In this document: piece by piece, positions 1 through 64,000 of the stretch
Layout of the letters: each line of letters starts with the position of its first letter
How positions within the stretch are numbered: the first letter of the stretch is position 1
Origin: a virus
Taxonomy: Duplodnaviria > Caudoviricetes
Virus record (IMG/VR): IMGVR_UViG_3300032226_000829
DNA: 64,000 nucleotides
Reading direction: 5' to 3' (one strand)
Position numbers and translations under genes: made by a program
Notes under the pieces: generated by a model
Told to the model about the DNA's origin: nothing
What the model saw: the letters and a program-made list of their open reading frames with translations, nothing else
Database searches by the model: none

Positions 1-1
1 A

Positions 2-196
2 CAACCAGATGAAATAAAACAAATTATGGCTCAAACTGTGGCAGAAGCAGCCAACCCCAAAGCAGTGGAACAAGTGGGAATCAAATTGATTAGATTTTGT
101 GCCAAATGGGACATGCAAAGAATTGTGGATCAAGCACAGAGTTATGCTGAGCCATTGAATGCCAAATATAAAATAACAGAAGAGGTCACAGCATGA
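2..196 (+). CDS. 5'-truncated CDS (C-terminal 64 aa, QPDEIKQIMAQTVAE...KITEEVTA*); possibly the C-terminus of a T4 RNase H-like 5'-3' exonuclease
   Basis: Open frame 2 from the window edge to TGA at 194-196, overlapping the next ATG (ATGA coupling). The product guess rests only on recalled resemblance. Confidence 0.45.
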   Translation, partial: QPDEIKQIMAQTVAEAANPKAVEQVGIKLIRFCAKWDMQRIVDQAQSYAEPLNAKYKITEEVTA

Positions 197-708
197 CAGT
201 GATTGCCAAACCCATATTGGATGGTAAGTTTTGGATATTGGAATCTGAAGGTATCAAACTGGGCACACTGTGCCGTCAGGAAGATCACAGATACATGTTC
301 AGTTGTGCCTCAGGCAGTCGCATGTTTGACAATGAGCAACAATTGAGACAGGAATTCAAAGGAGATTGGCTGTGGGGAAATACCACTGTGACTGTGTCAC
401 AAGATCCTGCTGTGGATACAAACTCTGTGTATGGATATCCCACTAAATTTGAACCTTGTAATCCTGTGTTTGATGTGCAAAAAAAATTACCATTGTTTAC
501 CAAAAGTAAAAAATCCAAATCATTGTATTGTGCTGGATATTATGTTATTAAATTTGAAAAAGGATGGGTCAAAAGTTTCTGTCCCAAACTGCTCACCATA
601 GACAGGTATCCCAACAAAGGACCATTCAGAACATTGCTGGAGATGAAACAGGAACTCAGCAGTGCCAACAAACAGGAAGGAAATATCAATGAGCAACACA
701 CCAATTAA
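193..708 (+). CDS. hypothetical phage protein (171 aa)
   Basis: ORF track; ATGA-coupled to the upstream gene; no recognisable motif. Confidence 0.75.
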   Translation: MTVIAKPILDGKFWILESEGIKLGTLCRQEDHRYMFSCASGSRMFDNEQQLRQEFKGDWLWGNTTVTVSQDPAVDTNSVYGYPTKFEPCNPVFDVQKKLPLFTKSKKSKSLYCAGYYVIKFEKGWVKSFCPKLLTIDRYPNKGPFRTLLEMKQELSSANKQEGNINEQHTN

Positions 709-919
709 CACAGCACCCATACAACAATTGATACAACAGATCAAAGTGGCTGATCAAAGCAATCAAAAAGAAGTGCGAATCGATATCACCACTGCCAAAA
801 ATGTGGCCTACGCATTGGGCATTGTGATGAGCAGACTGGCTGGAAATTACGAAGATTTACTCAGCAAGAAAGACAAGGATGAAGTGATTCAGGTACAAAT
901 GGATGGGGGCAAACTGTGA
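689..919 (+). CDS. hypothetical protein (76 aa from MSNTPIN)
   Basis: ORF track 662..919; ATG 689 follows AGGAAGGA; stop overlaps the next start (GTGA). Confidence 0.7.
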   Translation: MSNTPINTAPIQQLIQQIKVADQSNQKEVRIDITTAKNVAYALGIVMSRLAGNYEDLLSKKDKDEVIQVQMDGGKL

Positions 920-1128
920 GCATCACTGACAAAGAAATAGAACAAATAGCCAGCACCAATCTGCCCAACAACCATTTCAATCCCTACATGACTGCTCCTG
1001 AATACTTCCAACAAGAGGGTGAAAACATGTGGATTAGATTCAAATTAAAGGCGTTTTACCCACTGCTTTGTGTGAGTCTGCTGTCTACACTTGCCCTGCT
1101 GTGTGTGCTGATATATACCCTATTTTAG
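916..1128 (+). CDS. small membrane protein with a C-terminal hydrophobic helix
   Basis: C-terminus LLCVSLLSTLALLCVLIYTLF; GTG start overlaps the upstream stop. Confidence 0.55.
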   Translation: MSITDKEIEQIASTNLPNNHFNPYMTAPEYFQQEGENMWIRFKLKAFYPLLCVSLLSTLALLCVLIYTLF

Positions 1129-1220
1129 CACTGATCCATTAGGGTTCCTTTCATTCAACCAAAAAATAAATCTACCAAAAGGCATAAATATACATGCTTA
1201 ATCATTTTTACAAGGAACAC

Positions 1221-1511
1221 ATGAGCAGACCCAAACCCATTATCCTTTTGGAGAATGTTAATAAAAAAGACTACAAATCTGAACAGGTTTTGGATGCAGA
1301 AGCCATATGGGCCGTATTTTACAAAAATAAACCTTTCAATTTAAAGTCATCCAACATGACCACCAACTATCCAGGACCCAAATACAAGAAAGTTTCTTTC
1401 AGCAATCCAGGCCATGCTTTTAACCTTGCTAAAAAACTCAACACACTGTTCAACGTTCAAGACTTTTCAGTGGTGAAATTAACTCAGGGCGAAACCGTCA
1501 CTGAAAAATAA
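1221..1511 (+). CDS. hypothetical phage protein (MSRPKPIILLE...)
   Basis: ORF track 1194..1511; AAGGA SD before ATG 1221; TAAATA at 1185-1190. Confidence 0.75.
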   Translation: MSRPKPIILLENVNKKDYKSEQVLDAEAIWAVFYKNKPFNLKSSNMTTNYPGPKYKKVSFSNPGHAFNLAKKLNTLFNVQDFSVVKLTQGETVTEK

Positions 1512-1897
1512 TGGACTGGAAAACTACCTATACTAAAATATTCCTTCAACAGGCAAACATTTCCGTGAACGATAATACCATGAAAGAATATCTACCCATA
1601 TGGTGGAAAAATAGTCGTATCAAAACAGAAGGTGGATTAAGACTCACTGAAGAAGGTCTTAAATTTGTTCAAGAAAAATTAGAATTACAGACTTATGATG
1701 TGCCATTCCCATTGGACTTCACCATAACCACACAGATATTGATATTTTTAGACAAGTTCATTGATTGTCCATATTACTTGGCTGCTGATGGTATTATCGT
1801 GACCAATGAAAAGAAGGCCATGGAACTTCACTTATTTTCAGGTGACATACGCAAATATGGTTTGACCAAAGCCATGAGTAGACCCTTCGAACAGTAA
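1511..1897 (+). CDS. hypothetical phage protein (128 aa)
   Basis: ORF track; TAATG stop/start overlap. Confidence 0.75.
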   Translation: MDWKTTYTKIFLQQANISVNDNTMKEYLPIWWKNSRIKTEGGLRLTEEGLKFVQEKLELQTYDVPFPLDFTITTQILIFLDKFIDCPYYLAADGIIVTNEKKAMELHLFSGDIRKYGLTKAMSRPFEQ

Positions 1898-1962
1898 AGA
1901 TATCCACAATTATCAAGCATTTTAAGCCATTGAAATCAACGACTTTTTTGATGCAAAACCAA

Positions 1963-1991
1963 TTGACTTCTTTTTTCACAGATGCTATTAT
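1963..1991 (+). promoter_or_regulatory. sigma70-type promoter TTGACT-N17-TATTAT upstream of the AAA ATPase
   Basis: -35 at 1963-1968, 17-nt spacer, -10 at 1986-1991; AGGAG SD at 2026-2030. Confidence 0.75.
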
Positions 1992-2036
1992 GTATATAAC
2001 ACTAAGGCACTGAAACAAACTTAAAAGGAGTACAAC

Positions 2037-3140
2037 ATGGCCAAAGCAGACAAAGACAGTTTAGCAGTTAGACAGGTCAGTCCTAACAATGCTAAAAGTA
2101 GCATAACACACGCAATCAACAAAAAACGTCCATTATTTTTATGGGGAGCACCTGGTATTGGTAAATCAGATGTGGTACATCAAATTGCTGCCAGCATTGA
2201 TGCTCATGTGATCGACATAAGATTAAGTCTATGGGAACCCACAGATATCAAAGGTATTCCATACTACAACATGAAAGAAAACAACATGATTTGGGCCGCC
2301 CCAAGTGAACTGCCCAATGAAGAATTTGCTAAAAAACACAAAAAAATTATATTGTTTTTGGATGAAATGAATTCAGCCGCACCATCAGTTCAAGCGGCAG
2401 CATATCAATTGATCCTAAACAGAAGAGTGGGCACATACAGGCTGCCTGACAATGTGGTTATTATTGCCGCTGGTAATAGAGAAGCGGACAGAGGTATCAC
2501 ATACAGAATGCCTGCACCATTGTCCAATAGATTTATCCATATAGAAATGAAAGTGGATTTTGATGATTGGTTTCAGTGGGCTGTACAGAACAACATGCAC
2601 AAAGATGTGGTGGGGTTCTTAACATTCAGCAAGAAAGATTTATACGATTTTGAACCCAAGAGTTCAGGCAGATCGTTCGCAACTCCAAGATCTTGGGCAT
2701 TTGTCAGTGAATTATTGTCTGATGAAGTGGATGAGAATACCACAGCCGATCTAGTTAGTGGAGCAGTAGGCGAAGGATTAGCAGTAAAATTCATGGCTCA
2801 CAGAAAAGTGGCTAAGGACCTACCAAATCCGTCTGACATCTTGTCAGGGAAGGTAGAAAAAATGAAGACTAAAGAAATCAGTGCCATGTATTCCTTAACA
2901 GTCTCCCTTTGCTACGAACTGAAAGACGCATGTGATAAGAAAGACAAGAAGTTTAATGATAAAGTCAATAAATTTCTTAGATTTTCTATGGATAATTTCG
3001 ATACTGAAATTGTTGTGATGGGCATTAAACTTGCTCTTACGCAATATCAATTACCGATTGATCCAGACAGTATCAAATGTTTCGATGAGTTTCATGAAAA
3101 GTACGGCAAGTATGTTATTGCCGCACAAAAGGTTGCTTAA
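2037..3140 (+). CDS. MoxR-type AAA+ ATPase
   Basis: Walker A GAPGIGKS, Walker B LFLDEMN, IIAAGN sensor, LSNRF arginine finger, TPRSW sensor II; adjacent to a vWA gene. Confidence 0.85.
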   Translation: MAKADKDSLAVRQVSPNNAKSSITHAINKKRPLFLWGAPGIGKSDVVHQIAASIDAHVIDIRLSLWEPTDIKGIPYYNMKENNMIWAAPSELPNEEFAKKHKKIILFLDEMNSAAPSVQAAAYQLILNRRVGTYRLPDNVVIIAAGNREADRGITYRMPAPLSNRFIHIEMKVDFDDWFQWAVQNNMHKDVVGFLTFSKKDLYDFEPKSSGRSFATPRSWAFVSELLSDEVDENTTADLVSGAVGEGLAVKFMAHRKVAKDLPNPSDILSGKVEKMKTKEISAMYSLTVSLCYELKDACDKKDKKFNDKVNKFLRFSMDNFDTEIVVMGIKLALTQYQLPIDPDSIKCFDEFHEKYGKYVIAAQKVA

Positions 3141-3151
3141 CTGTGACCATT

Positions 3152-3177
3152 CACAGGGCATTTTCGAGTGCCCTGTG
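3152..3177 (+). other. RNA hairpin CACAGGGCA-UU-[UUCG]-AG-UGCCCUGUG between the ATPase and vWA genes
   Basis: Perfect 9-bp inverted repeat, extendable by U-G and U-A pairs to a UUCG loop; no downstream U-tract. Confidence 0.6.
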
Positions 3178-3194
3178 TACAAATAAAGATTCTT

Positions 3195-4433
3195 ATGACT
3201 ACTAAAAAACAAGAAAAATTAAACAAATTACAAGAAGAAGTATTGGATAAAATTATTGTGGCAAGAGTAGGATTGTTGTTGAGACATCCTTTCTTTGGCA
3301 ACATGGCCACTAGATTGGGCATTCAAGAATGTGATGAATGGTGTCCCACAGCAGCCACTGATGGAAGAAATCTTTATTATAATACAAAATTCTTTAGCAA
3401 ACTTTCTGCTAGAGAAATCGAATTTGTGATAGCACATGAAATACTTCATTGTGTGTTTGATCACATTGGCAGAAATGAACAGAGAGATAGACAGATATAC
3501 AATGTGGCTTGTGATTACATTGTGAACAACACATTGGTGCGAGACAACATTGGTGAAAAACCCAAAGACATTCCTATATTTCAAGACTTCAAATATGAAG
3601 GTTGGAGTTCTGAAAGAGTGTATGATGAAATTTATAAAAAATATGATGAAAAACAATTGCAAAAATTAGGTCAATTGTTGGATGAACATTTGGATTGGGA
3701 CAAGGACGAAAACGGCGGCGGTAAAGATAAAAAAGACGGCAAAGAAGGTGACCAACAAAAAAGACCAGCATACAGCAAAGAAGAATTGAGAAAAATTAGA
3801 GATGAGATCAAAGATTCCATACTGCAATCAGCACAAGCCACAGGCGCTGGTAATCTTCCCAAAGAAGTGGAAAGAATCATAAAAAATATGACCAATCCTA
3901 AAATGAATTGGAGAGAAATATTACAGACTCAGATACAGAGTACCATCAAAAGTGATTACAGTTTTATGAGACCCAGTCGCAAAGGTTGGCACACAGGCGT
4001 GGTATTGCCAGGTTCACAGTTTGAACAGACCATTGATTTGGCTGTGGCCATTGATGCCAGTGGATCCATTGATGAAAAACAATTGAGTATATTCTTAGGC
4101 GAAATCAAATCCATCATGGATCAATACAAAGATTATAGAATTAAAGTGTGGACTTTTGACACAGAAGTGTACAATGAACAAGACTATGGTCCCACAGATG
4201 GTGACATCAGCCAGTATGAAATCACCGGTGGTGGTGGCACAGATTTCATGTGCAACTGGGAGTACATGAAAAAGAATGACATTCAACCAAAAAAATTCAT
4301 CATGTTCACAGACGGATACACATTTGACAGCTGGGGAGATCCTCACTACTGTGACACCGTGTTTGTGATACACAACAATCACAACGAAAGAATTGAATCA
4401 CCGTTTGGTATCACTACCAAATACGAAGACTAA
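3195..4433 (+). CDS. HExxH metallopeptidase-like / vWA domain protein (DUF2201-like), MoxR partner
   Basis: HEILH motif; acidic/Gly linker; MIDAS-like DASGS, GGGGTDF, FTDG; ORF-track start 3168 lies inside the hairpin, so ATG 3195 is preferred. Confidence 0.8.
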   Translation: MTTKKQEKLNKLQEEVLDKIIVARVGLLLRHPFFGNMATRLGIQECDEWCPTAATDGRNLYYNTKFFSKLSAREIEFVIAHEILHCVFDHIGRNEQRDRQIYNVACDYIVNNTLVRDNIGEKPKDIPIFQDFKYEGWSSERVYDEIYKKYDEKQLQKLGQLLDEHLDWDKDENGGGKDKKDGKEGDQQKRPAYSKEELRKIRDEIKDSILQSAQATGAGNLPKEVERIIKNMTNPKMNWREILQTQIQSTIKSDYSFMRPSRKGWHTGVVLPGSQFEQTIDLAVAIDASGSIDEKQLSIFLGEIKSIMDQYKDYRIKVWTFDTEVYNEQDYGPTDGDISQYEITGGGGTDFMCNWEYMKKNDIQPKKFIMFTDGYTFDSWGDPHYCDTVFVIHNNHNERIESPFGITTKYED

Positions 4434-4717
4434 TGTTGCAGAAAACTGGAGAACCCAATCCTTTAAACTTTTTTGGTATTAGAAAAGTTCAAAAACCACT
4501 GCCGCATTTCACATATTTGGAAATCAAATTCGATTATGGCATGGAAGACAAGATCAATAATTGGATTAGAATCAATTTAAAAAGTAGATATTTTTTGGAA
4601 AAAACAATCAAAAGCTCTCATGAACACAAAGTGGAGTATGTGATAAAAATTGGTTTTGAAGAAGCCAAAGAACTCACCATATTCACTTTGAGTTGTCCTT
4701 ATGTGAATCGAAGTTAA
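4433..4717 (+). CDS. hypothetical protein (94 aa)
   Basis: ORF track; TAATG overlap. Confidence 0.7.
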   Translation: MLQKTGEPNPLNFFGIRKVQKPLPHFTYLEIKFDYGMEDKINNWIRINLKSRYFLEKTIKSSHEHKVEYVIKIGFEEAKELTIFTLSCPYVNRS

Positions 4718-4749
4718 ATAATTTCGTATATACAACAAGGAGAACATAC

Positions 4750-5040
4750 ATGAACGAAGAAACTAAAAAAACTGCCACAGCCAGCACTGCTGCACCAAAA
4801 GCTGCAGCACCAGAAGCTGATTTAAAATCAGGAGATTTAACTGTGCAGGATTTAAACACTATCAAAGCTATCATTGACGTGGCATCACAGAGAGGTGCTT
4901 TCAAAGCCAATGAGATGCAAGCCGTAGGAACAACCTACAACAAACTTGAATCTTTTTTGAATGCCATTCAAGCTCAACAAGCGGCTGCAGCTAAATCTGC
5001 TCCAGCAGCAACAGCAGCACCTGTGGGAGATAAAAAATAA
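4750..5040 (+). CDS. hypothetical protein with Ala-rich termini
   Basis: AAGGAG SD before ATG 4750; TAAATA at 4715-4720. Confidence 0.75.
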   Translation: MNEETKKTATASTAAPKAAAPEADLKSGDLTVQDLNTIKAIIDVASQRGAFKANEMQAVGTTYNKLESFLNAIQAQQAAAAKSAPAATAAPVGDKK

Positions 5041-5618
5041 TGTCTGAAATAAAACATTTGGGTAGATTCAAAGACACCAAAGAAGTGGTAGGAGTGGTCT
5101 ACAGAGTATTGCCCAGTGATCCAGAACATGCATTGGTGGTACCCACCAGCGGTTTGGATGGAGATGAACATGCAAGACTGATGGATTTAATTCACAGTGC
5201 TGCCAGTCAAACTTCATATGAACTAGCAGAAGCTATGGCCCGTGCCCCGTTGGGTGATGGTTCCATCATGCTGGCTAGATTCCATGTGAAAAAATTGATG
5301 AAAAAAGTCAAGAGCAATCAAATAGAAATGACTCCCAATCAATTCACCACTATCAGTTTGGATGCATTGAATGCTGCCATAGCACAACAAAAAGGTTTAA
5401 AAATTGCTGAACTGGCCATCACTGCCAGCAACGATACACCAGCAAACACACAGGCCAGAAACATAGTGAATCCCATTGTGGAATCTGTGAAAAACGAGTC
5501 TGTGTTGACCGATGAACAATTGGCTGCAAAATTAAGAAGTGATGCAGACAGATTGTACAAAGAAGCAGCACGATTGAGAAAACAAGCAGACGAGTTAAAA
5601 ACTAAGTCAGCAGAATAA
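5040..5618 (+). CDS. hypothetical protein with a C-terminal coiled coil
   Basis: ORF track; DEQLAAKLRSDADRLYKEAARLRKQADELK heptads. Confidence 0.75.
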   Translation: MSEIKHLGRFKDTKEVVGVVYRVLPSDPEHALVVPTSGLDGDEHARLMDLIHSAASQTSYELAEAMARAPLGDGSIMLARFHVKKLMKKVKSNQIEMTPNQFTTISLDALNAAIAQQKGLKIAELAITASNDTPANTQARNIVNPIVESVKNESVLTDEQLAAKLRSDADRLYKEAARLRKQADELKTKSAE

Positions 5619-5624
5619 TCAATT

Positions 5625-5939
5625 ATGGTCATTTTTGGCAAAAAATCACTGCCCAAAAATGTTGTGGATCATTGGCCAGAAGTGTTCAATGATGTCACAG
5701 TGAATGCCATACCTATTGAGTACCTATTGGCCATAAAAGTAACATTTAATGATGGCAAAAAATGGGAAATCAAAGTCAAAAACAGTCATAAAAAAATGAC
5801 CAACAGTAGGCTGGAACAAACACTGAATGAACTGTTCAAAAACTACACCAACAGCATCAAGAATGTGGATTTTAGGCTGGATACTGAAAAGGTCAAAAAG
5901 GACATTGAAAAACACACCAAAAAGTTCTTTAAAAAATAA
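5625..5939 (+). CDS. hypothetical protein (104 aa)
   Basis: ORF track. Confidence 0.7.
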   Translation: MVIFGKKSLPKNVVDHWPEVFNDVTVNAIPIEYLLAIKVTFNDGKKWEIKVKNSHKKMTNSRLEQTLNELFKNYTNSIKNVDFRLDTEKVKKDIEKHTKKFFKK

Positions 5940-5970
5940 AACTTTTAAGTGATGAATACTGTTTATTCAG

Positions 5971-5978
5971 TATAAATA
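5971..5978 (+). promoter_or_regulatory. T4-type late promoter TATAAATA
   Basis: Exact T4 late consensus 33 nt upstream of the fibre-like gene; TAGGAG SD at 5995-6000. Confidence 0.7.
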
Positions 5979-6011
5979 CACAGTAATAAGACATTAGGAG
6001 CAACGCACAAT

Positions 6012-7373
6012 ATGGCATTCAAAATAAGACGTGGCACAAACGCACAAAGATTACTGATAACTCCAGCAGAAGGAGAATTAATCTACACTACAGACACCAA
6101 AAAACTGTTCACAGGTGATGGTACAACTTTGGGTGGTGTGGCTGTGGACACAGGCACTGTGGCGTTTTCAGGCATTGCATCAGATGTTACTCCAGATGTG
6201 GACAGCACAAGAGACATTGGTGCCACAGGCAACAGATGGGCCGAAGGTTGGTTTGACAATGTGTATGGTGCATTCACAGGTGCTCTCACAGGCAATGTCA
6301 CAGGAAATTTATCAGGCAATGTCACAGGTAATGTCACAGGAAATTTAATAGGCAACGTGTCAGGTGACGTCACAGGAGATCTCAACGGTTCAGTGTTTGC
6401 AGATGATTCCACAGCAATGTTGGATGCCATACAAAAAAGAATTAAAGCAGATGTGTACAGCACAGCAGGCACATTATTATTGAGCACCAACCCTGCCACC
6501 AATGTGGTCAGCAACGGTGATGTGGTAATCACAGACAACGTGGTGACTCTGTTGAACGGATTAGACAATATACAATTAGGCACCAACACTTCAGCATTAG
6601 GAGTGGGATTAAGAATTAAATCACCAGTTATCAGTAACAAAGCCATTGAAACCACTTCACTCACAGATGGTAACAATGCTGACAGTTTTGAAATTCAAGT
6701 ATCCAGAGGCACTTTAAGTATTCCCACTTCTGTGCAACAAGGTGATCCACTGTTCACCATAGTGGCCAATGGCTATGATGGATCTGCATACAGATTTTCC
6801 AGTGCCATGTTTGCCAATGTGGAAACAGACTCCAACAATCCAGTATCACCAGGAGCAGTGCCAGGCATCATAGGTTTTGTTACTTCTGCAGATGGTGGAG
6901 CCACTACAAAAAATTTAGTATTCAATTCATTTGGTGAACTAGGAGTGAACTTAACCACTCCCACTGCCACATTATCAGTAGCAGGCAATGCATCTTTTAA
7001 TACTACAGCTGGTGTGGAAAAAGTTTTAACCGGAATGAATTCAGGCACATACACACAAGTGACCAGCAGCACTCTGGAAACCTACACAGCATTGACTTAT
7101 GCTCACGCAATTTACAGAGCAGCCAAAGTGACCATTCACGTGCATTGGAGTGCCAATGACAGCTATATTGGAGAATTTTTGATTGCGAACGGTACTGGAG
7201 CAGCCAGCATACAATCTATTCAATCCACATTTACCGGCACCAACCCAGTGAATGCCGTCACAGCTGATATCAGTGGAGCAAACGTGAGATTGAGAGTGCA
7301 GACAACTAACACATTTTCATCTGGTACGGTTTTCAAATACGAAGTACACTTCACTAACTTCGTAGCATACTAA
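6012..7373 (+). CDS. tail fibre-like virion protein
   Basis: N-terminal KIRRGT...PAEGELIYTTDTKKLFTGDG (Mtd/hyaluronidase N-terminal type); GNVT repeats; Thr/Gly/Ser-rich; late promoter. Confidence 0.7.
   Translation: MAFKIRRGTNAQRLLITPAEGELIYTTDTKKLFTGDGTTLGGVAVDTGTVAFSGIASDVTPDVDSTRDIGATGNRWAEGWFDNVYGAFTGALTGNVTGNLSGNVTGNVTGNLIGNVSGDVTGDLNGSVFADDSTAMLDAIQKRIKADVYSTAGTLLLSTNPATNVVSNGDVVITDNVVTLLNGLDNIQLGTNTSALGVGLRIKSPVISNKAIETTSLTDGNNADSFEIQVSRGTLSIPTSVQQGDPLFTIVANGYDGSAYRFSSAMFANVETDSNNPVSPGAVPGIIGFVTSADGGATTKNLVFNSFGELGVNLTTPTATLSVAGNASFNTTAGVEKVLTGMNSGTYTQVTSSTLETYTALTYAHAIYRAAKVTIHVHWSANDSYIGEFLIANGTGAASIQSIQSTFTGTNPVNAVTADISGANVRLRVQTTNTFSSGTVFKYEVHFTNFVAY
6276..6383 (+). repeat. 9 degenerate 12-nt tandem units (consensus ACAGGMAATGTC) encoding TGNV/TGNL repeats
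   Basis: Direct reading: acaggtgctctc acaggcaatgtc acaggaaattta tcaggcaatgtc acaggtaatgtc acaggaaattta ataggcaacgtg tcaggtgacgtc acaggagatctc. Confidence 0.8.
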
Positions 7374-7384
7374 TACTTTTTATT

Positions 7385-8533
7385 TTAATTTTTTAACAAT
7401 TTAGATTGTTTGATTTTATAATCAGCCCAACTGCGATTGGTCCATTGAGAAGGTTTGTAATCTATATTTTTTGATTGAATACCATAACATGCTGGCACAG
7501 TATCATACAGTATCATTTTTTTATTCACTGCAGCATCACGCAACATAATTTGATGTAAAAAATTAGTGACAGGTTTGCCTGGCACAAAATCACACCAAGG
7601 TCCGCACTTTAATTGTTCCAAGTCAATGGTTTTAACATCACTCCATTGTATAATTCTATGAGTTATGCCATTGATATTCACCATGTAATGATAAAGATTA
7701 TCGTCGGCAGGATGTTTTTCCCAAGTCCAACCTTTACGTTCACAAATTTGTTTGATCAATTTGACATGATCACTGAGATAAAATCTAGGTTCATCAGGAG
7801 ATCTACCTATGTCTGATCCGGCTCTTATTCTGTATTGCCAACTCTTATGTCCTAAAGATTGTATTTCTTCCAGAACATGTTCCATATGATCCAAACTTTC
7901 CAATGTATATCCCACATAGTACACAAAAATTCCTTCAGCAATACAATTGTCTATGCCTTGCAGTTGTTTTTGATGCACAGTTGCTCCTTGATAGGAATGA
8001 TGATTCAAACCAATCATAACCATAGTGGTTCCAGCATCAGCGATTTCTTTTACCCAAGCTCTGTCAGACAACTTTACTCCATTGGTCAATATGCACACAT
8101 CTTCAGGTCTGTTTAATCTTTTCAACAATGCTTTAATTTGTCTAATTAATTCTGGCAAGTCTTTACGCACAGTGGGTTCAGCACCAGCCAATATCACAGC
8201 ACCAGATTCTGCATGAAATCTATGTTCAATCTGATCCAATATTTGTTCGATGGGTCTATCAGCTTGTTTATTGTCAGGTTTATGATAACAGTGCGGACAA
8301 TTTAAATTACATTTGTCAGTGACTTCCACCATGATCCCATGAGGAATGGTGTATCCTGAAACATCATAGTGTAATTGTTTATAAAATTCTACGTCTCTTT
8401 CTATTCTAATGTTTTGTGTGCCATGTTCAGCACAAGTCTTGGTTAGATACACTCCAGAATCTCTTGTTTCTCTCACTGCTTCACAGTGTCTATAACAGAT
8501 ATCACACAAGCTAGTAGTTTTTATATCTTCCAT
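7385..8533 (-). CDS. radical SAM enzyme, MJ0619/Tes-like N-terminus
   Basis: CNLNCPHC; GAEPTVRKDLPELI; TNGVKL; N-terminal SLC-x2-C...KTC-x2-HG. Confidence 0.85.
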   Translation of the reverse strand: MEDIKTTSLCDICYRHCEAVRETRDSGVYLTKTCAEHGTQNIRIERDVEFYKQLHYDVSGYTIPHGIMVEVTDKCNLNCPHCYHKPDNKQADRPIEQILDQIEHRFHAESGAVILAGAEPTVRKDLPELIRQIKALLKRLNRPEDVCILTNGVKLSDRAWVKEIADAGTTMVMIGLNHHSYQGATVHQKQLQGIDNCIAEGIFVYYVGYTLESLDHMEHVLEEIQSLGHKSWQYRIRAGSDIGRSPDEPRFYLSDHVKLIKQICERKGWTWEKHPADDNLYHYMVNINGITHRIIQWSDVKTIDLEQLKCGPWCDFVPGKPVTNFLHQIMLRDAAVNKKMILYDTVPACYGIQSKNIDYKPSQWTNRSWADYKIKQSKLLKN

Positions 8534-8535
8534 GA

Positions 8536-9225
8536 TTATTTGTACAGTGCTATGGCAGCATCTATAAAATCCTTAGGGTAATTGTTTCTAAAACTTTCCA
8601 AACACAATATCTGCAAGCTGGCAAAGTCTGTGGGAGTGTGCATGTCAATATTTAGTTCATGCATTTTGGGCAGCAAAACTGTTCTCCTGTCTTGGGATAT
8701 GTGACTGAAATGATCCTGCACAGTGATAAGTGGTTCGCTTTTGTGATAACAAAAGAAATAGTTAACACTTTTTAATTTGCCTTCCACCACAAAATAACTG
8801 CTGGGGTGTAAACTGTATTTGTATAATCCTAATGTTTTGTGTGCTTGCAAAATCTCCAACATCTGTTCACGCCAATTGGGCAGCACTGCATCCATGCCCA
8901 CTGTGTGACTCTGTTCCCAAAAATCCACGCCATCAACGCCAAAGATAATTTTTTTAGCGTCATAGTCCAGTTCTAATATGTCAGGAATGTGTTCTGGAAA
9001 ATTGTGATGCATCATCAGCAGCATGTCTACTTCTCTCTGCCATTTTTGTTCCATTAGTATGGGATCCATCACTTCGTTTTGATCTTTGTGATAAGCTGTG
9101 TCGTTATGAAACCATTGCACAAATTCTGTTTTATTTTGATTGATGAGGCTGGTGTACACAAGATTGTTCCTGCACAATCCTTTGCCTGGCACATTGTTGT
9201 AATAGTATACGTAGTCAGTTACCAT
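8536..9225 (-). CDS. degenerate protein-kinase-like/phosphotransferase-like protein, paralog of 17497..18132
   Basis: Similar N-terminus and (Y)K-S-L-H/Y-P-x-x-F/Y segment in both paralogs; the fold call is inference. Confidence 0.45.
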   Translation of the reverse strand: MVTDYVYYYNNVPGKGLCRNNLVYTSLINQNKTEFVQWFHNDTAYHKDQNEVMDPILMEQKWQREVDMLLMMHHNFPEHIPDILELDYDAKKIIFGVDGVDFWEQSHTVGMDAVLPNWREQMLEILQAHKTLGLYKYSLHPSSYFVVEGKLKSVNYFFCYHKSEPLITVQDHFSHISQDRRTVLLPKMHELNIDMHTPTDFASLQILCLESFRNNYPKDFIDAAIALYK

Positions 9226-9773
9226 CTAGGATATCTTTCCAATTGTTTGTAAAATTCTTGAACATTTAATTGCCATACAGTTTGATTTGTGCCTCTGTAT
9301 TTTATTTGATCGATTTTTTTCAAACATTTAGATTCTGCTAACATGGGTGCCCAAATATTATGCACTAGACGTTGAGTGCCTTCACTATTTTCATTGGTGG
9401 TCACATAAAGATTATTTTGCGATCCAGCCCATTCAACACAAGTGGGAATAAAAAATTGTGGAGTGACGCTTTGATGCGTGAGTATGCCTGTTTTGGTTCT
9501 TAATCTTGAGATAGGCAATTGATCCGTGAACACACAAGTTCTACACAATATTCTAAAACTATTTTCACCCATTTCAGGAAAAGAATGAGCGCCAGTAGAC
9601 CCCACTATTTTATTGTTGTATTTAAGCAACCAAATTTTCCATTTTTTTTCTGTGGAGATGCTGTCCACCAACATTTTTTTATTACTGTTGTTTTTGAATC
9701 CTTTGGATTCTGCTTGAAGATAAAATTCTGTTAAATCAACCGATTCAGAATATGGTACCAATTTATAAGTCAT
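9219..9773 (-). CDS. GNAT-like acyltransferase
   Basis: Size 184 aa; WLLKYNNKIVGSTGAH strand pair, RILCRTCVF, LYVTTN pattern. Confidence 0.5.
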   Translation of the reverse strand: MTYKLVPYSESVDLTEFYLQAESKGFKNNSNKKMLVDSISTEKKWKIWLLKYNNKIVGSTGAHSFPEMGENSFRILCRTCVFTDQLPISRLRTKTGILTHQSVTPQFFIPTCVEWAGSQNNLYVTTNENSEGTQRLVHNIWAPMLAESKCLKKIDQIKYRGTNQTVWQLNVQEFYKQLERYPRW

Positions 9774-9791
9774 AAATTATTTTGCTCTCAA

Positions 9792-9807
9792 TATTTAACA
9801 CTAAATA
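9792..9807. promoter_or_regulatory. back-to-back late-promoter cores (TAAATA on - at 9792-9797, on + at 9802-9807)
   Basis: Both lie in the 39-nt gap between divergent genes 9773(-) and 9813(+). Confidence 0.6.
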
Positions 9808-9812
9808 TTTGG

Positions 9813-10619
9813 ATGATAAGAGGAATTGGTGGCCGACCATATATTGATTTAACTCCACATTTGGATATAGAAGGTTTTAGGAAATTACATCCTGAAATTT
9901 GTCGAGGATTTGCTTTGGCTAGAGAATATGCCAAAGAAGGCACATGGATGTCGCCAGGATTTAATCTACAAGACATGAGTTATCAATTGAATTGGAAACC
10001 AATTTATATGGCTGTGAAAGAATATCTTGCACTGCCCACAGATCACCCTATTAGAAAAAACGGTGATGATTTGTATGCCAATATCAAAGATTACCGCACA
10101 AGAAATCAATTCACACGCTACCTCAAAGCAGTGTTGGGTGCCAAAGATCCATACATCTATTATTTTTTATGGAATGAAGGCGATTGGGATAATAGAAATT
10201 CTGAAAGACATCTCACAGAAGAAAGCAAACATTTTCCTGGATTGGTCACATGGGTTAAAAATCTTGTGGATCAAAACATTATCAGTCAAATAGGCAGAGT
10301 GATATTTTTTCACTGTGAACATGATGGACAACCATTTGAACACAGAGATCTAGATGGCAAACTGGGTGATCAACAAGGGTACAGTGATCATCGCAATGAG
10401 TTCATACACATACGTTATAACACCAAAAGAGGATTTTATATCTGGGATCCTGAAACAAAAAACAAAACCTACATCAATGCCAATGCAGCTTTCTGGAACG
10501 ATCAAGACTGGCATGGTGGAGAAATCAATCGTGAACAAGAGTATGGATTGAGAATTGACTGTGTGTTCACCGATGCATTTAGAAAAAAATTAGGCATCGA
10601 TCATTTAAAAAATTATTAA
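9813..10619 (+). CDS. Fe(II)/2OG-oxygenase-like (double-stranded beta-helix) protein, paralog of 16199..16954
   Basis: HRD ... WNDQDWHGG ... LRID putative HxD...H...R set. Confidence 0.55.
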   Translation: MIRGIGGRPYIDLTPHLDIEGFRKLHPEICRGFALAREYAKEGTWMSPGFNLQDMSYQLNWKPIYMAVKEYLALPTDHPIRKNGDDLYANIKDYRTRNQFTRYLKAVLGAKDPYIYYFLWNEGDWDNRNSERHLTEESKHFPGLVTWVKNLVDQNIISQIGRVIFFHCEHDGQPFEHRDLDGKLGDQQGYSDHRNEFIHIRYNTKRGFYIWDPETKNKTYINANAAFWNDQDWHGGEINREQEYGLRIDCVFTDAFRKKLGIDHLKNY

Positions 10620-10620
10620 T

Positions 10621-11214
10621 ATGAATCATTATCACAGATATCTAAAACTGCCTTTTGAGTATGCCAAACCTGATTTTTTTACTGGTAGTTATGATGATCC
10701 TCAATCTTTTTATTATTCAAAAGAAAAAGTTGATGATACTATTATAAAATGGATTGAGTCTTTTGATTTAAAAATTTTAAATTTAGTTGACGGTTTATAT
10801 ACGCCGCCCAAAGGTGGAAAATTAGCCATACATAGTGACACTAAAACAATCTGCAATGCTGTAAAAATTAATTTTACTTGGGGGCCAGACAACAGTGTTA
10901 CTAGATGGTGGCAAGTCAAAGACGAATCTTTTTTAACTTTAAATAGATCTAATAACGAAGAAAAAGCCACAGGTATTGTTTCAGATGTTGATATATCTTA
11001 TGCGTTATTTGCCAAAGAAGAAAATTGCAAACTTTTACATGAGCAAGTGATCAATAGACCCAGTTTGATGAACATAGGACAACTGCATAGCACATATAAT
11101 CCTCATCCAGAACAGGATCGTTGGACATTGTGTTTTACCTTGTTAAAACCTAACAAAGAATTTTTACAATTTGAAGAAGCGTTAAAAATATTCAAGGATT
11201 TTGTTTATGAATAA
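10621..11214 (+). CDS. Fe(II)/2OG-oxygenase-like protein, tandem copy 1
   Basis: LAIHSD, LHSTYN, DRWTL. Confidence 0.55.
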   Translation: MNHYHRYLKLPFEYAKPDFFTGSYDDPQSFYYSKEKVDDTIIKWIESFDLKILNLVDGLYTPPKGGKLAIHSDTKTICNAVKINFTWGPDNSVTRWWQVKDESFLTLNRSNNEEKATGIVSDVDISYALFAKEENCKLLHEQVINRPSLMNIGQLHSTYNPHPEQDRWTLCFTLLKPNKEFLQFEEALKIFKDFVYE

Positions 11215-11682
11215 AAATAATTATCACAGATATTTAAAATTACCATTTGAATATTTAAAACCAAGGTGTTTTAATAAAAGTTATGATCATCCTAATATGA
11301 TATATGTTTTGCCACAATCAATTGACCAAAGTGTGATCAAATGGATTGAGTCCTTCGATTTAAAAGTATCCAATCTTATTGAAGGATTTTATACTCCCAC
11401 AAATGGTGGAAAGATACCCCTGCACAATGACACCTCGACTATAAGCAATGCTGTAAAAATTAATTTTACTTGGGGTCCTGACAACAGTGTGACTAGATGG
11501 TGGCATGTGAAACAACCAGAATATTTAAAACCGGTCAAACCAGACAATAGTCATATATCAACTGCGGGTGTGGTGCCCGATATAGTGGTCACAGATGCCT
11601 ACTCAGCACGTGAAGAAGATTGTGATTTGGTGCATGAGCAAGTGATCAATAGACCCAGTTTGATGAACATAGGACAACTGCA
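11038..11682 (+). repeat. direct repeat: 50 nt identical at 11038-11087 and 11633-11682 (a second block of 61 nt with 3 mismatches at 10853-10913 and 11445-11505)
   Basis: catgagcaagtgatcaatagacccagtttgatgaacataggacaactgca read at both sites. Confidence 0.85.
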
Positions 11683-11809
11683 CAGCACATTCAATCCCAA
11701 CATGACTGAAGATCGTTGGACACTGTGTTTTACTCTGTTAAAATTAGATAACACACATCTACAATTTGAAGAAGCTGTGCAAATATTCAAAGATTATATA
11801 CATGAATAG
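11201..11809 (+). CDS. Fe(II)/2OG-oxygenase-like protein, tandem copy 2
   Basis: IPLHND, LHSTFN, DRWTL; near-identical blocks with 10621..11214. Confidence 0.55.
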   Translation: MFMNKNNYHRYLKLPFEYLKPRCFNKSYDHPNMIYVLPQSIDQSVIKWIESFDLKVSNLIEGFYTPTNGGKIPLHNDTSTISNAVKINFTWGPDNSVTRWWHVKQPEYLKPVKPDNSHISTAGVVPDIVVTDAYSAREEDCDLVHEQVINRPSLMNIGQLHSTFNPNMTEDRWTLCFTLLKLDNTHLQFEEAVQIFKDYIHE

Positions 11810-12338
11810 AACAGTGCGTATTACCTGCCCCAAAGAATTTAATAAAAAATATATGTCTCGTCAACATGACAATTATATCAACAAGTTGGATGTGTATCAC
11901 AATGCACAAAAAATATTTGCCAACATTGATGATGCAGAGGAGAATCTTCCTATAATATTAGAAAAATCCATTGTGTTCGATAATATCAACGTTTTTGAAT
12001 TCAATTATGATATTAAATTTCACTCAGTGGAAGAGCAGGCCAAAATTATATGGAGTCTTAAACCAATAAATTATCTATATCAAAGTCATGTGCAGTTGAT
12101 CAGACTCAACAGTGTGCAAGGCAGTGAGCATGTGTCAGATGACTATTGTATCACAGTGAAGTGTAATCAACACACTCACTCAGTGGGCAAGGAATATCAT
12201 CAAGGACAACATCAAAACATAAATTTTGAGGATCTCATAGATGCCAATGGTTATTGTTGTTTCAGTGTGCAAACCAAAAAAGTTTTTGATAACACTCCAT
12301 CCATCACATACGATCAATTACAATTTGAAATACTATAA
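11802..12338 (+). CDS. hypothetical protein
   Basis: ORF track 11766..12338; ATG 11802 overlaps the upstream stop. Confidence 0.65.
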   Translation: MNRTVRITCPKEFNKKYMSRQHDNYINKLDVYHNAQKIFANIDDAEENLPIILEKSIVFDNINVFEFNYDIKFHSVEEQAKIIWSLKPINYLYQSHVQLIRLNSVQGSEHVSDDYCITVKCNQHTHSVGKEYHQGQHQNINFEDLIDANGYCCFSVQTKKVFDNTPSITYDQLQFEIL

Positions 12339-12346
12339 TTACTGCT

Positions 12347-13462
12347 ATGACTCTCAAAGGACTTATACCTGGCAGACAGCAGCCCACACATCCAGCAGAC
12401 AAACATTGGCAATTTGGTACTGTTATGAATGGCGTTAAAAAGGTTGATCCTTTGTTGCATTATAGTTGCTTTACTTTGGGTTTCGATAGAACAGACATCA
12501 TTGAATATGTGTGTGATGCTATGAAAAATATCAAACCAGAAATAGCAGAATCTATTGTGCATGCTGAAGATTTAAAGTTAAACCATGCAAGTTATGAACT
12601 CAGCAATAAGTTGTTTGAGATGAGTGGAGGATATAGAAGCTTTTTCGCATTGTCAGGCAGTGATGCCAACGAAGGAGCGATAAAGTTATCTTCTGCCTAT
12701 CATCATGTGAAGAAAAACAATAACAAAAAACAAGTGATAAGTTTTGAGGGCAGTTATCACGGCAGCACTTTCCTTAACAATAATCTTGGAGATCTGCTGA
12801 TGGTTAATCCCATGTATACTATGGATAGGTATCATGGTGCAACAAAACTTGCCAGAGATTTTGAAATAGATCAAGTGGATTGGACCAAAGTGATGAGTGT
12901 GATAGTAGAACCATGTTCATACGGTGGGGACATGACTCCAAACTCAAATGAGTTTTGGCAAAAACTAAAACATGTTCAACAAACATTTGATGTGTTGATC
13001 ATTATGGATGATATTTTTATAGGGGGAGGCAAAACTGGTAATTATTTTGGATGGAAACACTTGCCCATACAACCTGATATCTGCACCATGGGCAAAGCCA
13101 TCACAGGTGGTTATTTTCCTTTGAGTATTACCATGTACAATGAAAAAATACATCAAACACTGCCCACAAACTTTGATTGGGATCATGGATACACTTACAA
13201 TTTTTCTTTGTCAGGCATCAACAGTGCTTTGAAATATATGGACATACTGGAAAAAGAACAGGTATTGAACAACCATCAAACAATTCAAAACACTGCTGTT
13301 AAAACTATTCAAAGCACAGGTTTTGAAATACTGAATCGTTTTGGTTGCCTCTATATGATACGCAAAGGCAATTATAAAAATTTATATATTGTGCCTTTGA
13401 ATGCTACTGAAGAATATTTTACTGTGCTTAAACAAAATTTAGAATCATATGAAAATAATTGA
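12347..13462 (+). CDS. class III PLP-dependent aminotransferase (BioA/ArgD-like fold)
   Basis: SGSDANEGAIK, FEGSYHGST, DDIFIGGGKTG, PDICTMGKAITGGYFPLS (PLP lysine), HGYTY. Confidence 0.88.
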   Translation: MTLKGLIPGRQQPTHPADKHWQFGTVMNGVKKVDPLLHYSCFTLGFDRTDIIEYVCDAMKNIKPEIAESIVHAEDLKLNHASYELSNKLFEMSGGYRSFFALSGSDANEGAIKLSSAYHHVKKNNNKKQVISFEGSYHGSTFLNNNLGDLLMVNPMYTMDRYHGATKLARDFEIDQVDWTKVMSVIVEPCSYGGDMTPNSNEFWQKLKHVQQTFDVLIIMDDIFIGGGKTGNYFGWKHLPIQPDICTMGKAITGGYFPLSITMYNEKIHQTLPTNFDWDHGYTYNFSLSGINSALKYMDILEKEQVLNNHQTIQNTAVKTIQSTGFEILNRFGCLYMIRKGNYKNLYIVPLNATEEYFTVLKQNLESYENN

Positions 13463-14003
13463 TAATTTTTTTGACTCTGCAACGCTATCAGAACTAAAAA
13501 AAGCCATTCAAAACGAAATAGCTAACGAAATCAGTGCTATTAAAAAATCCGACCTGAGCACAGAAAAAGACCATGTGGGATTAGAAAACAGCAATTATTA
13601 TTTTTTAAATGGTCCTGCTAAAATTATTGTATTAAAAAATTTAGTGGCAAATAAGTTGTTGTCTGCTGAAGTGATGGATGATAACGACAGTATGCTACGC
13701 TATCATGTCAATAGAGCTCCCTACAATGCTAGATGGCATTTGGATGGATTATATGCTAAAAAAGATGAATTGGACTACATAGGCATAACAATTTTCTTAA
13801 ATGATGTTTGGCAAACAAATGACGGAGGATTATTTGTTTACAAAGAAAATAAAAATGATACACAGGGCAAGTTTGTTGAACCTATAGGTAATAGAGTTAT
13901 AATTAATTCCAAAGATCTTGATCACGCAGTTACAGCAATAACCAACCAAGAAGTGGTTCGATATTCTTTACAGATGTTTATTAATCACAAATACTTAATA
14001 TGA
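13449..14003 (+). CDS. 2OG-Fe(II) oxygenase, prolyl-4-hydroxylase-like
   Basis: WHLD, ITIFLN, GGLF, HAVT, RYS motifs. Confidence 0.82.
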   Translation: MKIIDNFFDSATLSELKKAIQNEIANEISAIKKSDLSTEKDHVGLENSNYYFLNGPAKIIVLKNLVANKLLSAEVMDDNDSMLRYHVNRAPYNARWHLDGLYAKKDELDYIGITIFLNDVWQTNDGGLFVYKENKNDTQGKFVEPIGNRVIINSKDLDHAVTAITNQEVVRYSLQMFINHKYLI

Positions 14004-15073
14004 TACACACAGAATTTGATCCATTACAAGAAGTAATTGTGGGAGATTGCTATGCTCCTGGAGATATGGATCATTTTTTACCCAAAGAAAGCATATCAAG
14101 TTTCAATAGAATACTGGAAGAAACCAAACAAGACCTTAACAATCTTGCAGATTTTATAAAAAACTCTAACATTAAAGTGCATAGACCAGAAGTATTAAAA
14201 TACACAAAATCTATAGAGATGCCTAATTTTAAAGTGAATTTTCCCATGTGTCCCATGGTGCCTAGAGATCAATATCTAATTTTAGATAGACAAATTATAC
14301 AAACTTATACCAGCTACACAGATAGATATTTTGATTCGTTGAGTTATGCGAAAATTTTTAATGAATTATTCAAAGAAGGATACAATTGGATTTCACAACC
14401 TCTGCCCAAACTAATCAACACTCAGATAGATGAAAGTTGGTACATATCTGACTCTATCTATCAAGAAAAATTATCAGATCAATTGCTATGGCACACAGCT
14501 ACCATATTCAAAGCAGGAGATTCTTTGCTGTATAACAGTAGAGGTCCTGGTTCTACTTTTGGTTTGGAATGGTTCAAACGTAATTGTAAGGATTATACAC
14601 TGATTGAAAACACTGGTGATACTGTGTTTAAAAACTATGGACATATTGATCATGGATTTTTATTAATAGACGATGACACAGTAATACATGCTGGCATAGA
14701 ATGGGTGCCTTTGGCATTAAGAAATAAAAAATTAATAGATGTTAAAAATTATGTTGGCAAGGTTGTGATAGACAACTACATTAAAGACTACACTGCCACA
14801 GATGGCAGATATTCCAATGCTTGGCTGGAACAATATCTGGCTAATTGGAGAGGATACACACAAGAAGTTTGTTTTGATTTAAACGTATTAATTTTAGATT
14901 CAAAAAACATATTGTTTGGCAAACATTTACCTGAACTATTTCAATATTTAAAGACTTTTAACATCAATTGTCATGTGGTGCCACAACGTCACGAAGTATA
15001 TTGGGAAGGTGGAACTCATTGCTGCACACTAGATGTTAAAAGAAAAGGTTCAAAAAGAAAGATAATAAATTAA
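14000..15073 (+). CDS. amidinotransferase (AGAT/StrB1 family)
   Basis: HTEFDPLQEVIVG, PRD, GHID, GGTHCCTLD with the catalytic Cys. Confidence 0.88.
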   Translation: MIHTEFDPLQEVIVGDCYAPGDMDHFLPKESISSFNRILEETKQDLNNLADFIKNSNIKVHRPEVLKYTKSIEMPNFKVNFPMCPMVPRDQYLILDRQIIQTYTSYTDRYFDSLSYAKIFNELFKEGYNWISQPLPKLINTQIDESWYISDSIYQEKLSDQLLWHTATIFKAGDSLLYNSRGPGSTFGLEWFKRNCKDYTLIENTGDTVFKNYGHIDHGFLLIDDDTVIHAGIEWVPLALRNKKLIDVKNYVGKVVIDNYIKDYTATDGRYSNAWLEQYLANWRGYTQEVCFDLNVLILDSKNILFGKHLPELFQYLKTFNINCHVVPQRHEVYWEGGTHCCTLDVKRKGSKRKIIN

Positions 15074-15624
15074 ATTTTTCTTACATCAATAGTGCTGACG
15101 TACAAAGGCTCATTCAATACAGTATTAAAAATACGAATGATATCTTGAGTATCACAGAAGGGTTCACTCTGTCTAACTCCGGTTTTTTCACCATAATTTA
15201 AAATTCGTATCAGCACACTTTGAGGTTGAGCACCAAATGGTGTTTTAACACTTAAAAACCTATGCACATTTTCCAAATGAGTTTTTTGTTTAATATAATT
15301 TAAATCAGCGCCCACTTGTTTTAAAATATCTTCTGATAACTCAGTACCCAATGTACCAAAAGTTATTATTTTGCCTGTTTTATTTGTTTCACTCCATTTT
15401 TTATGAACCATCATCAACAGTTGAATCTGTGCATCACCCACGTGTGCTAGATTGACAAAATGGTCATAACTCGCACTTTGATCAACCACTCGTTGAATAT
15501 CTTCCAATTTGTTCAAATTGTATCCAGTGTTTCTAGATATGCCCACAACTTCATGATGATGTTTGAGATGTTCAAACAACACAGATCCTATGGGAGAAGT
15601 ATGTCCGGTCATTAATATTTTCAT
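15070..15624 (-). CDS. short-chain dehydrogenase/reductase-like Rossmann protein
   Basis: ILMTGHTSPIG, VVGISR, FVNLAH, IITFGT, YxxxK (YIKQK). Confidence 0.7.
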   Translation of the reverse strand: MKILMTGHTSPIGSVLFEHLKHHHEVVGISRNTGYNLNKLEDIQRVVDQSASYDHFVNLAHVGDAQIQLLMMVHKKWSETNKTGKIITFGTLGTELSEDILKQVGADLNYIKQKTHLENVHRFLSVKTPFGAQPQSVLIRILNYGEKTGVRQSEPFCDTQDIIRIFNTVLNEPLYVSTIDVRKI

Positions 15625-16202
15625 GATACTGTGAACCTCACTATCTGTATAAATCTACTGTCCATGCTGCTGCCATGTCCGTATTCTTCAATTTCAAACA
15701 TGATAGGATTGACTCCTTGCCAAAAAAATTCTTTTTCTGCACTCAAGGTGGTACCTGCTTGCACGTTTTGATTGTGTATCAGTGTTTCGCCATTCAGTTT
15801 AAAATGGAAGTATTCTTGACTGATACCAAATTTGTCATTGAAAGATTGCAATGATTGTGCATCACACAGTGATAAGTTATAGGTAAATTTACATGACCAC
15901 CAGTCTACATCTTTATAAATCAACTCAATTTGAGCTGTGAGTTCTATTTGTTTGTCATCATGCCAACTTTGTTTATTTTGTAGTACCAATGTGTTATTGT
16001 TTTTTTGTAAAACAATTTCAGCGCTTCTGCTTATGCTTTTTTTTTCAGCAGTTTCCTTGCTTAATTCTATGGTATCAAACAATACAGAGTTGTTCCATTG
16101 CAATATCAATTGATCCTGTAACTTGCCTTCAGCAACCAGTTCATTGGCTACATAAGAAGAACGCATCACTGGAAAATAATCAAACTGTAATTTTTTTTTC
16201 AT
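15621..16202 (-). CDS. hypothetical protein (193 aa)
   Basis: ORF track; 4-nt overlaps on both sides. Confidence 0.7.
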   Translation of the reverse strand: MKKKLQFDYFPVMRSSYVANELVAEGKLQDQLILQWNNSVLFDTIELSKETAEKKSISRSAEIVLQKNNNTLVLQNKQSWHDDKQIELTAQIELIYKDVDWWSCKFTYNLSLCDAQSLQSFNDKFGISQEYFHFKLNGETLIHNQNVQAGTTLSAEKEFFWQGVNPIMFEIEEYGHGSSMDSRFIQIVRFTVS

Positions 16203-16954
16203 TGTTTTAATTGAGCCATTAATTCTTTGTTAAAGATACCTTCTATCCTCATAGACCAACTCACGTTATTGGTATTTTCTACTCCGCCATGCCAATCATG
16301 ATTGTTCCAATAGAATGAGCTGCCAGGAGTCATGTGTATTTTTTCGTCTCCGTTTTCCACATACAAAGATCTAACATTCATGGGATCAAACCATATAAAA
16401 TGCTCTTCCTGTTCATAGGGTTCCATCTGTAAAAAACAATCTCTGTGTTTGGCAGTTTTTAATCCAGAATTTTTCAATAATAGTATGATTGGTCCCAATG
16501 GTTCAAATGGCAATTTTTTAGCCCAATCCACTAGTGATGGAAAATACTTGGATTCTTCTGTCCATCTACAGTCATATATTGGTTTTTTATTTGCATCATA
16601 AGGTAGATATGGAGCGTTAATACATCTATCAAATTCTCTTATCACAAGATAATTCAGCGCTTCGTACACAGGATACTGATACATTAACCAGTAATGAAAA
16701 CCCACCATGTCGGTTTTTTCCAACTCTGCACCGTACTGTTTTAGTTTAGGATCTGTTTCTTTATCACGCCAATAATTATAGGCTCCTTTAATATCATCCA
16801 CATATTCTTCATGATTTTCTATGCCGTAGTTCAATCTAATATGTGCGTGAGCTTTGCCTATGCCGTAGTGAACATCTTTTGTGATGTCTTTTAATTGTTG
16901 TATATTCACATAGGGATCCATACAGATGTATGGTTTGCCGTAAACACCTTTCAT
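16199..16954 (-). CDS. Fe(II)/2OG-oxygenase-like protein, paralog of 9813..10619
   Basis: MKGVYGKPYI vs MIRGIGGRPYI; HRD; WNNHDWHGG; MRIE. Confidence 0.55.
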   Translation of the reverse strand: MKGVYGKPYICMDPYVNIQQLKDITKDVHYGIGKAHAHIRLNYGIENHEEYVDDIKGAYNYWRDKETDPKLKQYGAELEKTDMVGFHYWLMYQYPVYEALNYLVIREFDRCINAPYLPYDANKKPIYDCRWTEESKYFPSLVDWAKKLPFEPLGPIILLLKNSGLKTAKHRDCFLQMEPYEQEEHFIWFDPMNVRSLYVENGDEKIHMTPGSSFYWNNHDWHGGVENTNNVSWSMRIEGIFNKELMAQLKQ

Positions 16955-16955
16955 A

Positions 16956-17504
16956 TTATCCCCATATGTTAAAAATATATTTGGGCACTAATCCTGCATT
17001 GGATCCTGCATGCCATGAAGTACGTTTGGGCCATTTCCAAGTGGCTCCTGTTTCTTGATTGTACAAACAATGATCTTCCACAATTAAAACATGTCCTGGT
17101 GCTGGTGGACTTATGTGGCAATGAAATCGAACTATTTCTTTTTTGTGTTCTAAAGTTTTTTCATCGTCGGTGATATCCCAATGCCAAGGTGCTACGTCAC
17201 CAGGTTTTACTCTGCTGATCCAAGCATTGATATAACTGCTCATTCCCACCCATTCACAAAACTTTTCCGCTATCTTTTTATCAAAATTTGTGCCTGGTAG
17301 GTACATGTCCCAACTGGCATTGCCGCCTTCGTGTTTCATCTTATATCCAGCTTCACGCAATGGTTTGGCCACTTCTTCCACACCGGGCACATGATGTCCC
17401 ACATCATGTCTTGGTCCTATGTAAGCACTCTGTTGATCTTCAATGCTTTTTATAATACTGTGCCAATCAATCAGATCTTTGCAGTTACCCACATATTCAA
17501 GCAT
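16956..17504 (-). CDS. aspartyl/asparaginyl beta-hydroxylase-like 2OG-Fe(II) oxygenase
   Basis: VKPGDVAPWHWD, RFHCHI, WHAGSN. Confidence 0.7.
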   Translation of the reverse strand: MLEYVGNCKDLIDWHSIIKSIEDQQSAYIGPRHDVGHHVPGVEEVAKPLREAGYKMKHEGGNASWDMYLPGTNFDKKIAEKFCEWVGMSSYINAWISRVKPGDVAPWHWDITDDEKTLEHKKEIVRFHCHISPPAPGHVLIVEDHCLYNQETGATWKWPKRTSWHAGSNAGLVPKYIFNIWG

Positions 17505-18132
17505 TTAAAAAATCTCCTGGCCAATTGCCATAATTCATTTCCACAGTTAATTCATACAATTTAAAAGTGTCATACAATTCACCCACAAGACTTTGAGCAA
17601 ATCTAGGATGAGTGGGATCAAATAATATGGATTTTAACAATTCCTTGGACACATATCTATCTTCGTCACAGGTACAACCGTAAAGATCCATTATGCGAAC
17701 TTTGTTTTTATCATCCAAATAAAATGTGTGTGGATACAGATTGGATTTGTGTATGTTCATTGACAATAAGTCTGACAAAATGTCTTTGACCTGTTGTTGC
17801 CAGTTGGGCACTGCGGATATTTCGCCTGTGTGTATGAGTTTGCTTAGACTACGATCATACCATTTGAACTCAATGGTTCTATTTCTGTGATCAATGTTTA
17901 AGATTTCAGGAGCATATGGTTTATTTTTTAATTTTTCTATATAATTGATTTCTCTAGAAAACCAATTTTGTCTAAAGTCATCTGTCATATTGGAATTAAC
18001 AAAATATTGATTGCTGTTAAAATTCATTTTAAATATATCTTTGTCAGGACTAATCAATGGTTCATACACCATGTTGGCAATGGCTAATGTGCCCAGTTCA
18101 TGTTTGTAAAAATTATTCCAATATTTCATCAT
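17497..18132 (-). CDS. protein-kinase-like/phosphotransferase-like protein
   Basis: FKM lysine, REINY, APEIL, HKSNLYPHTFY catalytic-loop-like segment, IMDLY (DFG-like). Confidence 0.55.
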   Translation of the reverse strand: MMKYWNNFYKHELGTLAIANMVYEPLISPDKDIFKMNFNSNQYFVNSNMTDDFRQNWFSREINYIEKLKNKPYAPEILNIDHRNRTIEFKWYDRSLSKLIHTGEISAVPNWQQQVKDILSDLLSMNIHKSNLYPHTFYLDDKNKVRIMDLYGCTCDEDRYVSKELLKSILFDPTHPRFAQSLVGELYDTFKLYELTVEMNYGNWPGDFLNA

Positions 18133-18796
18133 ACATAACCTTTATGTTAAATCCACAAGTGTCTACCAGTTTGTTCACTTGTGGTAGATGAGTGCGTTCT
18201 ATTTTAAAACTTATTTCAGTTTCAGAAATTTTTTTAAATTTATTCATACATCCTTGTTTGTTTAATCTATTTAAAACTATGGAAAAACTATGATCAAACA
18301 AATATCTTAGATTGTATGGAGGATCATTAACTATAATTTTGACCGAACACGGATCTTTTAGTTCTACTTTGTTTAATAATTTTCTTACCACAAGTTGAAT
18401 GCGTGATTTATATCCCAAATTAGCAGCAGAATGTATGCGACCAGCATCCATAAGATACACTGTGTTGTCCACTTCAGTGGGGTACATTTTTAAATTTTTT
18501 AAATCATACAGATAACTGTGTTCACCTTGCAGTGTCAAATGGTATCGGTCATCTATGTCAGCATGAGCACAATAACTTTCACCTGGCTCTAATACAATTA
18601 TTCTTGCTTCACCCACAGATCCCAGTTGAGCAAACAGATCCACAATGGCGGGCTTTTTGAATTCATCTTTCAACTGCCAAGCATCATAGAAAAAATCTCC
18701 AGTGGGTTTATTCAATTGAGTTTTTGGTAAATCCAAAATTGGTAAACTGTTAAAAATTTCTTTGGCTGAACATGTTATATTAATTTGGTCAAGCAT
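18113..18796 (-). CDS. aspartyl/asparaginyl beta-hydroxylase-like 2OG-Fe(II) oxygenase with a C-terminal extension
   Basis: LEPGESYCAHADIDDRYHL, IHSAAN, RIQLVV. Confidence 0.7.
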   Translation of the reverse strand: MLDQINITCSAKEIFNSLPILDLPKTQLNKPTGDFFYDAWQLKDEFKKPAIVDLFAQLGSVGEARIIVLEPGESYCAHADIDDRYHLTLQGEHSYLYDLKNLKMYPTEVDNTVYLMDAGRIHSAANLGYKSRIQLVVRKLLNKVELKDPCSVKIIVNDPPYNLRYLFDHSFSIVLNRLNKQGCMNKFKKISETEISFKIERTHLPQVNKLVDTCGFNIKVMYDEILE

Positions 18797-18801
18797 AGCT
18801 G

Positions 18802-18845
18802 TACTTATCGTGAAAAATTATGTGGGCAGTTAATTACGATAAATA
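18802..18845. promoter_or_regulatory. divergent late-promoter cores (TAAGTA on - at 18802-18807; TAAATA on + at 18840-18845)
   Basis: Both lie in the gap between divergent genes 18796(-) and 18859(+). Confidence 0.55.
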
Positions 18846-18858
18846 CTCTGTCCATACT

Positions 18859-19902
18859 ATGTCCAATTTCGAGCAGTCAAATTTCAGTGATGAATCGTCA
18901 GTCAATGCTGGCCAATCATCTGAACAGTTAATCAGGATACAGAGCAACCAAAAAAAAGATAGTTTTAGGATAGAATTATTCCTCAGCAACAGATGCAACT
19001 ACAAGTGCTGGTATTGTTTTCCAGGATCCAATGAAGGCACACATGGTTGGCCTGATCTTGAAATAATCAAAAAGAATCTTTCCCATCTTATTGAACACTA
19101 CAAAAAAAATATTGGCAAAAAAGATTTCTATCTGCACCTCATAGGAGGTGAACCCACCATATGGAAAGATTTTGGAGAATTTACCAAATATTTCAAAGAA
19201 CAATTCAACTGTTTGATTAGCATGAGCACCAATGGATCACGCACACTGAGATGGTGGGAAGAATATGGTCATTACAATGACATTGTGATGCTGAGCTGTC
19301 ATCATGAAAGAGTGGACGTGCCACATATTGTTGCTGTGGCAGATTTATTGTATAAAAAAGGAGTCAGCGTGGATGCTAACGTGCTGATGGATCCACATGC
19401 TTGGGATAAATGTGTGGCCATAGTGGAGCAGTTAAAATCCAGCCGAAAAAAATGGGCTATAAATGTGTTGGAGATTTATCACAGCACAGTGAATTATAAT
19501 GCAGAACAAAAGAAATATCTCAGTGACTGCAACAAAAGAAATCCGTCATTTTTTCAACTGTTCAATTGGAAAAAAAGAAGGTTTGAAAAATTCAATTCCA
19601 CTCCCACATTACATTTTAACAATAAGAAAAAGAAAAGAGTATTACAAAATTATCTTTCATTGAACAGTATGAACAATTTTGAAGGATGGCAGTGCAATGT
19701 GGGTGTGGACACCATACAGATCGACAAGCATGGATTAATCAAAGGCTCTTGTGGCAATCGTCTTTATAATTTAAATCGTTCATTCAATCTGTTCAACCAT
19801 GATTTTACTGATAACTTTTACCCTGATATTGTGCCCACAATTTGTGAAAGAAAACGTTGTACTTGTCAACCCGAAATCAACTGCAATAAAAAAACTTTAT
19901 GA
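18859..19902 (+). CDS. radical SAM enzyme with a C-terminal Cys cluster (SPASM/twitch-like)
   Basis: CNYKCWYC, GGEPT, STNGS, WQCNVG...GSC...C-x4-CTC; start moved from 18820 to ATG 18859, downstream of TAAATA. Confidence 0.88.
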   Translation: MSNFEQSNFSDESSVNAGQSSEQLIRIQSNQKKDSFRIELFLSNRCNYKCWYCFPGSNEGTHGWPDLEIIKKNLSHLIEHYKKNIGKKDFYLHLIGGEPTIWKDFGEFTKYFKEQFNCLISMSTNGSRTLRWWEEYGHYNDIVMLSCHHERVDVPHIVAVADLLYKKGVSVDANVLMDPHAWDKCVAIVEQLKSSRKKWAINVLEIYHSTVNYNAEQKKYLSDCNKRNPSFFQLFNWKKRRFEKFNSTPTLHFNNKKKKRVLQNYLSLNSMNNFEGWQCNVGVDTIQIDKHGLIKGSCGNRLYNLNRSFNLFNHDFTDNFYPDIVPTICERKRCTCQPEINCNKKTL

Positions 19903-20720
19903 GTAACACAGAGCAATTAAAAACAATTTACGAAACCAGTGTGTTCAAAAACATATTGCATCTAGTTGATGATGTGTATTTTCCTTTGGCCAGCCAGTGG
20001 AAAAACATTGGCGTCAGTGTGAGTGGTGGTGCTGACAGTGCTTTAATGGCATATCTGCTGTGTGATTTGATTGACAAAAATCAGTTGAATATCACTGTGC
20101 ATATTATTACCAATGTTAGATGTTGGAAAACCAGACCTTGGCAGCGTCATAACAGCATGGAAGTTTATAACTGGTTGACTGATGAATTTAAAAACATAAA
20201 ATTTAAAAGACACGAAAATTTTATTGCTCCTGAACTGGAATGGGGATCCAAAGGACCCAGCATTGTGGATGAATATGGTAGATTAAAGAGTGGCAATCAA
20301 ATAGAACTAAGAGCACATGCTGAATATGTGGCTCACACAAAAAAATTAGATGCTTGGTACTGTGGAGTGACCAAGAATCCCGATAAAGAATTTGATCATC
20401 GTCTCACTGACAGAGATGTGTTGCTCGACACATTGTCTGACACAGTGCTGGACAGATTAATCAAAGCACACATGGGCGGCTATGCTTGTCACCCTTTCAC
20501 TTATGTGCAGAAAGATTGGATAGTTGCCCAATATAAAAAATTAGGCATAATGGACCTATTTGATCTCACTCGCAGTTGTGAAGGTGACCGCGACACATCA
20601 CCTAAAATCTTTGGAGACTTGGACTACAGGACTTATGTGCCGGGGCAGCCCGTGCCTGTGTGTGGAGAATGTTTTTGGTGTCAAGAGCGACAATGGGGAG
20701 TAGACAGTGTCAGACCATAA
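19899..20720 (+). CDS. QueC-like PP-loop ATPase (adenine nucleotide alpha-hydrolase)
   Basis: SVSGGADS PP-loop; TRSC...CGECFWCQER Zn-binding motif as in QueC. Confidence 0.72.
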   Translation: MSNTEQLKTIYETSVFKNILHLVDDVYFPLASQWKNIGVSVSGGADSALMAYLLCDLIDKNQLNITVHIITNVRCWKTRPWQRHNSMEVYNWLTDEFKNIKFKRHENFIAPELEWGSKGPSIVDEYGRLKSGNQIELRAHAEYVAHTKKLDAWYCGVTKNPDKEFDHRLTDRDVLLDTLSDTVLDRLIKAHMGGYACHPFTYVQKDWIVAQYKKLGIMDLFDLTRSCEGDRDTSPKIFGDLDYRTYVPGQPVPVCGECFWCQERQWGVDSVRP

Positions 20721-22125
20721 CGAATATTGGATGAATCCTGAAGATTCACAACTGGGCAAATGGCAGAGAGAAATAGAATCTGTCACAGGCACACCCACCT
20801 ATTGCATATTGCCTTGGATACATTTTGCCACTAGACCCAATGGTGATATGAGGCTGTGTTGTTCAGCCAATGCCAGTGGTGCTGGATCAGATCACACAGT
20901 GGGGATTATTAAAAAAGAAGATGGCACACCTGCCAACTTTGGTGTGGACACTCCCATGAGTGCTTGGAACAATGATTATATGAAAAGTGTGCGTACCACC
21001 ATGCTGAAAGGTCAGATACCTGCCAGTTGTCGCAAGTGTTTTGATGAAGAACGTGTGGGTGTGGTGAGCAAAAGAATATGGGAAACTGGCACATGGCATC
21101 GAGACGGTGTGGATGTGCCTGAACTGATACGTCAAACCCAAGAAGATGGCACAGTGCCTGAAAAATTATTGTATTTGGATCTGCGTTTGGGACACACTTG
21201 TAATATCAAATGTGTGATGTGTTCTCCACATGACAGCAGCAAATGGGTGAATGATTGGCAACAACTGATGCCACAATTACAAAACAAAGAAGTCAAAGAC
21301 CAAATACAATGGGATCGAAAAGAATTCAACAACTTCTGGCATGAAAAAGATACATTCTGGCAGGAAATGTACAAACAAATACCCAATCTCAAACAGGTGT
21401 ATTTTGCTGGTGGTGAACCATTGATGATCAAAGAACACAAAACTTTTATAGAGGAGATCATAAGACAAGGTTATCAAGATCGTATATTGTTGCGTTACAA
21501 TTCCAATGGTATATTAGTGGATGAAGATTTAATCCAGTTATGGAGTAAATTTAAAAAAGTTAAATTTGCTGTGAGCATGGATGCCACACATCAGCGTGAT
21601 GAATACATACGCTTTCCCACACAATGGGACACAGTAGAAAAGAATTTACACATGTTGGACAATACTCCTGACAACATACAAGTGAGTTTAGCCACTGCCA
21701 TACAAATTTTCAATATCAAACACTTGCCTGATTTTATGAAATGGAAAATACAGAGCGGATTTAAAAAATTAAATGTGGGCACTGTGCCTGGTGGAGTACA
21801 AATGGGTGGTGGATTGGTTAACATGCATTTATTATACATACCAACTTTTTTAAGCATACAAATATTACCCCGAGAAGACAAACAACAAATAAGAGAACTG
21901 TTTATGGATTTTAAAGATTGGTTGAGGCACAATTATAGACAGGACGATGATTTTTGGAAAACTAATCCTTATGGATGGAGACGTTGGGAAGCAGTGTTGA
22001 TGCACATGGAAGCCAAAGATAATTCTAGATTGTTGCCAGGCTTTAAAGAATATGTGAACAAATTGGATGCTATCAGAGGATTGAGTGCTGCTAAAATTTT
22101 TCCTGAATTAGCACATCTTTTATAG
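20707..22125 (+). CDS. radical SAM enzyme with an N-terminal twitch/SPASM-like Cys module
   Basis: YCILPW...LCC...CRKC, then CNIKCVMC, FAGGEP, YNSNG. Confidence 0.9.
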   Translation: MSDHNEYWMNPEDSQLGKWQREIESVTGTPTYCILPWIHFATRPNGDMRLCCSANASGAGSDHTVGIIKKEDGTPANFGVDTPMSAWNNDYMKSVRTTMLKGQIPASCRKCFDEERVGVVSKRIWETGTWHRDGVDVPELIRQTQEDGTVPEKLLYLDLRLGHTCNIKCVMCSPHDSSKWVNDWQQLMPQLQNKEVKDQIQWDRKEFNNFWHEKDTFWQEMYKQIPNLKQVYFAGGEPLMIKEHKTFIEEIIRQGYQDRILLRYNSNGILVDEDLIQLWSKFKKVKFAVSMDATHQRDEYIRFPTQWDTVEKNLHMLDNTPDNIQVSLATAIQIFNIKHLPDFMKWKIQSGFKKLNVGTVPGGVQMGGGLVNMHLLYIPTFLSIQILPREDKQQIRELFMDFKDWLRHNYRQDDDFWKTNPYGWRRWEAVLMHMEAKDNSRLLPGFKEYVNKLDAIRGLSAAKIFPELAHLL

Positions 22126-22783
22126 CCTTAAACACAGCAGCATCACCTTCCGGTCCCATGTGATTCACTGTGAAATGAAATATATCATTCAACCAATGAT
22201 TTTCAAATTTATGTCTAAAAGAATCTGTTCTACAACTGATATAAAACAAAGGTGTACGCATTTCTATTCCATGTTTCCAATCATGTAAAAATTTAATGTC
22301 TTTTAATTCTGCTTTGGGCCAATCATGTATACGTATGTCTCCAAAACTCCAAAGATGTATGATTTTTCCAGATACTTTGCTGAGATATTCATGATCCAAC
22401 CAATATGCTGTGGCTGTGAATTCCATTCTTTCTTTGTTCCAATCACGCAAATGTTCTATGTACATCTGTGCTGCTTTAGATCTAGGATCGTCTTTTTTGT
22501 ATGCTTTAGGACCTGTAAAATCTCCTTTGTGATGATATATTCTGTAAGGTTCGGTCCAGCAGAACACTGTGTAATCTAAATTTTTATATTGATCAAAGTT
22601 TTTTGTGTAATCTATCACTGTGGTCCAATAGCTGGAACCTCCCACTCCATTGTGAACAACTTTGCTGTCCAAATGATCTGCTAATTGTCCCATCCAATTT
22701 TGTTTTTCAGCATAGGAACAAAAACTATCTCCAAAAAATCCTATCTGCTTTTGGGCACCTGTACGTCCGCGATACATACACAT
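22091..22783 (-). CDS. SGNH/GDSL hydrolase-like protein (possible O-acyl esterase/transferase)
   Basis: FFGDSF block I, GVGGSS block II, NHMGPEG terminal His. Confidence 0.6.
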   Translation of the reverse strand: MCMYRGRTGAQKQIGFFGDSFCSYAEKQNWMGQLADHLDSKVVHNGVGGSSYWTTVIDYTKNFDQYKNLDYTVFCWTEPYRIYHHKGDFTGPKAYKKDDPRSKAAQMYIEHLRDWNKERMEFTATAYWLDHEYLSKVSGKIIHLWSFGDIRIHDWPKAELKDIKFLHDWKHGIEMRTPLFYISCRTDSFRHKFENHWLNDIFHFTVNHMGPEGDAAVFKAIKDVLIQEKF

Positions 22784-23721
22784 CTCCTTTGATTACAAAT
22801 GATTGATTTTGTGGGAAATTCAAATTCTTCATTGTATTTTTTTCCAACAAAATTATTTAATTCAACTCTACAGCCTGCTCCCAAATACATGCGTTTGTCA
22901 TAATTTATGTATATTCTATTGATGCCTGCGTCGCATTTGAACCCACTCCAGTCCACAATGTCATGAGTAACTGCCCAATAAGGATCAAAATCTTTGATGC
23001 CTTCCTCAGTGACCATGTACATGTCTCTGTTCAATTTGGAATCCACTCTTGGGCTGATTCTTGTTTGTGCTCTGATAGGAGCTTGAAAAATTTGTTTTTG
23101 TTCTGTAGTGTAAGGATATAAATCTCTTTCTTCTGCAGTGTCTGATTCCCAAGTGTGATGCAAAGGTTTGGCTTGTATGCCCCATTGTTTGTGCTGACTG
23201 TTTTTTAACACTTCTACTATTTCCAAACATCTATTCCAATCGTTGGGCTTCATCATCACATGACAGATGCTGTCGATTTTTTGTTCTATCAGATTATCAC
23301 ACACTGCCACAATGTGATTGGGATCCACAAATTCCGGATGTATGCTGAAATGCACAGCAAAAAAATTTTTAGCATGCTCCTGCCACCAGTGTAATTTTCT
23401 GCTGCCATTGGTAATGGGTATGATATAATTATTGGGTTTGGAATTTATGTAAACACACAACTCGGCAAAATCCTTGTATAGTGTGGGTTCACCCCCACCA
23501 AATTTCCAAATGTAATCTGTGATACCTAGGTTGCTGTAATGATTGTGCAACTTGTCTATGAATGTTTTGCTTTCATCCAAGTTTATCCAAGGAAAACTAT
23601 TGTTGTGCAGTATGGGCAGGCAGTATGAACAATTGTAATTGCAAGTGTTGCCCAGTGTCCATTCAATTTGTAGCACACGATTAAATTCTTTAAATTTATA
23701 ATCTATTTTTTCAATCAGCAT
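22741..23721 (-). CDS. radical SAM enzyme with a C-terminal Cys cluster
   Basis: CNYNCSYC, GGGEPT, TNGSR, FKCDAG...C...C-x4-CVC-x-AD. Confidence 0.88.
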   Translation of the reverse strand: MLIEKIDYKFKEFNRVLQIEWTLGNTCNYNCSYCLPILHNNSFPWINLDESKTFIDKLHNHYSNLGITDYIWKFGGGEPTLYKDFAELCVYINSKPNNYIIPITNGSRKLHWWQEHAKNFFAVHFSIHPEFVDPNHIVAVCDNLIEQKIDSICHVMMKPNDWNRCLEIVEVLKNSQHKQWGIQAKPLHHTWESDTAEERDLYPYTTEQKQIFQAPIRAQTRISPRVDSKLNRDMYMVTEEGIKDFDPYWAVTHDIVDWSGFKCDAGINRIYINYDKRMYLGAGCRVELNNFVGKKYNEEFEFPTKSIICNQRRCVCIADVQVPKSR

Positions 23722-24622
23722 TGTTCAATTTGGTTATGTTTATGTCTGCAGCACAAGTGCACCATGTGCGAGTGCAGTCAACTGAGGTTGTGGGTTTTAT
23801 AAAAGTGTCTTGATAAATGTTGCCCAAACTGCCACCCACTCTACAAGTAGCTCGGTGAACTTCACCATCCCAATTGATCATTAAACTTTCCACACCAGCC
23901 ATACAACTCCATCCTTGGAATTGATTGGTTTTATTGATCAGCAAATCATTCACATTGCATTCCACTGTGTTGTCTATGAGAGTATTTTTTGGTGGTGTGT
24001 GATTGCTTACTGCCAAAAATTCTTTCTCTTCTTCACTGTAATGAATCATGTCTTCAAAATCATCGTGTGTTTTGGTCCAGCGTATGGGTCTTAATGCATA
24101 GCGTATGCCCGCATCTAAAAGAGCCTTGCAAGCGTCTTTAACGTCTTTTAAACGCCCTGGTAGCATCATCATATGCACTAGAACATTTTTGTTGGCAGAC
24201 TGTGTGTAAACCTTGATAATTGTGTTTATCACCTTCAGCCAATCAGATTCCAAATGCACACTGAACACAATGTGATTGATATAATTTTCCAAAATATTTT
24301 GGTAGAATTCCACAGTTCTGGTACCATTGGTGGTGACATTGATCCAACCAATTTTATTTTTAGCATGTTGTAATAACTGTTCTATGTGTGGATGCACACA
24401 AGGTTCACCGCCAGTCAAACTGATTCTCACATTGGGTATAACGCTCAATGTGTCCACAGTGCGTTTCAGTATTTTTATATCAGTGTGTTCACTGTGATTG
24501 TCATGTATTTCAGCTGGACAATAGCTGCAATCCAAATTGCATCGTTTGCCAAGATTCCATTCCACTTTGACACTGTTTCTGATATGAGGATGTAAATGTT
24601 CTACCTTAAACATAATCAGCAA
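23711..24622 (-). CDS. radical SAM enzyme with a C-terminal Cys cluster
   Basis: CNLDCSYC, TGGEP, TTNGT, WSCMAG...ATC...C-x4-CTCAAD. Confidence 0.88.
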   Translation of the reverse strand: MLIMFKVEHLHPHIRNSVKVEWNLGKRCNLDCSYCPAEIHDNHSEHTDIKILKRTVDTLSVIPNVRISLTGGEPCVHPHIEQLLQHAKNKIGWINVTTNGTRTVEFYQNILENYINHIVFSVHLESDWLKVINTIIKVYTQSANKNVLVHMMMLPGRLKDVKDACKALLDAGIRYALRPIRWTKTHDDFEDMIHYSEEEKEFLAVSNHTPPKNTLIDNTVECNVNDLLINKTNQFQGWSCMAGVESLMINWDGEVHRATCRVGGSLGNIYQDTFIKPTTSVDCTRTWCTCAADINITKLNNAD

Positions 24623-25874
24623 ACTCCGGATTTATTTTTTCAAAAGGTCCTTGATTTCTTGTGATGTCTAATTTACGATTAAAGTCCACACAATCCATCC
24701 AGTATTGATTAAGATCTCTGGCTTTTAAAAAATTAATGTTGTCCTGTATTTGTTGTAGAGTAATTTTTTCCAATATTGGATGCTGTTGGACCAATGCATA
24801 ATCTTTAATTCGAGGTTTCATTGCTTCCAGTTTGTCTATCACTTGATTTTTTAATTTTGCTGGCAACACTTGAGCACTCAATGCTCGGGGATAGTTTACT
24901 CTGTGACTGTAAAACACAATGCCCAAATCATTTAAAAAGTAATCAATCACACGGTCTATTTGCATGATATTGTTGGCTTGCACTGTGAATGCTCCCACTA
25001 TTCTACTCACTGTGGGTATTTGTTTCATTATTTTTATGTTGTTGACCACATCCATAAACTTGCCATTTCCTCGGATATATTCATAAGTGTCAAAGATTCC
25101 ATCAATACTCACATTCACTGCCACACTTTTGAATCGGGGCCAGTAGTCTTGTATGGTTCTTCCACCTTTGATGCCCAACACTGTGCCATTGGTAGCATAT
25201 TTGATTTCAATGTTGGATCCATTTTCACTCAATAGGTCTAATATTTTATAATGTGTGGGATCCATCAGAGGTTCGCCACCAGCAAATTCCACACGTTTAA
25301 AATGAGGAATAAGTTTTTTTAAATTATCCCAAAAATGTGGTTTATCTTCAAACAGATCCACATGCGGCGCCTGTGTCAGACCCAGATCTTCCACTGCTTT
25401 GACCAAGTAATTGTTTTCTTTCTTGTAATGATCCACAATACTGTTCCAGTCTTTCCATTGTGTACTGTCCAATGGATTACACATACGACATTTTAAGTTG
25501 CACAAGTTATTAATTTTGATTTCCATAGTGGGTAATTCAAAAGGCATGGTATAATCTTCTTTTAAACTGTCCAAAGCTGTGGGATATAGATTGATTCTAG
25601 ATTCAGGCATATTATCACTGATGTGTCTTTGTCTCAAACTCTGAACTCCTTGATCTTCCAGATCAAAACAAGGCGCACACACATCAGGTCGTTCATTGTT
25701 CAACACCTGACGTCGCACTTCTTTCATCTTTTCATTGTTCCATGCTTGTTCCATGGTTTCATTTTGTATGTTACTGATGGGTAAACTTCTGCAACACACT
25801 TTGATAGCACCATCTTCTCTGGTGGCCAATCCTGTGAATGGGTGCATACAAAATGTACAGCTTTTATTTTTCAT
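24606..25874 (-). CDS. radical SAM enzyme with an N-terminal twitch/SPASM-like module (paralog of 20707..22125)
   Basis: FCMHPF...VCC...CAPC, CNLKCRMC, FAGGEP, YATNG. Confidence 0.9.
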   Translation of the reverse strand: MKNKSCTFCMHPFTGLATREDGAIKVCCRSLPISNIQNETMEQAWNNEKMKEVRRQVLNNERPDVCAPCFDLEDQGVQSLRQRHISDNMPESRINLYPTALDSLKEDYTMPFELPTMEIKINNLCNLKCRMCNPLDSTQWKDWNSIVDHYKKENNYLVKAVEDLGLTQAPHVDLFEDKPHFWDNLKKLIPHFKRVEFAGGEPLMDPTHYKILDLLSENGSNIEIKYATNGTVLGIKGGRTIQDYWPRFKSVAVNVSIDGIFDTYEYIRGNGKFMDVVNNIKIMKQIPTVSRIVGAFTVQANNIMQIDRVIDYFLNDLGIVFYSHRVNYPRALSAQVLPAKLKNQVIDKLEAMKPRIKDYALVQQHPILEKITLQQIQDNINFLKARDLNQYWMDCVDFNRKLDITRNQGPFEKINPEFADYV

Positions 25875-26478
25875 TTTTCTTTCCTATAATCATAAATCTT
25901 TTGTATTTTTCTGTTTGTAATTCGCTGGGCTCCACAATAGGATACAGTTTGCTATTGCTCACAAACTGATTCAAATCTTTCATAGGGTTCACATGTTCAG
26001 GAATCACAAAGTCATTGCTTTGGCACACAATAATTTTGTCCTCAGGTATTAGTTTCAACCATTCATTGTATTGTTCTGGCGTTAAATGTTCACACACTGT
26101 GTTAATAATCATGTCATAACGACTGTAATCTTTATAAGTGAGCATGTCTTGAGTAATAGCATGGAATCTACCAGACATTTCATACTGTTTGTTCATGGTG
26201 TTGGCTGTGTTTTCACACTTGCTGTCTATATCCATGCTGGTTATTTGGTTCACATACAGATCACTGTTGAACAAAAGTGTGGCCATCACTCCATACCATC
26301 CACCACAAATTAAAATATCCATGCTGTGTGCTCTGGGTAATTTTTTTAATTGTTCAATCAACCATACTTTGCTGTTGATTTGACCTTTCCAGAAACTTTC
26401 CAATGTACGATATCTGTCATCAGATTGTCTGATAGCATCCATCCAAAATAAAACGTCTTGTATATTAATTTTCAACAA
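25864..26478 (-). CDS. class I SAM-dependent methyltransferase-like protein
   Basis: ILICGGWYG motif I, ITSMDID, IINTVCEH. Confidence 0.72.
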   Translation of the reverse strand: MLKINIQDVLFWMDAIRQSDDRYRTLESFWKGQINSKVWLIEQLKKLPRAHSMDILICGGWYGVMATLLFNSDLYVNQITSMDIDSKCENTANTMNKQYEMSGRFHAITQDMLTYKDYSRYDMIINTVCEHLTPEQYNEWLKLIPEDKIIVCQSNDFVIPEHVNPMKDLNQFVSNSKLYPIVEPSELQTEKYKRFMIIGKKNEK

Positions 26479-27454
26479 ATTGTGCTCCTAGTTTATCAAA
26501 TGAACCACACTGCTTGGTGCATTCTTTCAATCCCACTGTGCTCCATTGTGTTTCTATTTTTGAAAAAAATCCATTATCAAATATTTCTTTCAATGTTTCG
26601 CGATGTAAGTTGGGAAATTCAGAAATTTTTTCCATATAATCCACTCTAGATTCTTGCATGGGTGGTATCCATTCCATATCCAACCAACAGCAAGGCGACA
26701 CATTACCACAAGCACTCACATACAACTGTTTGTATTTTTGTGCTTTGCACACAATGTGTGGTTTAACTTCTTTTTGTGCTGCTTCAGACAACGGAATCAT
26801 ATTCAAACTGGTTTGAGTGGGTTTGATTCTGTGTGTGGGTCTACCCATATCATCAATCACTTGTAAATAATCCTGTTTGAATCTAGAAGTGTGTTTGATT
26901 GAGAAATCCGCAAAGCCCATTTGTTTACTCATAGTTCTTGCTTCTTCAATTTGGTGTTCATTGTGATCAAACACCAGCATGTGCCATTTGGCCACTCCAC
27001 CTGCTGAGATAAATGCTCGAGCATTTTCAATTATTTTATTGAAATCTGTACTGATTCTATAAAGATGATGGGTATCTGCCAAACCATCAATGCCAAATGT
27101 CACTTTTACTTTCAATTGAGCCAATCTTTGCCACCATTCGGTATCTCTAGCACTGCCGTTGGTGTGCATGGCTAATCTAATGTTGGGATTTAGCTCACGC
27201 AAGTATTGATATATTTCCAATGTGTCTTTGGATATGATGGGATCTCCCAAGTTACCACACATGAATAAACTGTCCAATTGTTTTATAAAATCTGGTTCAA
27301 ACCATTGTTTGAATACGCCCAAAGTTATTTCGTCCAATTTGATAAATGGATTTATTGGTCCTCCACTGATTCTTCTGGGACACATGGGACACTTGGCTTG
27401 ACACTTGCTGGTGATTTCCAAATGAATATCTCTTATATCTTGATATCTATACAT
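26465..27454 (-). CDS. radical SAM enzyme with a C-terminal SPASM/twitch domain
   Basis: CQAKCPMC, CGNLGDP, HTNGS, VCKA...GNVSPCC...C-x3-C. Confidence 0.88.
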   Translation of the reverse strand: MYRYQDIRDIHLEITSKCQAKCPMCPRRISGGPINPFIKLDEITLGVFKQWFEPDFIKQLDSLFMCGNLGDPIISKDTLEIYQYLRELNPNIRLAMHTNGSARDTEWWQRLAQLKVKVTFGIDGLADTHHLYRISTDFNKIIENARAFISAGGVAKWHMLVFDHNEHQIEEARTMSKQMGFADFSIKHTSRFKQDYLQVIDDMGRPTHRIKPTQTSLNMIPLSEAAQKEVKPHIVCKAQKYKQLYVSACGNVSPCCWLDMEWIPPMQESRVDYMEKISEFPNLHRETLKEIFDNGFFSKIETQWSTVGLKECTKQCGSFDKLGAQFVEN

Positions 27455-28448
27455 GTTTGGCCTTGGGTATTTTTGAATCTGCTGAACTCACACAAGTGGG
27501 AGTCACACAAACTCTTGGTTTATCAAACAATTTAAATCCTTGTTCTATGCTGCCCAGTGGTTCATCATGACAACTGTAACTGCGTTTGACTTCTCCGCCT
27601 GGTTCTCTGATGATACAACTTTGATATCCAGCATTACAGTGCCATCCTTTAAACTTGTTGAAGCCAAAAGCATTGAATCGCTCTGCTTGATCCATGTAAT
27701 ACTTGTTGCCTTGAGCATCCTGCATCTCAATTTGAAACAAGTCTTTGTAGTTTTCACCTTCCTGTATGCGTTGTGGGAACCCTGTTTGTAAAATGTTCAG
27801 TTGATCTCGAGTATAACCTTCAATAATAAAACTTGCTGTGGGATCACTCTGTGGTTTTAGTGTGACATTGATGCCTCTGGAATTAAATCTTGCGCATCTG
27901 TCATAGTATTCTGTGAATCTATCAGGCACCATCACTTGATTGATTGTGACAAACACATTGTGCTTCATTAACAGCAATATTTTATCTCCAAATTTTTGTT
28001 CATCAGCAAATTCAGCATGAAAACTTGCAGTGATGCTGCGACGGTTCAATGTTTTTGTGGCTTCCAACCATCGCTCCCACCATTTTTCTGAAGGACTTAG
28101 GTTGGTGGTCATGTGAATACTCTGATATTCAGGAGCAGTATCAGCACTGTAGTGCTGTACCAATTGTAAAAAATCTTTGTAGGCAGTGGGTTCTCCACCT
28201 GAAAAACTAAAATGATAGTCAGTGAATCCATTCAACCTGGCCTGGCGTTTGATTTCATCCACCACTTGTGTGTAAACTGACAGTGGTCTGTGATCTTTCT
28301 GTTTGCTTTTGGCATAAGGCCAGCAGTAAGAACAATCATAGTTGCAAAAACGAGCCAAGATCCAACTCACAGAAAACAATTTGCTGTTCAACATGGTGCG
28401 TTGACCAAAGTTTATGATTTTATCAAATGGAATGTTAGAATCTATCAT
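27447..28448 (-). CDS. radical SAM enzyme with a C-terminal Cys cluster
   Basis: CNYDCSYC, FSGGEPT, TTNLS, WHCNAG...YSC...C-x4-CVSSAD; start at 28448 by ATGA overlap (ORF track 28502). Confidence 0.88.
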   Translation of the reverse strand: MIDSNIPFDKIINFGQRTMLNSKLFSVSWILARFCNYDCSYCWPYAKSKQKDHRPLSVYTQVVDEIKRQARLNGFTDYHFSFSGGEPTAYKDFLQLVQHYSADTAPEYQSIHMTTNLSPSEKWWERWLEATKTLNRRSITASFHAEFADEQKFGDKILLLMKHNVFVTINQVMVPDRFTEYYDRCARFNSRGINVTLKPQSDPTASFIIEGYTRDQLNILQTGFPQRIQEGENYKDLFQIEMQDAQGNKYYMDQAERFNAFGFNKFKGWHCNAGYQSCIIREPGGEVKRSYSCHDEPLGSIEQGFKLFDKPRVCVTPTCVSSADSKIPKAKHV

Positions 28449-29152
28449 AGTATTTCTTTCTCCATGTGTGGAAATTGTCCCACAAACGCCAATCGCAACC
28501 ATTCAAAATTATTGATCATTCTTAAAGCATCTGAATTACTTCTGTTGTCTGTGCCATACACTCTGCCTGCCAGTGCTCCAGCAATGGCATATTCTCCATA
28601 TGGTTGATCTGCACCTACTGTGCACCAAATCAATAATCTTTTTTCAGTTTCTTTGTCTTCTTGACGATCGATCACTTTGCTGCTGAGTTTGACACACTCT
28701 CTGAAAGCACTTTTCCATGTGTTGAATGGATCTGTGTTGAAATCTGTGCTGTTGGATACTTCATGCATGGCTCTAAATCTATTGGATATGCTGGTGGTCA
28801 TGTCTATTCTGTTGGGATCCATATGCATGGTTAATTTTTTAGGCAATAATTTTACTCCACCGTAACCATATTCCAGTTCATTGATAGGATTTCGACTTCT
28901 CCACACATGCACAGCATCCATATCTTTATCAGGCACTTCATAGTCAAACATAAAGTTGTGTTCAATCACTGCATCACCATCCACCACCCAAAACATTTTA
29001 GTCAAACTCTGAGTGGCAGCTTTGATATGTGCCTGTTGAATGCCTTTTACTCCGTGAACTCTTTGCGCCAATGGAAATCTTTGTTTCAATAGAGCATAAT
29101 TTTGATCTGCATTGGGTTCATTGTAACTGATAAAAAATATATCGTGCATCAT
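28445..29152 (-). CDS. GT-A-like glycosyltransferase, copy 1
   Basis: DIFFISYNEP, VVDGD (DxD), YGYGGVKL, AFRECVK. Confidence 0.65.
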   Translation of the reverse strand: MMHDIFFISYNEPNADQNYALLKQRFPLAQRVHGVKGIQQAHIKAATQSLTKMFWVVDGDAVIEHNFMFDYEVPDKDMDAVHVWRSRNPINELEYGYGGVKLLPKKLTMHMDPNRIDMTTSISNRFRAMHEVSNSTDFNTDPFNTWKSAFRECVKLSSKVIDRQEDKETEKRLLIWCTVGADQPYGEYAIAGALAGRVYGTDNRSNSDALRMINNFEWLRLAFVGQFPHMEKEIL

Positions 29153-30057
29153 ACAGTCTTTCTTATGGTTCTGGGTGAATTAATATATACCTTTTTAAAA
29201 AATTCACTGCTTTCTGCATCGTAGGGTTCCGTAGGAAACTCCATTTGGAATCGTTCTTTGATAGTTTTACCCAGAGAGATACATTTTTGTTTGGCATCTT
29301 GTGCATTCATGCTGTTGCTGTTGCTGGTGCTGATCCATAATTGTTCTAAAACTTTAAAATCTCTCACTTGTTTGAAATCCCATTGGGTGCAAAGTGTTCT
29401 GTAACAGCCTTCTCTGGCTCCTGCAATGGCCCAAATGCCATGTTCCACATCCTGACCCACAGTCATCCAGATCAATAATCTGTGATAATTCTGCCACCAC
29501 AGTTGATCCAACGACTGTATTTTAAAATTTTTATACAAACTCATCTTAACACCTTCTCTAAATCCAGCTCTCCATGCTTGTTTGGGTGTGCTGTTGATGT
29601 AACTGGTGGAATAGTTTTCATTGAATTGAAACAGTTTATCAAAATAACAAAATTCTATCTCATTATTATCCTTACCAGAAAAATTTTCATGTGTTTTCAT
29701 CTCATTCACAAAAGTTTTGGTCCATAATTTTAAACTGCCATTGCCATACTTTAATCCATTCACGTTGGTATGTCCACACCAGCTGAAAATATATGTGTGG
29801 TCCATGCCCATGCTGTTTAGATCCAGTTGAATATTGAGAAATTTAGGATCTAGTTGTGTGTCTCCGTCCACAGTTAAAAAATATTCTGTGTCAGACACAG
29901 CAGCACAGGCTTTGTGTGCAGCATCTGATCCTTCCACGCCGTGAACTCTTTTGGCCCAAGGTATTTTTCTTTTTAAATCTGCATAATTTCTATCAGCATT
30001 GGGCTCATCAAAGCTCAAAAATACCACATCGCAATCTTTAATAGCAATCTTATGCAT
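29149..30057 (-). CDS. GT-A-like glycosyltransferase, copy 2
   Basis: DVVFLSFDEP, TVDGD, YGNGSLKL, GFREGVK; ATG 30057 preferred over the ORF-track start 30120. Confidence 0.65.
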   Translation of the reverse strand: MHKIAIKDCDVVFLSFDEPNADRNYADLKRKIPWAKRVHGVEGSDAAHKACAAVSDTEYFLTVDGDTQLDPKFLNIQLDLNSMGMDHTYIFSWCGHTNVNGLKYGNGSLKLWTKTFVNEMKTHENFSGKDNNEIEFCYFDKLFQFNENYSTSYINSTPKQAWRAGFREGVKMSLYKNFKIQSLDQLWWQNYHRLLIWMTVGQDVEHGIWAIAGAREGCYRTLCTQWDFKQVRDFKVLEQLWISTSNSNSMNAQDAKQKCISLGKTIKERFQMEFPTEPYDAESSEFFKKVYINSPRTIRKTV

Positions 30058-30628
30058 GAATCCTTTCAATAGAATAATCAAAAGTTTTTCTACAGTAAAT
30101 GTCCATGTTTGTCTCGGCATTCACATTGATCTGCACACTATCTTGAGTGAGCAGTTCATAAAGATTCAAATCTAATATTTTAATCAGTTGTGTGGCATCG
30201 TTGGATTTGCAACAATAAAACTTGTGGTTACGATGATTTTCTTTGGAAACTATGGTTTCTAAAGTTTTTTTAAATGTTTTGTCTGCTGTGAATTCAACTT
30301 TGTTTTGATTCAAATGTAATTTTATTTGTATGCCACTGTGATTTTTAATTTTATTGGGAATTTTATAAACGTTGTGATTAATTGTTTCAGTTTTTTTAGA
30401 ATGAATCACATTTTCCACTGAGTTTAATACTCCATCTTTTTGAATTTGATATTGACCATTGAGATATATCACTTTGTACTTGTGTATGGACTCTGTACCC
30501 ATAATAAATTTTTCACCCAAAGCAGTGTCTATGGCTAGACTGTTGTTGTTTTGGCTGCCTGAACAACCTAAGATTTTTCCTGATTCTGGGTCAAATGTTA
30601 CGTACATATGGTTATTGGGTTGATTCAT
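30050..30628 (-). CDS. hypothetical protein in the glycosyltransferase operon
   Basis: ORF track 30050..30661; ATG 30628 minimises overlap. Confidence 0.7.
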   Translation of the reverse strand: MNQPNNHMYVTFDPESGKILGCSGSQNNNSLAIDTALGEKFIMGTESIHKYKVIYLNGQYQIQKDGVLNSVENVIHSKKTETINHNVYKIPNKIKNHSGIQIKLHLNQNKVEFTADKTFKKTLETIVSKENHRNHKFYCCKSNDATQLIKILDLNLYELLTQDSVQINVNAETNMDIYCRKTFDYSIERIHA

Positions 30629-31460
30629 AATATTTTTTTTTAATGATTGCAAACAGTTCATCAGTTAAGAATTCATTTTCCACATAATGCAACACTCCTC
30701 GTTGACGAAAATTATCAATTTTTATATAACCTTCCATGTCATGATACACATTTACTTTTTTCATCCAGTGATCCGGCACTGTTTTCCAGTCTTGCAGATA
30801 AGGTTTCATATGAGTGAACGTGATGTAAGGTGTTCGGCTGGTAATTTTTTCAGTGATACCTAATAATTTACTGGCCAGTGCCACACTCACATCCATACTG
30901 CACCATTTTTGAGTGTGTTTGGGAGTGAATCTATTATAGAACAATGTGTAATTTCTCACTATGTCTCGTAAAAGTTCTACAAACTGATCATTTTCTTTGC
31001 ATCTTTGATAGTAATGCACACCACAATAAAGGTTGGGCAGACTATTGCTTGTGAAAGTTTTGCGATAGTGATCATTGTGATTGAATTCATCTCTATAATT
31101 TTTAACTGCACTGGTAAAATACATTTTATAATTTTTTAAAAACTTCCACCAATGACTGATATCACTCAACACCAACATGTCTGCATCCAATATTATTGAA
31201 TGTTTGAAAGGAGTGGCTGTGTAAATTTTATATCTGTTCTGTATTTTCCAATCCTGATCCACTGCTTCATCCATGCCAGGAATATCCACCACGTGATCAA
31301 ACACTGCAGACACAGTTTTTGTGATGTTAACATTTGTGATCAAACACACTTTGCTGTGAGGCATGTGCGTTTTGATACTCATGGCCAATGCATGTGCCTG
31401 TCTCACATAATCCACTTGCTCATTTTGCTGTACAAACACACAGAACCCTTGTTCTATCAT
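30612..31460 (-). CDS. GT8-like glycosyltransferase / nucleotide-diphospho-sugar transferase
   Basis: DYVRQAHALAMSI, TPF-x2-SIILDADM (DxD), TFTHMK. Confidence 0.7.
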   Translation of the reverse strand: MIEQGFCVFVQQNEQVDYVRQAHALAMSIKTHMPHSKVCLITNVNITKTVSAVFDHVVDIPGMDEAVDQDWKIQNRYKIYTATPFKHSIILDADMLVLSDISHWWKFLKNYKMYFTSAVKNYRDEFNHNDHYRKTFTSNSLPNLYCGVHYYQRCKENDQFVELLRDIVRNYTLFYNRFTPKHTQKWCSMDVSVALASKLLGITEKITSRTPYITFTHMKPYLQDWKTVPDHWMKKVNVYHDMEGYIKIDNFRQRGVLHYVENEFLTDELFAIIKKKYYESTQ

Positions 31461-32308
31461 TTGGAAAACTCCTCGTCAATAATGTGGTCCAGACTGCATT
31501 TGTTCATCACGTGCAGATTGATATGTTTGGCCAAAGTTTTTGTGTATCCTTGTGTGTTGTACAATGAAACAGTCCAGCAGTCCTGATCAAAATTGTCTGC
31601 TTTGTCTCTGTCAGTGATGTAATACAACGAATCTGGCAAGCATTGTGGCCAAGCACCTTTACAATATCCATTCAATATGTGTATGGCCATGCTGAAAGCA
31701 AAATCATTTCTAAAATTTGGTTCATGTATCTGCCATGTGAATCTGTAAAAGTCCCAATGATTTTTAATGTGTCCAATTAAATCAAACAACTGTTTGACTC
31801 TGGGAGTTTTTTTAAAATAAAACACTGTGGCCCAATACATCTCCATGCCTGTTTCACTGATGTATTTGATTTTCCATTCAGGTTGATTAAAATAATTGAT
31901 GTAAATGGATTTTTGATGTATTAAAAAATCTTCTTTGCTGTGAAAACATCGGAGTAAATTATCATTGCCCACTATATAATCAGTGTCCATCACAATAGTT
32001 TCGTCATATGGAGTGAGTTCATAAGCAGTGGATCTTAAATGATTTTTCCATACATCTTTGATCTTGTGTTCCATGCCATTGTAAAAATCTCGAGTCTGAA
32101 GAGTTTGATGCTCACTGATATCTATCACTTGGTCAAACACTGTGGCTTGCTTTTTATATTTGTTATTTAAGTGTGCTTGATTAGAAGTGATCAGAGTCAC
32201 TGGCAGACGCAGATGTTTTTTGATCTGCACAGCAGCAAAAATAGCCTGCTTCACATAATCAACTGTTTCATTATTGTGAGCAAACATCACAATGCCTTGA
32301 GATTTCAT
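31457..32308 (-). CDS. GT8-like glycosyltransferase, paralog of 30612..31460
   Basis: DYVKQAIFAAVQI, TPYDETIVMDTDY (DxD), FRNDFAFS, LHVMNK. Confidence 0.7.
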   Translation of the reverse strand: MKSQGIVMFAHNNETVDYVKQAIFAAVQIKKHLRLPVTLITSNQAHLNNKYKKQATVFDQVIDISEHQTLQTRDFYNGMEHKIKDVWKNHLRSTAYELTPYDETIVMDTDYIVGNDNLLRCFHSKEDFLIHQKSIYINYFNQPEWKIKYISETGMEMYWATVFYFKKTPRVKQLFDLIGHIKNHWDFYRFTWQIHEPNFRNDFAFSMAIHILNGYCKGAWPQCLPDSLYYITDRDKADNFDQDCWTVSLYNTQGYTKTLAKHINLHVMNKCSLDHIIDEEFSK

Positions 32309-32311
32309 GGC

Positions 32312-32644
32312 TTAAATGTGTCCTTTGTTTTTTATCAGTGTTTGATATTCTGTGTGATATTGATTGAGATTGGTTTGATATGTGTGCCAAGCATTGTCAT
32401 TGAATTCTATTAGATCACTTATCAATACTGGTGTTTGATAGTCATCCAACAGCACCACATCTTTGGTTCTGTGTAGGTCTATGTATGACTTGCACAAACT
32501 TAACAAATCGCCTTTGATTGTGAACTGATGTCCTTGATAAAACAAAATATTGCTGTCAACAAATTTGTCTTTTAATAATTGCAGCTGATTATTAAAATTT
32601 TCCATTTGATTGGCTGTACTGATTCTATCTTCCATGTCTATCAT
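32312..32644 (-). CDS. hypothetical protein heading the glycosyltransferase/radical SAM operon
   Basis: ORF track; AGGAG SD at 32656-32660. Confidence 0.75.
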   Translation of the reverse strand: MIDMEDRISTANQMENFNNQLQLLKDKFVDSNILFYQGHQFTIKGDLLSLCKSYIDLHRTKDVVLLDDYQTPVLISDLIEFNDNAWHTYQTNLNQYHTEYQTLIKNKGHI

Positions 32645-32667
32645 AATTTATGGTTCTCCTAGTTAAA

Positions 32668-32696
32668 ATTATATAAGATTTTCAGCCAAAAGTCAA
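32668..32696 (-). promoter_or_regulatory. sigma70-type promoter TTGACT-N17-TATAAT
   Basis: Reverse strand: -35 at 32691-32696, 17-nt spacer, -10 at 32668-32673; a TAAATA core lies further upstream at 32707-32712. Confidence 0.78.
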
Positions 32697-32745
32697 CTGC
32701 TGTTGATATTTAGATTGATTAGGTTTTGGTGATTGGTGAAATGGT

Positions 32746-33642
32746 TTAGGCAGTCACAGTGCCGCTCATGGCACCAAAAGTAGGTTCTGCGATGGTGATA
32801 GGATCGCTCAAAGCTCCGTTGGCTATGCGTCTGTTCACGTTGATGCTGAGATTGGCAGGCACATCTTCGTCTATGTTGCCTGCAGCAGCATCATTCAGTG
32901 TGATCTGAAACTCTATCACTAAGCTGGAAATGTCTGTGAATCGCACTTGAATGTCGAAATTGTTGGAACTGTAGGTGCCTGCAGAACTGGTGGTATACAC
33001 AGTTTGGAATGTGGTGGTCAGTGTGGAGTAGGCCACAGATGAAGACAGTGTGCCACCTGATCCTGATCTGCTGGAAGCAATATTAGCAAAAGTCAATGTG
33101 CCCATGTTGGTGTTGAATAAAGAATTCCAATCAACAGCTTTGGCACCTGCGCCGGAAATAATCATGTCAATCTGTACTGCTCCACCTGAGTTGAAAAAAT
33201 GTCTGGCAGCAGTGGCAGTGGCAAATGTCACTGTGAAATTGCCCACGCGAGTGGCATTCCAAGTGGTGGTTCTCACATAACTGGAAGCTGTGTTGCCTGT
33301 GGTCAATCTGCTGGCGCTGATGGTGTTTCTATTGGTGTTGATGTTGGTGGCCAATGTTTCAAAAGTTGCATATGAATTGTTTAGTGTGTTATCAGTCACT
33401 GTGTCTGCAGTGCTCACTGTTGTGAGTGTGGGATATGAATTGTTCTGATGCAGATAGGCTTTGCGAATGTCCAATCTCAAAGTGTTCATGTGATCATCTT
33501 CAATCAATTGATTTTGTGCCACTTGCGAACTCTGCAATGTTTGCCCATAGCCTGAATCACCTGATCCTGTGCTCAGTACATTGGACACTGTGGATTGAAT
33601 CACATTGTATCTTGCTGCTGTAATTGGATCACCTATTGCCAT
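32746..33642 (-). CDS. Thr/Ser-rich virion structural protein
   Basis: MAIGDPITAARYN, GYGQTL; TAAATA 8 nt upstream; located in the tail module. Confidence 0.65.
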   Translation of the reverse strand: MAIGDPITAARYNVIQSTVSNVLSTGSGDSGYGQTLQSSQVAQNQLIEDDHMNTLRLDIRKAYLHQNNSYPTLTTVSTADTVTDNTLNNSYATFETLATNINTNRNTISASRLTTGNTASSYVRTTTWNATRVGNFTVTFATATAARHFFNSGGAVQIDMIISGAGAKAVDWNSLFNTNMGTLTFANIASSRSGSGGTLSSSVAYSTLTTTFQTVYTTSSAGTYSSNNFDIQVRFTDISSLVIEFQITLNDAAAGNIDEDVPANLSINVNRRIANGALSDPITIAEPTFGAMSGTVTA

Positions 33643-33702
33643 ATTAAAAGTATTTAGTTGGGTAATGTTGTCCCAGGATTATTTTAGATTGCATAATGGA
33701 TA

Positions 33703-35139
33703 TTATTTTATGAAACACTCAACCAAAGTGTTGGTTGTTCTTGCGTCTGCTTCCAAAGCCACAGCAAAATAATCACCTTCTGTGACCACAGCACCAATAC
33801 CTGCTGTGCTGCTGGTACCAATTTTGTCGCCTTTGGCCACTGCACCTTTGACCAAAACAGGCACTCTGCCTTTGATAGCCACTGCTGTGCCGCTCTGTAA
33901 TTCTGCGTTCATTAAAAATGCTGGAGCACCGCTGACCACACCTGCCACAATGGAATTTATGGTAGCTGCTGTGATTTCTTTTGCGCCGCCGATAGCCATC
34001 ACTGTGCCTACGGGATATTCAGCATCTGCCAAATATTTTTCTGCCAAATCCGCATATCTTGCTGATGTGGCCACACCATTGAAAATGTTTGCTGCTAAAT
34101 TGCCGCTGGCATCTCTCAGTGCTACTGAATTGGTCATTGCAGTTGTGCTGCCTGGATAATTGGTCACACCTGATCTTACATTGTTGGAAGTTTCTGCTAT
34201 GCCATAAATGTTATCCGCATAAATGTTGGCAAATCTGTTGGCATTGGTTCCTATGTCATAGGTACTGTCTATTCTAGGTTCAAAACCTGTAGCCGTCACG
34301 CTCACTGTGTGAGTATTGCTGGCTCCCATTTTAATAACAGAACCCACTTCATTGATTATTCTTCCTTCATTGCCGTTGATTATGCTCACTCTTAAATCAT
34401 TGCCTGCGCCCACTGTGAATCCAGTGTCATCAAAATTGGTATTACCACCCACTTGTAAAAAGTTGGCAGCAGGAATTCCACCTAGTTTCAATGAGTTGGC
34501 CGCTGTGCCCCAGAATCTATGATCGGATGATGTCACACCACCAGCGGCATTCAGTGTGTTCACCATGGTGATACCTTTTTTTACTCTATCAAATCCTGTG
34601 ATCAAATTTAATGGATCCACTGTGCCTATGGTAAATTCTTCATTGCTCACAATAAAAATTACTTCATCATCCACCACTGCTTCAATGATGGTCTGATTCA
34701 CGTTGAAACTGTCTTTGACTATTTTGCTGCGTAATTGAGTTACTGTGTTGCCCACACCTTGTGGTCCAACCAATACAAATCCTGTGCCGTTGTAGGCGTA
34801 CAATTGATCATTGCCAGTGTCCCACCAAAAATCACCTGTGGTCAAACCAGCAGGTTGAGTGGTGCCTATCTCTGCACCTCCAGTGGTTCTGAATTTTACA
34901 CCGTCATAAAATTTTAATTTGTTGGCAGCTGAATCGAACCATATCTGCCCGCTTAAAGGTCTAGAAGGAGCATTGGCACTGGCAAAGTTTTCCAGCAAAT
35001 GCACAAAGTTTTCGTTTTGAATTTCTCCGTAGCCAGCATAGTTTTTACCCACTAATTTTAAATTTGTGGTCTGGTCTACTGTGCCGTCTTCCACTGTGGC
35101 TAGTGTGGCTCCTGCGTATCTGTCTATTTGATATGGCAT
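33703..35139 (-). CDS. tail fibre protein with a C-terminal intramolecular-chaperone (peptidase G2-like) domain
   Basis: Shared N-terminal LENFA...GQIWFD anchor; YADLAEKY...GRVPV C-terminus. Confidence 0.72.
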   Translation of the reverse strand: MPYQIDRYAGATLATVEDGTVDQTTNLKLVGKNYAGYGEIQNENFVHLLENFASANAPSRPLSGQIWFDSAANKLKFYDGVKFRTTGGAEIGTTQPAGLTTGDFWWDTGNDQLYAYNGTGFVLVGPQGVGNTVTQLRSKIVKDSFNVNQTIIEAVVDDEVIFIVSNEEFTIGTVDPLNLITGFDRVKKGITMVNTLNAAGGVTSSDHRFWGTAANSLKLGGIPAANFLQVGGNTNFDDTGFTVGAGNDLRVSIINGNEGRIINEVGSVIKMGASNTHTVSVTATGFEPRIDSTYDIGTNANRFANIYADNIYGIAETSNNVRSGVTNYPGSTTAMTNSVALRDASGNLAANIFNGVATSARYADLAEKYLADAEYPVGTVMAIGGAKEITAATINSIVAGVVSGAPAFLMNAELQSGTAVAIKGRVPVLVKGAVAKGDKIGTSSTAGIGAVVTEGDYFAVALEADARTTNTLVECFIK

Positions 35140-35166
35140 ATTTTTTTCCTTTTACAAGTTTATTTA

Positions 35167-37398
35167 TCAGATTACTGTTGATGTTAAATTGCTGTGGAAA
35201 GTCCAAGCTCCACCTGAAACTATGAATTGTTTTAATCCTCTGCTAGCAGTGGTGCTAACTACTCCTGTAACAGGGCCAAAAGCCACATCTTGCAGCACAG
35301 TTTTGTTGGAATTACCTACTGCTGGCGTTCTGGTCACTGCAGCACTGCTGGATGTGTACAATGCACCTGATACTGCATCAATAGTAGGAATAGTGGCTGA
35401 AATGTTGATGTCAAATTGTGTGCTGGGAATGGCGTTTTCAATCACTTTGGCCACAGTGTAAGTACCATCAAATCCTGTGGGAGCAAATACTCCTGTGCCT
35501 GAACTGCCAGTGATGGTCACTGTGTTGCCCACTTCATAAAAATGTCCTGATGGTGTGGTGATACGTATATGGCCTGGATCCAACAGAGCAGCACCACTGA
35601 GATATGTTTGAATGGTCTGCACTGTGTTGGGAGCAGCACTCAATGTTTGATCCACTGCTGTGAAAGATTCATCCAGAGCTGATTCAATGTTGGCTCCTGG
35701 AATATTCACTGTTAAAGATCCAAATTCCACTGTGTGTACTCTGGCTATTCTGCCTGCAGCACTGGCTGGTATGCCCAATCCTGCTCCAGCATATCCTGCA
35801 GGTGGATACAGATCAGTTAATAAATTGACGATGCTGCCGTTTACTCCAGCTGACAATGCGGAAAATCCTGTGATGTCCGCCACTAAACTGATGGGCAAGT
35901 AACCATCCACATAATCTTTTCTCACTGCATCTGTGGCAGCTGTGGGTGTTCCTAATCCAGTGATTCTAGCTGAACCTTGAATAGAAATTATATTTGTGGC
36001 TGCTTGTAATTGTAAATTTTGTCCACTTTGGCTGCTCAGTGTGATACCTTGCAATCTTAAATTGTCCACATTCAAAGGTCCTGTTAAAGTACCCAATGAT
36101 GTCAATCCTGGAGCACTGGCAACAGTTGATCCCAATGCAGTTGCAGATAGCACTGTGACGCCATTTATTTTGTATTCTTTGCCTGTGGCTAAATTTACGT
36201 GTTCTGAACTGCTCCAAGCAGTGGTACCTGATTGCCATAATAGTGTTTTATCAGTCACTGATGATTTTAATACAATACCCCCACCTGACACATATGAGTC
36301 ATTGCCCAAAGGTGTTCCAGTGATAGTGGCCAATTCAATGGTTTTGTCTTCCACTCTAAGATCTTCCACAATGGCTGATGTACCTGTGCCTTCAATATTT
36401 AAATTACCTTGAATTCTCACATCACCTGCAATGTCCAAAGTTCTTGTGGGTGTGGTATTGAATATGCCCACTCTACCAGTGCTGGTGGTCAAAGATGTGG
36501 TGTATGTGGTGGCATCTATGTACACAGCTGATACCTCTGCTGGGTTTGACACATTGATTGATATGTCTGATCCACTCACATTATTTTTAATAATGCTAGC
36601 ATTGGGCAAGCTCACACTGCCATATTTCAAAGTTAGATTGTCGTTCAATCCTATGGTGAGTCCGCCGTTGTTTTGAATTTTTAAAGTGCCAGTGGTGATG
36701 TCATTGGCATCAGCCCTCAGCAATGAATCAGCCAATATGGTATTGCCCAGACCATCTATCAATGATTCTGCTTTGAGAGCAATGCCTCTGTATTTGTATG
36801 CTGTGTTGGTTAAATTAAATCCTTGATAAATTATTCCTGTGGGATTACTGCCTGACACCAATTCTGAAATCAATTGACTGATCACTGGAGTAAATTCTAC
36901 CGCACTCCATACTCCTATCAATGTGTTGCCCACAAAAAATTTCAGTATGGTTCTGGTTTGATTTTGTGTGTCCAATTTAGATTCTGTAACAAATCCACTC
37001 ACACCTTGGCTTTCTGTGAAGATAGGACCAACTAAAACCAAGTCTGAACCATCAAAAAATTTCATCTGGTTGTTCAAACTGTCTATCCATATATCTCCAG
37101 CAGCTAGATTGGGCTGTGTGGAACTCACTATGATACCATTGGTGCTGAATTCTGTGCCATTGTAGACTTTCAATCTATTTTCTGATGTGTCATACCACAA
37201 CTGTCCACGCAAAGGATTTGCAGGAGCAGAAGAACTGGCAAAATTTTCCAGCATCTTCACAAAGTTTTCGTTGATCAGTTCTCCAAATCCTTTGTAGTTT
37301 CTTCCTATCAGTGTGATGTCCGACGATTCTGTGTTGATTGTACCGTCAATCAAATCCACCAATAAAGTGCCATCTGTTTTGTTAATTTTATAACTCAT
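35167..37398 (-). CDS. tail fibre / baseplate-attached structural protein
   Basis: Shared N-terminal anchor; Gly/Thr-rich beta repeats; LRVEDKTIEL segment. Confidence 0.7.
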   Translation of the reverse strand: MSYKINKTDGTLLVDLIDGTINTESSDITLIGRNYKGFGELINENFVKMLENFASSSAPANPLRGQLWYDTSENRLKVYNGTEFSTNGIIVSSTQPNLAAGDIWIDSLNNQMKFFDGSDLVLVGPIFTESQGVSGFVTESKLDTQNQTRTILKFFVGNTLIGVWSAVEFTPVISQLISELVSGSNPTGIIYQGFNLTNTAYKYRGIALKAESLIDGLGNTILADSLLRADANDITTGTLKIQNNGGLTIGLNDNLTLKYGSVSLPNASIIKNNVSGSDISINVSNPAEVSAVYIDATTYTTSLTTSTGRVGIFNTTPTRTLDIAGDVRIQGNLNIEGTGTSAIVEDLRVEDKTIELATITGTPLGNDSYVSGGGIVLKSSVTDKTLLWQSGTTAWSSSEHVNLATGKEYKINGVTVLSATALGSTVASAPGLTSLGTLTGPLNVDNLRLQGITLSSQSGQNLQLQAATNIISIQGSARITGLGTPTAATDAVRKDYVDGYLPISLVADITGFSALSAGVNGSIVNLLTDLYPPAGYAGAGLGIPASAAGRIARVHTVEFGSLTVNIPGANIESALDESFTAVDQTLSAAPNTVQTIQTYLSGAALLDPGHIRITTPSGHFYEVGNTVTITGSSGTGVFAPTGFDGTYTVAKVIENAIPSTQFDINISATIPTIDAVSGALYTSSSAAVTRTPAVGNSNKTVLQDVAFGPVTGVVSTTASRGLKQFIVSGGAWTFHSNLTSTVI

Positions 37399-39416
37399 TA
37401 GTTGCTCTGTCCTGTGTAGATAATATAGTTCACTGTGGTGAATGGGTTCATAACATCCTGAGCATTGCCCAAAGATCCTGACAAAACACCTCCGCTGCTG
37501 GGCAATGCAGATCCTTGACCTGATCCTGTGGGAGCGTCATACGTGATTGCTGTGGTTTCTCCTGCGCCTATGCCCGGCACATCTCTAACAGCATAGTATT
37601 GAGCACCTGCTGCTCCTTGTAAATCGTGTTCGTGATCAGGCAAGTTGGTCACTGGAATCACTTTGCTTTCATCACCACCAAATCCGCCCACACTGTCTGC
37701 TGCTGTGGCAGTGACTCTGTTGGCACTGGTTCCGCCCATGTTGTCTTTGCCCAGAGGCATACGGCCTCGTAAATCTGGAGTTCGAAAATATCCTGCTGTA
37801 GCTACGCCAAACGACGAACCTATCACTGCGTATAATTCTGGATAAGTGCCTATCACATATTCTGTGCCATCACACAACAACCAATGTGTGGGTGCTGAGG
37901 ATCCACCAAACGGTGTGATCATACCTGTGGGTATTTTAGCAATGGCATCAAATAGATTGTCTCTACTGATTTTAAAAACGCCTGTGGTACCACTGACTCT
38001 GTTTAAAATAAATTCATCGCTGTTTTGACTGGTGCCTGTGGCAGTTTTGCTGGCTATAAATCCATTACTGATGCTGGTAGCAAAAGTTTTTACTGTGCCT
38101 CCAGTTTGTCCATCAAAAGTAAAACTTGGAGCACTCACATCTCCTGACATTTGAAAAGTGGTCTGACTGGTAAGTTTATTACTGGTTCCAGCTGCTCCAC
38201 TCACTGTACCGCTCACGTTACCTACTAGGTTGCCCACAAATGAATTGGCATAAACGTTTAAAAATCTGTTTGTCACAGTGCCTATGTCATAGGTATTGTT
38301 GTTCACTGTCACAATATTTCTCACTGTGATATCATCTTCAAAAGTTGCAGTATCACCCACACGCAATTGTTTGGCAATGCCCACTCCACCTTTCACAATC
38401 AACGCTCCTGTGCCCACGCTGACACTGTCTGTCACGGCATCCACATACAATTCGCCACTGGCTTTGATATTGCCTGTGACATCCAATGCTTCACTGGGTG
38501 CTAAATTATTGATACCCACGTTGGTGTTGGAATCCAATCTCAATACTGTTTTGGTTGTGCCAGCATCATTCACTCTAAAATCAATGTTGGCTCCTGAAGT
38601 TTTATGACTGAATACTGCTGCTTGACTTTCCACTCCCAGATTGAATATGGCAGTGTTACCCACATCCAAACCTGCATTGTTGTTAATTTTCAATGAAAAA
38701 TCAGCAATGTTGGCTTTGTCTTTTCTTAAAAAATTCGATCCTGCTACCACTTCACTGTTGGCTGCTATCAAAGATTCTGCTTTTTGTGATGTGCCATAAA
38801 ATTTTCCCACTCCTGATCCTTCAATGTCAGCCGAACTGAGATTGAATCCTGGCAGTATGCTGCTGAATCCTGTGATGGAGGCTTTGGGTGTGAAACTTTT
38901 TGTGGAAATTATTGCCACTGGCTTGGCTTCCACTTCAATCAATACCACTGTGTATTCTAAATTGTCTGTGCCTGTGATGGTGTAAGGTTTTGTTCCTGTG
39001 CTGAGTCCTTGACTGAATTCTGGTCCTACCAACACCCAACCAGATCCTGTGAATAGATACAATTGCTGATTGTCTGTGTCCACCCAAAGATCACCTACCA
39101 CACTTTGTCCTGCCAAAGGTTGAGTGGGTGCTTTTTTTAATCCTCCTGCAGCAACAAAATTAGTTCCGTCATAAACTTTTAATTGATCCACTCCCACTGT
39201 GGTATCATACCACAGTTGTCCTTCCACAGGATTTACTGGAGCTGAGTTGTTGGCAAAATTTTCTAATAAATGTAAAAAATTTTCTGCTATGATGGTTCCA
39301 TATGATGTGGTGTTACGTCCTGGTAAAGGAAGACTGGTTTGTTGATTGACTGTGCCGTCATCCACTGTGAGACTGCCTTTGCCTACCACATCTGTAAAAT
39401 TTACTGTGTATGCCAT
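37398..39416 (-). CDS. short tail fibre-like protein with a phage tail collar domain
   Basis: PTGMITPFGG...WLLCDG...YPELYAVIG...PDLRGR collar motif; shared N-terminal anchor. Confidence 0.85.
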   Translation of the reverse strand: MAYTVNFTDVVGKGSLTVDDGTVNQQTSLPLPGRNTTSYGTIIAENFLHLLENFANNSAPVNPVEGQLWYDTTVGVDQLKVYDGTNFVAAGGLKKAPTQPLAGQSVVGDLWVDTDNQQLYLFTGSGWVLVGPEFSQGLSTGTKPYTITGTDNLEYTVVLIEVEAKPVAIISTKSFTPKASITGFSSILPGFNLSSADIEGSGVGKFYGTSQKAESLIAANSEVVAGSNFLRKDKANIADFSLKINNNAGLDVGNTAIFNLGVESQAAVFSHKTSGANIDFRVNDAGTTKTVLRLDSNTNVGINNLAPSEALDVTGNIKASGELYVDAVTDSVSVGTGALIVKGGVGIAKQLRVGDTATFEDDITVRNIVTVNNNTYDIGTVTNRFLNVYANSFVGNLVGNVSGTVSGAAGTSNKLTSQTTFQMSGDVSAPSFTFDGQTGGTVKTFATSISNGFIASKTATGTSQNSDEFILNRVSGTTGVFKISRDNLFDAIAKIPTGMITPFGGSSAPTHWLLCDGTEYVIGTYPELYAVIGSSFGVATAGYFRTPDLRGRMPLGKDNMGGTSANRVTATAADSVGGFGGDESKVIPVTNLPDHEHDLQGAAGAQYYAVRDVPGIGAGETTAITYDAPTGSGQGSALPSSGGVLSGSLGNAQDVMNPFTTVNYIIYTGQSN

Positions 39417-39423
39417 CTATCTA

Positions 39424-40029
39424 TTAAACTCCTGAAAGGCTTTGTATTCTAACTGTGTAATCTATTTGTATTAATCTGTTTAAACTTTTTTGTACAGGGT
39501 GAAAAATTACATGTGTTAATAATCTTCCTGTGCCTGAACTGGAATAACTTCTTAATCCTAATTCATCAAACACATATAAACTTTCTGTGCCTGTGGCTGC
39601 ATCCACTGCATCTTGACCGCTGGGCTCACCATAGTCCAATAAACATGTGACTAAAATATCTGTGTAGTTGGTTCCATTCACGTGACGTGTTTCAATCTTA
39701 TTTCTCACTGGATCAGTGTTGCTCACTGAACGATCATCCACCACTTTGCTGAATGTTTGATTGTACAACGCAGCGTTGGTTCCTGTGCTGTTGGGAGTTA
39801 GATAAGTCACGATACCTGTGGGATCAATATAGGTACCTCCGGTACCAAACACCATGGAATTGATAAATCCCTGACCTTCATTGGCCAAACTTTCTGCCAT
39901 TGCTATGCTCATGTTTTCATAGTGAATAGCATTGCGTTTGTTCACCAATATTTCACCTGTTTTTGGGTCGTGTATTTTGATATGTCCTTGTATCAATGTG
40001 CCGTTGTATTCTTTGAATTTATCTATCAT
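39424..40029 (-). CDS. virion/baseplate structural protein (201 aa)
   Basis: GHIKIHD...NAIH, FDELGL, THVIFHPVQKS; position and TAAATA upstream. Confidence 0.65.
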   Translation of the reverse strand: MIDKFKEYNGTLIQGHIKIHDPKTGEILVNKRNAIHYENMSIAMAESLANEGQGFINSMVFGTGGTYIDPTGIVTYLTPNSTGTNAALYNQTFSKVVDDRSVSNTDPVRNKIETRHVNGTNYTDILVTCLLDYGEPSGQDAVDAATGTESLYVFDELGLRSYSSSGTGRLLTHVIFHPVQKSLNRLIQIDYTVRIQSLSGV

Positions 40030-40051
40030 AATATCCTTTTGTACATTGTAT

Positions 40052-43000
40052 TTATTGCGGCAAACTCACTTCTTTTGCACGCAAGAATCTTGCTATGTCA
40101 TTCTCCGTTTGACTCAAAGGAGTGCTGTTGTTCCATAATTTACCTATCCTACGCACCACAATAATCTTGGTATTTACTGGTGGTGCCACCAATAAAGTGC
40201 AGATAGTGGATGTGCCTGACACACTGAATTCAGCTGGTAAGATCACATCTGCTTCAGGACTGTCCATGCCCAAAGTGGCATTGTAGCTACGGATGCTGTT
40301 TTTTCTCAATCTACGGCCTGCCACAAACACTTCAAACTCATTCACTGACTGAGGTATCCAACTTAAAGTGATGTTTTCAGTGGATCCATCACTGGTGAAT
40401 ATTTCGGTAATGGTTTCATCTTTGTAAGGTACTGTTTGGAATGCTGATTGATCAAACACTTCAGTGCCCGATTCATAATTGTCTTTGACACCTGTGCCCA
40501 GTGTGCCTCTGCGCAGTTGACCCACTCTGTCTGCAAACAACAAGAAGTATTCTATTCTTTCTCCATCAATAAACAACACTCCTGGTCTACCCAAACTCAC
40601 GTTTGGTTCTGTTAATCCCACTGTATCGCTTAATAATATTTCTTGACTGTACCAATGCAATGTTTGAGTAAGATAATATTTGTTATCATTGCCCAAACGT
40701 TTGTAATGTGTTCTGTTCAGCATATCCTTGAACTGTCTGAAACCAAATTTGGACACATATTTGGGTGCAGTAAAATGTATAATATCTATCACATCATTGG
40801 CTTGAATGGTAGATTTAATTTTTAATGTTTGTTGATCATTGGATACTTTGTAATCCACGCTGGGAGACAACACTGTGCCATTGATGGCCACCCAAACATA
40901 CTGTGCATCCACAGCTGATTGTCTCAATCTCACAATACCATTGGTTAAATTTTGATATTCAAAATAATTGTTGGAATTTACCACCAATGTGTCTCTGGCA
41001 ATGATATCATAATTTGTTCTTTCTATCTGCAACACATCATGATTGGTAAACTGCCAAACTTTAATAGTTTGTCCCAATGTGGGTGCTGTGTCCAAAGTCA
41101 AAGTGTATCCACCAGATCCGCCTATCACATAATCACCGTCACTGATCACATACACTTTTAAAATGTCTCCCACAGTGCCTATGCCAGCTTCCAACACCAC
41201 ACTGCTGTTGGCACTTTCCCAACGATATTCCACAGAGTTTAATTCTACACCATTCAAAAATGCTCTCACATCAGTTCTCAGTACTGAGCCAAAAGGTTGT
41301 TGCCAACTTTTGAGAGCATATTCTCTCACTGCTGTGACATTGAATCTTTCATTGTAACCAGCATTTAAAATATTGTTGCCCACTTTCACTATCACGTTGT
41401 GTGTCAAAGGTTCTTGATTGAAAGGAGTTTGACTCAGATCATACACAATGGTCGAACCATCACCAGTGAATTCATCATAGGTTACTTCACTGAATGTTTT
41501 GCTGACGCTGCTGTAAATCACATAAGTGATCACACTGCCCACTGCTGGAGGCACTGCAAATCTTATCAGTGTTTTATTGGTGTATTGATAACCACTGTCG
41601 GTTTCTTCCAACACATAAGTTGCTGTTTGTCCATTTACCTTCACAAAAGAGGATTGATTGATATTGAATTTTGCTCTGGTCACAAATATAAATGTGCTGC
41701 CATCTCCTGTGAATACATCTGTGTCCACAATTTTTTCACCATTCATGCTCATAGTGATGATATTGATTTGAGCATTGTTGGCTGGCACACTGTTCAATAC
41801 TACTGTTTTGTTGGCAAAGTTTGTGGTAAAGGCTGAATTGTCCAATATCTGATTGTTCACTTTGACAAACACACCTTCTTGACTTTGTGGCAATGAGTCT
41901 ATGGCAAACACAGCCGTGCTGCCATCACCTAAATAATTGTAACTGTTGATTCTGCTGCCGGTTTCTCCTGATCTATCATACACCTGTATGTCCACAGTGT
42001 CCAATACCTGTCCTGGCACCAATTCTTCTGGACCTTTGCTGGTGGTAGGAGTCACAAATCCATCACCATCCACAATGATATCTTGTGATAAAATTCCTGT
42101 TGCTGTGTTGTAGGCCAGATCACCACCCTGCAGCAGTGTGTCATAGGCATCTGGGTCTGGCAAGAAGCTGCCATCACTGGTGCTTTTGCGTATCACTATC
42201 ACATCATTGGCCACTGTGGGTATCAATTGTTCATTTATTTGAATCACTGTGGTTGATCCATCACCTTGAATGGTTTTCATCAATGCGTTGGGATTGGTCA
42301 CTGGTTGAGCAGTGCCGTAGTTAGGATCATCTATTCTCACACCGTTCTTGTAGATGTTGTAGATTGCTCCTGCAGACAACGCTTGACTCAAATTAAATGT
42401 ATTGGTACTGCCGTCCAATCTAAACACTTCATCTTCATAAGTGGTGTCATAGGTATCCCAAGTGGTGGTAAAATATGGTTCTGAATCCCATCCTGTGCCA
42501 CCGCCAAATGACAAGCTGCGCACTTCCACTCCACCGTAGTCTATGCCTTCTATCAGTTGAGCCAAATCGTTGCCCAACATGCCTGTGATAGGTTCATATA
42601 GATGATTCACTCTGTCTTGAGTTTGCAGCACATTGGCATCTATCTCATATTGAATTTGAATAGCACTGCCCAATGCTGGTGGTTGTTCAAAAGTTATTCT
42701 GCCTTGAGTTCTCAAGTATGATTTTGTGTTGTCTTCTTCGTTACTGTACACATACTCGCTGAACAACGCAGGTCTTTGATTCACTATCACTTTGACTTTG
42801 CTGGATTTGAGATTGATGGGCCATTTCAAAGAGTATGTCAATTGATTGCCTGTGCCCACAAAAGTTTCTGTTCTTGTTAGATTGCTGATCAATAAAGTGC
42901 CAGTGGTTCTATCAAATTTAACTCTGATGTGTGTGGATTTGATCAATGAATCTCCCAATATGGCCACTGCTTGACCTGCCACACCTGTGGTGGACAATGA

Positions 43001-46000
43001 GCCAGATATGTTCACTGTGGGTGCTGATAGATAACCAGATCCTGAATCCACTATCTGAATGTGTGTTAATCTGCCATTGCTCACGAATGCTTTGGCTGTG
43101 GCTCCTGTGCCTCCACCACCTGTGATGGTAATCGTAGGAGTTCCCAAATATCCACTGCCCACATTGGATATTTTAATTGTTGTGACTTTGAATCCCACAT
43201 TATCCAACCAGTGTTTGTTGGGATAAATGCTGGTGATATTTGAATTTGCAATTTGATCATTGATAACTTTGGCATAACTCACCACAATTTTTTTAGATAC
43301 TGGATCATAAGTGGCTGGTAGATCAAAATCAGTGACATTTACTCTGGAATTATCAATGGATTCATAAGCACTGATGTATTCTCTCACTTTGGTTTTGTAA
43401 GGTTTTACTTCATTGATGTAATCTTGATAATTGGATAAATTATCATTTTTATAAACCACACGCTGATTAAGTTCCCCCACATTGTGTTGAGCTTTGACAA
43501 AACTAGTTTTGAATGCCCAATCCACAAAAGATTGTTCAGAAAACACATATCTCAAACTGGAGAAGAATAATTTATTGTATTCCACTTCCAATTCATCCAC
43601 AAAAATGTTGTCTCTTAAAGTTTCTAAAATGATTCTTGTTTCTGTGATGGGTTGATTGTCATAAACTGTGACATCATAACTGGTACTGTTGAATCCCACA
43701 GTGGATTGAGAAAAATTATATAAAGAATTAGAAAATTGCACAGTTCCATTCTGTCTACCTATGGTTTTGTAATTAATTGTGTAGTCCACATCATTTTGAT
43801 TGTCAATTTTTTCTAATAATACCCAACCACCAGTGCCTACGTTTTCAATTTTAACAATATCTCCCAATTCATCATTGATTAATAAAAGTTTGTAGCTGTC
43901 TGACACTGTGTGATTAACTTCAGTAAATTTACTGTAACCCACACTGTACCAATCATCATAACTCCAATGCTGATTAACATTGTATTTTTGAGATAAAATT
44001 CTTTGCCATTCCAACAAATCAGAGTCCCATTGATGAATGGACCATTTATTACCGATTTCAGAATCTGATTGTATCAACACACTGAATTTTCTCACTTCAA
44101 TTCTTGTGTTGGCACTGTAGTTGCTGCCTTGTTTGTTCACTGTGACTGATGTGATCTGTCCTGATATGTTGATTTCAAACTCTAATTCAGCACCTGATCC
44201 TGTTCCTGGTGAATCAATAATTTTATATGTTGGAACTACTCTGTAACCTCTGCCAGGATTCACTATAGACACATCAACAATTTTATTGTTTTGTATCACA
44301 GGAATCAATACTGCTTGTTCAATGTTAGCTGTGCCCACGAATGATAAGTCAGCCAATGTGTCTTTGGTTAAATCATACAATCTTGTTATGGTGCTGGGAG
44401 ATTCCTCAAATTCATTCAGTCTGCTGATGTCACGTGTGTCTGTGATTAAATTTGTTTTACAAACAGCATTTACTCTTTCAATCACTTGTTTGAGTGCTTC
44501 AATACGATTGACAAACCATCCTTGTCTAGGTTTTCTCAATGTGCCATATTTGTATTTGAAACTTAAATCTTCATCTGGCACTGATCTGAATTGTTCATCA
44601 TAACCAATCAAACTGTTGAACCAAACAGCTTCAATTTCTTTTTTGGGTTTGCTGTATGGAATTCCTTCACTGATCAATTGAAATTCATTGTGAATGTTGA
44701 TGTCTTGATTTTTAATGGTCCAAATTTTAAAGTTTATTGCTATGTCTTTGTTTTCCAAAAAATTATCAATGTTGTTCACAGCAAATTGATTTTTAGACAA
44801 CAGCGACACAAACTTATAGCCTTGTTTTTTAGGATCTTCTATCAATTGAAACACTTCATAAGCACTTAATTTTCTGCTGTCAATGTTGGGTAATATTTTT
44901 TTATTTTTAACCCAATAGTAATATCTATTGCTAAAACTATTGGAAATAAAATCATAAACTTGTTTGGACACATACACTGAATTGTTATATTTGGTTGTGC
45001 CGCTGATTCCCAAAACAATTCCTTGTTTGGTATCGGATAAATTATTCCATTCTGTGGGCAAGTATTTGGATTCCACCCATTCATACACATCTATGGAAGA
45101 ACCTGGAAATATTTTATTCCAATAATTGGTTGTAAAAATAATATTGCCTTGATTGGCATCATAAAATTTTACAGTGCTTAAATCCCACCACAATCTACCC
45201 ACTTGTTCTTTGTGCCAACTGTTTTGAGCATCAATGCTCAATCCGCTGATACCCACGGTGTACACTGCAGGATCATAGTAAGTTTTGTAATATAACTCTT
45301 GTTCAGCTATGCCAGCAATTTTGCCTTGAATAGGATCTATATAATCTAATTTTTGCAATAACTTATTGTTCTTTGTATTGTATAGAAAAATTTCTTTTAT
45401 CTTGTCAACATCAACAGACATCACAGGAGTTTTATGAGCATTCCATGTTTGAGTTAGATTTGGTTTTCTAAAATCAAAAATTAATCCTTCAGTGTAAGGA
45501 GAACTGTGATCATTTAGATAGTTGGATAAAGAAGCATACACATGATTGTTGTTAATTTTTATATTTTTTCCAAAATTAACAAGATCTTGATCATTCACGC
45601 TGAATTCATCAGCAAACACAAATACATTATTGAAGTTTTCATACACATATATAGACCCAGTGTCCAATAATTTATTATTGAATGTGGTGGCACCAGCATC
45701 AAAATATGTGTTGTTGGTGTCCAAAGAAAAATTAATCTCCATGTCACCATTGAGACTGGAAATTGCCAATGTGTCACCATCAAAATCTAAATTAGTTCCA
45801 AATTTTTCTGTGGTTTGAGGTTGAGGACTGGTGAGTGTTTGAGTATTGACATATACTCCATTGGTTTGTTTGAATACATACACCACTCCGCCATCAGTGG
45901 CTGTTTGATCTGCTTGCGGACTGCCCACTGCTATGAACATGCCGTCATTGCTGACTGCCACAGCATTGGCAAAATCTGTGTTGTCTTCTCCACTGTCTGG

Positions 46001-49000
46001 TGAAATCAATGTTTGTGAATATTGATATCTGCCATTCACCAATCTATATATCACTACCTTATTTTGTGTGGGTGAACTGCTGTCTATAAAATCTATCACG
46101 GACACTGCCAACACTGAACCTGAATCGTTCACATCAAATGTGTATCCAAAATTTTGCAATTGACTGATGTTGATTGTGGAATCCCCTTCCAATGTGGGAG
46201 TAGAATCATCATTGGGATCATGAGGCACATATCCTTGATAATCTATGCCTTCAGTCTGTGGTTGCCAAAAAGTAGACACAAAGCTGGATGGTCCTTGATT
46301 GGTCAAACTCTTGTATATGATATTATTATAAGCTATCAAATCATTGGTACGATAGACTGAACTGATATCAAACAGTCCTGTGTAATTGGGATCCACACTC
46401 AAATTCCAGTTTTGTGTGCTGGATTTTTTAACAAAATAAATTTTACCAGTGTCTGTGGCAGTGGCTGCTGAACTCACATACAGCGTGGTCACAGCATTGT
46501 GTTGTCTTAAAATAGTTTTTAAACCCAAGTTTGTACCGTTGTTCATGTTAGGCACAAGGTAAGAACTGGTCAATGCATAATTGCCATTGGTCAATCTTTC
46601 ATAAATCAAGAATAATCCTTGATTGGTCAATGCCGAAGTATATCCAAGACCAGCTGGAATATTGAACACTTGTTCATAATCTCTATTAATTCTGGAAGGC
46701 ACACTGGCTGCTCTGCTCACTCCATCCTGTGTGATATCTTGATACAAATAATATTCCAAACCATTTATAAAATGATATGCGCTGTTGCTGGTAGGAACTA
46801 GAGCAGATCCTTGATCAAACACAAACAATGAGCCCACCACTGCATCTTCCAATTCACTGCGTTGAATCACTCCCACAGTTCTATTTGGCGTGCCGATCAA
46901 TGTCAAATTGACTGGCGGACCAAAGTCAGTGCCCACACTGAACGATCCAGTTTTATTTTTGACATAAATCTGTAATACATTAAAGCCCACCACTTTAACA
47001 TAGGTAACTTCTGCTTGACTGCCTGTGGCATCATCCTGCACAGTGTCACCCACTGTGGGCACATAGAATGTTCCCAAACCATCTGGTTGTGCCAACACTC
47101 TTAAAAAACCATTCCATACATCAATTATTTCTTTCACACCATTGAGATCCTCAAAAGGTAGATCCAAAGCAGTGGGTTCTGTCACTGATAGAGGAACTCC
47201 TGTCTGTATGGTGTTGAACCAAACTCCCACTTCATCATAGGTAGCCGTAGGCAGCACATCACTCATTGCTTTGGGTGCTCTGATCAAATATCTGCTGTCG
47301 TCAATGCTGCCTGTGAATGCACTGTAACCTGGAATAGTGAATTGCTTGTCATAGGTCAGTATGCTTAACTGACTGGCAGGTGTGATAATAGTTGGCAATA
47401 CTGATTGTGATTGTTGTGTGTCTAAACTGTTGAAATACAAGAAAGCTGTGCGAGGATCGCCCGCTTTGATAATGTCTCGTATCACCAATGATTTTTTTGA
47501 GTCAGCTTGAGCTGAAACTGTGCCAGGAGAAGGTATGTTGATCAACCACCATCCTGCCAATGTGAGATCATAATCTTCTGCAATCACTCTGGTATAATCT
47601 CCCACAGGAAACACGCCTAATTTGATCTGATCTGAATCAGCAAAATTTCCATTCACATTGCTGAGATATATGATAGACTGTGTGCCTTGACTGAATACAT
47701 AAACAACTTCTCCATCTGCATCTTCAGTGCTGAGTGTGTCTCCGACTGTTGGAGTCAGAAGAGTCAAATCTATGTTGATAATTTCATCCACTTTCTCTTG
47801 AATGGTATGAGCACCATCAATAAAAGTTTTGTCAATGCCTGTGGCTGTGCCATTGAATGGTGTGTTGCCAGTGGGATATTCAGTGGTCAAATTATTCCAA
47901 TACAACACCAAAGTGTCGCCCACTGCACTGCCTCTGTATTGTTGTGAGCCAGCTCGGATCAATAGATGATCAGTGCTCACTCCTGCTACGGAATAGTTGC
48001 CTGTGATCATCTGTTTGATTGTGGGATAAACATTTATGCCCGCATCAAATTCAACTTCACTCCAAAAACTTGCAGCGTCAAATGTGGTGAAATCCACTGA
48101 AGGATCTTGACCCAACACTGGGTTTACCACTTTCCACAATTGTTCTTTGTGTTTCACAATATCACCCACATCGTATGCAGTGATTGTTGAATAATTGCCT
48201 TTGTAATAACTTCTAACTTGAGAAGCCTTGGGCGCTCCCACCACAATATATTTCCCGTCAGCACTGATGTCTAAACTTGCACCAAAATCAGCATTGCCAG
48301 TCCAAATGTTTTGTGGCACATCGATCACTTGTCTCAGAGTGAACTGTCCAGAATCTGATCCTCTTTTATAAATGTAAATTCCTAGATTTAGATCAGACAC
48401 TGCCATCACATTGTTGCTGCCATCCACGCTCATGGCTGTGCCATATGATGCCATAGAATCTGTGTTAAAGTTGACAATCTGCTGATGATTTTGCCAAACT
48501 TTATTATTTTTTAAAGTGACCCATTCAGCATTGTTGTCATCTTCCACCCAAAACAGATCATTGTTTTTGAATCCACCCGAGTCTTGGGCCTTGGCGTTGA
48601 TGGATTCTAAATTTGAAAGTTTGTTGCTGACAAAGGTACCCAAGTATCCATAAGAAGATCCATCATTCACGGTCAACACTGTGTTGCCGTTTTTATGACA
48701 TACTATTTGATCCAGTGACACAGTTTTTACTTTGAACAGTTGTTTGGAATTCTGTTGTGGTATGCTCACAGATATTATGTCATCCACAGACACATTGCTG
48801 TACAAATCTGTTACCACAGTGACCAAATTGTTGGCTTCAGTCACCGATAAAACTTTATAATCTGTTTTGATATGTTTGTAAACCTGCCAACTTTGTTTGA
48901 AAAATCCAATCCACACATATTGATCAAATTTAAGTTTGGCAGTGTCAATGGATAGTATGTCATCATAATTTTTTAAAATAAAATCCACATCATTGGGATC

Positions 49001-52000
49001 CACAAATCCTGCTGTTTTGATGTATTTTTCAAGAATATTTTTTTCAGGAAAAGGATTATGATTGTAATTTTCTGATTTCAAATAAGTTTCATCTGATTTG
49101 ATTCTATAAACAAAGTCAGGATCTATGGGATTTAGATCGTTGGTCAATGAAATTGGTTGTGGATTCAATTTGAATTGTTTTTCATCCAACACATATTCCA
49201 CTTCATCAAAGCCTGTCGCCGCACCATATTGTCCTGTTCTAATGGCCCATTCTTCATAGAACTCAATGCTGTCTTTGTTGGCACTGGCCAGTGAATTAAA
49301 CAATTTTTCCAAAGCATTCTTGGTGCCTTTGTCCTGTAAAAACCCTTGATAAAATTTGTACTGTGCCACATCATCATTGATAATATTTTGTAGATATTCT
49401 CTCTTTTGATATCCTATCAAATGTTGAGCAAGTTTTTGTTGCTCCACATCAAAATTATCTGTGTCCAAATCATAAAAGTCACCAAACTGATTGGTTTTGT
49501 ATTCAAAGTTGGGTTTCAATGTGCTGACTGGTTTTTCAGACAGTTTGGTCCACTGATCAAAATCAAATGTGCTGGATCCTGTGACGTTTAGATTGGCACT
49601 GTAATAGAATTGTTTGTATTTGACCACATCACTCATGCTGTAATCTGTGAATGGCTGCCATTCACTTATTTTCACTTCATCATACATGAATCCTGGCACA
49701 TTCAAGGAACCATTCCAATTACCCACCACATATCCTATCACTTTGATTCTGTCCTGTCTATACCCTGCTGCAAAATCATAGATCACATCATTGAATACTG
49801 TGACATTGTCAATCAATACCACATGTTCTTTTTGAATCAAAGGTATTTTAACAAAATAAATTCCGTCACTGGTGTTTTTCACACTCAAAGTAAAGTCGTT
49901 GTTTTGTCGCACCACGCTTAATTTTTCTTTGGAAATTTTAATACCATCTGCTTTGAGCACTGCATAATCATAAAAATTATCAAACACATTGTCAGCCACC
50001 GAAAAAGATGTTTTTAACTGGATTTTATTGGCTGCCGGACTCAATGACAACACTGCTCCGGATTTCCAGTTTTGTGTGGTCCAGAACATGAACTCTTGAG
50101 CACTGAGATTCCAATTTTCCACAGCATTGATTTCCTGATTAAAATTATCAAACACAAATCCTTTGGATTCTAAATATTTGCTGTAGCCCAATAAAAAGTC
50201 TACCACATGCTGTTGAGTGGGCAGCACTGTGCCATAATTTAATACACTTGTTTCTTTTTCAAAGTTTCTACTGAACACAGCAGTGATGCCACCTTCAATG
50301 GGCAATGAACTTAGTTTGACAAATTTAGAAGAATCAAATTTACTGCCACTCAGATGATCTCTTTCAGCTTGATAAAATTGATTTTGATACTGAACAATCT
50401 GACCAGCACCGTAGACTTTATTGGAGATCCAACTCACATAAGATTTGCTCACTCCACCCACTTTTTTCACAGAATCATTTTGTTTTTTAATAGGAGCAAA
50501 ATATTTAAATTCTGGCAGTGTTAGATCATATCCCTTGACTGAAAAACCTTCTGGAAGTTTTTCCACAATCACAGCACTGTACACCAATACATCAATGGGT
50601 GAACTGGAATTCAAATGAATATCATAATTTTCTTCAGGCACAAACACATTGCTTTGATTCAGTGGTGATCTGCTGTCCAATAACAATTTAAATTTTTCTT
50701 TTTCTGTGAATCCTTTCACTTTGAATCCCAACTGTTGAGTTAATTCAGTCAAAGTGTTTTGATAATCAGCATATTTGGTCAATACATCTGTTTTGATGTA
50801 ATTTGAAATATAATTCACCAAGCCAGAAGTTAACACATAATTTTCATCTGTTCTACTGTTGGGAAATACTAAATCTTTCAGAGTGATTCTTTTTTTAGTG
50901 GTGGTATATATTATTTCATCCGTGATATTTTTTACAATTCTAGAAGCGTCAAAATTTACACCCATGGTGTGGGCTGGTCTGTTCAACAGCATGGACTTTA
51001 ACAGAGCAAATGGATAATTGGAACTGCGTCTCCAAGCGTTTTCCACTGGAGCTTGATCACCAAATTTAAACTGTTTGGATGATAGAGTTAATATTAAATT
51101 TTTAGCGTAGTTGCTGTTGATTGGACTCAACAGTTCACCGTCCTCGTTCACGGGCAAATGATTCAACAAATCCGTTCTCACAAATCTTGGATCGTAAACA
51201 ACTTTTTTGCCTGGTTCTCTGATCACACCAGCCTGAAGATCTTCCCAAAGAATCAAGTTGTCACTGGTGTAAGGTGCTGGACCATACACTGTGTTCCACC
51301 AAGTAGGCTGTTCGCTGAAGCCCAACATCTCCCAAGGATGACTGTGTGGTCTATCTGTGTCATAGGCTTGTTTGTATATGGCTCTCCAAAATCCCAACAA
51401 TGGAGTGCCAGCAAACGACAGCATGTGTGAATGATTGAACGTAAAACTGTTTGATCCATCATAGAAAAAATTATTAGTATAATCCAAAGTGCCCACCATA
51501 CTGTTCCATTTGATGAAATCAGCAGACATAGACTGATCAATGTTGGAAGTTTTATATCCTGTGTTTCTAAATTCTCCTGGAACAAAATCAAAAATGTTTC
51601 TTATGTCTTTGTTGTATTCAATTTTTATATTGTTATAAATTCTTTTTTCAAGTTCCAACAATAGTTCATCTCTGTAATCACCATATGCCACAATGATGCT
51701 GCCATCGTGCCCTTGAACAACATCCACTGGATTGATCAATGTGTGATCTGTGTATATTTGTGGTTTGTATCTTGGATACAATCCTAATTTGGTTGGTGTG
51801 GATGGCACATAGTTGCCGTTGGTGCTTTCATATTCATATATTTCCACCAAATCGTTCACTGCTAATGCTGTGTTGATCACACAAAAATTGTCACTGTTGA
51901 ATTCATAATTAATTTTATGATACAACTGCTCACCATTCAAATATACCTGAACTGCTTTGGTATTCAGTTGAGCCATGCTGAACTGTTGACTGAGAGCAAA

Positions 52001-54739
52001 ATAAATGTTGCTGTTGTCATACACTTTGAATGTTAATTTTTTAGCAGCACCATAAGGAACCATGTCACTGAAATAGAATGGCATGTTGCTGTTTTTGTCT
52101 TTGTTAATAATTTTCATTATTTCATCCACATGCTCACGCACTGTGCCACTGAATCCAGAATTTTCTGCCACTTGTAAAAATGTTTTTTTGAATTTGTCGT
52201 ATTCTTTCTGAGCAAAAGATACAGATTTAACCACATTCACTTGTTTTTCTGTGATGTGATACAAAGATAGATTGATTGGAGCACTGTGTTGAACAAATTT
52301 AGTTCCATAAGCAGTTAAATTACCCAAATCTCTCAAATTGTTTGAACCTGGATTTACACCTTCAAATGAATTCAATTGTTCTATGATACTGTCCACATGA
52401 TTTACCACTTCACCAAATGTAAAATCATTAAGATTATCATTCAAAGGATTACTTTCTAAATTGATTGGTATTTCATAGTATCCTTGATTATTTTTTACAG
52501 CATCACTGTGAGTTTTTAAAATTATAGACTGATCACTGTTCAAATCATTGTTCAATTGCACATACAAAATGTTATTGATACTTACGGTTTGATATTCGTT
52601 GGAGTTTAACAATTTATTATCCACATAAACTTTTAGGATCAAATCATTCAGTAGTCCACTGTTGTTGTACACATCCACAGCAAAATCATTGACTTGTTCT
52701 GAAGCAATGTACTGCCTAATCACCATTTGTTTGCTGAAATTTTTGGCTTTGGTCCAACCATGCACATATTTGAAAGTGGTTCTGTCACTGTATCTTTTTA
52801 AAAATCCAATATCTGTGGATTGAGTCACAAGAGTATCTTGAGATTGATAATCAAAAGTTTCAGAAAGAAGATTGAAATCAAACACAATGTCACCCACATT
52901 GTTGACATTTCTGTACGCCAAAGGAAATCCCAGTTCAATATCGTTGGTTCCTGTGCCCACTCTATAACTGAAAACTTTGTTGCCTAAAAAGTTTGTGCTG
53001 AGATACTTGTTTGAACTGGAAAAACTGTCTCCTTCATCGTCAAACACATCAAACAGCGGAGTTTGATTCACTGCAGTTTTTGCTTGAGCTTCTTTCCAAG
53101 ATGCGCCATCATAATAAAACATTTTTCCTTGATTGACGGTTCCATTGGTCACCAATACTACTTCATTTTCCAGCGGTGCTGAATCTGTTGGTTCAATCAA
53201 TGATATTTGTTTGTTGGTGGGATCACCATCTCCGCCAAAATTAATAATTTTCACAGTGAATATTCTATTTTTTACTAGGATATCTGGATCAGCAGTGACC
53301 AATAGTCTCATGCCATCCACTAGATCCACTCCATCCACATTGTAACCTGTGGCTCCTTCTATGTCACTGAACACGTCCTTGGTGAATGTGTCCACCACAT
53401 CCACATATGGTTTGGCCACACTGCCAAATTTATAAAGTTTTAAACCATTGTCAAATTCTATTATGGGTCTTTTTGCTCTTAAATTTTCATTCACATCCAG
53501 TGTGATATTTTTGTAATCTGCCACTGCTTGCAACACAGACTTATGCACCCATTTGTTGGCTCTGGTCCATGGGTTTTTATCCAATGAATTTTTTTTGATC
53601 ACAATGTAATCTTTTGAGTCTGCTGTGATGTCCTCTATATCATAGGTGTTCTTGTCAAATCCCAAATCATCAAATGATTCTAAAGTTTCATCAGCAATAT
53701 CGTTGGGCACTGCAAAATCTTGTTCATTTATCAATTGAATTGATTCGCCTACTCCTTCCACATACCATTCATTTTGAGCATATTTGGCTGGAGTTACATT
53801 GCCTTTGAAATTTATTTTCATACCATTGGACAATGATAATCCGTTGGTTAATGTGAAACTTTTTTTACCAATAATTTCTTTTTCTACATTTATTTCACTG
53901 TTTTCTATTATTTCATCAATTTGTATCAGTCCATAAGCATTGATATCATTGGCTGACACATAATATAAAGTGTCTGGAGTATTCACTCCCACTGTGAAGA
54001 TTGTTGTGCCTTGCTCCACATTTTGTTGATCCACTCCTTCATTGTACAAATAACTGTCTTGTAAAATTCTAGCAGTTCTAATAGTGAATGGCATGCCAGG
54101 AGTATCAATGTCAAATCGATATGTGATACCTTTGAACAATTTTATGGTGGCATTTTGTGTCAAACCATCTGGCGATAACACATAAGCATAATTGTCCAAA
54201 TTATCTGCCAATCGCACAGTGTAAGTGCTTTGAATCTGCTGTTGAATGCCTGTGATGGTGATCACTTCAGGACCTGAAGTTAACCAGTAGTATTCTCTAA
54301 AATTTACAAACTTGTCCCAATCAATATTAGGATTCCAACTGTAGTATTCTTGACTGTTTAAAACGCTGTGATTGTCCACATTGCCTGATAAACTTTTAAT
54401 TTGATTGATGTAATCCACATAATCTTTGTAAAACACCACATTGTTTAAATTGTCTTTTCTAACCACCACAGGTTCAAATTGATAGTTTTGTCTGTCATCT
54501 GACACTTCGTTGATATAGTTGTCTTGAATCTCAAATGCTTTGGCGGTTTTTCTGCCATAGAACGCACTGATTTTTTCCACAGTGCCTGGATTTAATAATT
54601 GATCCAACGTGCTGTGTAAAAATTTTGTATTTGTGGGTGTTCTAAAATATTTGGGAAGTAGATTAGAAGTTTTTCTATCTGATGTGTTTTGATTGCCTTT
54701 GGGTAGTGGAAAATCTTCTTGATTATTATCGTAAGCCAT
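40052..54739 (-). CDS. giant baseplate wedge-like structural protein (4895 aa; gp7-position)
   Basis: Uninterrupted 14.7 kb ORF directly downstream of the gp6-like gene; FG-GAP-like repeats, GSGY...PT/GGGG-GA repeats, FTGDGST repeats. Confidence 0.75.
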   Translation of the reverse strand: MAYDNNQEDFPLPKGNQNTSDRKTSNLLPKYFRTPTNTKFLHSTLDQLLNPGTVEKISAFYGRKTAKAFEIQDNYINEVSDDRQNYQFEPVVVRKDNLNNVVFYKDYVDYINQIKSLSGNVDNHSVLNSQEYYSWNPNIDWDKFVNFREYYWLTSGPEVITITGIQQQIQSTYTVRLADNLDNYAYVLSPDGLTQNATIKLFKGITYRFDIDTPGMPFTIRTARILQDSYLYNEGVDQQNVEQGTTIFTVGVNTPDTLYYVSANDINAYGLIQIDEIIENSEINVEKEIIGKKSFTLTNGLSLSNGMKINFKGNVTPAKYAQNEWYVEGVGESIQLINEQDFAVPNDIADETLESFDDLGFDKNTYDIEDITADSKDYIVIKKNSLDKNPWTRANKWVHKSVLQAVADYKNITLDVNENLRAKRPIIEFDNGLKLYKFGSVAKPYVDVVDTFTKDVFSDIEGATGYNVDGVDLVDGMRLLVTADPDILVKNRIFTVKIINFGGDGDPTNKQISLIEPTDSAPLENEVVLVTNGTVNQGKMFYYDGASWKEAQAKTAVNQTPLFDVFDDEGDSFSSSNKYLSTNFLGNKVFSYRVGTGTNDIELGFPLAYRNVNNVGDIVFDFNLLSETFDYQSQDTLVTQSTDIGFLKRYSDRTTFKYVHGWTKAKNFSKQMVIRQYIASEQVNDFAVDVYNNSGLLNDLILKVYVDNKLLNSNEYQTVSINNILYVQLNNDLNSDQSIILKTHSDAVKNNQGYYEIPINLESNPLNDNLNDFTFGEVVNHVDSIIEQLNSFEGVNPGSNNLRDLGNLTAYGTKFVQHSAPINLSLYHITEKQVNVVKSVSFAQKEYDKFKKTFLQVAENSGFSGTVREHVDEIMKIINKDKNSNMPFYFSDMVPYGAAKKLTFKVYDNSNIYFALSQQFSMAQLNTKAVQVYLNGEQLYHKINYEFNSDNFCVINTALAVNDLVEIYEYESTNGNYVPSTPTKLGLYPRYKPQIYTDHTLINPVDVVQGHDGSIIVAYGDYRDELLLELEKRIYNNIKIEYNKDIRNIFDFVPGEFRNTGYKTSNIDQSMSADFIKWNSMVGTLDYTNNFFYDGSNSFTFNHSHMLSFAGTPLLGFWRAIYKQAYDTDRPHSHPWEMLGFSEQPTWWNTVYGPAPYTSDNLILWEDLQAGVIREPGKKVVYDPRFVRTDLLNHLPVNEDGELLSPINSNYAKNLILTLSSKQFKFGDQAPVENAWRRSSNYPFALLKSMLLNRPAHTMGVNFDASRIVKNITDEIIYTTTKKRITLKDLVFPNSRTDENYVLTSGLVNYISNYIKTDVLTKYADYQNTLTELTQQLGFKVKGFTEKEKFKLLLDSRSPLNQSNVFVPEENYDIHLNSSSPIDVLVYSAVIVEKLPEGFSVKGYDLTLPEFKYFAPIKKQNDSVKKVGGVSKSYVSWISNKVYGAGQIVQYQNQFYQAERDHLSGSKFDSSKFVKLSSLPIEGGITAVFSRNFEKETSVLNYGTVLPTQQHVVDFLLGYSKYLESKGFVFDNFNQEINAVENWNLSAQEFMFWTTQNWKSGAVLSLSPAANKIQLKTSFSVADNVFDNFYDYAVLKADGIKISKEKLSVVRQNNDFTLSVKNTSDGIYFVKIPLIQKEHVVLIDNVTVFNDVIYDFAAGYRQDRIKVIGYVVGNWNGSLNVPGFMYDEVKISEWQPFTDYSMSDVVKYKQFYYSANLNVTGSSTFDFDQWTKLSEKPVSTLKPNFEYKTNQFGDFYDLDTDNFDVEQQKLAQHLIGYQKREYLQNIINDDVAQYKFYQGFLQDKGTKNALEKLFNSLASANKDSIEFYEEWAIRTGQYGAATGFDEVEYVLDEKQFKLNPQPISLTNDLNPIDPDFVYRIKSDETYLKSENYNHNPFPEKNILEKYIKTAGFVDPNDVDFILKNYDDILSIDTAKLKFDQYVWIGFFKQSWQVYKHIKTDYKVLSVTEANNLVTVVTDLYSNVSVDDIISVSIPQQNSKQLFKVKTVSLDQIVCHKNGNTVLTVNDGSSYGYLGTFVSNKLSNLESINAKAQDSGGFKNNDLFWVEDDNNAEWVTLKNNKVWQNHQQIVNFNTDSMASYGTAMSVDGSNNVMAVSDLNLGIYIYKRGSDSGQFTLRQVIDVPQNIWTGNADFGASLDISADGKYIVVGAPKASQVRSYYKGNYSTITAYDVGDIVKHKEQLWKVVNPVLGQDPSVDFTTFDAASFWSEVEFDAGINVYPTIKQMITGNYSVAGVSTDHLLIRAGSQQYRGSAVGDTLVLYWNNLTTEYPTGNTPFNGTATGIDKTFIDGAHTIQEKVDEIINIDLTLLTPTVGDTLSTEDADGEVVYVFSQGTQSIIYLSNVNGNFADSDQIKLGVFPVGDYTRVIAEDYDLTLAGWWLINIPSPGTVSAQADSKKSLVIRDIIKAGDPRTAFLYFNSLDTQQSQSVLPTIITPASQLSILTYDKQFTIPGYSAFTGSIDDSRYLIRAPKAMSDVLPTATYDEVGVWFNTIQTGVPLSVTEPTALDLPFEDLNGVKEIIDVWNGFLRVLAQPDGLGTFYVPTVGDTVQDDATGSQAEVTYVKVVGFNVLQIYVKNKTGSFSVGTDFGPPVNLTLIGTPNRTVGVIQRSELEDAVVGSLFVFDQGSALVPTSNSAYHFINGLEYYLYQDITQDGVSRAASVPSRINRDYEQVFNIPAGLGYTSALTNQGLFLIYERLTNGNYALTSSYLVPNMNNGTNLGLKTILRQHNAVTTLYVSSAATATDTGKIYFVKKSSTQNWNLSVDPNYTGLFDISSVYRTNDLIAYNNIIYKSLTNQGPSSFVSTFWQPQTEGIDYQGYVPHDPNDDSTPTLEGDSTINISQLQNFGYTFDVNDSGSVLAVSVIDFIDSSSPTQNKVVIYRLVNGRYQYSQTLISPDSGEDNTDFANAVAVSNDGMFIAVGSPQADQTATDGGVVYVFKQTNGVYVNTQTLTSPQPQTTEKFGTNLDFDGDTLAISSLNGDMEINFSLDTNNTYFDAGATTFNNKLLDTGSIYVYENFNNVFVFADEFSVNDQDLVNFGKNIKINNNHVYASLSNYLNDHSSPYTEGLIFDFRKPNLTQTWNAHKTPVMSVDVDKIKEIFLYNTKNNKLLQKLDYIDPIQGKIAGIAEQELYYKTYYDPAVYTVGISGLSIDAQNSWHKEQVGRLWWDLSTVKFYDANQGNIIFTTNYWNKIFPGSSIDVYEWVESKYLPTEWNNLSDTKQGIVLGISGTTKYNNSVYVSKQVYDFISNSFSNRYYYWVKNKKILPNIDSRKLSAYEVFQLIEDPKKQGYKFVSLLSKNQFAVNNIDNFLENKDIAINFKIWTIKNQDINIHNEFQLISEGIPYSKPKKEIEAVWFNSLIGYDEQFRSVPDEDLSFKYKYGTLRKPRQGWFVNRIEALKQVIERVNAVCKTNLITDTRDISRLNEFEESPSTITRLYDLTKDTLADLSFVGTANIEQAVLIPVIQNNKIVDVSIVNPGRGYRVVPTYKIIDSPGTGSGAELEFEINISGQITSVTVNKQGSNYSANTRIEVRKFSVLIQSDSEIGNKWSIHQWDSDLLEWQRILSQKYNVNQHWSYDDWYSVGYSKFTEVNHTVSDSYKLLLINDELGDIVKIENVGTGGWVLLEKIDNQNDVDYTINYKTIGRQNGTVQFSNSLYNFSQSTVGFNSTSYDVTVYDNQPITETRIILETLRDNIFVDELEVEYNKLFFSSLRYVFSEQSFVDWAFKTSFVKAQHNVGELNQRVVYKNDNLSNYQDYINEVKPYKTKVREYISAYESIDNSRVNVTDFDLPATYDPVSKKIVVSYAKVINDQIANSNITSIYPNKHWLDNVGFKVTTIKISNVGSGYLGTPTITITGGGGTGATAKAFVSNGRLTHIQIVDSGSGYLSAPTVNISGSLSTTGVAGQAVAILGDSLIKSTHIRVKFDRTTGTLLISNLTRTETFVGTGNQLTYSLKWPINLKSSKVKVIVNQRPALFSEYVYSNEEDNTKSYLRTQGRITFEQPPALGSAIQIQYEIDANVLQTQDRVNHLYEPITGMLGNDLAQLIEGIDYGGVEVRSLSFGGGTGWDSEPYFTTTWDTYDTTYEDEVFRLDGSTNTFNLSQALSAGAIYNIYKNGVRIDDPNYGTAQPVTNPNALMKTIQGDGSTTVIQINEQLIPTVANDVIVIRKSTSDGSFLPDPDAYDTLLQGGDLAYNTATGILSQDIIVDGDGFVTPTTSKGPEELVPGQVLDTVDIQVYDRSGETGSRINSYNYLGDGSTAVFAIDSLPQSQEGVFVKVNNQILDNSAFTTNFANKTVVLNSVPANNAQINIITMSMNGEKIVDTDVFTGDGSTFIFVTRAKFNINQSSFVKVNGQTATYVLEETDSGYQYTNKTLIRFAVPPAVGSVITYVIYSSVSKTFSEVTYDEFTGDGSTIVYDLSQTPFNQEPLTHNVIVKVGNNILNAGYNERFNVTAVREYALKSWQQPFGSVLRTDVRAFLNGVELNSVEYRWESANSSVVLEAGIGTVGDILKVYVISDGDYVIGGSGGYTLTLDTAPTLGQTIKVWQFTNHDVLQIERTNYDIIARDTLVVNSNNYFEYQNLTNGIVRLRQSAVDAQYVWVAINGTVLSPSVDYKVSNDQQTLKIKSTIQANDVIDIIHFTAPKYVSKFGFRQFKDMLNRTHYKRLGNDNKYYLTQTLHWYSQEILLSDTVGLTEPNVSLGRPGVLFIDGERIEYFLLFADRVGQLRRGTLGTGVKDNYESGTEVFDQSAFQTVPYKDETITEIFTSDGSTENITLSWIPQSVNEFEVFVAGRRLRKNSIRSYNATLGMDSPEADVILPAEFSVSGTSTICTLLVAPPVNTKIIVVRRIGKLWNNSTPLSQTENDIARFLRAKEVSLPQ

Positions 54740-57700
54740 TAGTAACTCCCGTTGAAAGAAGCACTGCTGATACCCACATTAATGTTTGGAGTAGATGTGA
54801 CAATTGACCCACTGGATTTTAATTTTGAAGCAGTTATGGCGTCAATTATTTCAACATCATCCACTGTGGCACCACTGATAAAAATTTCATCGCTTTCAGA
54901 TTTAATTTCAAACAAACTGCCAAAGGATTGAGATGCTTGATCCGGAACTATCACAAAAGTCACTATATCTGGAGCCAGTTGAGTCATCACGTATGTGCTG
55001 AGTTCTGAAAAATAAAATGTATCACCGAAATCCCAATTCTCCAGATCAAAGTATTCATTCACAGCCTGAATCACTCTTACCTTCACATCATCATCATTCA
55101 CCACCTCATTGGTGTTTTTGACCACTTTGAACACTGATTGAAATTTAACATCTGCTTTGTTTCCAAACAAAATTTTGTATTTCACTGGATGATAGATCAC
55201 TTCATCACTGATGGATTTGATTAGATTGATGTCTTTGCCAAAATTTTGATACATGGCATCAGAACTCTGTGGCAGGGGTTTATTTTCAATATCGTCAGCC
55301 AACCAAGATCTGAATTCTGTGTCATAAGATCTTGTCAACAAAAATATATCAATGATATTGCTGGAGCTGGGATCTATTCTGTTAGAACTGTCTGTGCTGT
55401 GTACGTACTGAAATTTTAAACTATCACGACCGTTGTATGCTCTATAATCACTCACTGTGGTCAAAACTCCTGTGGATACATTCAATAATTTAAAAACACC
55501 AGTGGTGGTGTTGTAAAACACAGTATTTGTGTCATATGAACTGTAGGATCCAATGTTGTTTTCACTGCTGATTGATTGAATATTTTCACTATCAGCATTC
55601 ACATAATTAAAATCTTCCACTCCATTAGATGTAATCTTTTTTTGATACACTAGAGTGCCCGCAGATACTAAATTTTCAAAAGATTCTGGATTGTCCATCA
55701 GTCCATCATCATCTGAATCAAAATAAGTAATTTCTATTTTTTTACTGTCCACATATCCTTGTGCGTCTTTGTATTCTTCCACCACTTGCCAGTTGACATT
55801 GTCCAACATTGGAGTCAAAACTCCTGGAGCATTGTTGATATTCAACACTGTGATTTTGTCTTTGATTATTTTGCCAGTGTTGGTGTTGTAATTTTTATCA
55901 CTGCTATCGTAATAGAATCTTATCTCTTTGTCGCTTTCAAACACATATCTCACACCTTTGTAGGTCACTGTGTACAGTTCTGTGTCAGTGGTAAACAGCA
56001 ATAACCAGCTGGCATCCAATTGTTGATTGCTGATGTCACCTGTTTTGCCCATGCTGAAATCAGCATAAACATTGAGGTTGTTTTCATCGATCACCACCCA
56101 ATCTCTGGCTGCAATATCGTATCTCAATCCAAATGTACTGTTGGCAAATATTTGATCCAACATTTCCAATTTGATATCTGCGGACAAAAATTTTGTAAAT
56201 TTAGGCACTATCTGAGCCAACACAGCATCAGTGGGTATTACATCATTGAGAATTATGGGACCGCTGTTGTCATTTTGAATCAATGTGCCATTGTCGATCA
56301 CATTCACCACTGTGGCCCATCGCACTGTGCTGTCTCCCAATTGTGAAGGGGATCCTGTGAGCAATTCGCCTTTGGCTGTGAAGTATTTTCCAGTGGGTGC
56401 TGTAAATTTTAATTGTGCACCAATTTCTAAATATTTTAACACACTGTCTGTGAAAGTGCCCACTTCTAATTTGTTACTGTCACTGTCTGCAAGATATCCA
56501 GTGCTGAGATTGCTGCCATTGGTGGATTGATACCATTCAGTTGCCACATCTGTGGTAATAATTTTAGCAAAATTGTTCAAATAAAAATTAAATAATTTTT
56601 TGTTGCTCAACAAAGGTTCAATTGAATTGTTAATGATTCCTTCAATGTCAGTTCTACTCACATAACTGAAAGTAAAACTATTATTAATATTTTCTTTGTA
56701 AATTATTCCATCACTGCCGTACAAATTAGTGCTGCTGTATTTGCCGGTAGCATCCAACAGGTCAAAGTATCTGGACACTCCACTGCTGATTCTATTCACT
56801 GATTTAATTTTAATAATTTGTTGATTCACTGACAACGGAGCCACATTGTAATCTTCCCCTGTGATCATTCTGTTCTGCGTGTAGTAAGTGGCAGGTGCGT
56901 TGTTTTTTATAGAACTATTTGATTCAGAATTGGTTGCGTTGTCCACTGTGTATTGCAGTGCCAAACTGATTGTGAGTGTTTCGTCTTTGCCTGTGGCACT
57001 GACATAAGGCACTGTGATTTCAATGTTGATTAAATCTGCTGGAACAATTTTAAACTGTCTATTGTCACTGGTTCTGTAATATGTTCTAAATTTGCCTTTG
57101 GGTAAATTTCCAAAAGTGCCGTCAGCAAATTGCAGATTGACTCTGTCTTCAGTTCTAGTGATCACACTGTAGATATTTCTAATAGATTTTGCAGTGCTGT
57201 TGTAGATCACGTTGTTGCCTTCGGTAGCACTCACTTTGGTCCACAATTCTGTTTCGTTGCTGTTGCTGTCCAGTTGATACAGCCACACATCTGATTGATT
57301 GATGTTGGTAGCATCCAATCCAACCACTTGATTGGGAGTGGATAGGTCCACTGAAAAATCTCCTTGTTGCAGTGTGCCTTGTCTGAAGTGAAAGAAAAAT
57401 CCTGTGTTGCTGCTGGCATTGCCTCTGCCATCTTCTTTGTAAACAAATTGTAATTTGTTTGTGGGCAAAGGAGATAATTCTGTTAATTCTCCATCTTTCA
57501 AATCCACACTGACCACTTCAAAGGCAGTGTTTCTGCCATCTATGGTTTTTGTGAATGAAAACACTGGTACTTCTTGTAGGTTTGAATTGAATTGATAAAG
57601 TTCTGTGGGAATTCCATTCACAGTGTCTATTTTGTTGGGTCTTCCTATTTTGCCAGTCACTGGTAGAATTGCATTCAACACTTTAATAAATTGTTCATAC

Positions 57701-58155
57701 CAATCTTCATTGCTGGGATCATTCCATATGATGGTTTGATTGGCTATGTTGATATTGTTGCTGTCTATGATCTCTTCTGAAGTGCTGATGGCATCAATTT
57801 TTAATAAACCGTTGGCTGGTTGATTACGCTTGGCATTGTAGCTTAACAGTCTAGCAAGACGCAACACTGATTCTCTGCGTTCTGCTAATTCTATAAAATT
57901 TTCTCTGGCATTCAAGTCAATTCTGAATGCAATGTTTTGTCCCAAGAAAGCAATCAAATCAATCAGAGCAAGATATTCACTGCTCTCTAAATAATCATTG
58001 AAATCTTCAGGATAGTTTTGACGCAGATAATTGATCATGGATCTGCGTAGATTGTCAAAATCATAACTTTTGAAATCGGCATTTCTGAAGCTCTGATAGA
58101 CTTTTTTCCAGTCCTCTGCCAGCAATAATTTGTTCAATCTATCTGTGGATGACAT
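54739..58155 (-). CDS. gp6: baseplate wedge protein, T4 gp6-like (extended, 1138 aa)
   Basis: DFKSYDFDNLRRSMINYL...FNDY-x-ESS...NFIELAERRESVLRLA; RMITGEDY; FGDTFYFSEL. Confidence 0.82.
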   Translation of the reverse strand: MSSTDRLNKLLLAEDWKKVYQSFRNADFKSYDFDNLRRSMINYLRQNYPEDFNDYLESSEYLALIDLIAFLGQNIAFRIDLNARENFIELAERRESVLRLARLLSYNAKRNQPANGLLKIDAISTSEEIIDSNNINIANQTIIWNDPSNEDWYEQFIKVLNAILPVTGKIGRPNKIDTVNGIPTELYQFNSNLQEVPVFSFTKTIDGRNTAFEVVSVDLKDGELTELSPLPTNKLQFVYKEDGRGNASSNTGFFFHFRQGTLQQGDFSVDLSTPNQVVGLDATNINQSDVWLYQLDSNSNETELWTKVSATEGNNVIYNSTAKSIRNIYSVITRTEDRVNLQFADGTFGNLPKGKFRTYYRTSDNRQFKIVPADLINIEITVPYVSATGKDETLTISLALQYTVDNATNSESNSSIKNNAPATYYTQNRMITGEDYNVAPLSVNQQIIKIKSVNRISSGVSRYFDLLDATGKYSSTNLYGSDGIIYKENINNSFTFSYVSRTDIEGIINNSIEPLLSNKKLFNFYLNNFAKIITTDVATEWYQSTNGSNLSTGYLADSDSNKLEVGTFTDSVLKYLEIGAQLKFTAPTGKYFTAKGELLTGSPSQLGDSTVRWATVVNVIDNGTLIQNDNSGPIILNDVIPTDAVLAQIVPKFTKFLSADIKLEMLDQIFANSTFGLRYDIAARDWVVIDENNLNVYADFSMGKTGDISNQQLDASWLLLFTTDTELYTVTYKGVRYVFESDKEIRFYYDSSDKNYNTNTGKIIKDKITVLNINNAPGVLTPMLDNVNWQVVEEYKDAQGYVDSKKIEITYFDSDDDGLMDNPESFENLVSAGTLVYQKKITSNGVEDFNYVNADSENIQSISSENNIGSYSSYDTNTVFYNTTTGVFKLLNVSTGVLTTVSDYRAYNGRDSLKFQYVHSTDSSNRIDPSSSNIIDIFLLTRSYDTEFRSWLADDIENKPLPQSSDAMYQNFGKDINLIKSISDEVIYHPVKYKILFGNKADVKFQSVFKVVKNTNEVVNDDDVKVRVIQAVNEYFDLENWDFGDTFYFSELSTYVMTQLAPDIVTFVIVPDQASQSFGSLFEIKSESDEIFISGATVDDVEIIDAITASKLKSSGSIVTSTPNINVGISSASFNGSY

Positions 58156-58209
58156 AAGTTCTCATTGGTTAAACTTATTTATTATGTTTGATTAAATGCT
58201 CAGTTAATT

Positions 58210-58656
58210 CTAGTTGATTAAACCGTTGTTTTCATCAAACTTTAGACGCATGTTTTCAGAAATATTGTAGGGAAGATAGGTAAGATCACATTCTATTTGA
58301 ATTCCACTCTCATAAGTGTCCACTGTGACTGAATTGACCTGCACTCTAGGGTCATAATTGACAATTTCTGTGACATTTTGTATGATGGCTTGCTTCATGT
58401 CTTCTGTGAGTGGTTCAAACAGTGCGTCCCATATAATTGTACCAAATTCAGGATTTTCTAATTTTTCTCCCTGACGGATGTGAAAATGATTCAACAAATC
58501 CTGTTTGATCAGTGCTATGTCATACAGATTAAAACTGTTGGCATCAGGATTCACTGTGCTGACACCTCTATAGGCTCTAGGTCCCACAGGTGCCGAGGGT
58601 GTTTTGTTGGCTCGTACTGTGATGTCTTTGTATAATTTTTTCTCTTTGGTGCTCAT
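58210..58656 (-). CDS. gp25: baseplate wedge protein gp25-like
   Basis: IKQDLLNHFHIRQGEK-x2-NPEFGT-x5-LFEP...YDPRV. Confidence 0.85.
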   Translation of the reverse strand: MSTKEKKLYKDITVRANKTPSAPVGPRAYRGVSTVNPDANSFNLYDIALIKQDLLNHFHIRQGEKLENPEFGTIIWDALFEPLTEDMKQAIIQNVTEIVNYDPRVQVNSVTVDTYESGIQIECDLTYLPYNISENMRLKFDENNGLIN

Positions 58657-58671
58657 ATGAATATTTATTCG

Positions 58672-60156
58672 TTAATTTTTTGTAAAAGTGTCTTTTATTT
58701 GAGTTAAAGAGGAATCGATGATGTTGTTAGGATTTTCTCTGTCTGTTAAATCATTACTAACATTGTTGGGATTTAAGTTTTCATGATGTGGCCAAGGTTC
58801 ATGTTGTGGTACTCTTTTCATAATGCTTTCTGTTTTAGGCAGAACAAAAGTTGTCAAATTGCTCACGTTGATAGCACTGGTAGCACTGGTGCTGCCACTT
58901 CTAGAGGAAGGTGTGGCGTGATCTGTTTTGCCATCAGCTTTAACTGTGTGACTATCACCGCCCAAAGTGAAAAAATAATCTGTTCCAATGTTTTCGTGCA
59001 ATTGATTGCCCACTGTGATATAACCATTGCTGTTGGCTTTCAACGATAATTCAGTACTTTCAATATTTGTATTCAAAGCAGATTTAATATTCACATTACG
59101 ACCTGCTTCAATGTTCACATCTCTGTCTGCTTTAAAATTAAAATCTGTTTCTGTGTGAAAACTGATGCTGTCTTTGGCATACACATCTATTTTGCCATTG
59201 GCTGTTAATTCCACCCAAGTGGTGCCTTTTGAGTTGCTAATGTAGATCAAATCTTCTGAATTGTGCAGCAATATTTGATGACCTGTTCTGGTTCTGATAC
59301 GCACCAGTTCATTGTGAGGTATGGTTTCATCGCCTTCCAACTCAAACAACTCTCTGCTCACATATTCTGAAGGACCTTCAGCTGCAGATGTTTTGCGCAA
59401 AAATTTGTCGTCACCGTCATCCATCACAAAACTGCTGCCGCCCAATCTAGAATAATATCTGCCGCCTTTGCCTCGGGCATTGCCCTGTTTGTCCACAGGT
59501 CCTGGAGTGCTAATGCCAAACACACTGCTGGGTACTTCTCGTCTGGCACTGCTGGTGGTTATTCCTCTGATTTCATCTTCCAATAATCCTTGATTGTTTA
59601 GTATGTTCACAAATCGTTGGTTGATGGGTTTTAGATTTCTTGTGCTGTCAGTTAAATTTCTAGTGTTGTCAATTAATTTTTTATTGTATTCTCCCACAGG
59701 TAATTTTTTTCCTCGCAATGTTGGATCATCGTTGACATCAGTGAATGAAGTTGCAGCTCTACCATCTGGCAGCATAAAATTTTGATTTTCTGCCTGCACA
59801 CAACCAAACCAATAGCCTTTGTTGATGTTGCCTTCCACAAATATCACCAACACTTTAACGCCCACATCAGGTGGCACAAACCACATACCATAACTTTGTT
59901 GGCTGTCTTGATAACCACGATTCATTGTGACTCCATCATAGGAAGTGATACCATAGAAAGGACTGCAGTATTTCACATTCACTCTCTGTCCCACTTCAAA
60001 AGGATCATTGCCACTCACACTGGCTTTGAGCAGTTCCACTTCCAGCGTGCCGGAATATTTGGTGTCCAAATGACTGGTCACTATGGCTTCATATGGTCCA
60101 GGATCTTTGACCATCTGGTCTCTGTTTGAATCTCTTTTTTGTGTACCTCTAAACAT
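58672..60156 (-). CDS. gp5: baseplate central spike gp5/VgrG-like (OB fold plus beta-helix, no evident lysozyme)
   Basis: GMWFVPPDVGVKVLVIFVEG...GYWFGC; RTRTGHQILLH; WVELTANGKIDVYA. Confidence 0.8.
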   Translation of the reverse strand: MFRGTQKRDSNRDQMVKDPGPYEAIVTSHLDTKYSGTLEVELLKASVSGNDPFEVGQRVNVKYCSPFYGITSYDGVTMNRGYQDSQQSYGMWFVPPDVGVKVLVIFVEGNINKGYWFGCVQAENQNFMLPDGRAATSFTDVNDDPTLRGKKLPVGEYNKKLIDNTRNLTDSTRNLKPINQRFVNILNNQGLLEDEIRGITTSSARREVPSSVFGISTPGPVDKQGNARGKGGRYYSRLGGSSFVMDDGDDKFLRKTSAAEGPSEYVSRELFELEGDETIPHNELVRIRTRTGHQILLHNSEDLIYISNSKGTTWVELTANGKIDVYAKDSISFHTETDFNFKADRDVNIEAGRNVNIKSALNTNIESTELSLKANSNGYITVGNQLHENIGTDYFFTLGGDSHTVKADGKTDHATPSSRSGSTSATSAINVSNLTTFVLPKTESIMKRVPQHEPWPHHENLNPNNVSNDLTDRENPNNIIDSSLTQIKDTFTKN

Positions 60157-60168
60157 TATATTGTTCCT

Positions 60169-62409
60169 TTATTGTCCTGTACCTACATTTGCTGAATCAG
60201 GATTAAATGTGACCCCATCACCAGGTGTAATTGATTTGTTATTTTTTTCTGGTTTTTTCTTAACTTCTTGATTTTGTAATCTTATGCACTGTAATTCTTG
60301 TTTGAACACAGCACCTTGAAAAATATTATTGACCATGTTCACTTTATATATACCACTGAAAGCAGGCACTGGTATGAATCTTTCTGCTTGCTGAGCAGTG
60401 TCTCTAAACATGGTTTCACCATTGCTGCCATAATCAATGGGTGTTCTAAAATTAATAGCAATATAAACTCCTGAATAAGTGCCTTCCATGGCTCCATCTT
60501 TGTTTATAAATTTGGATGGTTTGCCATTGGCATCGGGTTTGATGGATGCATAATAATTGCCCATACCGCTGTCTGCTATGTAATAAGGATCACCCAGAAT
60601 GGTCAAATTCACTGTGATTAAATCTGCATTGCTGTGTATGATTGCTTCATTGAATTCCAAAGCCAATCTTTGTTCATCTGACAACCCGCTGATAGCTTCA
60701 TATAGATTGAATTGTCTACGCACCACTCCCATGGTAGATGTGCCTGATCCTGTGTTTGAATCTGCTGTGTCTCCTGGTGTGCTGTCCGAACTATTGTTGC
60801 CATCTTTGGAATCTTTGGCTTTGTCATCTGGTCTACTTTTGGATTTGGCTTGATCTGAAGGCAATATTGCAAGAAAAGCAAAATTGTATTTCAGTTGAAA
60901 ATCCAATACATCAAGATTTTTTCCTGTGTAAAGATAATCATATTCTTTCACAATCTGTGATTCTATATCTTTGGTTTCTGTTTTTACATTGGGTTTGGCA
61001 AATGATGATTCATGCACATCATAAGGTATCACATCATACACAAAAAGATAAGGATTTCTTCCATACTTTTGCATGATGTCGTCGTCTTTGATTATGAAAG
61101 TTCTGGTGGATATTCTAAACCATTTTTTAAATGTTCCACTGTTGTCGTTCAAAGATTTAGCAGCATATTCGCTGAAAGTTATCACTGTGGTTATGATATT
61201 TTCAATATTGCTGCCTTGTTTGAAACTTAATTTTCTAAGGTTTAAATCTTTGATTATTTGAGCAGTGTTCACAACTTTGCTGTTTTTGTCATATCCAAGA
61301 TTTTCAGCCACATTTTCCACTTGTGAAGAACTGACTAAAAGTTTGACTCCGCCTATGGCATTCAATGAGTCTTTGTTTTGTTTGTAAGACAGTCCTTTGG
61401 GAGTGCTGTTAACATCTGTGTTGGTGCCCACTAATACTTTGCGTTGTTCATTAGGTGTGATTTTGCCTGCTGTTGCTGCATCACTGCTGGGTGTGATTGT
61501 GTTTTGTCTGTTTTGCAATGCTTCTGGTGTGGGAAAATTTATAATGTAATCATCTATTTTGTGTTTTCTTTGGTCTTTGTCTTGATTGCTTTTATCTTTG
61601 ATTTGATTCAGTTGATCTTGCAAACTTACCTGCAACATTTCTTGCACTGTGCTGCCTTTCAGTGTGATATCTGTGTTGATGGACTGTATAACTCCATCCA
61701 AAGCAAATTCATTCCATGCAGTGGCTTGACAAGCATAGGTGGATCCTGCTTGGTTGGCTTCAAAATCTATTTGAACGATTTTGATAGGTATTATTCTTTT
61801 GGATCCTTCCACATTATAAATTTTGCCTGTTTCATCATACCCTTTGAATTCCATCATCAAACAATAAGGAGCAGTGGTATGATTTTTGTGACCGCAAGAA
61901 GCTGCCACAGTTCTTAAAGTTTCTATGAATGTGCCCAAACTGTAGGGTTCTATCACAGTAAAATTTATTTTGTAAGCATTGGTGTGTTTGGTTTTTGGAT
62001 TGGGTGATATCACTGTGTTTATATCCACATCTGTGATGAAAAATTCTCTGGCAGCTGTGCCTGAGTTGCTGCCATCCAATGGCTTATCATATTGAGTGGG
62101 AAATTTACTTGCGCTGGATCCACCGTTTCGCAATATAACTTTTTCAGGAGTTTTGATTCTTAAACTGTAGGGATTGTTGATTTCATCCACAGTCAAACAA
62201 CTCAATGTGAAAATTGTGTTGAAACTGCTGAATTTGTGCAATACATTTTTTTGAACATTGGGACTGGTTTCTGCAGCCACATAGTAAGTGCCGCCATCTT
62301 CATCTCTTTGTTCCTTGTATGTTTTTCTTCCGTTGAAGTTTTGAATGGTGTTACCGCCAGCATCTTTGAATTGTACTGAGATGTTGTCATTATTTTTTAT
62401 AATGGACAT
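60169..62409 (-). CDS. baseplate hub protein (gp27-like position)
   Basis: NVLHKFSSFNTIFTL, ITVNLTILGDPYYI, FSGIYKV...F-x-GA-x-FKQEL-x-C-x-R; located between gp53-like and gp5-like genes. Confidence 0.62.
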   Translation of the reverse strand: MSIIKNNDNISVQFKDAGGNTIQNFNGRKTYKEQRDEDGGTYYVAAETSPNVQKNVLHKFSSFNTIFTLSCLTVDEINNPYSLRIKTPEKVILRNGGSSASKFPTQYDKPLDGSNSGTAAREFFITDVDINTVISPNPKTKHTNAYKINFTVIEPYSLGTFIETLRTVAASCGHKNHTTAPYCLMMEFKGYDETGKIYNVEGSKRIIPIKIVQIDFEANQAGSTYACQATAWNEFALDGVIQSINTDITLKGSTVQEMLQVSLQDQLNQIKDKSNQDKDQRKHKIDDYIINFPTPEALQNRQNTITPSSDAATAGKITPNEQRKVLVGTNTDVNSTPKGLSYKQNKDSLNAIGGVKLLVSSSQVENVAENLGYDKNSKVVNTAQIIKDLNLRKLSFKQGSNIENIITTVITFSEYAAKSLNDNSGTFKKWFRISTRTFIIKDDDIMQKYGRNPYLFVYDVIPYDVHESSFAKPNVKTETKDIESQIVKEYDYLYTGKNLDVLDFQLKYNFAFLAILPSDQAKSKSRPDDKAKDSKDGNNSSDSTPGDTADSNTGSGTSTMGVVRRQFNLYEAISGLSDEQRLALEFNEAIIHSNADLITVNLTILGDPYYIADSGMGNYYASIKPDANGKPSKFINKDGAMEGTYSGVYIAINFRTPIDYGSNGETMFRDTAQQAERFIPVPAFSGIYKVNMVNNIFQGAVFKQELQCIRLQNQEVKKKPEKNNKSITPGDGVTFNPDSANVGTGQ

Positions 62410-62410
62410 T

Positions 62411-62713
62411 TTATAATCCTAATAGTGATCTTAATTTAGGACCTTGAGGTAGATAAATTTTTAAATCAGCCACCAAATCATAGATGGGATCTTTCAATGC
62501 TTCAGGATTTCTTTGTGAGAATACCCACCAAAGTTTTGTGGATCCATACAAGTCATAGGCCAATAGATCTGGTCTGTGAGTGTATTGAACTTCCACTGTG
62601 TATAGAACATCGTCGCTGGTTTCGGGCACAGGTCTGATGCTTAACAATCCTAAATATTGTTCATTGACAGTTTCTGTGTTGTGCCAAGGACTCATAATGC
62701 TGTATGTGGCCAT
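62411..62713 (-). CDS. baseplate wedge gp53/LysM-like protein
   Basis: YTHRPDLLAYDLYG-x3-LWWVF-x2-RNP motif. Confidence 0.72.
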   Translation of the reverse strand: MATYSIMSPWHNTETVNEQYLGLLSIRPVPETSDDVLYTVEVQYTHRPDLLAYDLYGSTKLWWVFSQRNPEALKDPIYDLVADLKIYLPQGPKLRSLLGL

Positions 62714-63561
62714 TAGATAAATCCTCCAGATTTTTTGATATATTCTCCATTTATAAAACTATCCATGTTGAATTGTGAAATGGTAGATCTTGAATATTGA
62801 GGCTGCACTGTCACTGTCAACAAACTTTGTGTGGGTGCCCATGCTGCTGTGTTGTATTGTTCTGTTTGACCTTCCAACTCAGGCACTTCCAAAGTGCAAC
62901 TGATATAATCCACATCCTGAGGTAGATCAAATTGAAACTGAGTCACAATCACTGGAATATTTTTAAAAACAAAATCTCCATAGCCATTCAATAAAACCAC
63001 TGGTGGTGGTGATCCAGCATCTGAACTTGATTCACCATATTTCATTTTGGTCACTGATCGCAAATAATGAACAGCTGCCACCCAGTATCTGGCTTCCAAA
63101 GCATTCTGCACAAAAAAATCAGCATTGATTGTGATCTGATCCACTGTGCTGTTGTTGTAAGCGTTCATGGTATAATTTGTGTGTACAGGATTGATAGGCG
63201 TGTAGGATGCGTTGTGACTCACAATGATGGAAGGTGTGTAGGGAAAACACAAACCTCCGGTTTTTGTCAAAGGTGCCATGGCTTCTCCCACAAAGTGTGA
63301 AGGCAAACTTAATTTCACTCTCCAATCTTTTTCTCCAGGTTTGGTGGCTGTGGTGGCCTGAGTGAGTGTTTTGGTTCCTGCAATGCCATCTTTTGGTAAA
63401 AATTTAGATCTGATGTTTGACACAAGATTGGCAGGATTGGTGAAAGCCTGCACTGAAGCAGCCGCTTTTCCAGCTATGTTGGCTGCAGTGCTGCCCACTC
63501 CACCCAAAAAATTGTTCACTGCTAGTGCTGGATCTATGTTGTCGTTTCTGTCTATTGGCAT
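62713..63561 (-). CDS. tail tube initiator / baseplate tail-tube cap-like protein (gp48/gp54 type)
   Basis: DWRVKL, FPYTPSI, HYLRSVTKM, PPPVVLLNGYG-x2-VF-x2-IPV; ATG 63561 preferred (ORF track 63579). Confidence 0.65.
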   Translation of the reverse strand: MPIDRNDNIDPALAVNNFLGGVGSTAANIAGKAAASVQAFTNPANLVSNIRSKFLPKDGIAGTKTLTQATTATKPGEKDWRVKLSLPSHFVGEAMAPLTKTGGLCFPYTPSIIVSHNASYTPINPVHTNYTMNAYNNSTVDQITINADFFVQNALEARYWVAAVHYLRSVTKMKYGESSSDAGSPPPVVLLNGYGDFVFKNIPVIVTQFQFDLPQDVDYISCTLEVPELEGQTEQYNTAAWAPTQSLLTVTVQPQYSRSTISQFNMDSFINGEYIKKSGGFI

Positions 63562-63580
63562 ATGGTTATCTTTTCTCAAG

Positions 63581-63615
63581 TATTTATTGACAAAATTAAC
63601 TGGGTAGTTTATACT
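63581..63615. promoter_or_regulatory. abutting divergent promoters: late TAAATA (-, 63581-63586) and sigma70 TTGACA-N17-TATACT (+, 63587-63615)
   Basis: Direct reading tatttaTTGACAaaattaactgggtagttTATACT. Confidence 0.78.
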
Positions 63616-63639
63616 GAAGGCTAATTATAAAGGAATTCG

Positions 63640-64000
63640 ATGAAAAAAATCAACTACCTCAACAACAAAGATCTGTTGGAAGAAATACACAAATCCAAGA
63701 ACAGCTATTGCAGTTACACCAAAGATGAACATCACAGATATGATGCTATTGTATCCTCATTGGAAAAGATCAATGTGAGAACCATTGCCGAAGCCAAAAG
63801 AGTCAGAGCCAAAAGACTATCAGTGGAAGAATTTGAAAGACGCAAAGCAGTGGATCCCAAAGTGAAACTGTCTGAGTGTGAAGTGGACTATAAAAAAATT
63901 CAAAAGGAAGATTTGGTGTTCAGAGTGATGACCTATGATCACATACCCAATGAACCTGGACGCAAAAAAAATCCCAAGAGTTCAGCAGACTCCAAAGTTA
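63640..64000 (+). CDS. 3'-truncated CDS, MKKINYLNNKDLLEEIHKSKNSYC...; probable gp55-like late-transcription sigma factor
   Basis: Not in the ORF track (no stop in window); AAGGA SD; open to the window end; NYLNNKDLL resembles the recalled T4 gp55 N-terminal NYVNNKELL. Confidence 0.6.
   Translation, partial: MKKINYLNNKDLLEEIHKSKNSYCSYTKDEHHRYDAIVSSLEKINVRTIAEAKRVRAKRLSVEEFERRKAVDPKVKLSECEVDYKKIQKEDLVFRVMTYDHIPNEPGRKKNPKSSADSKV

Follow-up and report, generated by a model that had tools for sequence, protein, structure and literature searches.

A phage radical SAM protein with a GDGT-MAS-like fold and no conserved auxiliary-cluster cysteines, encoded beside GNAT-fold and virion proteins

The window analysed here is the whole 64,000-nucleotide stretch of IMG/VR virus record IMGVR_UViG_3300032226_000829 (Duplodnaviria; Caudoviricetes). 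A radical SAM gene, designated P0001, lies at 7385-8533. The open reading frame and its length of 382 aa, as given by an earlier reading of the letters alone, are borne out; it lies on the minus strand, the plus-strand reading of the same interval containing many stops. P0001 and its surroundings comprise the following features.

7385..8533, minus strand: P0001, radical SAM gene, 382 aa with an ATG start; Zn-ribbon/rubredoxin-like domain, radical SAM core and GDGT-MAS-like C-terminal domain
8411..8521, minus strand: P0001 residues 5-41, mononuclear metal site C10-x2-C13-x20-C34-x2-H37 with invariant ligands (PF23545)
7865..8329, minus strand: P0001 residues 69-223, radical SAM core with C75-x3-C79-x2-C82 and a GAEPT (GGE-type) SAM motif (PF04055)
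7484..7864, minus strand: P0001 residues 224-350, conserved C-terminal domain without conserved cluster cysteines (alignment and structural alignment)
8536..9225, minus strand: A229, partner with a protein-kinase-like fold lacking the catalytic Asp (loop YKYSLHPSS), with 2 nt between its end and the radical SAM start
9219..9773, minus strand: B184, partner with a GNAT fold, which opens the B184-A229-radical SAM operon and overlaps A229 by 7 nt
9813..10619, plus strand: C268, Asp/Asn-beta-hydroxylase-like cupin, divergently transcribed, with invariant H177-x-D179...H234 and R247
6012..7373, plus strand: Mtd_N-type tail fibre gene (PF18454, E 7.2e-10), a putative target

Pfam analysis of P0001 returned PF23545 (Zn_ribbon_HMPTM) at residues 5-41 (E 5e-12; 45.6 bits, cut-off 27) and PF04055 (Radical_SAM) at residues 69-223 (E 1.4e-19; 71.4 bits, cut-off 29.5), in this N-to-C order and both above their gathering scores; the only other match was a weak Fer4_12. 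All the motifs quoted in the sequence-only reading were found: SLCDIC holds C10 and C13, KTCAEHG holds C34 and H37, and EVTDKCNLNCPHC holds C75, C79 and C82, with GAEPTVRKDLPELI also present, so that both CNLNCPHC and GAEPTVRKD occur in the protein. This motif set is not due to chance, because PF23545 and PF04055 both match. All full-length homologues listed carry the two domains. The residues C10, C13, C34, H37, C75, C79 and C82 are invariant across an alignment of 30 homologues and at least 90% conserved among 103 homologues down to 22% identity.

The C-terminal part is poor in cysteine, as had been noticed: beyond C82, C197 alone is about 90% conserved in the 30-homologue alignment, and C310 and C314 vary. 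The invariant residues of this domain are R235, R237, R244, D277, N279, H282, R293, H327, R332 and D333, and its local pI is 8.7 (8.7-10 for the basic C-terminal domain), the whole protein being near neutral at 6.8. SPASM (PF13186) gave no match to P0001 at E up to 1, conserved C-terminal cysteines being absent as well, and neither a RiPP-recognition element nor a SPASM domain was found in the family, which speaks against a protein target. The seven other radical SAM genes of the window (PF04055 at 18820, 20707, 22741, 23711, 24606, 26465 and 27447) are indeed unlike P0001: none has PF23545, and SPASM (PF13186) occurs among them.

The known system used for comparison was GDGT-MAS, the tetraether lipid synthase Tes (MJ0619; PDB 7TOL and 7TOM; NCBIfam NF045702). 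The published rubredoxin motif of GDGT-MAS is C9X2C12X20C33X2H36, and the C10x2C13x20C34x2H37 spacing of P0001 is identical. GDGT-MAS is also the top PDB sequence match to P0001 (phmmer, 7tol, E 2.8e-17) and the top Foldseek match to its AF2 model (pLDDT 95.1; E 2.6e-19). Comparison of the model with 7tom gave a VIA Z of 30.3 and an rmsd of 3.6, with 328 of the 382 model residues aligned to the 498-residue GDGT-MAS chain at 24% identity; the alignment extends to model residue 339, equivalent to GDGT-MAS residue 483. The next structural match was MoaA (Z 17.7), within a second tier of MoaA, viperin and BlsE (Z 16-18). These are nucleotide or nucleoside enzymes, an observation that speaks against a protein target. 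The likeness to MJ0619/Tes proposed earlier is real and specific in metal-site spacing, sequence match and structural match. P0001 retains the Cys3His metal site, the radical SAM cluster motif and a GDGT-MAS-like C-terminal fold, and its domain content (PF23545 plus PF04055) places it in the Zn-ribbon radical SAM superfamily together with Tes/GDGT-MAS and TrsS.

GDGT-MAS binds [Fe4S4]N through C73, C77, C80 and a His, in the stretch that separates rubredoxin domain and radical SAM motif, and [Fe4S4]C through three Cys and a Met; in the published mechanism, the substrate radical is parked at the latter as a C-S intermediate. Neither P0001 nor its family has a cysteine at residues 35-74 that could serve as an [Fe4S4]N ligand, and the linker from rubredoxin domain to radical SAM motif is about 23 residues shorter in P0001 than in GDGT-MAS. 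Past C82 there is no set of three conserved cysteines for [Fe4S4]C, with only C310 aligning with a Tes-like cysteine. By these alignments, P0001 has lost both auxiliary clusters and, as judged against the one Tes-like protein aligned (L031), a C-domain insert of about 90 residues that L031 and mid-length relatives possess. In Tes/GDGT-MAS, amphipathic helices of the C-domain form hydrophobic pockets for the lipid. The Tes model NF045702 scored 69.7 bits on P0001, with its best stretch at residues 68-179, against an equivalog cut-off of 450. Because of this score, the missing auxiliary-cluster cysteines and the missing insert, P0001 falls outside Tes at the sequence level. Among solved structures, GDGT-MAS is the closest by a wide margin.

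Homologues of P0001 were found at 163 viral loci, and the family comprises 514 clusters at 50% identity (E below 1e-10). In the nearest ESM Atlas cluster, all 879 members are viruses, and relatives at 27-34% identity also lie on phage contigs. A contig scan of cellular genomes from 185,579 species gave only matches of 23-34% identity to the N-terminus and core, and no close relative was found in these genomes or in cultured phages. The scan loci were mostly generic SPASM-type radical SAM genes drawn in by the pattern CNLxCPHC, L031 being the sole Tes-like protein. In the cultured phages of INPHARED, tblastn with P0001, P0234 and P0164 gave weak core-only matches or none, and megablast with 15 kb of the window against cultured phages gave no match. 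As far as the scan reached, P0001 belongs by its matches to a large virus-only family. In a tree anchored on L031 as the single Tes-like sequence, with MJ0619 itself and TrsS left out, L031 clusters with cellular mid-length proteins, away from the phage clades. A literature search for phage MJ0619/Tes homologues, or for radical SAM plus GNAT in phage tail modules, returned nothing relevant, and no paper describing the P0001 family was found.

The Mtd_N-type fibre gene is convergent with P0001, with 11 nt between the stop codons, and across the T4-like clade such a gene adjoins the P0001 homologue or lies within about five genes of it. A profile of A229 matched the TTK kinase domain (E 3.6e-5), with a weak further match to Bud32 (E 0.015-0.075). 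For B184 (AF2 model, pLDDT 92.1), all of the top 50 Foldseek matches were GNAT acetyltransferases, and the alignment with PA3270 covers 156 of the 184 residues of B184 (VIA Z 12.8); the sugar N-acyltransferases FdhC and PseH are among the fold matches, and the acetyl-CoA loop is divergent (NSEGTQ versus R/Q-x-x-G-x-G/A). Among the language-model neighbour clusters of C268, 9 of 30 carry PF05118. Profile searches of PDB sequences with B184 and C268 gave nothing usable, and A229, B184 and C268 had no match in PHROGs. Complex prediction for P0001 with B184 scored 0.00, a value that bears neither way on binding.

Across 84 sources, made up of the window and 83 fetched loci, the radical SAM gene was present in 83, A229 in 79, B184 in 70 and C268 in 67, and the quartet still occurs together, with order and strand shuffled, at 46% identity. 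HMMs of A229, B184 and C268 found no matches in the podovirus-like loci L168 and L170, so the quartet is specific to the T4-like clade. The surrounding island of the window also encodes a class-III aminotransferase, a 2OG oxygenase, an epimerase-like protein and many further enzymes. Several neighbours have a protein-modifying flavour, namely the Asp/Asn-hydroxylase-like cupin, the kinase-like fold and the SPASM-type radical SAM enzymes. In a promoter check, TATAAATA had a single exact copy, which precedes the fibre gene and not the radical SAM operon. Copies of TAAATATT, which is enriched, flank the 39-nt spacer between the divergent genes.

A different arrangement was seen in podovirus-like carriers of about 35-60 kb, where the order is Phage_stabilise, B12-radical SAM, P0001-type enzyme, GNAT, a phrog_598 'DNA ejection' protein and large internal proteins. 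Start and stop codons overlap along this run of structural and ejection genes, and a separate GNAT gene (PF00583, E 5.9e-8) directly adjoins the P0001-type gene. Around the P0001-type enzyme and GNAT, together with the B12-radical SAM gene of several loci, no further annotated enzymes are encoded. Fusions of Zn-ribbon, radical SAM and GNAT domains were found in P0183, P0203, P0219, P0223 and P0234, and by the tree the fusion arose at least twice. A search for longer fused forms of 670-2000 aa found none, which is weak evidence. Another relative, P0268, has as its fusion partner a GT-A-like domain containing a DSD motif and not a GNAT, a hint of sugar chemistry that speaks against a protein target. 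With hhalign, no similarity was found between the sequence profile of B184 and those of the podoviral and fused GNATs; given this and its divergent acetyl-CoA loop, the argument for the same GNAT partner is one of fold.

We tentatively favour, at slightly under an even chance, a reading in which P0001 is a virus-specific radical SAM enzyme with a single [4Fe-4S] cluster that acts with a GNAT on a virion-associated protein. Its family and cofactor assignment can be held with high confidence and its functional partnership with a GNAT is likely, while a virion protein is a possible substrate, proposed with reserve. In this mechanism, the C75/C79/C82 cluster would split SAM to give a 5'-deoxyadenosyl radical, with the N-terminal metal site perhaps supplying electrons to the cluster, and the radical would take hydrogen from a polar, non-lipid substrate in the Arg/His/Asp-rich C-terminal domain. 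The GNAT-fold partner would act jointly, in the form of B184 here, of a separate gene in the podovirus-like phages and of a C-terminal fusion in at least two lineages. Since the auxiliary clusters are lost, an acetyltransferase-fold partner is constant and virion genes adjoin, P0001 probably modifies a non-lipid target. The strongest candidate would be a virion-associated protein encoded beside the enzyme and modified post-translationally, because a fibre gene adjoins in the T4-like phages and an ejection-protein operon houses the family in the podovirus-like ones; hydrogen abstraction could lead to epimerisation, cross-linking or an acyl-derived addition. The adjacency to virion genes may merely reflect a hypervariable island near T4-like fibre genes.

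An extended form of this proposal, which we consider unlikely, is a RiPP-like cassette that matures the phages' own virion proteins. Here the Tes-derived, single-cluster P0001-type enzyme and the GNAT would work with a B12-radical SAM enzyme in the podovirus-like phages, and with the Asp/Asn-hydroxylase-like cupin and the pseudokinase-like protein in the T4-like phages. Candidate radical modifications of the adjoining Gly/Asn/Gln-rich DNA-ejection protein or tail fibre would be D-residues, cross-links of the C-C or C-X type, C-methylation and additions derived from an acyl group. If true, the cassette would change how stable the infection apparatus is or how it forms channels.

Several other explanations can be set against the favoured one. 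The sequence-only reading had proposed a C-C coupling or cross-linking activity; taken as C(sp3)-C(sp3) coupling of the Tes/GDGT-MAS type, it would act on the tails of host lipids or some other aliphatic compound. GDGT-MAS as closest solved structure and the identical spacing of the rubredoxin-like site are in its favour, but both auxiliary clusters are missing, including the [Fe4S4]C at which the substrate radical is parked, as are the score required by the Tes model and the C-domain insert; the invariant C-domain residues are polar or charged, and no lipid genes occur among the window neighbours or in the compared loci. That reading is highly improbable. Tailoring of a sugar nucleotide or small molecule is a better candidate, although still fairly unlikely. 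The radical step would be a dehydration, deamination, epimerisation or decarboxylation, as in DesII, BlsE or viperin, on a nucleotide-linked sugar or amino-acid-derived metabolite whose product the GNAT would N-acylate, as part of a large glycan/guanidino biosynthetic island decorating the virion. The enzyme-rich T4-like island, the second-tier fold matches, the P0268 fusion and the likeness of B184 to sugar N-acyltransferases are consistent with it, but those fold matches are generic to radical SAM cores and the podovirus-like genes are wedged amid structural and ejection genes, with the B12-radical SAM of several loci as the only other annotated enzyme.

Elp3 has a radical SAM plus KAT architecture and performs a C-C bond-forming reaction on U34. 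By an analogous route, the 5'-deoxyadenosyl radical could take hydrogen from a GNAT-bound acyl-CoA, whose radical carbon would form a C-C bond with a base of phage DNA or tRNA. The radical SAM-then-GNAT order, fusions included, mirrors that of Elp3, and the C-terminal domain is basic. Phage precedent is offered by Mom of phage Mu, a GNAT-fold enzyme that modifies DNA, depends on acetyl-CoA and iron, and is treated beside Elp3 in PMC7261163. Nevertheless, the Pfam search of P0001 detected no Elp3-specific domain and no nucleic-acid-binding domain, the whole protein is near neutral, and the genes sit in structural and ejection operons and not in replication or nucleotide modules, leaving nucleic-acid modification distinctly unlikely. 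More improbable still is that the radical SAM enzyme and GNAT are no maturases but internal virion proteins, ejected to work on a target in the host as soon as infection has occurred. The position of the two genes in the podovirus-like phages, between a Phage_stabilise-like gene and the ejection or internal proteins and in translational coupling with them, agrees with this; an oxygen-labile [4Fe-4S] enzyme would, however, be unlikely cargo for particles in oxic water, and in the T4-like phages the setting is an enzyme island and not the head-internal proteins.

The GDGT-MAS fold, until now represented by one solved archaeal lipid enzyme, is seen here in a minimal form (rubredoxin-like site, radical SAM core and reduced C-domain, no auxiliary clusters) that is widespread in uncultured phages. 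The favoured reading, a radical SAM enzyme acting with a GNAT on a virion protein, yields a testable hypothesis: coupling or fusion to a GNAT beside fibre and ejection modules, in two unrelated phage morphotypes, suggests that radical chemistry may mature the phage infection machinery. Such genes should not be labelled tetraether or lipid synthases, nor 'MoaA', as JGI does.

Among known systems, P0001 most resembles GDGT-MAS, with which it shares the N-terminal Cys3His site, the CNLNCP-type and G(G/A)EPT(V)R-D core motifs and most of the C-terminal fold. It differs in being about 120 residues shorter, in lacking [Fe4S4]N, the [Fe4S4]C ligand set and the insert, in its virus-only occurrence, and in having a GNAT and virion genes as neighbours in place of lipid biosynthesis. 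TrsS (NF045646), the best-scoring NCBIfam model, shares the Zn-ribbon and core superfamily, but its alignment is limited to residues 67-212 of the P0001 core and its score of 96.4 bits is far under the cut-off of 490. With Elp3 the likeness is one of working logic only, a radical SAM domain paired or fused N-to-C with a GNAT, suggesting a link between radical chemistry and an acyl-CoA site; no homology is detectable outside the generic radical SAM core, the N-terminal domain is different, tRNA-binding features are absent and the context is one of virion genes. A likeness of working logic alone likewise links P0001 to radical SAM maturases such as anSME and the proteusin epimerase PoyD with the B12-radical SAM enzymes PoyB/C. 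In the P0001 family neither a SPASM domain nor an RRE nor a leader peptide is evident, and the putative substrate is a structural protein of 220-530 aa. In the podovirus-like loci, translational coupling ties the B12-radical SAM, P0001-type and GNAT genes to the gene of an ejection protein rich in Gly, Ala, Ser, Asn and Gln, much as in a precursor-plus-maturase cassette.

The radical SAM gene lies at 7385-8533 on the minus strand and encodes a 382-aa protein with an ATG start; on the plus strand of the same interval the frame is riddled with stops. Every motif quoted in the sequence-only reading was found in the translation, along with two Pfam domains above gathering score:

C10-x2-C13 and C34-x2-H37: mononuclear metal site
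CNLNCPHC (C75, C79, C82): radical SAM cluster motif
GAEPTVRKDLPELI: further quoted motif
Residues 5-41: PF23545, 'HMPTM N-terminal zinc ribbon', E 5e-12
Residues 69-223: PF04055, Radical_SAM, E 1.4e-19

HMPTM is presumably short for an older methyltransferase annotation of MJ0619. All seven metal ligands are invariant in an alignment of 30 homologues and at least 90% conserved among 103, with identity down to 22%; in the C-terminal domain, R235, R237, R244, D277, N279, H282, R293, H327, R332 and D333 are invariant. The window holds seven more radical SAM genes, as had been counted, each of an architecture unlike this one, none of the seven (0/7) carrying PF23545. Two radical SAM genes flank a QueC-like gene (19899-20720, plus strand; phrog_1550, E 1.7e-5), which is remote from other que genes.

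A word-indexed search returned 343 homologous 90%-clusters, and among the matches listed almost all near-full-length homologues carry PF23545 and PF04055. An exhaustive search gave 3092 representatives at E ≤1e-3, 514 at ≤1e-10 and 68 at ≤1e-30, the best 150 of the 3092 being mostly 305-390 aa and aligned across nearly their full length. IMG/VR contributed 163 loci. Carrier contigs are as large as 200-373 kb, with genes for rIIB, Mtd_N fibres and baseplate proteins of T4 type. In the ESM Atlas, the closest structural cluster (879 members) is 100% viral, a pattern scan of 185,579 prokaryotic species, one genome each, yielded just 23-34% identical matches over the N-terminus and core, and BFVD and INPHARED gave no real relative. 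The enzyme thus belongs to a branch of the Zn-ribbon radical SAM superfamily that is confined to viruses.

In T4-like phages, clustering of ORFs from 84 sources (the window and 83 fetched loci) placed it beside recurrent neighbours.

Window genes and the sources in which their families occur
6012-7373: Mtd_N fibre, 57/84
7385-8533 (minus strand): radical SAM enzyme, 83/84
8536-9225: A229, kinase-like, 79/84
9219-9773: B184, GNAT fold, 70/84
9813-10619: C268, cupin, 67/84

The four enzyme genes remain linked at 46% and even 34% identity, despite shuffled order and strands. B184 adopts a GNAT fold (AF2 pLDDT 92; 50/50 of the Foldseek top 50 are GNATs; VIA Z 12.8 over 156/184 residues). A229, whose profile matches the TTK kinase domain (E 3.6e-5) and gives a weak hit to Bud32 (E 0.015-0.075), has a protein-kinase-like fold lacking the catalytic Asp, with catalytic loop YKYSLHPSS. 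C268 has an invariant HxD...H triad and Arg, and viral Asp/Asn-hydroxylase clusters (PF05118) make up 9 of its 30 language-model neighbour clusters. A second, paralogous cupin and pseudokinase-like pair from the C268 and A229 families (16199-16954 and 17497-18132, minus strand) has no radical SAM or GNAT partner there. Some T4-like relatives carry tandem Zn-ribbon radical SAM paralogues (L150, L152-L158, L160, L161, L163 and L164; in L154 at 2-454 and 447-1508), a split gene having been ruled out. In a 373-kb relative (L004), a Trp-halogenase-family gene (PF04820, 3997-5592) shares the island with the quartet, an AdoMet decarboxylase and an Asp_Arg_Hydrox gene.

At residues ~86-126 of the fibre protein (window 6267-6390), GN-x-(T/S) repeats follow one another (GNVTGNLSGNVTGNVTGNLIGNVSG...), giving stacked N-x-S/T sequon-like motifs; given the adjoining island with Asp/Asn-hydroxylase-like and glycosyltransferase genes, this may be an Asn-modification site. 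The sole exact copy in the 64 kb window of the T4 late-promoter consensus, TATAAATA (5971-5978, plus strand), precedes the start of the fibre gene by 34 nt. Two facing TAAATATT octamers (9790-9797, minus; 9802-9809, plus) occupy the 39-nt divergent spacer between B184 and C268; the window has 12 copies vs 5.5 expected. A single ORF of 4895 aa (40052-54739, minus strand) separates fibre-like genes from a baseplate wedge gene.

Members of 27-33% identity lie within the structural module on podovirus-like contigs of 35-60 kb; one such contig has SU10-type capsid and adaptor genes. In a second harvest (L174-L189), gene order was conserved and translationally coupled.

Gene order in the podovirus-like loci
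1: Phage_stabilise-like gene
2: B12-binding radical SAM gene, PF02310 + PF04055 (five loci; domains checked in L176)
3: Zn-ribbon radical SAM enzyme
4: GNAT of ~150 aa (PF00583, E 5.9e-8; motif HRGRGL)
5: Gly/Ala/Ser/Asn/Gln/Tyr-rich protein (phrog_598 'DNA ejection', E 9e-32)
6: large internal proteins

The B12-binding gene (family f5) of this ejection-protein operon, at 6871-7995 in L176, lies immediately upstream of the Zn-ribbon gene and overlaps it; the family also occurs in L174, L175, L177 and L182. In five homologues (P0183, P0203, P0219, P0223 and P0234) a GNAT is fused to the radical SAM C-terminus, with at least two independent origins in the tree. By eye, residues ~330-565 of P0268 (565 aa) resemble a GT-A domain with a DSD motif, replacing the GNAT; Pfam detected no domain in that stretch. 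Sequence similarity between B184 and the podoviral GNATs was undetectable, the fold alone being in common. A GNAT is a recurrent partner, whether separate, adjacent or fused, and siting beside fibre or ejection-protein genes recurs in two unrelated phage morphotypes.

We propose that the C75/C79/C82 site cleaves SAM to a 5'-deoxyadenosyl radical, which would take hydrogen from a polar substrate held by the Arg/His/Asp-rich C-terminal domain, with the GNAT serving in delivery or acylation. The most probable target is a virion protein encoded nearby. Action on a small molecule stays in consideration because the T4-like island is full of sugar- and amine-tailoring genes; in the small podovirus-like genomes, however, no other annotated enzyme genes surround the module, which counts against a metabolite pathway of several steps in those phages. 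Nucleic-acid modification resembling that of Elp3 or Mom is possible, but nothing supports it directly.

Lipid coupling of the kind catalysed by the archaeal tetraether lipid synthase (Tes; GDGT-MAS, MJ0619) is unlikely. The sequence-only reading had inferred C-C coupling or cross-linking from a Tes-type N-terminal metal site and core, and the site itself is borne out: its spacing is identical to the C9X2C12X20C33X2H36 rubredoxin motif of MJ0619 (PMC9433317). GDGT-MAS carries three [4Fe-4S] clusters, with [Fe4S4]N bound by C73, C77, C80 and a His and [Fe4S4]C by three Cys and Met439; the latter forms a carbon-sulfur intermediate that permits C(sp3)-C(sp3) coupling (PMC9433317). In the alignments of 30 and 103 homologues the phage family has no cysteines between zinc ribbon and radical SAM motif and no conserved C-terminal cysteine set, in keeping with the few C-terminal cysteines first remarked on. 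The phage protein has one radical SAM cluster and a Cys3His site, with ligands for both auxiliary clusters absent and the proposed coupling chemistry unsupported. A Tes-like protein from Bathyarchaeia (L031) contains an N-cluster insert and a C-domain insert of ~90 residues, both missing from the phage protein when the two are aligned; C310 is the only phage cysteine that aligns to a Tes cysteine. It scores 69.7 bits against the curated Tes HMM (cut-off 450) and 96.4 against that of the relative TrsS (cut-off 490). Because these chemistry-defining features are missing, Tes membership was rejected. A FastTree phylogeny built from 117 members of the superfamily groups the Tes-like sequence with P0240 within a clade of 385-454 aa proteins, and phage proteins of ~305-385 aa form separate clades, a placement that is indicative, as the tree has a single Tes-like anchor and only local supports and leaves out MJ0619 and TrsS themselves.

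Of the suggested MJ0619-family placement, what stands is the structural part. GDGT-MAS is the nearest solved protein by every measure: top PDB sequence match (E 2.8e-17; MoaA second, 1.8e-4), top Foldseek match to the AlphaFold model (pLDDT 95; E 2.6e-19 vs 1.2e-8) and first by VIA-align (Z 30.3, rmsd 3.6, 328 residues, 24% identity; MoaA Z 17.7). Because this structural alignment extends so far (model residues 1-339 onto GDGT-MAS chain residues 0-483), the likeness spans the whole protein, most of the C-terminal domain included. Tes-type chemistry and membership are not supported; the structural analogy with GDGT-MAS is correct, and the radical SAM enzyme is an uncharacterised variant, specific to phages, within a superfamily of enzymes already known; its partner and context are clear and testable.

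Follow-up and report, generated by a model that had tools for sequence, protein, structure and literature searches.

Positions 12347–15073 of the 64,000-nt stretch of viral DNA analysed here (IMG/VR record IMGVR_UViG_3300032226_000829, called the window below) carry three genes on the plus strand, encoding a class III aminotransferase, a P4H-like oxygenase and an amidinotransferase. The source of the window is a giant lake phage. The three genes overlap one another by 14 nt and then by 4 nt, suggesting that they are translationally coupled, and they form the 3' end of a seven-gene operon that begins at 9813 (Table 1). Judged by their sequences, all three are real and intact. The initial annotation had taken them to be co-transcribed, with PRD, HID and HC motifs in the amidinotransferase, and the Pfam and phmmer results, the invariant motifs and the gene overlaps agreed with this. 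The trio, the cupin oxygenases and a beta-sandwich protein together make up a cassette that is conserved across uncultured viral contigs.

Two candidate late-promoter motifs were rejected: TATAAATA occurs once in the window, away from the operon, and CTAAATA lies 6 nt 5' of the start codon at 9813, yet its total in the window was 9 against 7.6 expected. Sigma-70 promoter sites were no more frequent in the window than expected. Terminator-like sites showed a marginal excess (9 against 4.9 expected, S.D. 2.2), with none at the ends of the operon.

Table 1. Features of the operon and its surroundings, in window positions, with the basis of each assignment
Feature	Position	Strand	Basis
Protein-kinase-like fold protein, c21, the modelled copy	8536–9225	-	AF2, Foldseek
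Asp/Asn-beta-hydroxylase-like cupin oxygenase, operon gene 1, c19	9813–10619	+	language-model features, motif
Cupin/2OG-type oxygenase copy 1, virus-specific, c3	10621–11214	+	invariant triad, Atlas model
Cupin/2OG-type oxygenase copy 2, virus-specific, c3	11201–11809	+	61% identity to copy 1
Beta-sandwich protein without enzyme fold, c4	11802–12338	+	AF2 model
Class III (omega-type) PLP aminotransferase	12347–13462	+	Pfam Aminotran_3, invariant residues
Small P4H-like 2OG/Fe(II) oxygenase	13449–14003	+	Pfam PF13640, HxD...H...R
Amidinotransferase, AGAT/StrB1/HsvA/SxtG family	14000–15073	+	phmmer, family profile, catalytic motifs
Short SDR-like Rossmann protein, convergent with amidinotransferase	15070–15624	-	weak matches, motifs
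Conserved protein, c32	15621–16202	-	conservation; no Pfam match
Asp/Asn-hydroxylase-like cupin, second c19 copy	16199–16954	-	paralogue of 9813–10619
Cupin oxygenase, family c6	16956–17504	-	invariant H108-x-D110...H165
Minimal protein-kinase-like fold protein, c21, probable pseudokinase	17497–18132	-	paralogue of 8536–9225
Asp/Asn-hydroxylase-like cupin, c16	18113–18796	-	HAD...IHS motif, homologue's Pfam match

The amidinotransferase and its partner proteins

Pfam (E ≤ 10) and NCBIfam searches with the amidinotransferase returned no matches, and its family placement came solely from PDB sequence and profile searches. When PDB sequences were searched with phmmer, residues 2–354 aligned with HsvA (2.1e-22), and further matches were StrB1 (1e-19), SxtG (9e-19) and AGAT (4e-15). 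The family profile gave the same four enzymes (HsvA 1.1e-37, SxtG 3.1e-28, StrB1 6.5e-26, AGAT 1.1e-25), with HsvA as the closest solved relative, aligned over residues 2–237 and 291–354. The solved matches at E ≤ 0.001 were exclusively amidinotransferases; deiminases, DDAH and ADI did not appear. In an alignment of 20 sequences, the PRD, GHIDHG and GGxHC motifs were invariant, as were D90, D174, H215, D217 and C341. H215, D174 and D90 align with H258, D209 and D131 of SxtG, the roles of which have been described (PMC12371840). C341 lies in the motif WEGGTHC and aligns with the HC in each of the four solved enzymes, its equivalents being the C-terminal nucleophilic Cys residues C407 of AGAT and C362 of SxtG. 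The family has 93 invariant columns at 56–84% identity. About 60 residues (~226–290) did not align with any solved homologue in the profile search, and this segment probably shapes the acceptor site.

The aminotransferase matched Pfam Aminotran_3 with an E value of 1.1e-42, and the PLP lysine K250, the pyridine-N Asp D221, the phosphate-loop residues S103-G104-S105 and the SGSDANEGA loop were invariant in 20 family members. The alignment held no invariant Arg beyond residue 300, and hence no counterpart of the arginine that usually binds the carboxylate was located. The best solved relatives were GABA, putrescine and polyamine:pyruvate transaminases (about 1e-27 to 1e-24); acetyl- and succinyl-ornithine transaminases aligned over nearly the full length (about 1e-24 to 1e-22), and the ArgD and daptide RiPP aminotransferase models matched at 4.9e-39 and 9e-29, respectively. 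We class the enzyme as an omega-type class III aminotransferase and not as the DegT/StsC type of sugar pathways; Pfam found no DegT match among the 39 window ORFs scanned (about 1–37 kb).

The P4H-like oxygenase matched 2OG-FeII_Oxy_3 with an E value of 5.6e-8 and 34.1 bits against a curated cut-off of 27, and its H97-x-D99...H159...R171 signature was invariant in 14 homologues. No relation was detected between it and the tandem c3 oxygenases. In the latter, H71-x-D73...H156...R167 was invariant in 16 homologues, copy 2 has the same triad, and the Atlas model of copy 1 reached TM 0.5–0.6 to the Asp_Arg_Hydrox, PhyH and 2OG-FeII_Oxy_3 folds. A designed-propeller match of the c3 profile among PDB sequences was judged spurious. 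The product of operon gene 1 had no Pfam match; its language-model features scored 0.96 to viral PF05118 clusters (33 of 100 matches), and an HRD...WHGG motif is visible in its sequence. A homologue of the c16 cupin matched PF05118 at 1.4e-4, slightly under the cut-off. The c6 triad was invariant in nine homologues, and c3 and c6 were each found in 9 of the 12 lineages.

The c4 protein was modelled by AF2 as all-beta (pLDDT 89), with only generic Ig/C2/lectin-like matches (natural chains at Z < 6), and its profile matched nothing among PDB sequences. Its M13 was invariant in the alignment, and the start is likely ATG 11802 rather than TTG 11766. In most lineages, c4 is co-inherited with the P4H-like oxygenase. 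No relation was detected between c4 and the c32 protein, the gene of which runs in the same direction as the cassette in marine relatives.

Among the neighbouring genes singled out by the initial annotation, the SDR gene does converge on the trio, overlapping the amidinotransferase stop by 4 nt, and its product has TGxxxxxG and YxxxK motifs. Its identity was less clearly borne out: the matches were weak (Pfam Epimerase at 9.6e-5, N-terminus only; adh_short at 0.003 for a homologue), making a short SDR a plausible, weakly supported assignment, and with a presence in 3 of the 12 lineages the gene is an optional partner. For the kinase-like genes nearby, the fold was upheld by prediction (8536–9225, AF2 pLDDT 88; Foldseek E 3e-6, probability 1.0), whereas neither product had a Pfam match and the catalytic HxD/N and DFG positions were not conserved among seven homologues. 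The copy at 17497–18132 is probably a pseudokinase.

Distribution and surroundings of the cassette

An alignment-based scan found the cassette family in at least 126 IMG/VR contigs of uncultured viruses; the alignment query was needed for this count, since a single-sequence scan gave close relatives only. Among 185,579 cellular species genomes, the close family turned up in just one 5.6-kb contig, and the amidinotransferase subfamily appears nearly virus-exclusive. Cultured phages had amidinotransferase matches in 6 of 50,697 records, and Megablast of window positions 9000–19000 against cultured phages returned nothing. Thus, the view that amidinotransferases are unusual phage cargo holds for cultured phages but not for uncultured aquatic ones.

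The aminotransferase gene lies immediately 5' of the amidinotransferase gene in 61 of the 67 loci that include 2 kb or more of upstream sequence and in 9 of the 12 lineages, and the link is repeated in sister families. The largest lineage carries the cassette amid DnaB, primase, Pol III and UvsW genes, and no glycosyltransferase or radical SAM gene was identified there within 10 kb of it. Since some lineages place it among replication genes in this way, the cassette appears self-contained and independent of the neighbouring island of the window. Several lineages have the cassette without detected glycosyltransferases; such genes are possible in the marine lineage, since many neighbouring ORFs there lack annotation. 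AdoMet_dc-family genes lie within 10 kb of the cassette in 5 of the 12 lineages, a count that leaves out an unrelated 145-aa CPFA/FLPDH family first merged by single linkage. In L070, such a gene lies downstream in the same orientation at a distance of 32 nt, and its product shares 50% identity with the enzyme of pelagiphage HTVC201P, a demonstrated pyruvoyl arginine decarboxylase (PMC9992855).

Candidate pathway and competing readings

The intact catalytic residues, the translational coupling and the synteny conserved at 61 of 67 loci support a guanidino-compound logic, and the cassette very probably adds a guanidino group to some molecule. The earlier proposal of a phage-made guanidinylated building block holds up in its general sequence of oxidation, transamination and amidino transfer, but its streptidine-like sugar or cyclitol version was not specifically supported. 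The reading that we favor, at a probability of roughly 0.45, is a self-contained, nearly virus-exclusive operon that oxidizes, transaminates and amidinates, with an aliphatic amine as acceptor rather than an NDP-sugar or inosamine phosphate. In this reading, a C-H of a small precursor would be turned into a carbonyl by at least one small Fe(II)/2OG oxygenase, either by double hydroxylation or by hydroxylation beside a heteroatom; in the window lineage the short SDR may assist. The omega-type aminotransferase would convert the carbonyl to a primary amine, and the amidino group of L-arginine would pass by way of Cys341 to this amine with release of ornithine. The acceptor would be a low-molecular-weight aliphatic amine derived from an amino acid or polyamine, and in the window lineage the product may be further modified or attached by the neighboring island of radical SAM, methyltransferase and glycosyltransferase genes.

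An aliphatic amine is favored over a sugar or cyclitol because HsvA is the closest solved enzyme, the aminotransferase is omega-type, with best solved relatives that act on terminal amines, and arginine-decarboxylase-like genes are often adjacent. Against this, sequence alone names no acceptor, and similarity to HsvA does not fix specificity. The decarboxylase adjacency may be partly coincidental, since SpeD, halogenase and oxygenase genes are common hypervariable-region cargo. The aminotransferase could instead clear the ornithine by-product, and the P4H-like and Asp/Asn-hydroxylase-like oxygenases belong to families whose classical substrates are proteins.

The glycosyltransferase and radical SAM neighbors in the window lineage, CP220 and S-SCSM2R also weigh against an aliphatic amine. 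They fit a rather unlikely alternative, in which the cassette adds an amino and an amidino group to a sugar-type unit, giving a guanidino-sugar or -cyclitol that island glycosyltransferases attach to a fibre protein or host glycan. The window island contains eight radical SAM genes, twitch and SPASM types included, and adjoins virion structural genes (a 4895-aa protein with homology to virion structural proteins of jumbo phages; a Mtd_N fibre-like gene at 6012). It conforms to the layout of the hypervariable 'host recognition cluster' described for pelagi- and cyanomyophages (PMC7029224), where cassettes of glycosyltransferase and radical SAM genes sit beside tail-fibre or structural genes. 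Elsewhere among the lineages, the cassette also occurs outside such islands. CP220 gp086, a homologue of the phage amidinotransferase, is encoded amid five radical SAM genes and two nucleotide-sugar-transferase-like genes (PMC2853527), the S-SCSM2R operon ORF301–310 joins homologue ORF309 to five glycosyltransferases, a DegT-like aminotransferase and an oxygenase directly 5', and marine relatives have a NodU/CmcH-type carbamoyltransferase fragment near the cassette. Nevertheless, the aminotransferase of the cassette is class III rather than DegT, Pfam found no inositol-, inosose- or NDP-sugar-forming enzyme among the 39 window ORFs (about 1–37 kb), and the kinase-like proteins are without conserved catalytic residues. 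The inositol- or sugar-type precursor could, however, come from the host. Sugar attachment also fits poorly with the lineages without detected glycosyltransferases and with the strong conservation of the cassette, since variability would be expected of host-recognition glycans.

The oxygenase families, together with SPASM/twitch radical SAM enzymes as classical protein and peptide modifiers, would suit an improbable reading in which side chains of virion proteins or peptides are modified, such as by converting lysine or ornithine into homoarginine or arginine-like residues. To our knowledge, however, no AGAT-family enzyme uses proteins as substrate, and the cassette lacks a conserved gene for a precursor peptide. 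The daptide aminotransferase match points toward peptides but is equalled by many other class III families. A SET-domain gene adjoins the cassette in marine relatives, and the non-enzymatic-looking conserved proteins c4 and c32 accompany it. The amidinotransferase-like ORF266 and oxygenase ORF269 of S-SCSM2R were found in purified virions, which according to the authors may reflect abundance only (PMC12801897). There is only a slim chance that the cassette is an auxiliary nitrogen module re-routing arginine to ornithine, with an ornithine/acetylornithine-type aminotransferase and oxygenases acting on downstream amino acids. Amidino transfer necessarily releases ornithine, and the ornithine transaminase and ArgD matches accord with such a route, but an amidino acceptor would still be needed, several distinct oxygenase families would be left unexplained, and the near-virus-exclusive family is unlike typical host-derived auxiliary metabolic genes. 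Least probable is that the pentein hydrolyses an amidine or guanidine, against which the exclusively amidinotransferase matches speak, or that it acts on a 7-deazaguanine derivative of phage DNA jointly with a QueC-like PP-loop enzyme. A divergent QueC-like gene (19899–20720 in the window) accompanies the amidinotransferase in 5 of the 12 lineages, once within a four-gene insert between gp23 and uvsY, and CP220 is reported to carry a DpdA3-type deazaguanine system (PMC10516641); most cassette lineages, however, have no QueC-like gene nearby, and no result tied the oxygenases or the aminotransferase to nucleobases.

Beyond the favored aliphatic-amine pathway, we consider it doubtful, though conceivable, that the guanidino compound is made late in infection by aquatic giant and T4-like phages and built into the particle, as a guanidinylated, polyamine-like counter-ion of packaged DNA or as a decoration of fibre protein, glycan or DNA. 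If so, the virion would gain an arginine-like positive charge provided by no host enzyme. The enzyme families themselves are already known; the cassette, however, recurs widely among uncultured aquatic phages and is all but missing from cells. Its product could be a new virus-made metabolite or virion modification, and identifying it would explain what one recurrent component of the large 'tailoring-only' islands in jumbo and T4-like phages does. Cultured phages with related genes are S-SCSM2R and CP220.

Comparison with known amidinotransferase systems

SxtG and CyrA/AGAT of the cyanotoxin and creatine pathways have the same fold family and catalytic residues as the phage enzyme (PMC12371840). 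The phage gene has no PKS, NRPS or SxtA-type partner, and the acceptors in question (alpha-aminoketone, glycine) are not implied by any of its neighbors. StrB1, the inosamine-phosphate amidinotransferase of streptomycin synthesis (PDB 1bwd), belongs to the same family and follows the same oxidation-transamination-amidination logic. As the initial annotation had noted, the streptidine aminotransferase is of another family: that pathway uses a DegT/StsC-type enzyme, a functional kinase and an inositol-derived substrate, whereas the phage cassette has a class III aminotransferase, inactive-looking kinase-like proteins nearby and no inositol enzyme that we could find. HsvA of the phevamine pathway (Erwinia amylovora, Pseudomonas syringae; PDB 5wpi) has the PRD, HID and HC motifs in common with the phage enzyme and catalyzes arginine-dependent amidination of an aliphatic polyamine, spermidine (PMC6187163). 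Its partners in the hsv operon are two ATP-grasp ligases, a family with no match among the scanned window ORFs (Pfam, about 1–37 kb), whereas those of the phage amidinotransferase are an aminotransferase and oxygenases.

The cultured T4-like cyanophage S-SCSM2R has two amidinotransferase homologues, ORF309 and ORF266, each with an adjacent 2OG oxygenase, upstream of the former and downstream of the latter (PMC12801897). ORF309 is related to the phage amidinotransferase with an hhalign probability of 98% but is shorter, StrB1-like and without the 226–290 segment; no relation was detected between ORF308 and the P4H-like oxygenase profile. SpeD and a halogenase lie near the S-SCSM2R amidinotransferases, as they do in uncultured relatives. 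The authors labelled ORF301–310 and ORF266–269 'antibiotic synthesis genes' with no test (PMC12801897).

In the Campylobacter phages CP220 and CPt10, Timms et al. (2010) described an interchangeable module of radical SAM and 'glycine amidinotransferase' genes (PMC2853527), on which the identity of the cassette product would bear. CP220 has no class III aminotransferase, and gp085, upstream of gp086, was not detectably related to the two window oxygenase profiles. Nonetheless, gp086 is 28.7% identical to the phage amidinotransferase over 98% of its length, and three radical SAM proteins near gp086 align over their full length with the window SPASM enzyme at 26465–27454.

The amidinotransferase and its partner genes

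When the 14000–15073 product was searched against Pfam and NCBIfam, no match was found. In a comparison with solved amidinotransferases, all were matched (HsvA, 2e-22; StrB1, 1e-19; SxtG, 9e-19; AGAT, 4e-15), and a family profile built from 20 sequences gave 1e-37 for HsvA, 3e-28 for SxtG, 6.5e-26 for StrB1, and 1e-25 for AGAT. The residues D90 (PRD), D174, H215/D217 (GHIDHG), and C341 (GGxHC) are invariant in the family and align with the catalytic residues of SxtG (PMC12371840). Since every defining feature that could be tested was present, we assign the product on its sequence to the amidinotransferase family, within which it forms a distinct, virus-only subfamily with a segment (residues approximately 226–290) that cannot be aligned.

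The initial annotation had grouped this gene with a class III aminotransferase and a P4H-like oxygenase, and both the family matches and the invariant catalytic residues bear this out. The trio constitutes the last three genes of a seven-gene, plus-strand operon (9813–15073), in which adjacent genes overlap by as much as 44 nt or stand at most 8 nt apart. In the aminotransferase, the PLP lysine K250, Asp221, and the phosphate loop are invariant among 20 family members. The protein is short (371 aa), and the carboxylate-binding arginine of class III could not be located, as the family alignment contains no invariant arginine beyond residue 300; the amino donor or acceptor may be atypical. In the oxygenase, H97-x-D99...H159...R171 is invariant, and the total number of putative Fe/2OG oxygenases within 9 kb is seven. 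The beta-sandwich gene, called from TTG 11766, probably starts at ATG 11802 (M13, invariant among homologues), which shortens the overlap with the preceding gene to 8 nt.

Features of the window and the evidence for their assignment
Coordinates	Strand	Feature	Evidence
7385–8533	-	Radical SAM protein, N-terminal zinc ribbon of archaeal tetraether lipid synthase (Tes/GDGT-MAS) type	PF23545, 5e-12
8536–9225; 17497–18132		Kinase-like proteins	No Pfam match
9813–10619	+	Asp/Asn-hydroxylase-like cupin	
10621–11214; 11201–11809	+	Virus-specific cupin oxygenase, two copies	Invariant HxD...H...R
11802–12338	+	Beta-sandwich protein	Confident all-beta prediction, no enzyme fold
12347–13462	+	Class III aminotransferase	Pfam Aminotran_3, 1.1e-42
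13449–14003	+	Small P4H-like 2OG/Fe(II) oxygenase	PF13640, 5.6e-8, above cut-off
14000–15073	+	Amidinotransferase	Solved relatives
15070–15624	Convergent with amidinotransferase	SDR-like Rossmann protein, 184 aa	TGxxxxxG, YxxxK
16199–16954; 16956–17504; 18113–18796	-	Cupin-type oxygenases, three	
19899–20720	+	Divergent QueC-like PP-loop protein, between radical SAM genes	
20707–22125	+	Radical SAM protein, N-terminal twitch domain	NCBIfam NF033640, 1e-116, far above cut-off
24606–25874	-	Radical SAM protein, N-terminal twitch domain	NCBIfam NF033640, 2e-96, far above cut-off
40052–54739	-	Giant ORF, 4895 aa	Homology to virion structural proteins

Distribution and conserved neighborhood

In metagenomes, 372 clusters (90% identity) matched the amidinotransferase family at E<=1e-5, and the family is present on at least 126 IMG/VR contigs; at 50% identity the family reduces to a handful of clusters. 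When 185,579 bacterial and archaeal species genomes were screened for the family's motifs, a single match was obtained, showing that the close family is essentially virus-exclusive. The sole 'cellular' match, the 5.6-kb contig JBBAKF010000125.1 binned in a Polynucleobacter MAG, is probably phage DNA and may point to the host. A search of 50,697 records of cultured phages gave only distant matches: CP220, F379, cyanophage S-SCSM2R, and two fragments of marine viruses from single cells. A literature search found no paper characterizing any phage member of the family.

The ORFs of 88 loci were clustered, and the amidinotransferases were grouped at 75% identity into 12 lineages. Of the 67 loci with 2 kb or more of upstream sequence, 61 have a co-directional class III aminotransferase gene immediately before the amidinotransferase, an arrangement seen in nine lineages. 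Two cupin families, c3 and c6, are likewise present in nine lineages each; the beta-sandwich protein (c4) and the P4H-like oxygenase, mostly co-occurring, in six each; radical SAM genes in six; and QueC-like and AdoMet_dc genes in five each. Sister amidinotransferase families share these partner genes. The cassette is a real, conserved feature. Absent from the window is a 145-aa DUF6875-like family (CPFA...FLPDH...TGN motifs, weak Pfam match) found directly beside the amidinotransferase in eight lineages (for example, L001:9065–9502, L019:1322–1768, and L070:7775–8212, on other contigs). Homologues at approximately 30–37% identity are encoded by cultured cyanophages, including S-PM2, Syn1, and S-RIM44, none of which was among the matches of the cultured-phage search for the amidinotransferase.

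The largest lineage is a marine one with the gene order c6-c32-c3-c4-aminotransferase-oxygenase-amidinotransferase (c32 being a conserved protein). Here the cassette is surrounded by genes for DnaB, primase, Pol III, and UvsW, with no glycosyltransferase or radical SAM gene identified within 10 kb. One T4-like lineage has a four-gene insert between gp23 and uvsY, in which the amidinotransferase stands with a DUF6875-like gene, a QueC-like gene, and one unknown gene. From the marine placement and this insert, the cassette is a portable unit and no fixed component of the glycosyltransferase/radical SAM island. Some marine loci (L028:1211–1699 and relatives) encode a 162-aa SET-domain protein (Pfam, 1.8e-23) directly downstream on the opposite strand, between the amidinotransferase and a DnaB-like helicase gene.

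Two neighbors in the initial annotation fared less well. The convergent SDR does have Rossmann motifs, but its database matches are weak and it accompanies the amidinotransferase in only three of the 12 lineages. For the 'kinase-like' genes, an AF2 model of the 8536–9225 product (pLDDT 88) resembled the protein-kinase fold (Foldseek E 3e-6, probability 1.0), but seven homologues show no conservation at the catalytic HxD/N and DFG positions, which makes a phosphorylation step doubtful.

Beyond the opposite-strand cupins come the radical SAM genes, eight of them in a stretch of about 21 kb. The zinc-ribbon type also stands beside amidinotransferases in five of the 12 lineages and next to a sister family (L090). 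Pfam QueC did not match the window copy of the QueC-like gene and matched its relatives (L021:5115–5756 and L070:1994–2671 among the copies) only at 2e-5 to 5e-3. Over its first 1000 residues, the giant ORF is 26–31% identical to structural proteins from the virions of two jumbo phages, Atu_ph07 and PA5oct. At 2037–4433 (plus strand), a MoxR-type AAA ATPase gene is followed by one for a DUF2201 metallopeptidase/VWA protein, a pair also found in a close relative (L005).

Proposed mechanism and candidate acceptors

The three genes belong to the expected families, have intact catalytic residues, and are tightly and recurrently linked; the general logic first proposed (oxidize, transaminate, amidinate) is therefore judged right. 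The oxygenase would create a carbonyl on a precursor, the aminotransferase would turn it into a primary amine, and the amidinotransferase would take an amidino group from arginine and pass it, by way of Cys341, to that amine.

With four points for and three against, we tentatively favor a small aliphatic amine as the acceptor (probability about 0.45) and regard a sugar or cyclitol as possible but unlikely. DegT-type aminotransferases act on NDP-sugars and cyclitols; the window enzyme is not of this type and resembles GABA, putrescine, and polyamine transaminases. Clearly the best solved relative of the amidinotransferase is the polyamine amidinotransferase HsvA (PMC6187163), and the autonomy and strong conservation of the cassette also argue for an aliphatic amine. 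A sugar is suggested instead by the position of amidinotransferases amid glycosyltransferases in the window lineage, in CP220 (PMC2853527), and in S-SCSM2R (ORF301–310), where a DegT-like aminotransferase is also present.

AdoMet_dc-family genes adjoin the amidinotransferase in several lineages (L070:11106–11483, L071:11219–11590, and L033:4383–4898), a further point for the aliphatic amine; the L070 gene, 32 nt downstream, is 50% identical to that of a demonstrated pyruvoyl arginine decarboxylase of pelagiphage HTVC201P (PMC9992855). However, SpeD, halogenases, and oxygenases are frequent cargo of such variable regions, so little weight can be put on this adjacency. The oxygenase families found here classically modify proteins, which counts against the aliphatic amine, and we consider protein modification by the cassette improbable. 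A re-routing of arginine and ornithine seems more improbable still, and a hydrolase or a nucleobase role the least probable; no deiminase was among the matches of the family profile to solved structures.

Comparison with known systems

The analogy to a streptidine-type pathway is not supported for this cassette: the aminotransferase belongs to a different class, no kinase nearby is convincing, and Pfam gave no precursor enzyme among the 39 ORFs scanned between about 1 and 37 kb, so the window cassette falls outside the definition of that pathway. Nor does it match the hsv-type pathway, which has ATP-grasp ligases of its own, as none was found in the scanned ORFs. The S-SCSM2R genes have been called 'antibiotic synthesis', a label untested by experiment (PMC12801897). 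The association of an amidinotransferase with radical SAM genes was noted in 2010 for CP220 and CPt10, with no function assigned (PMC2853527). The window island fits the 'host recognition cluster' of pelagi- and cyanomyophages (PMC7029224).
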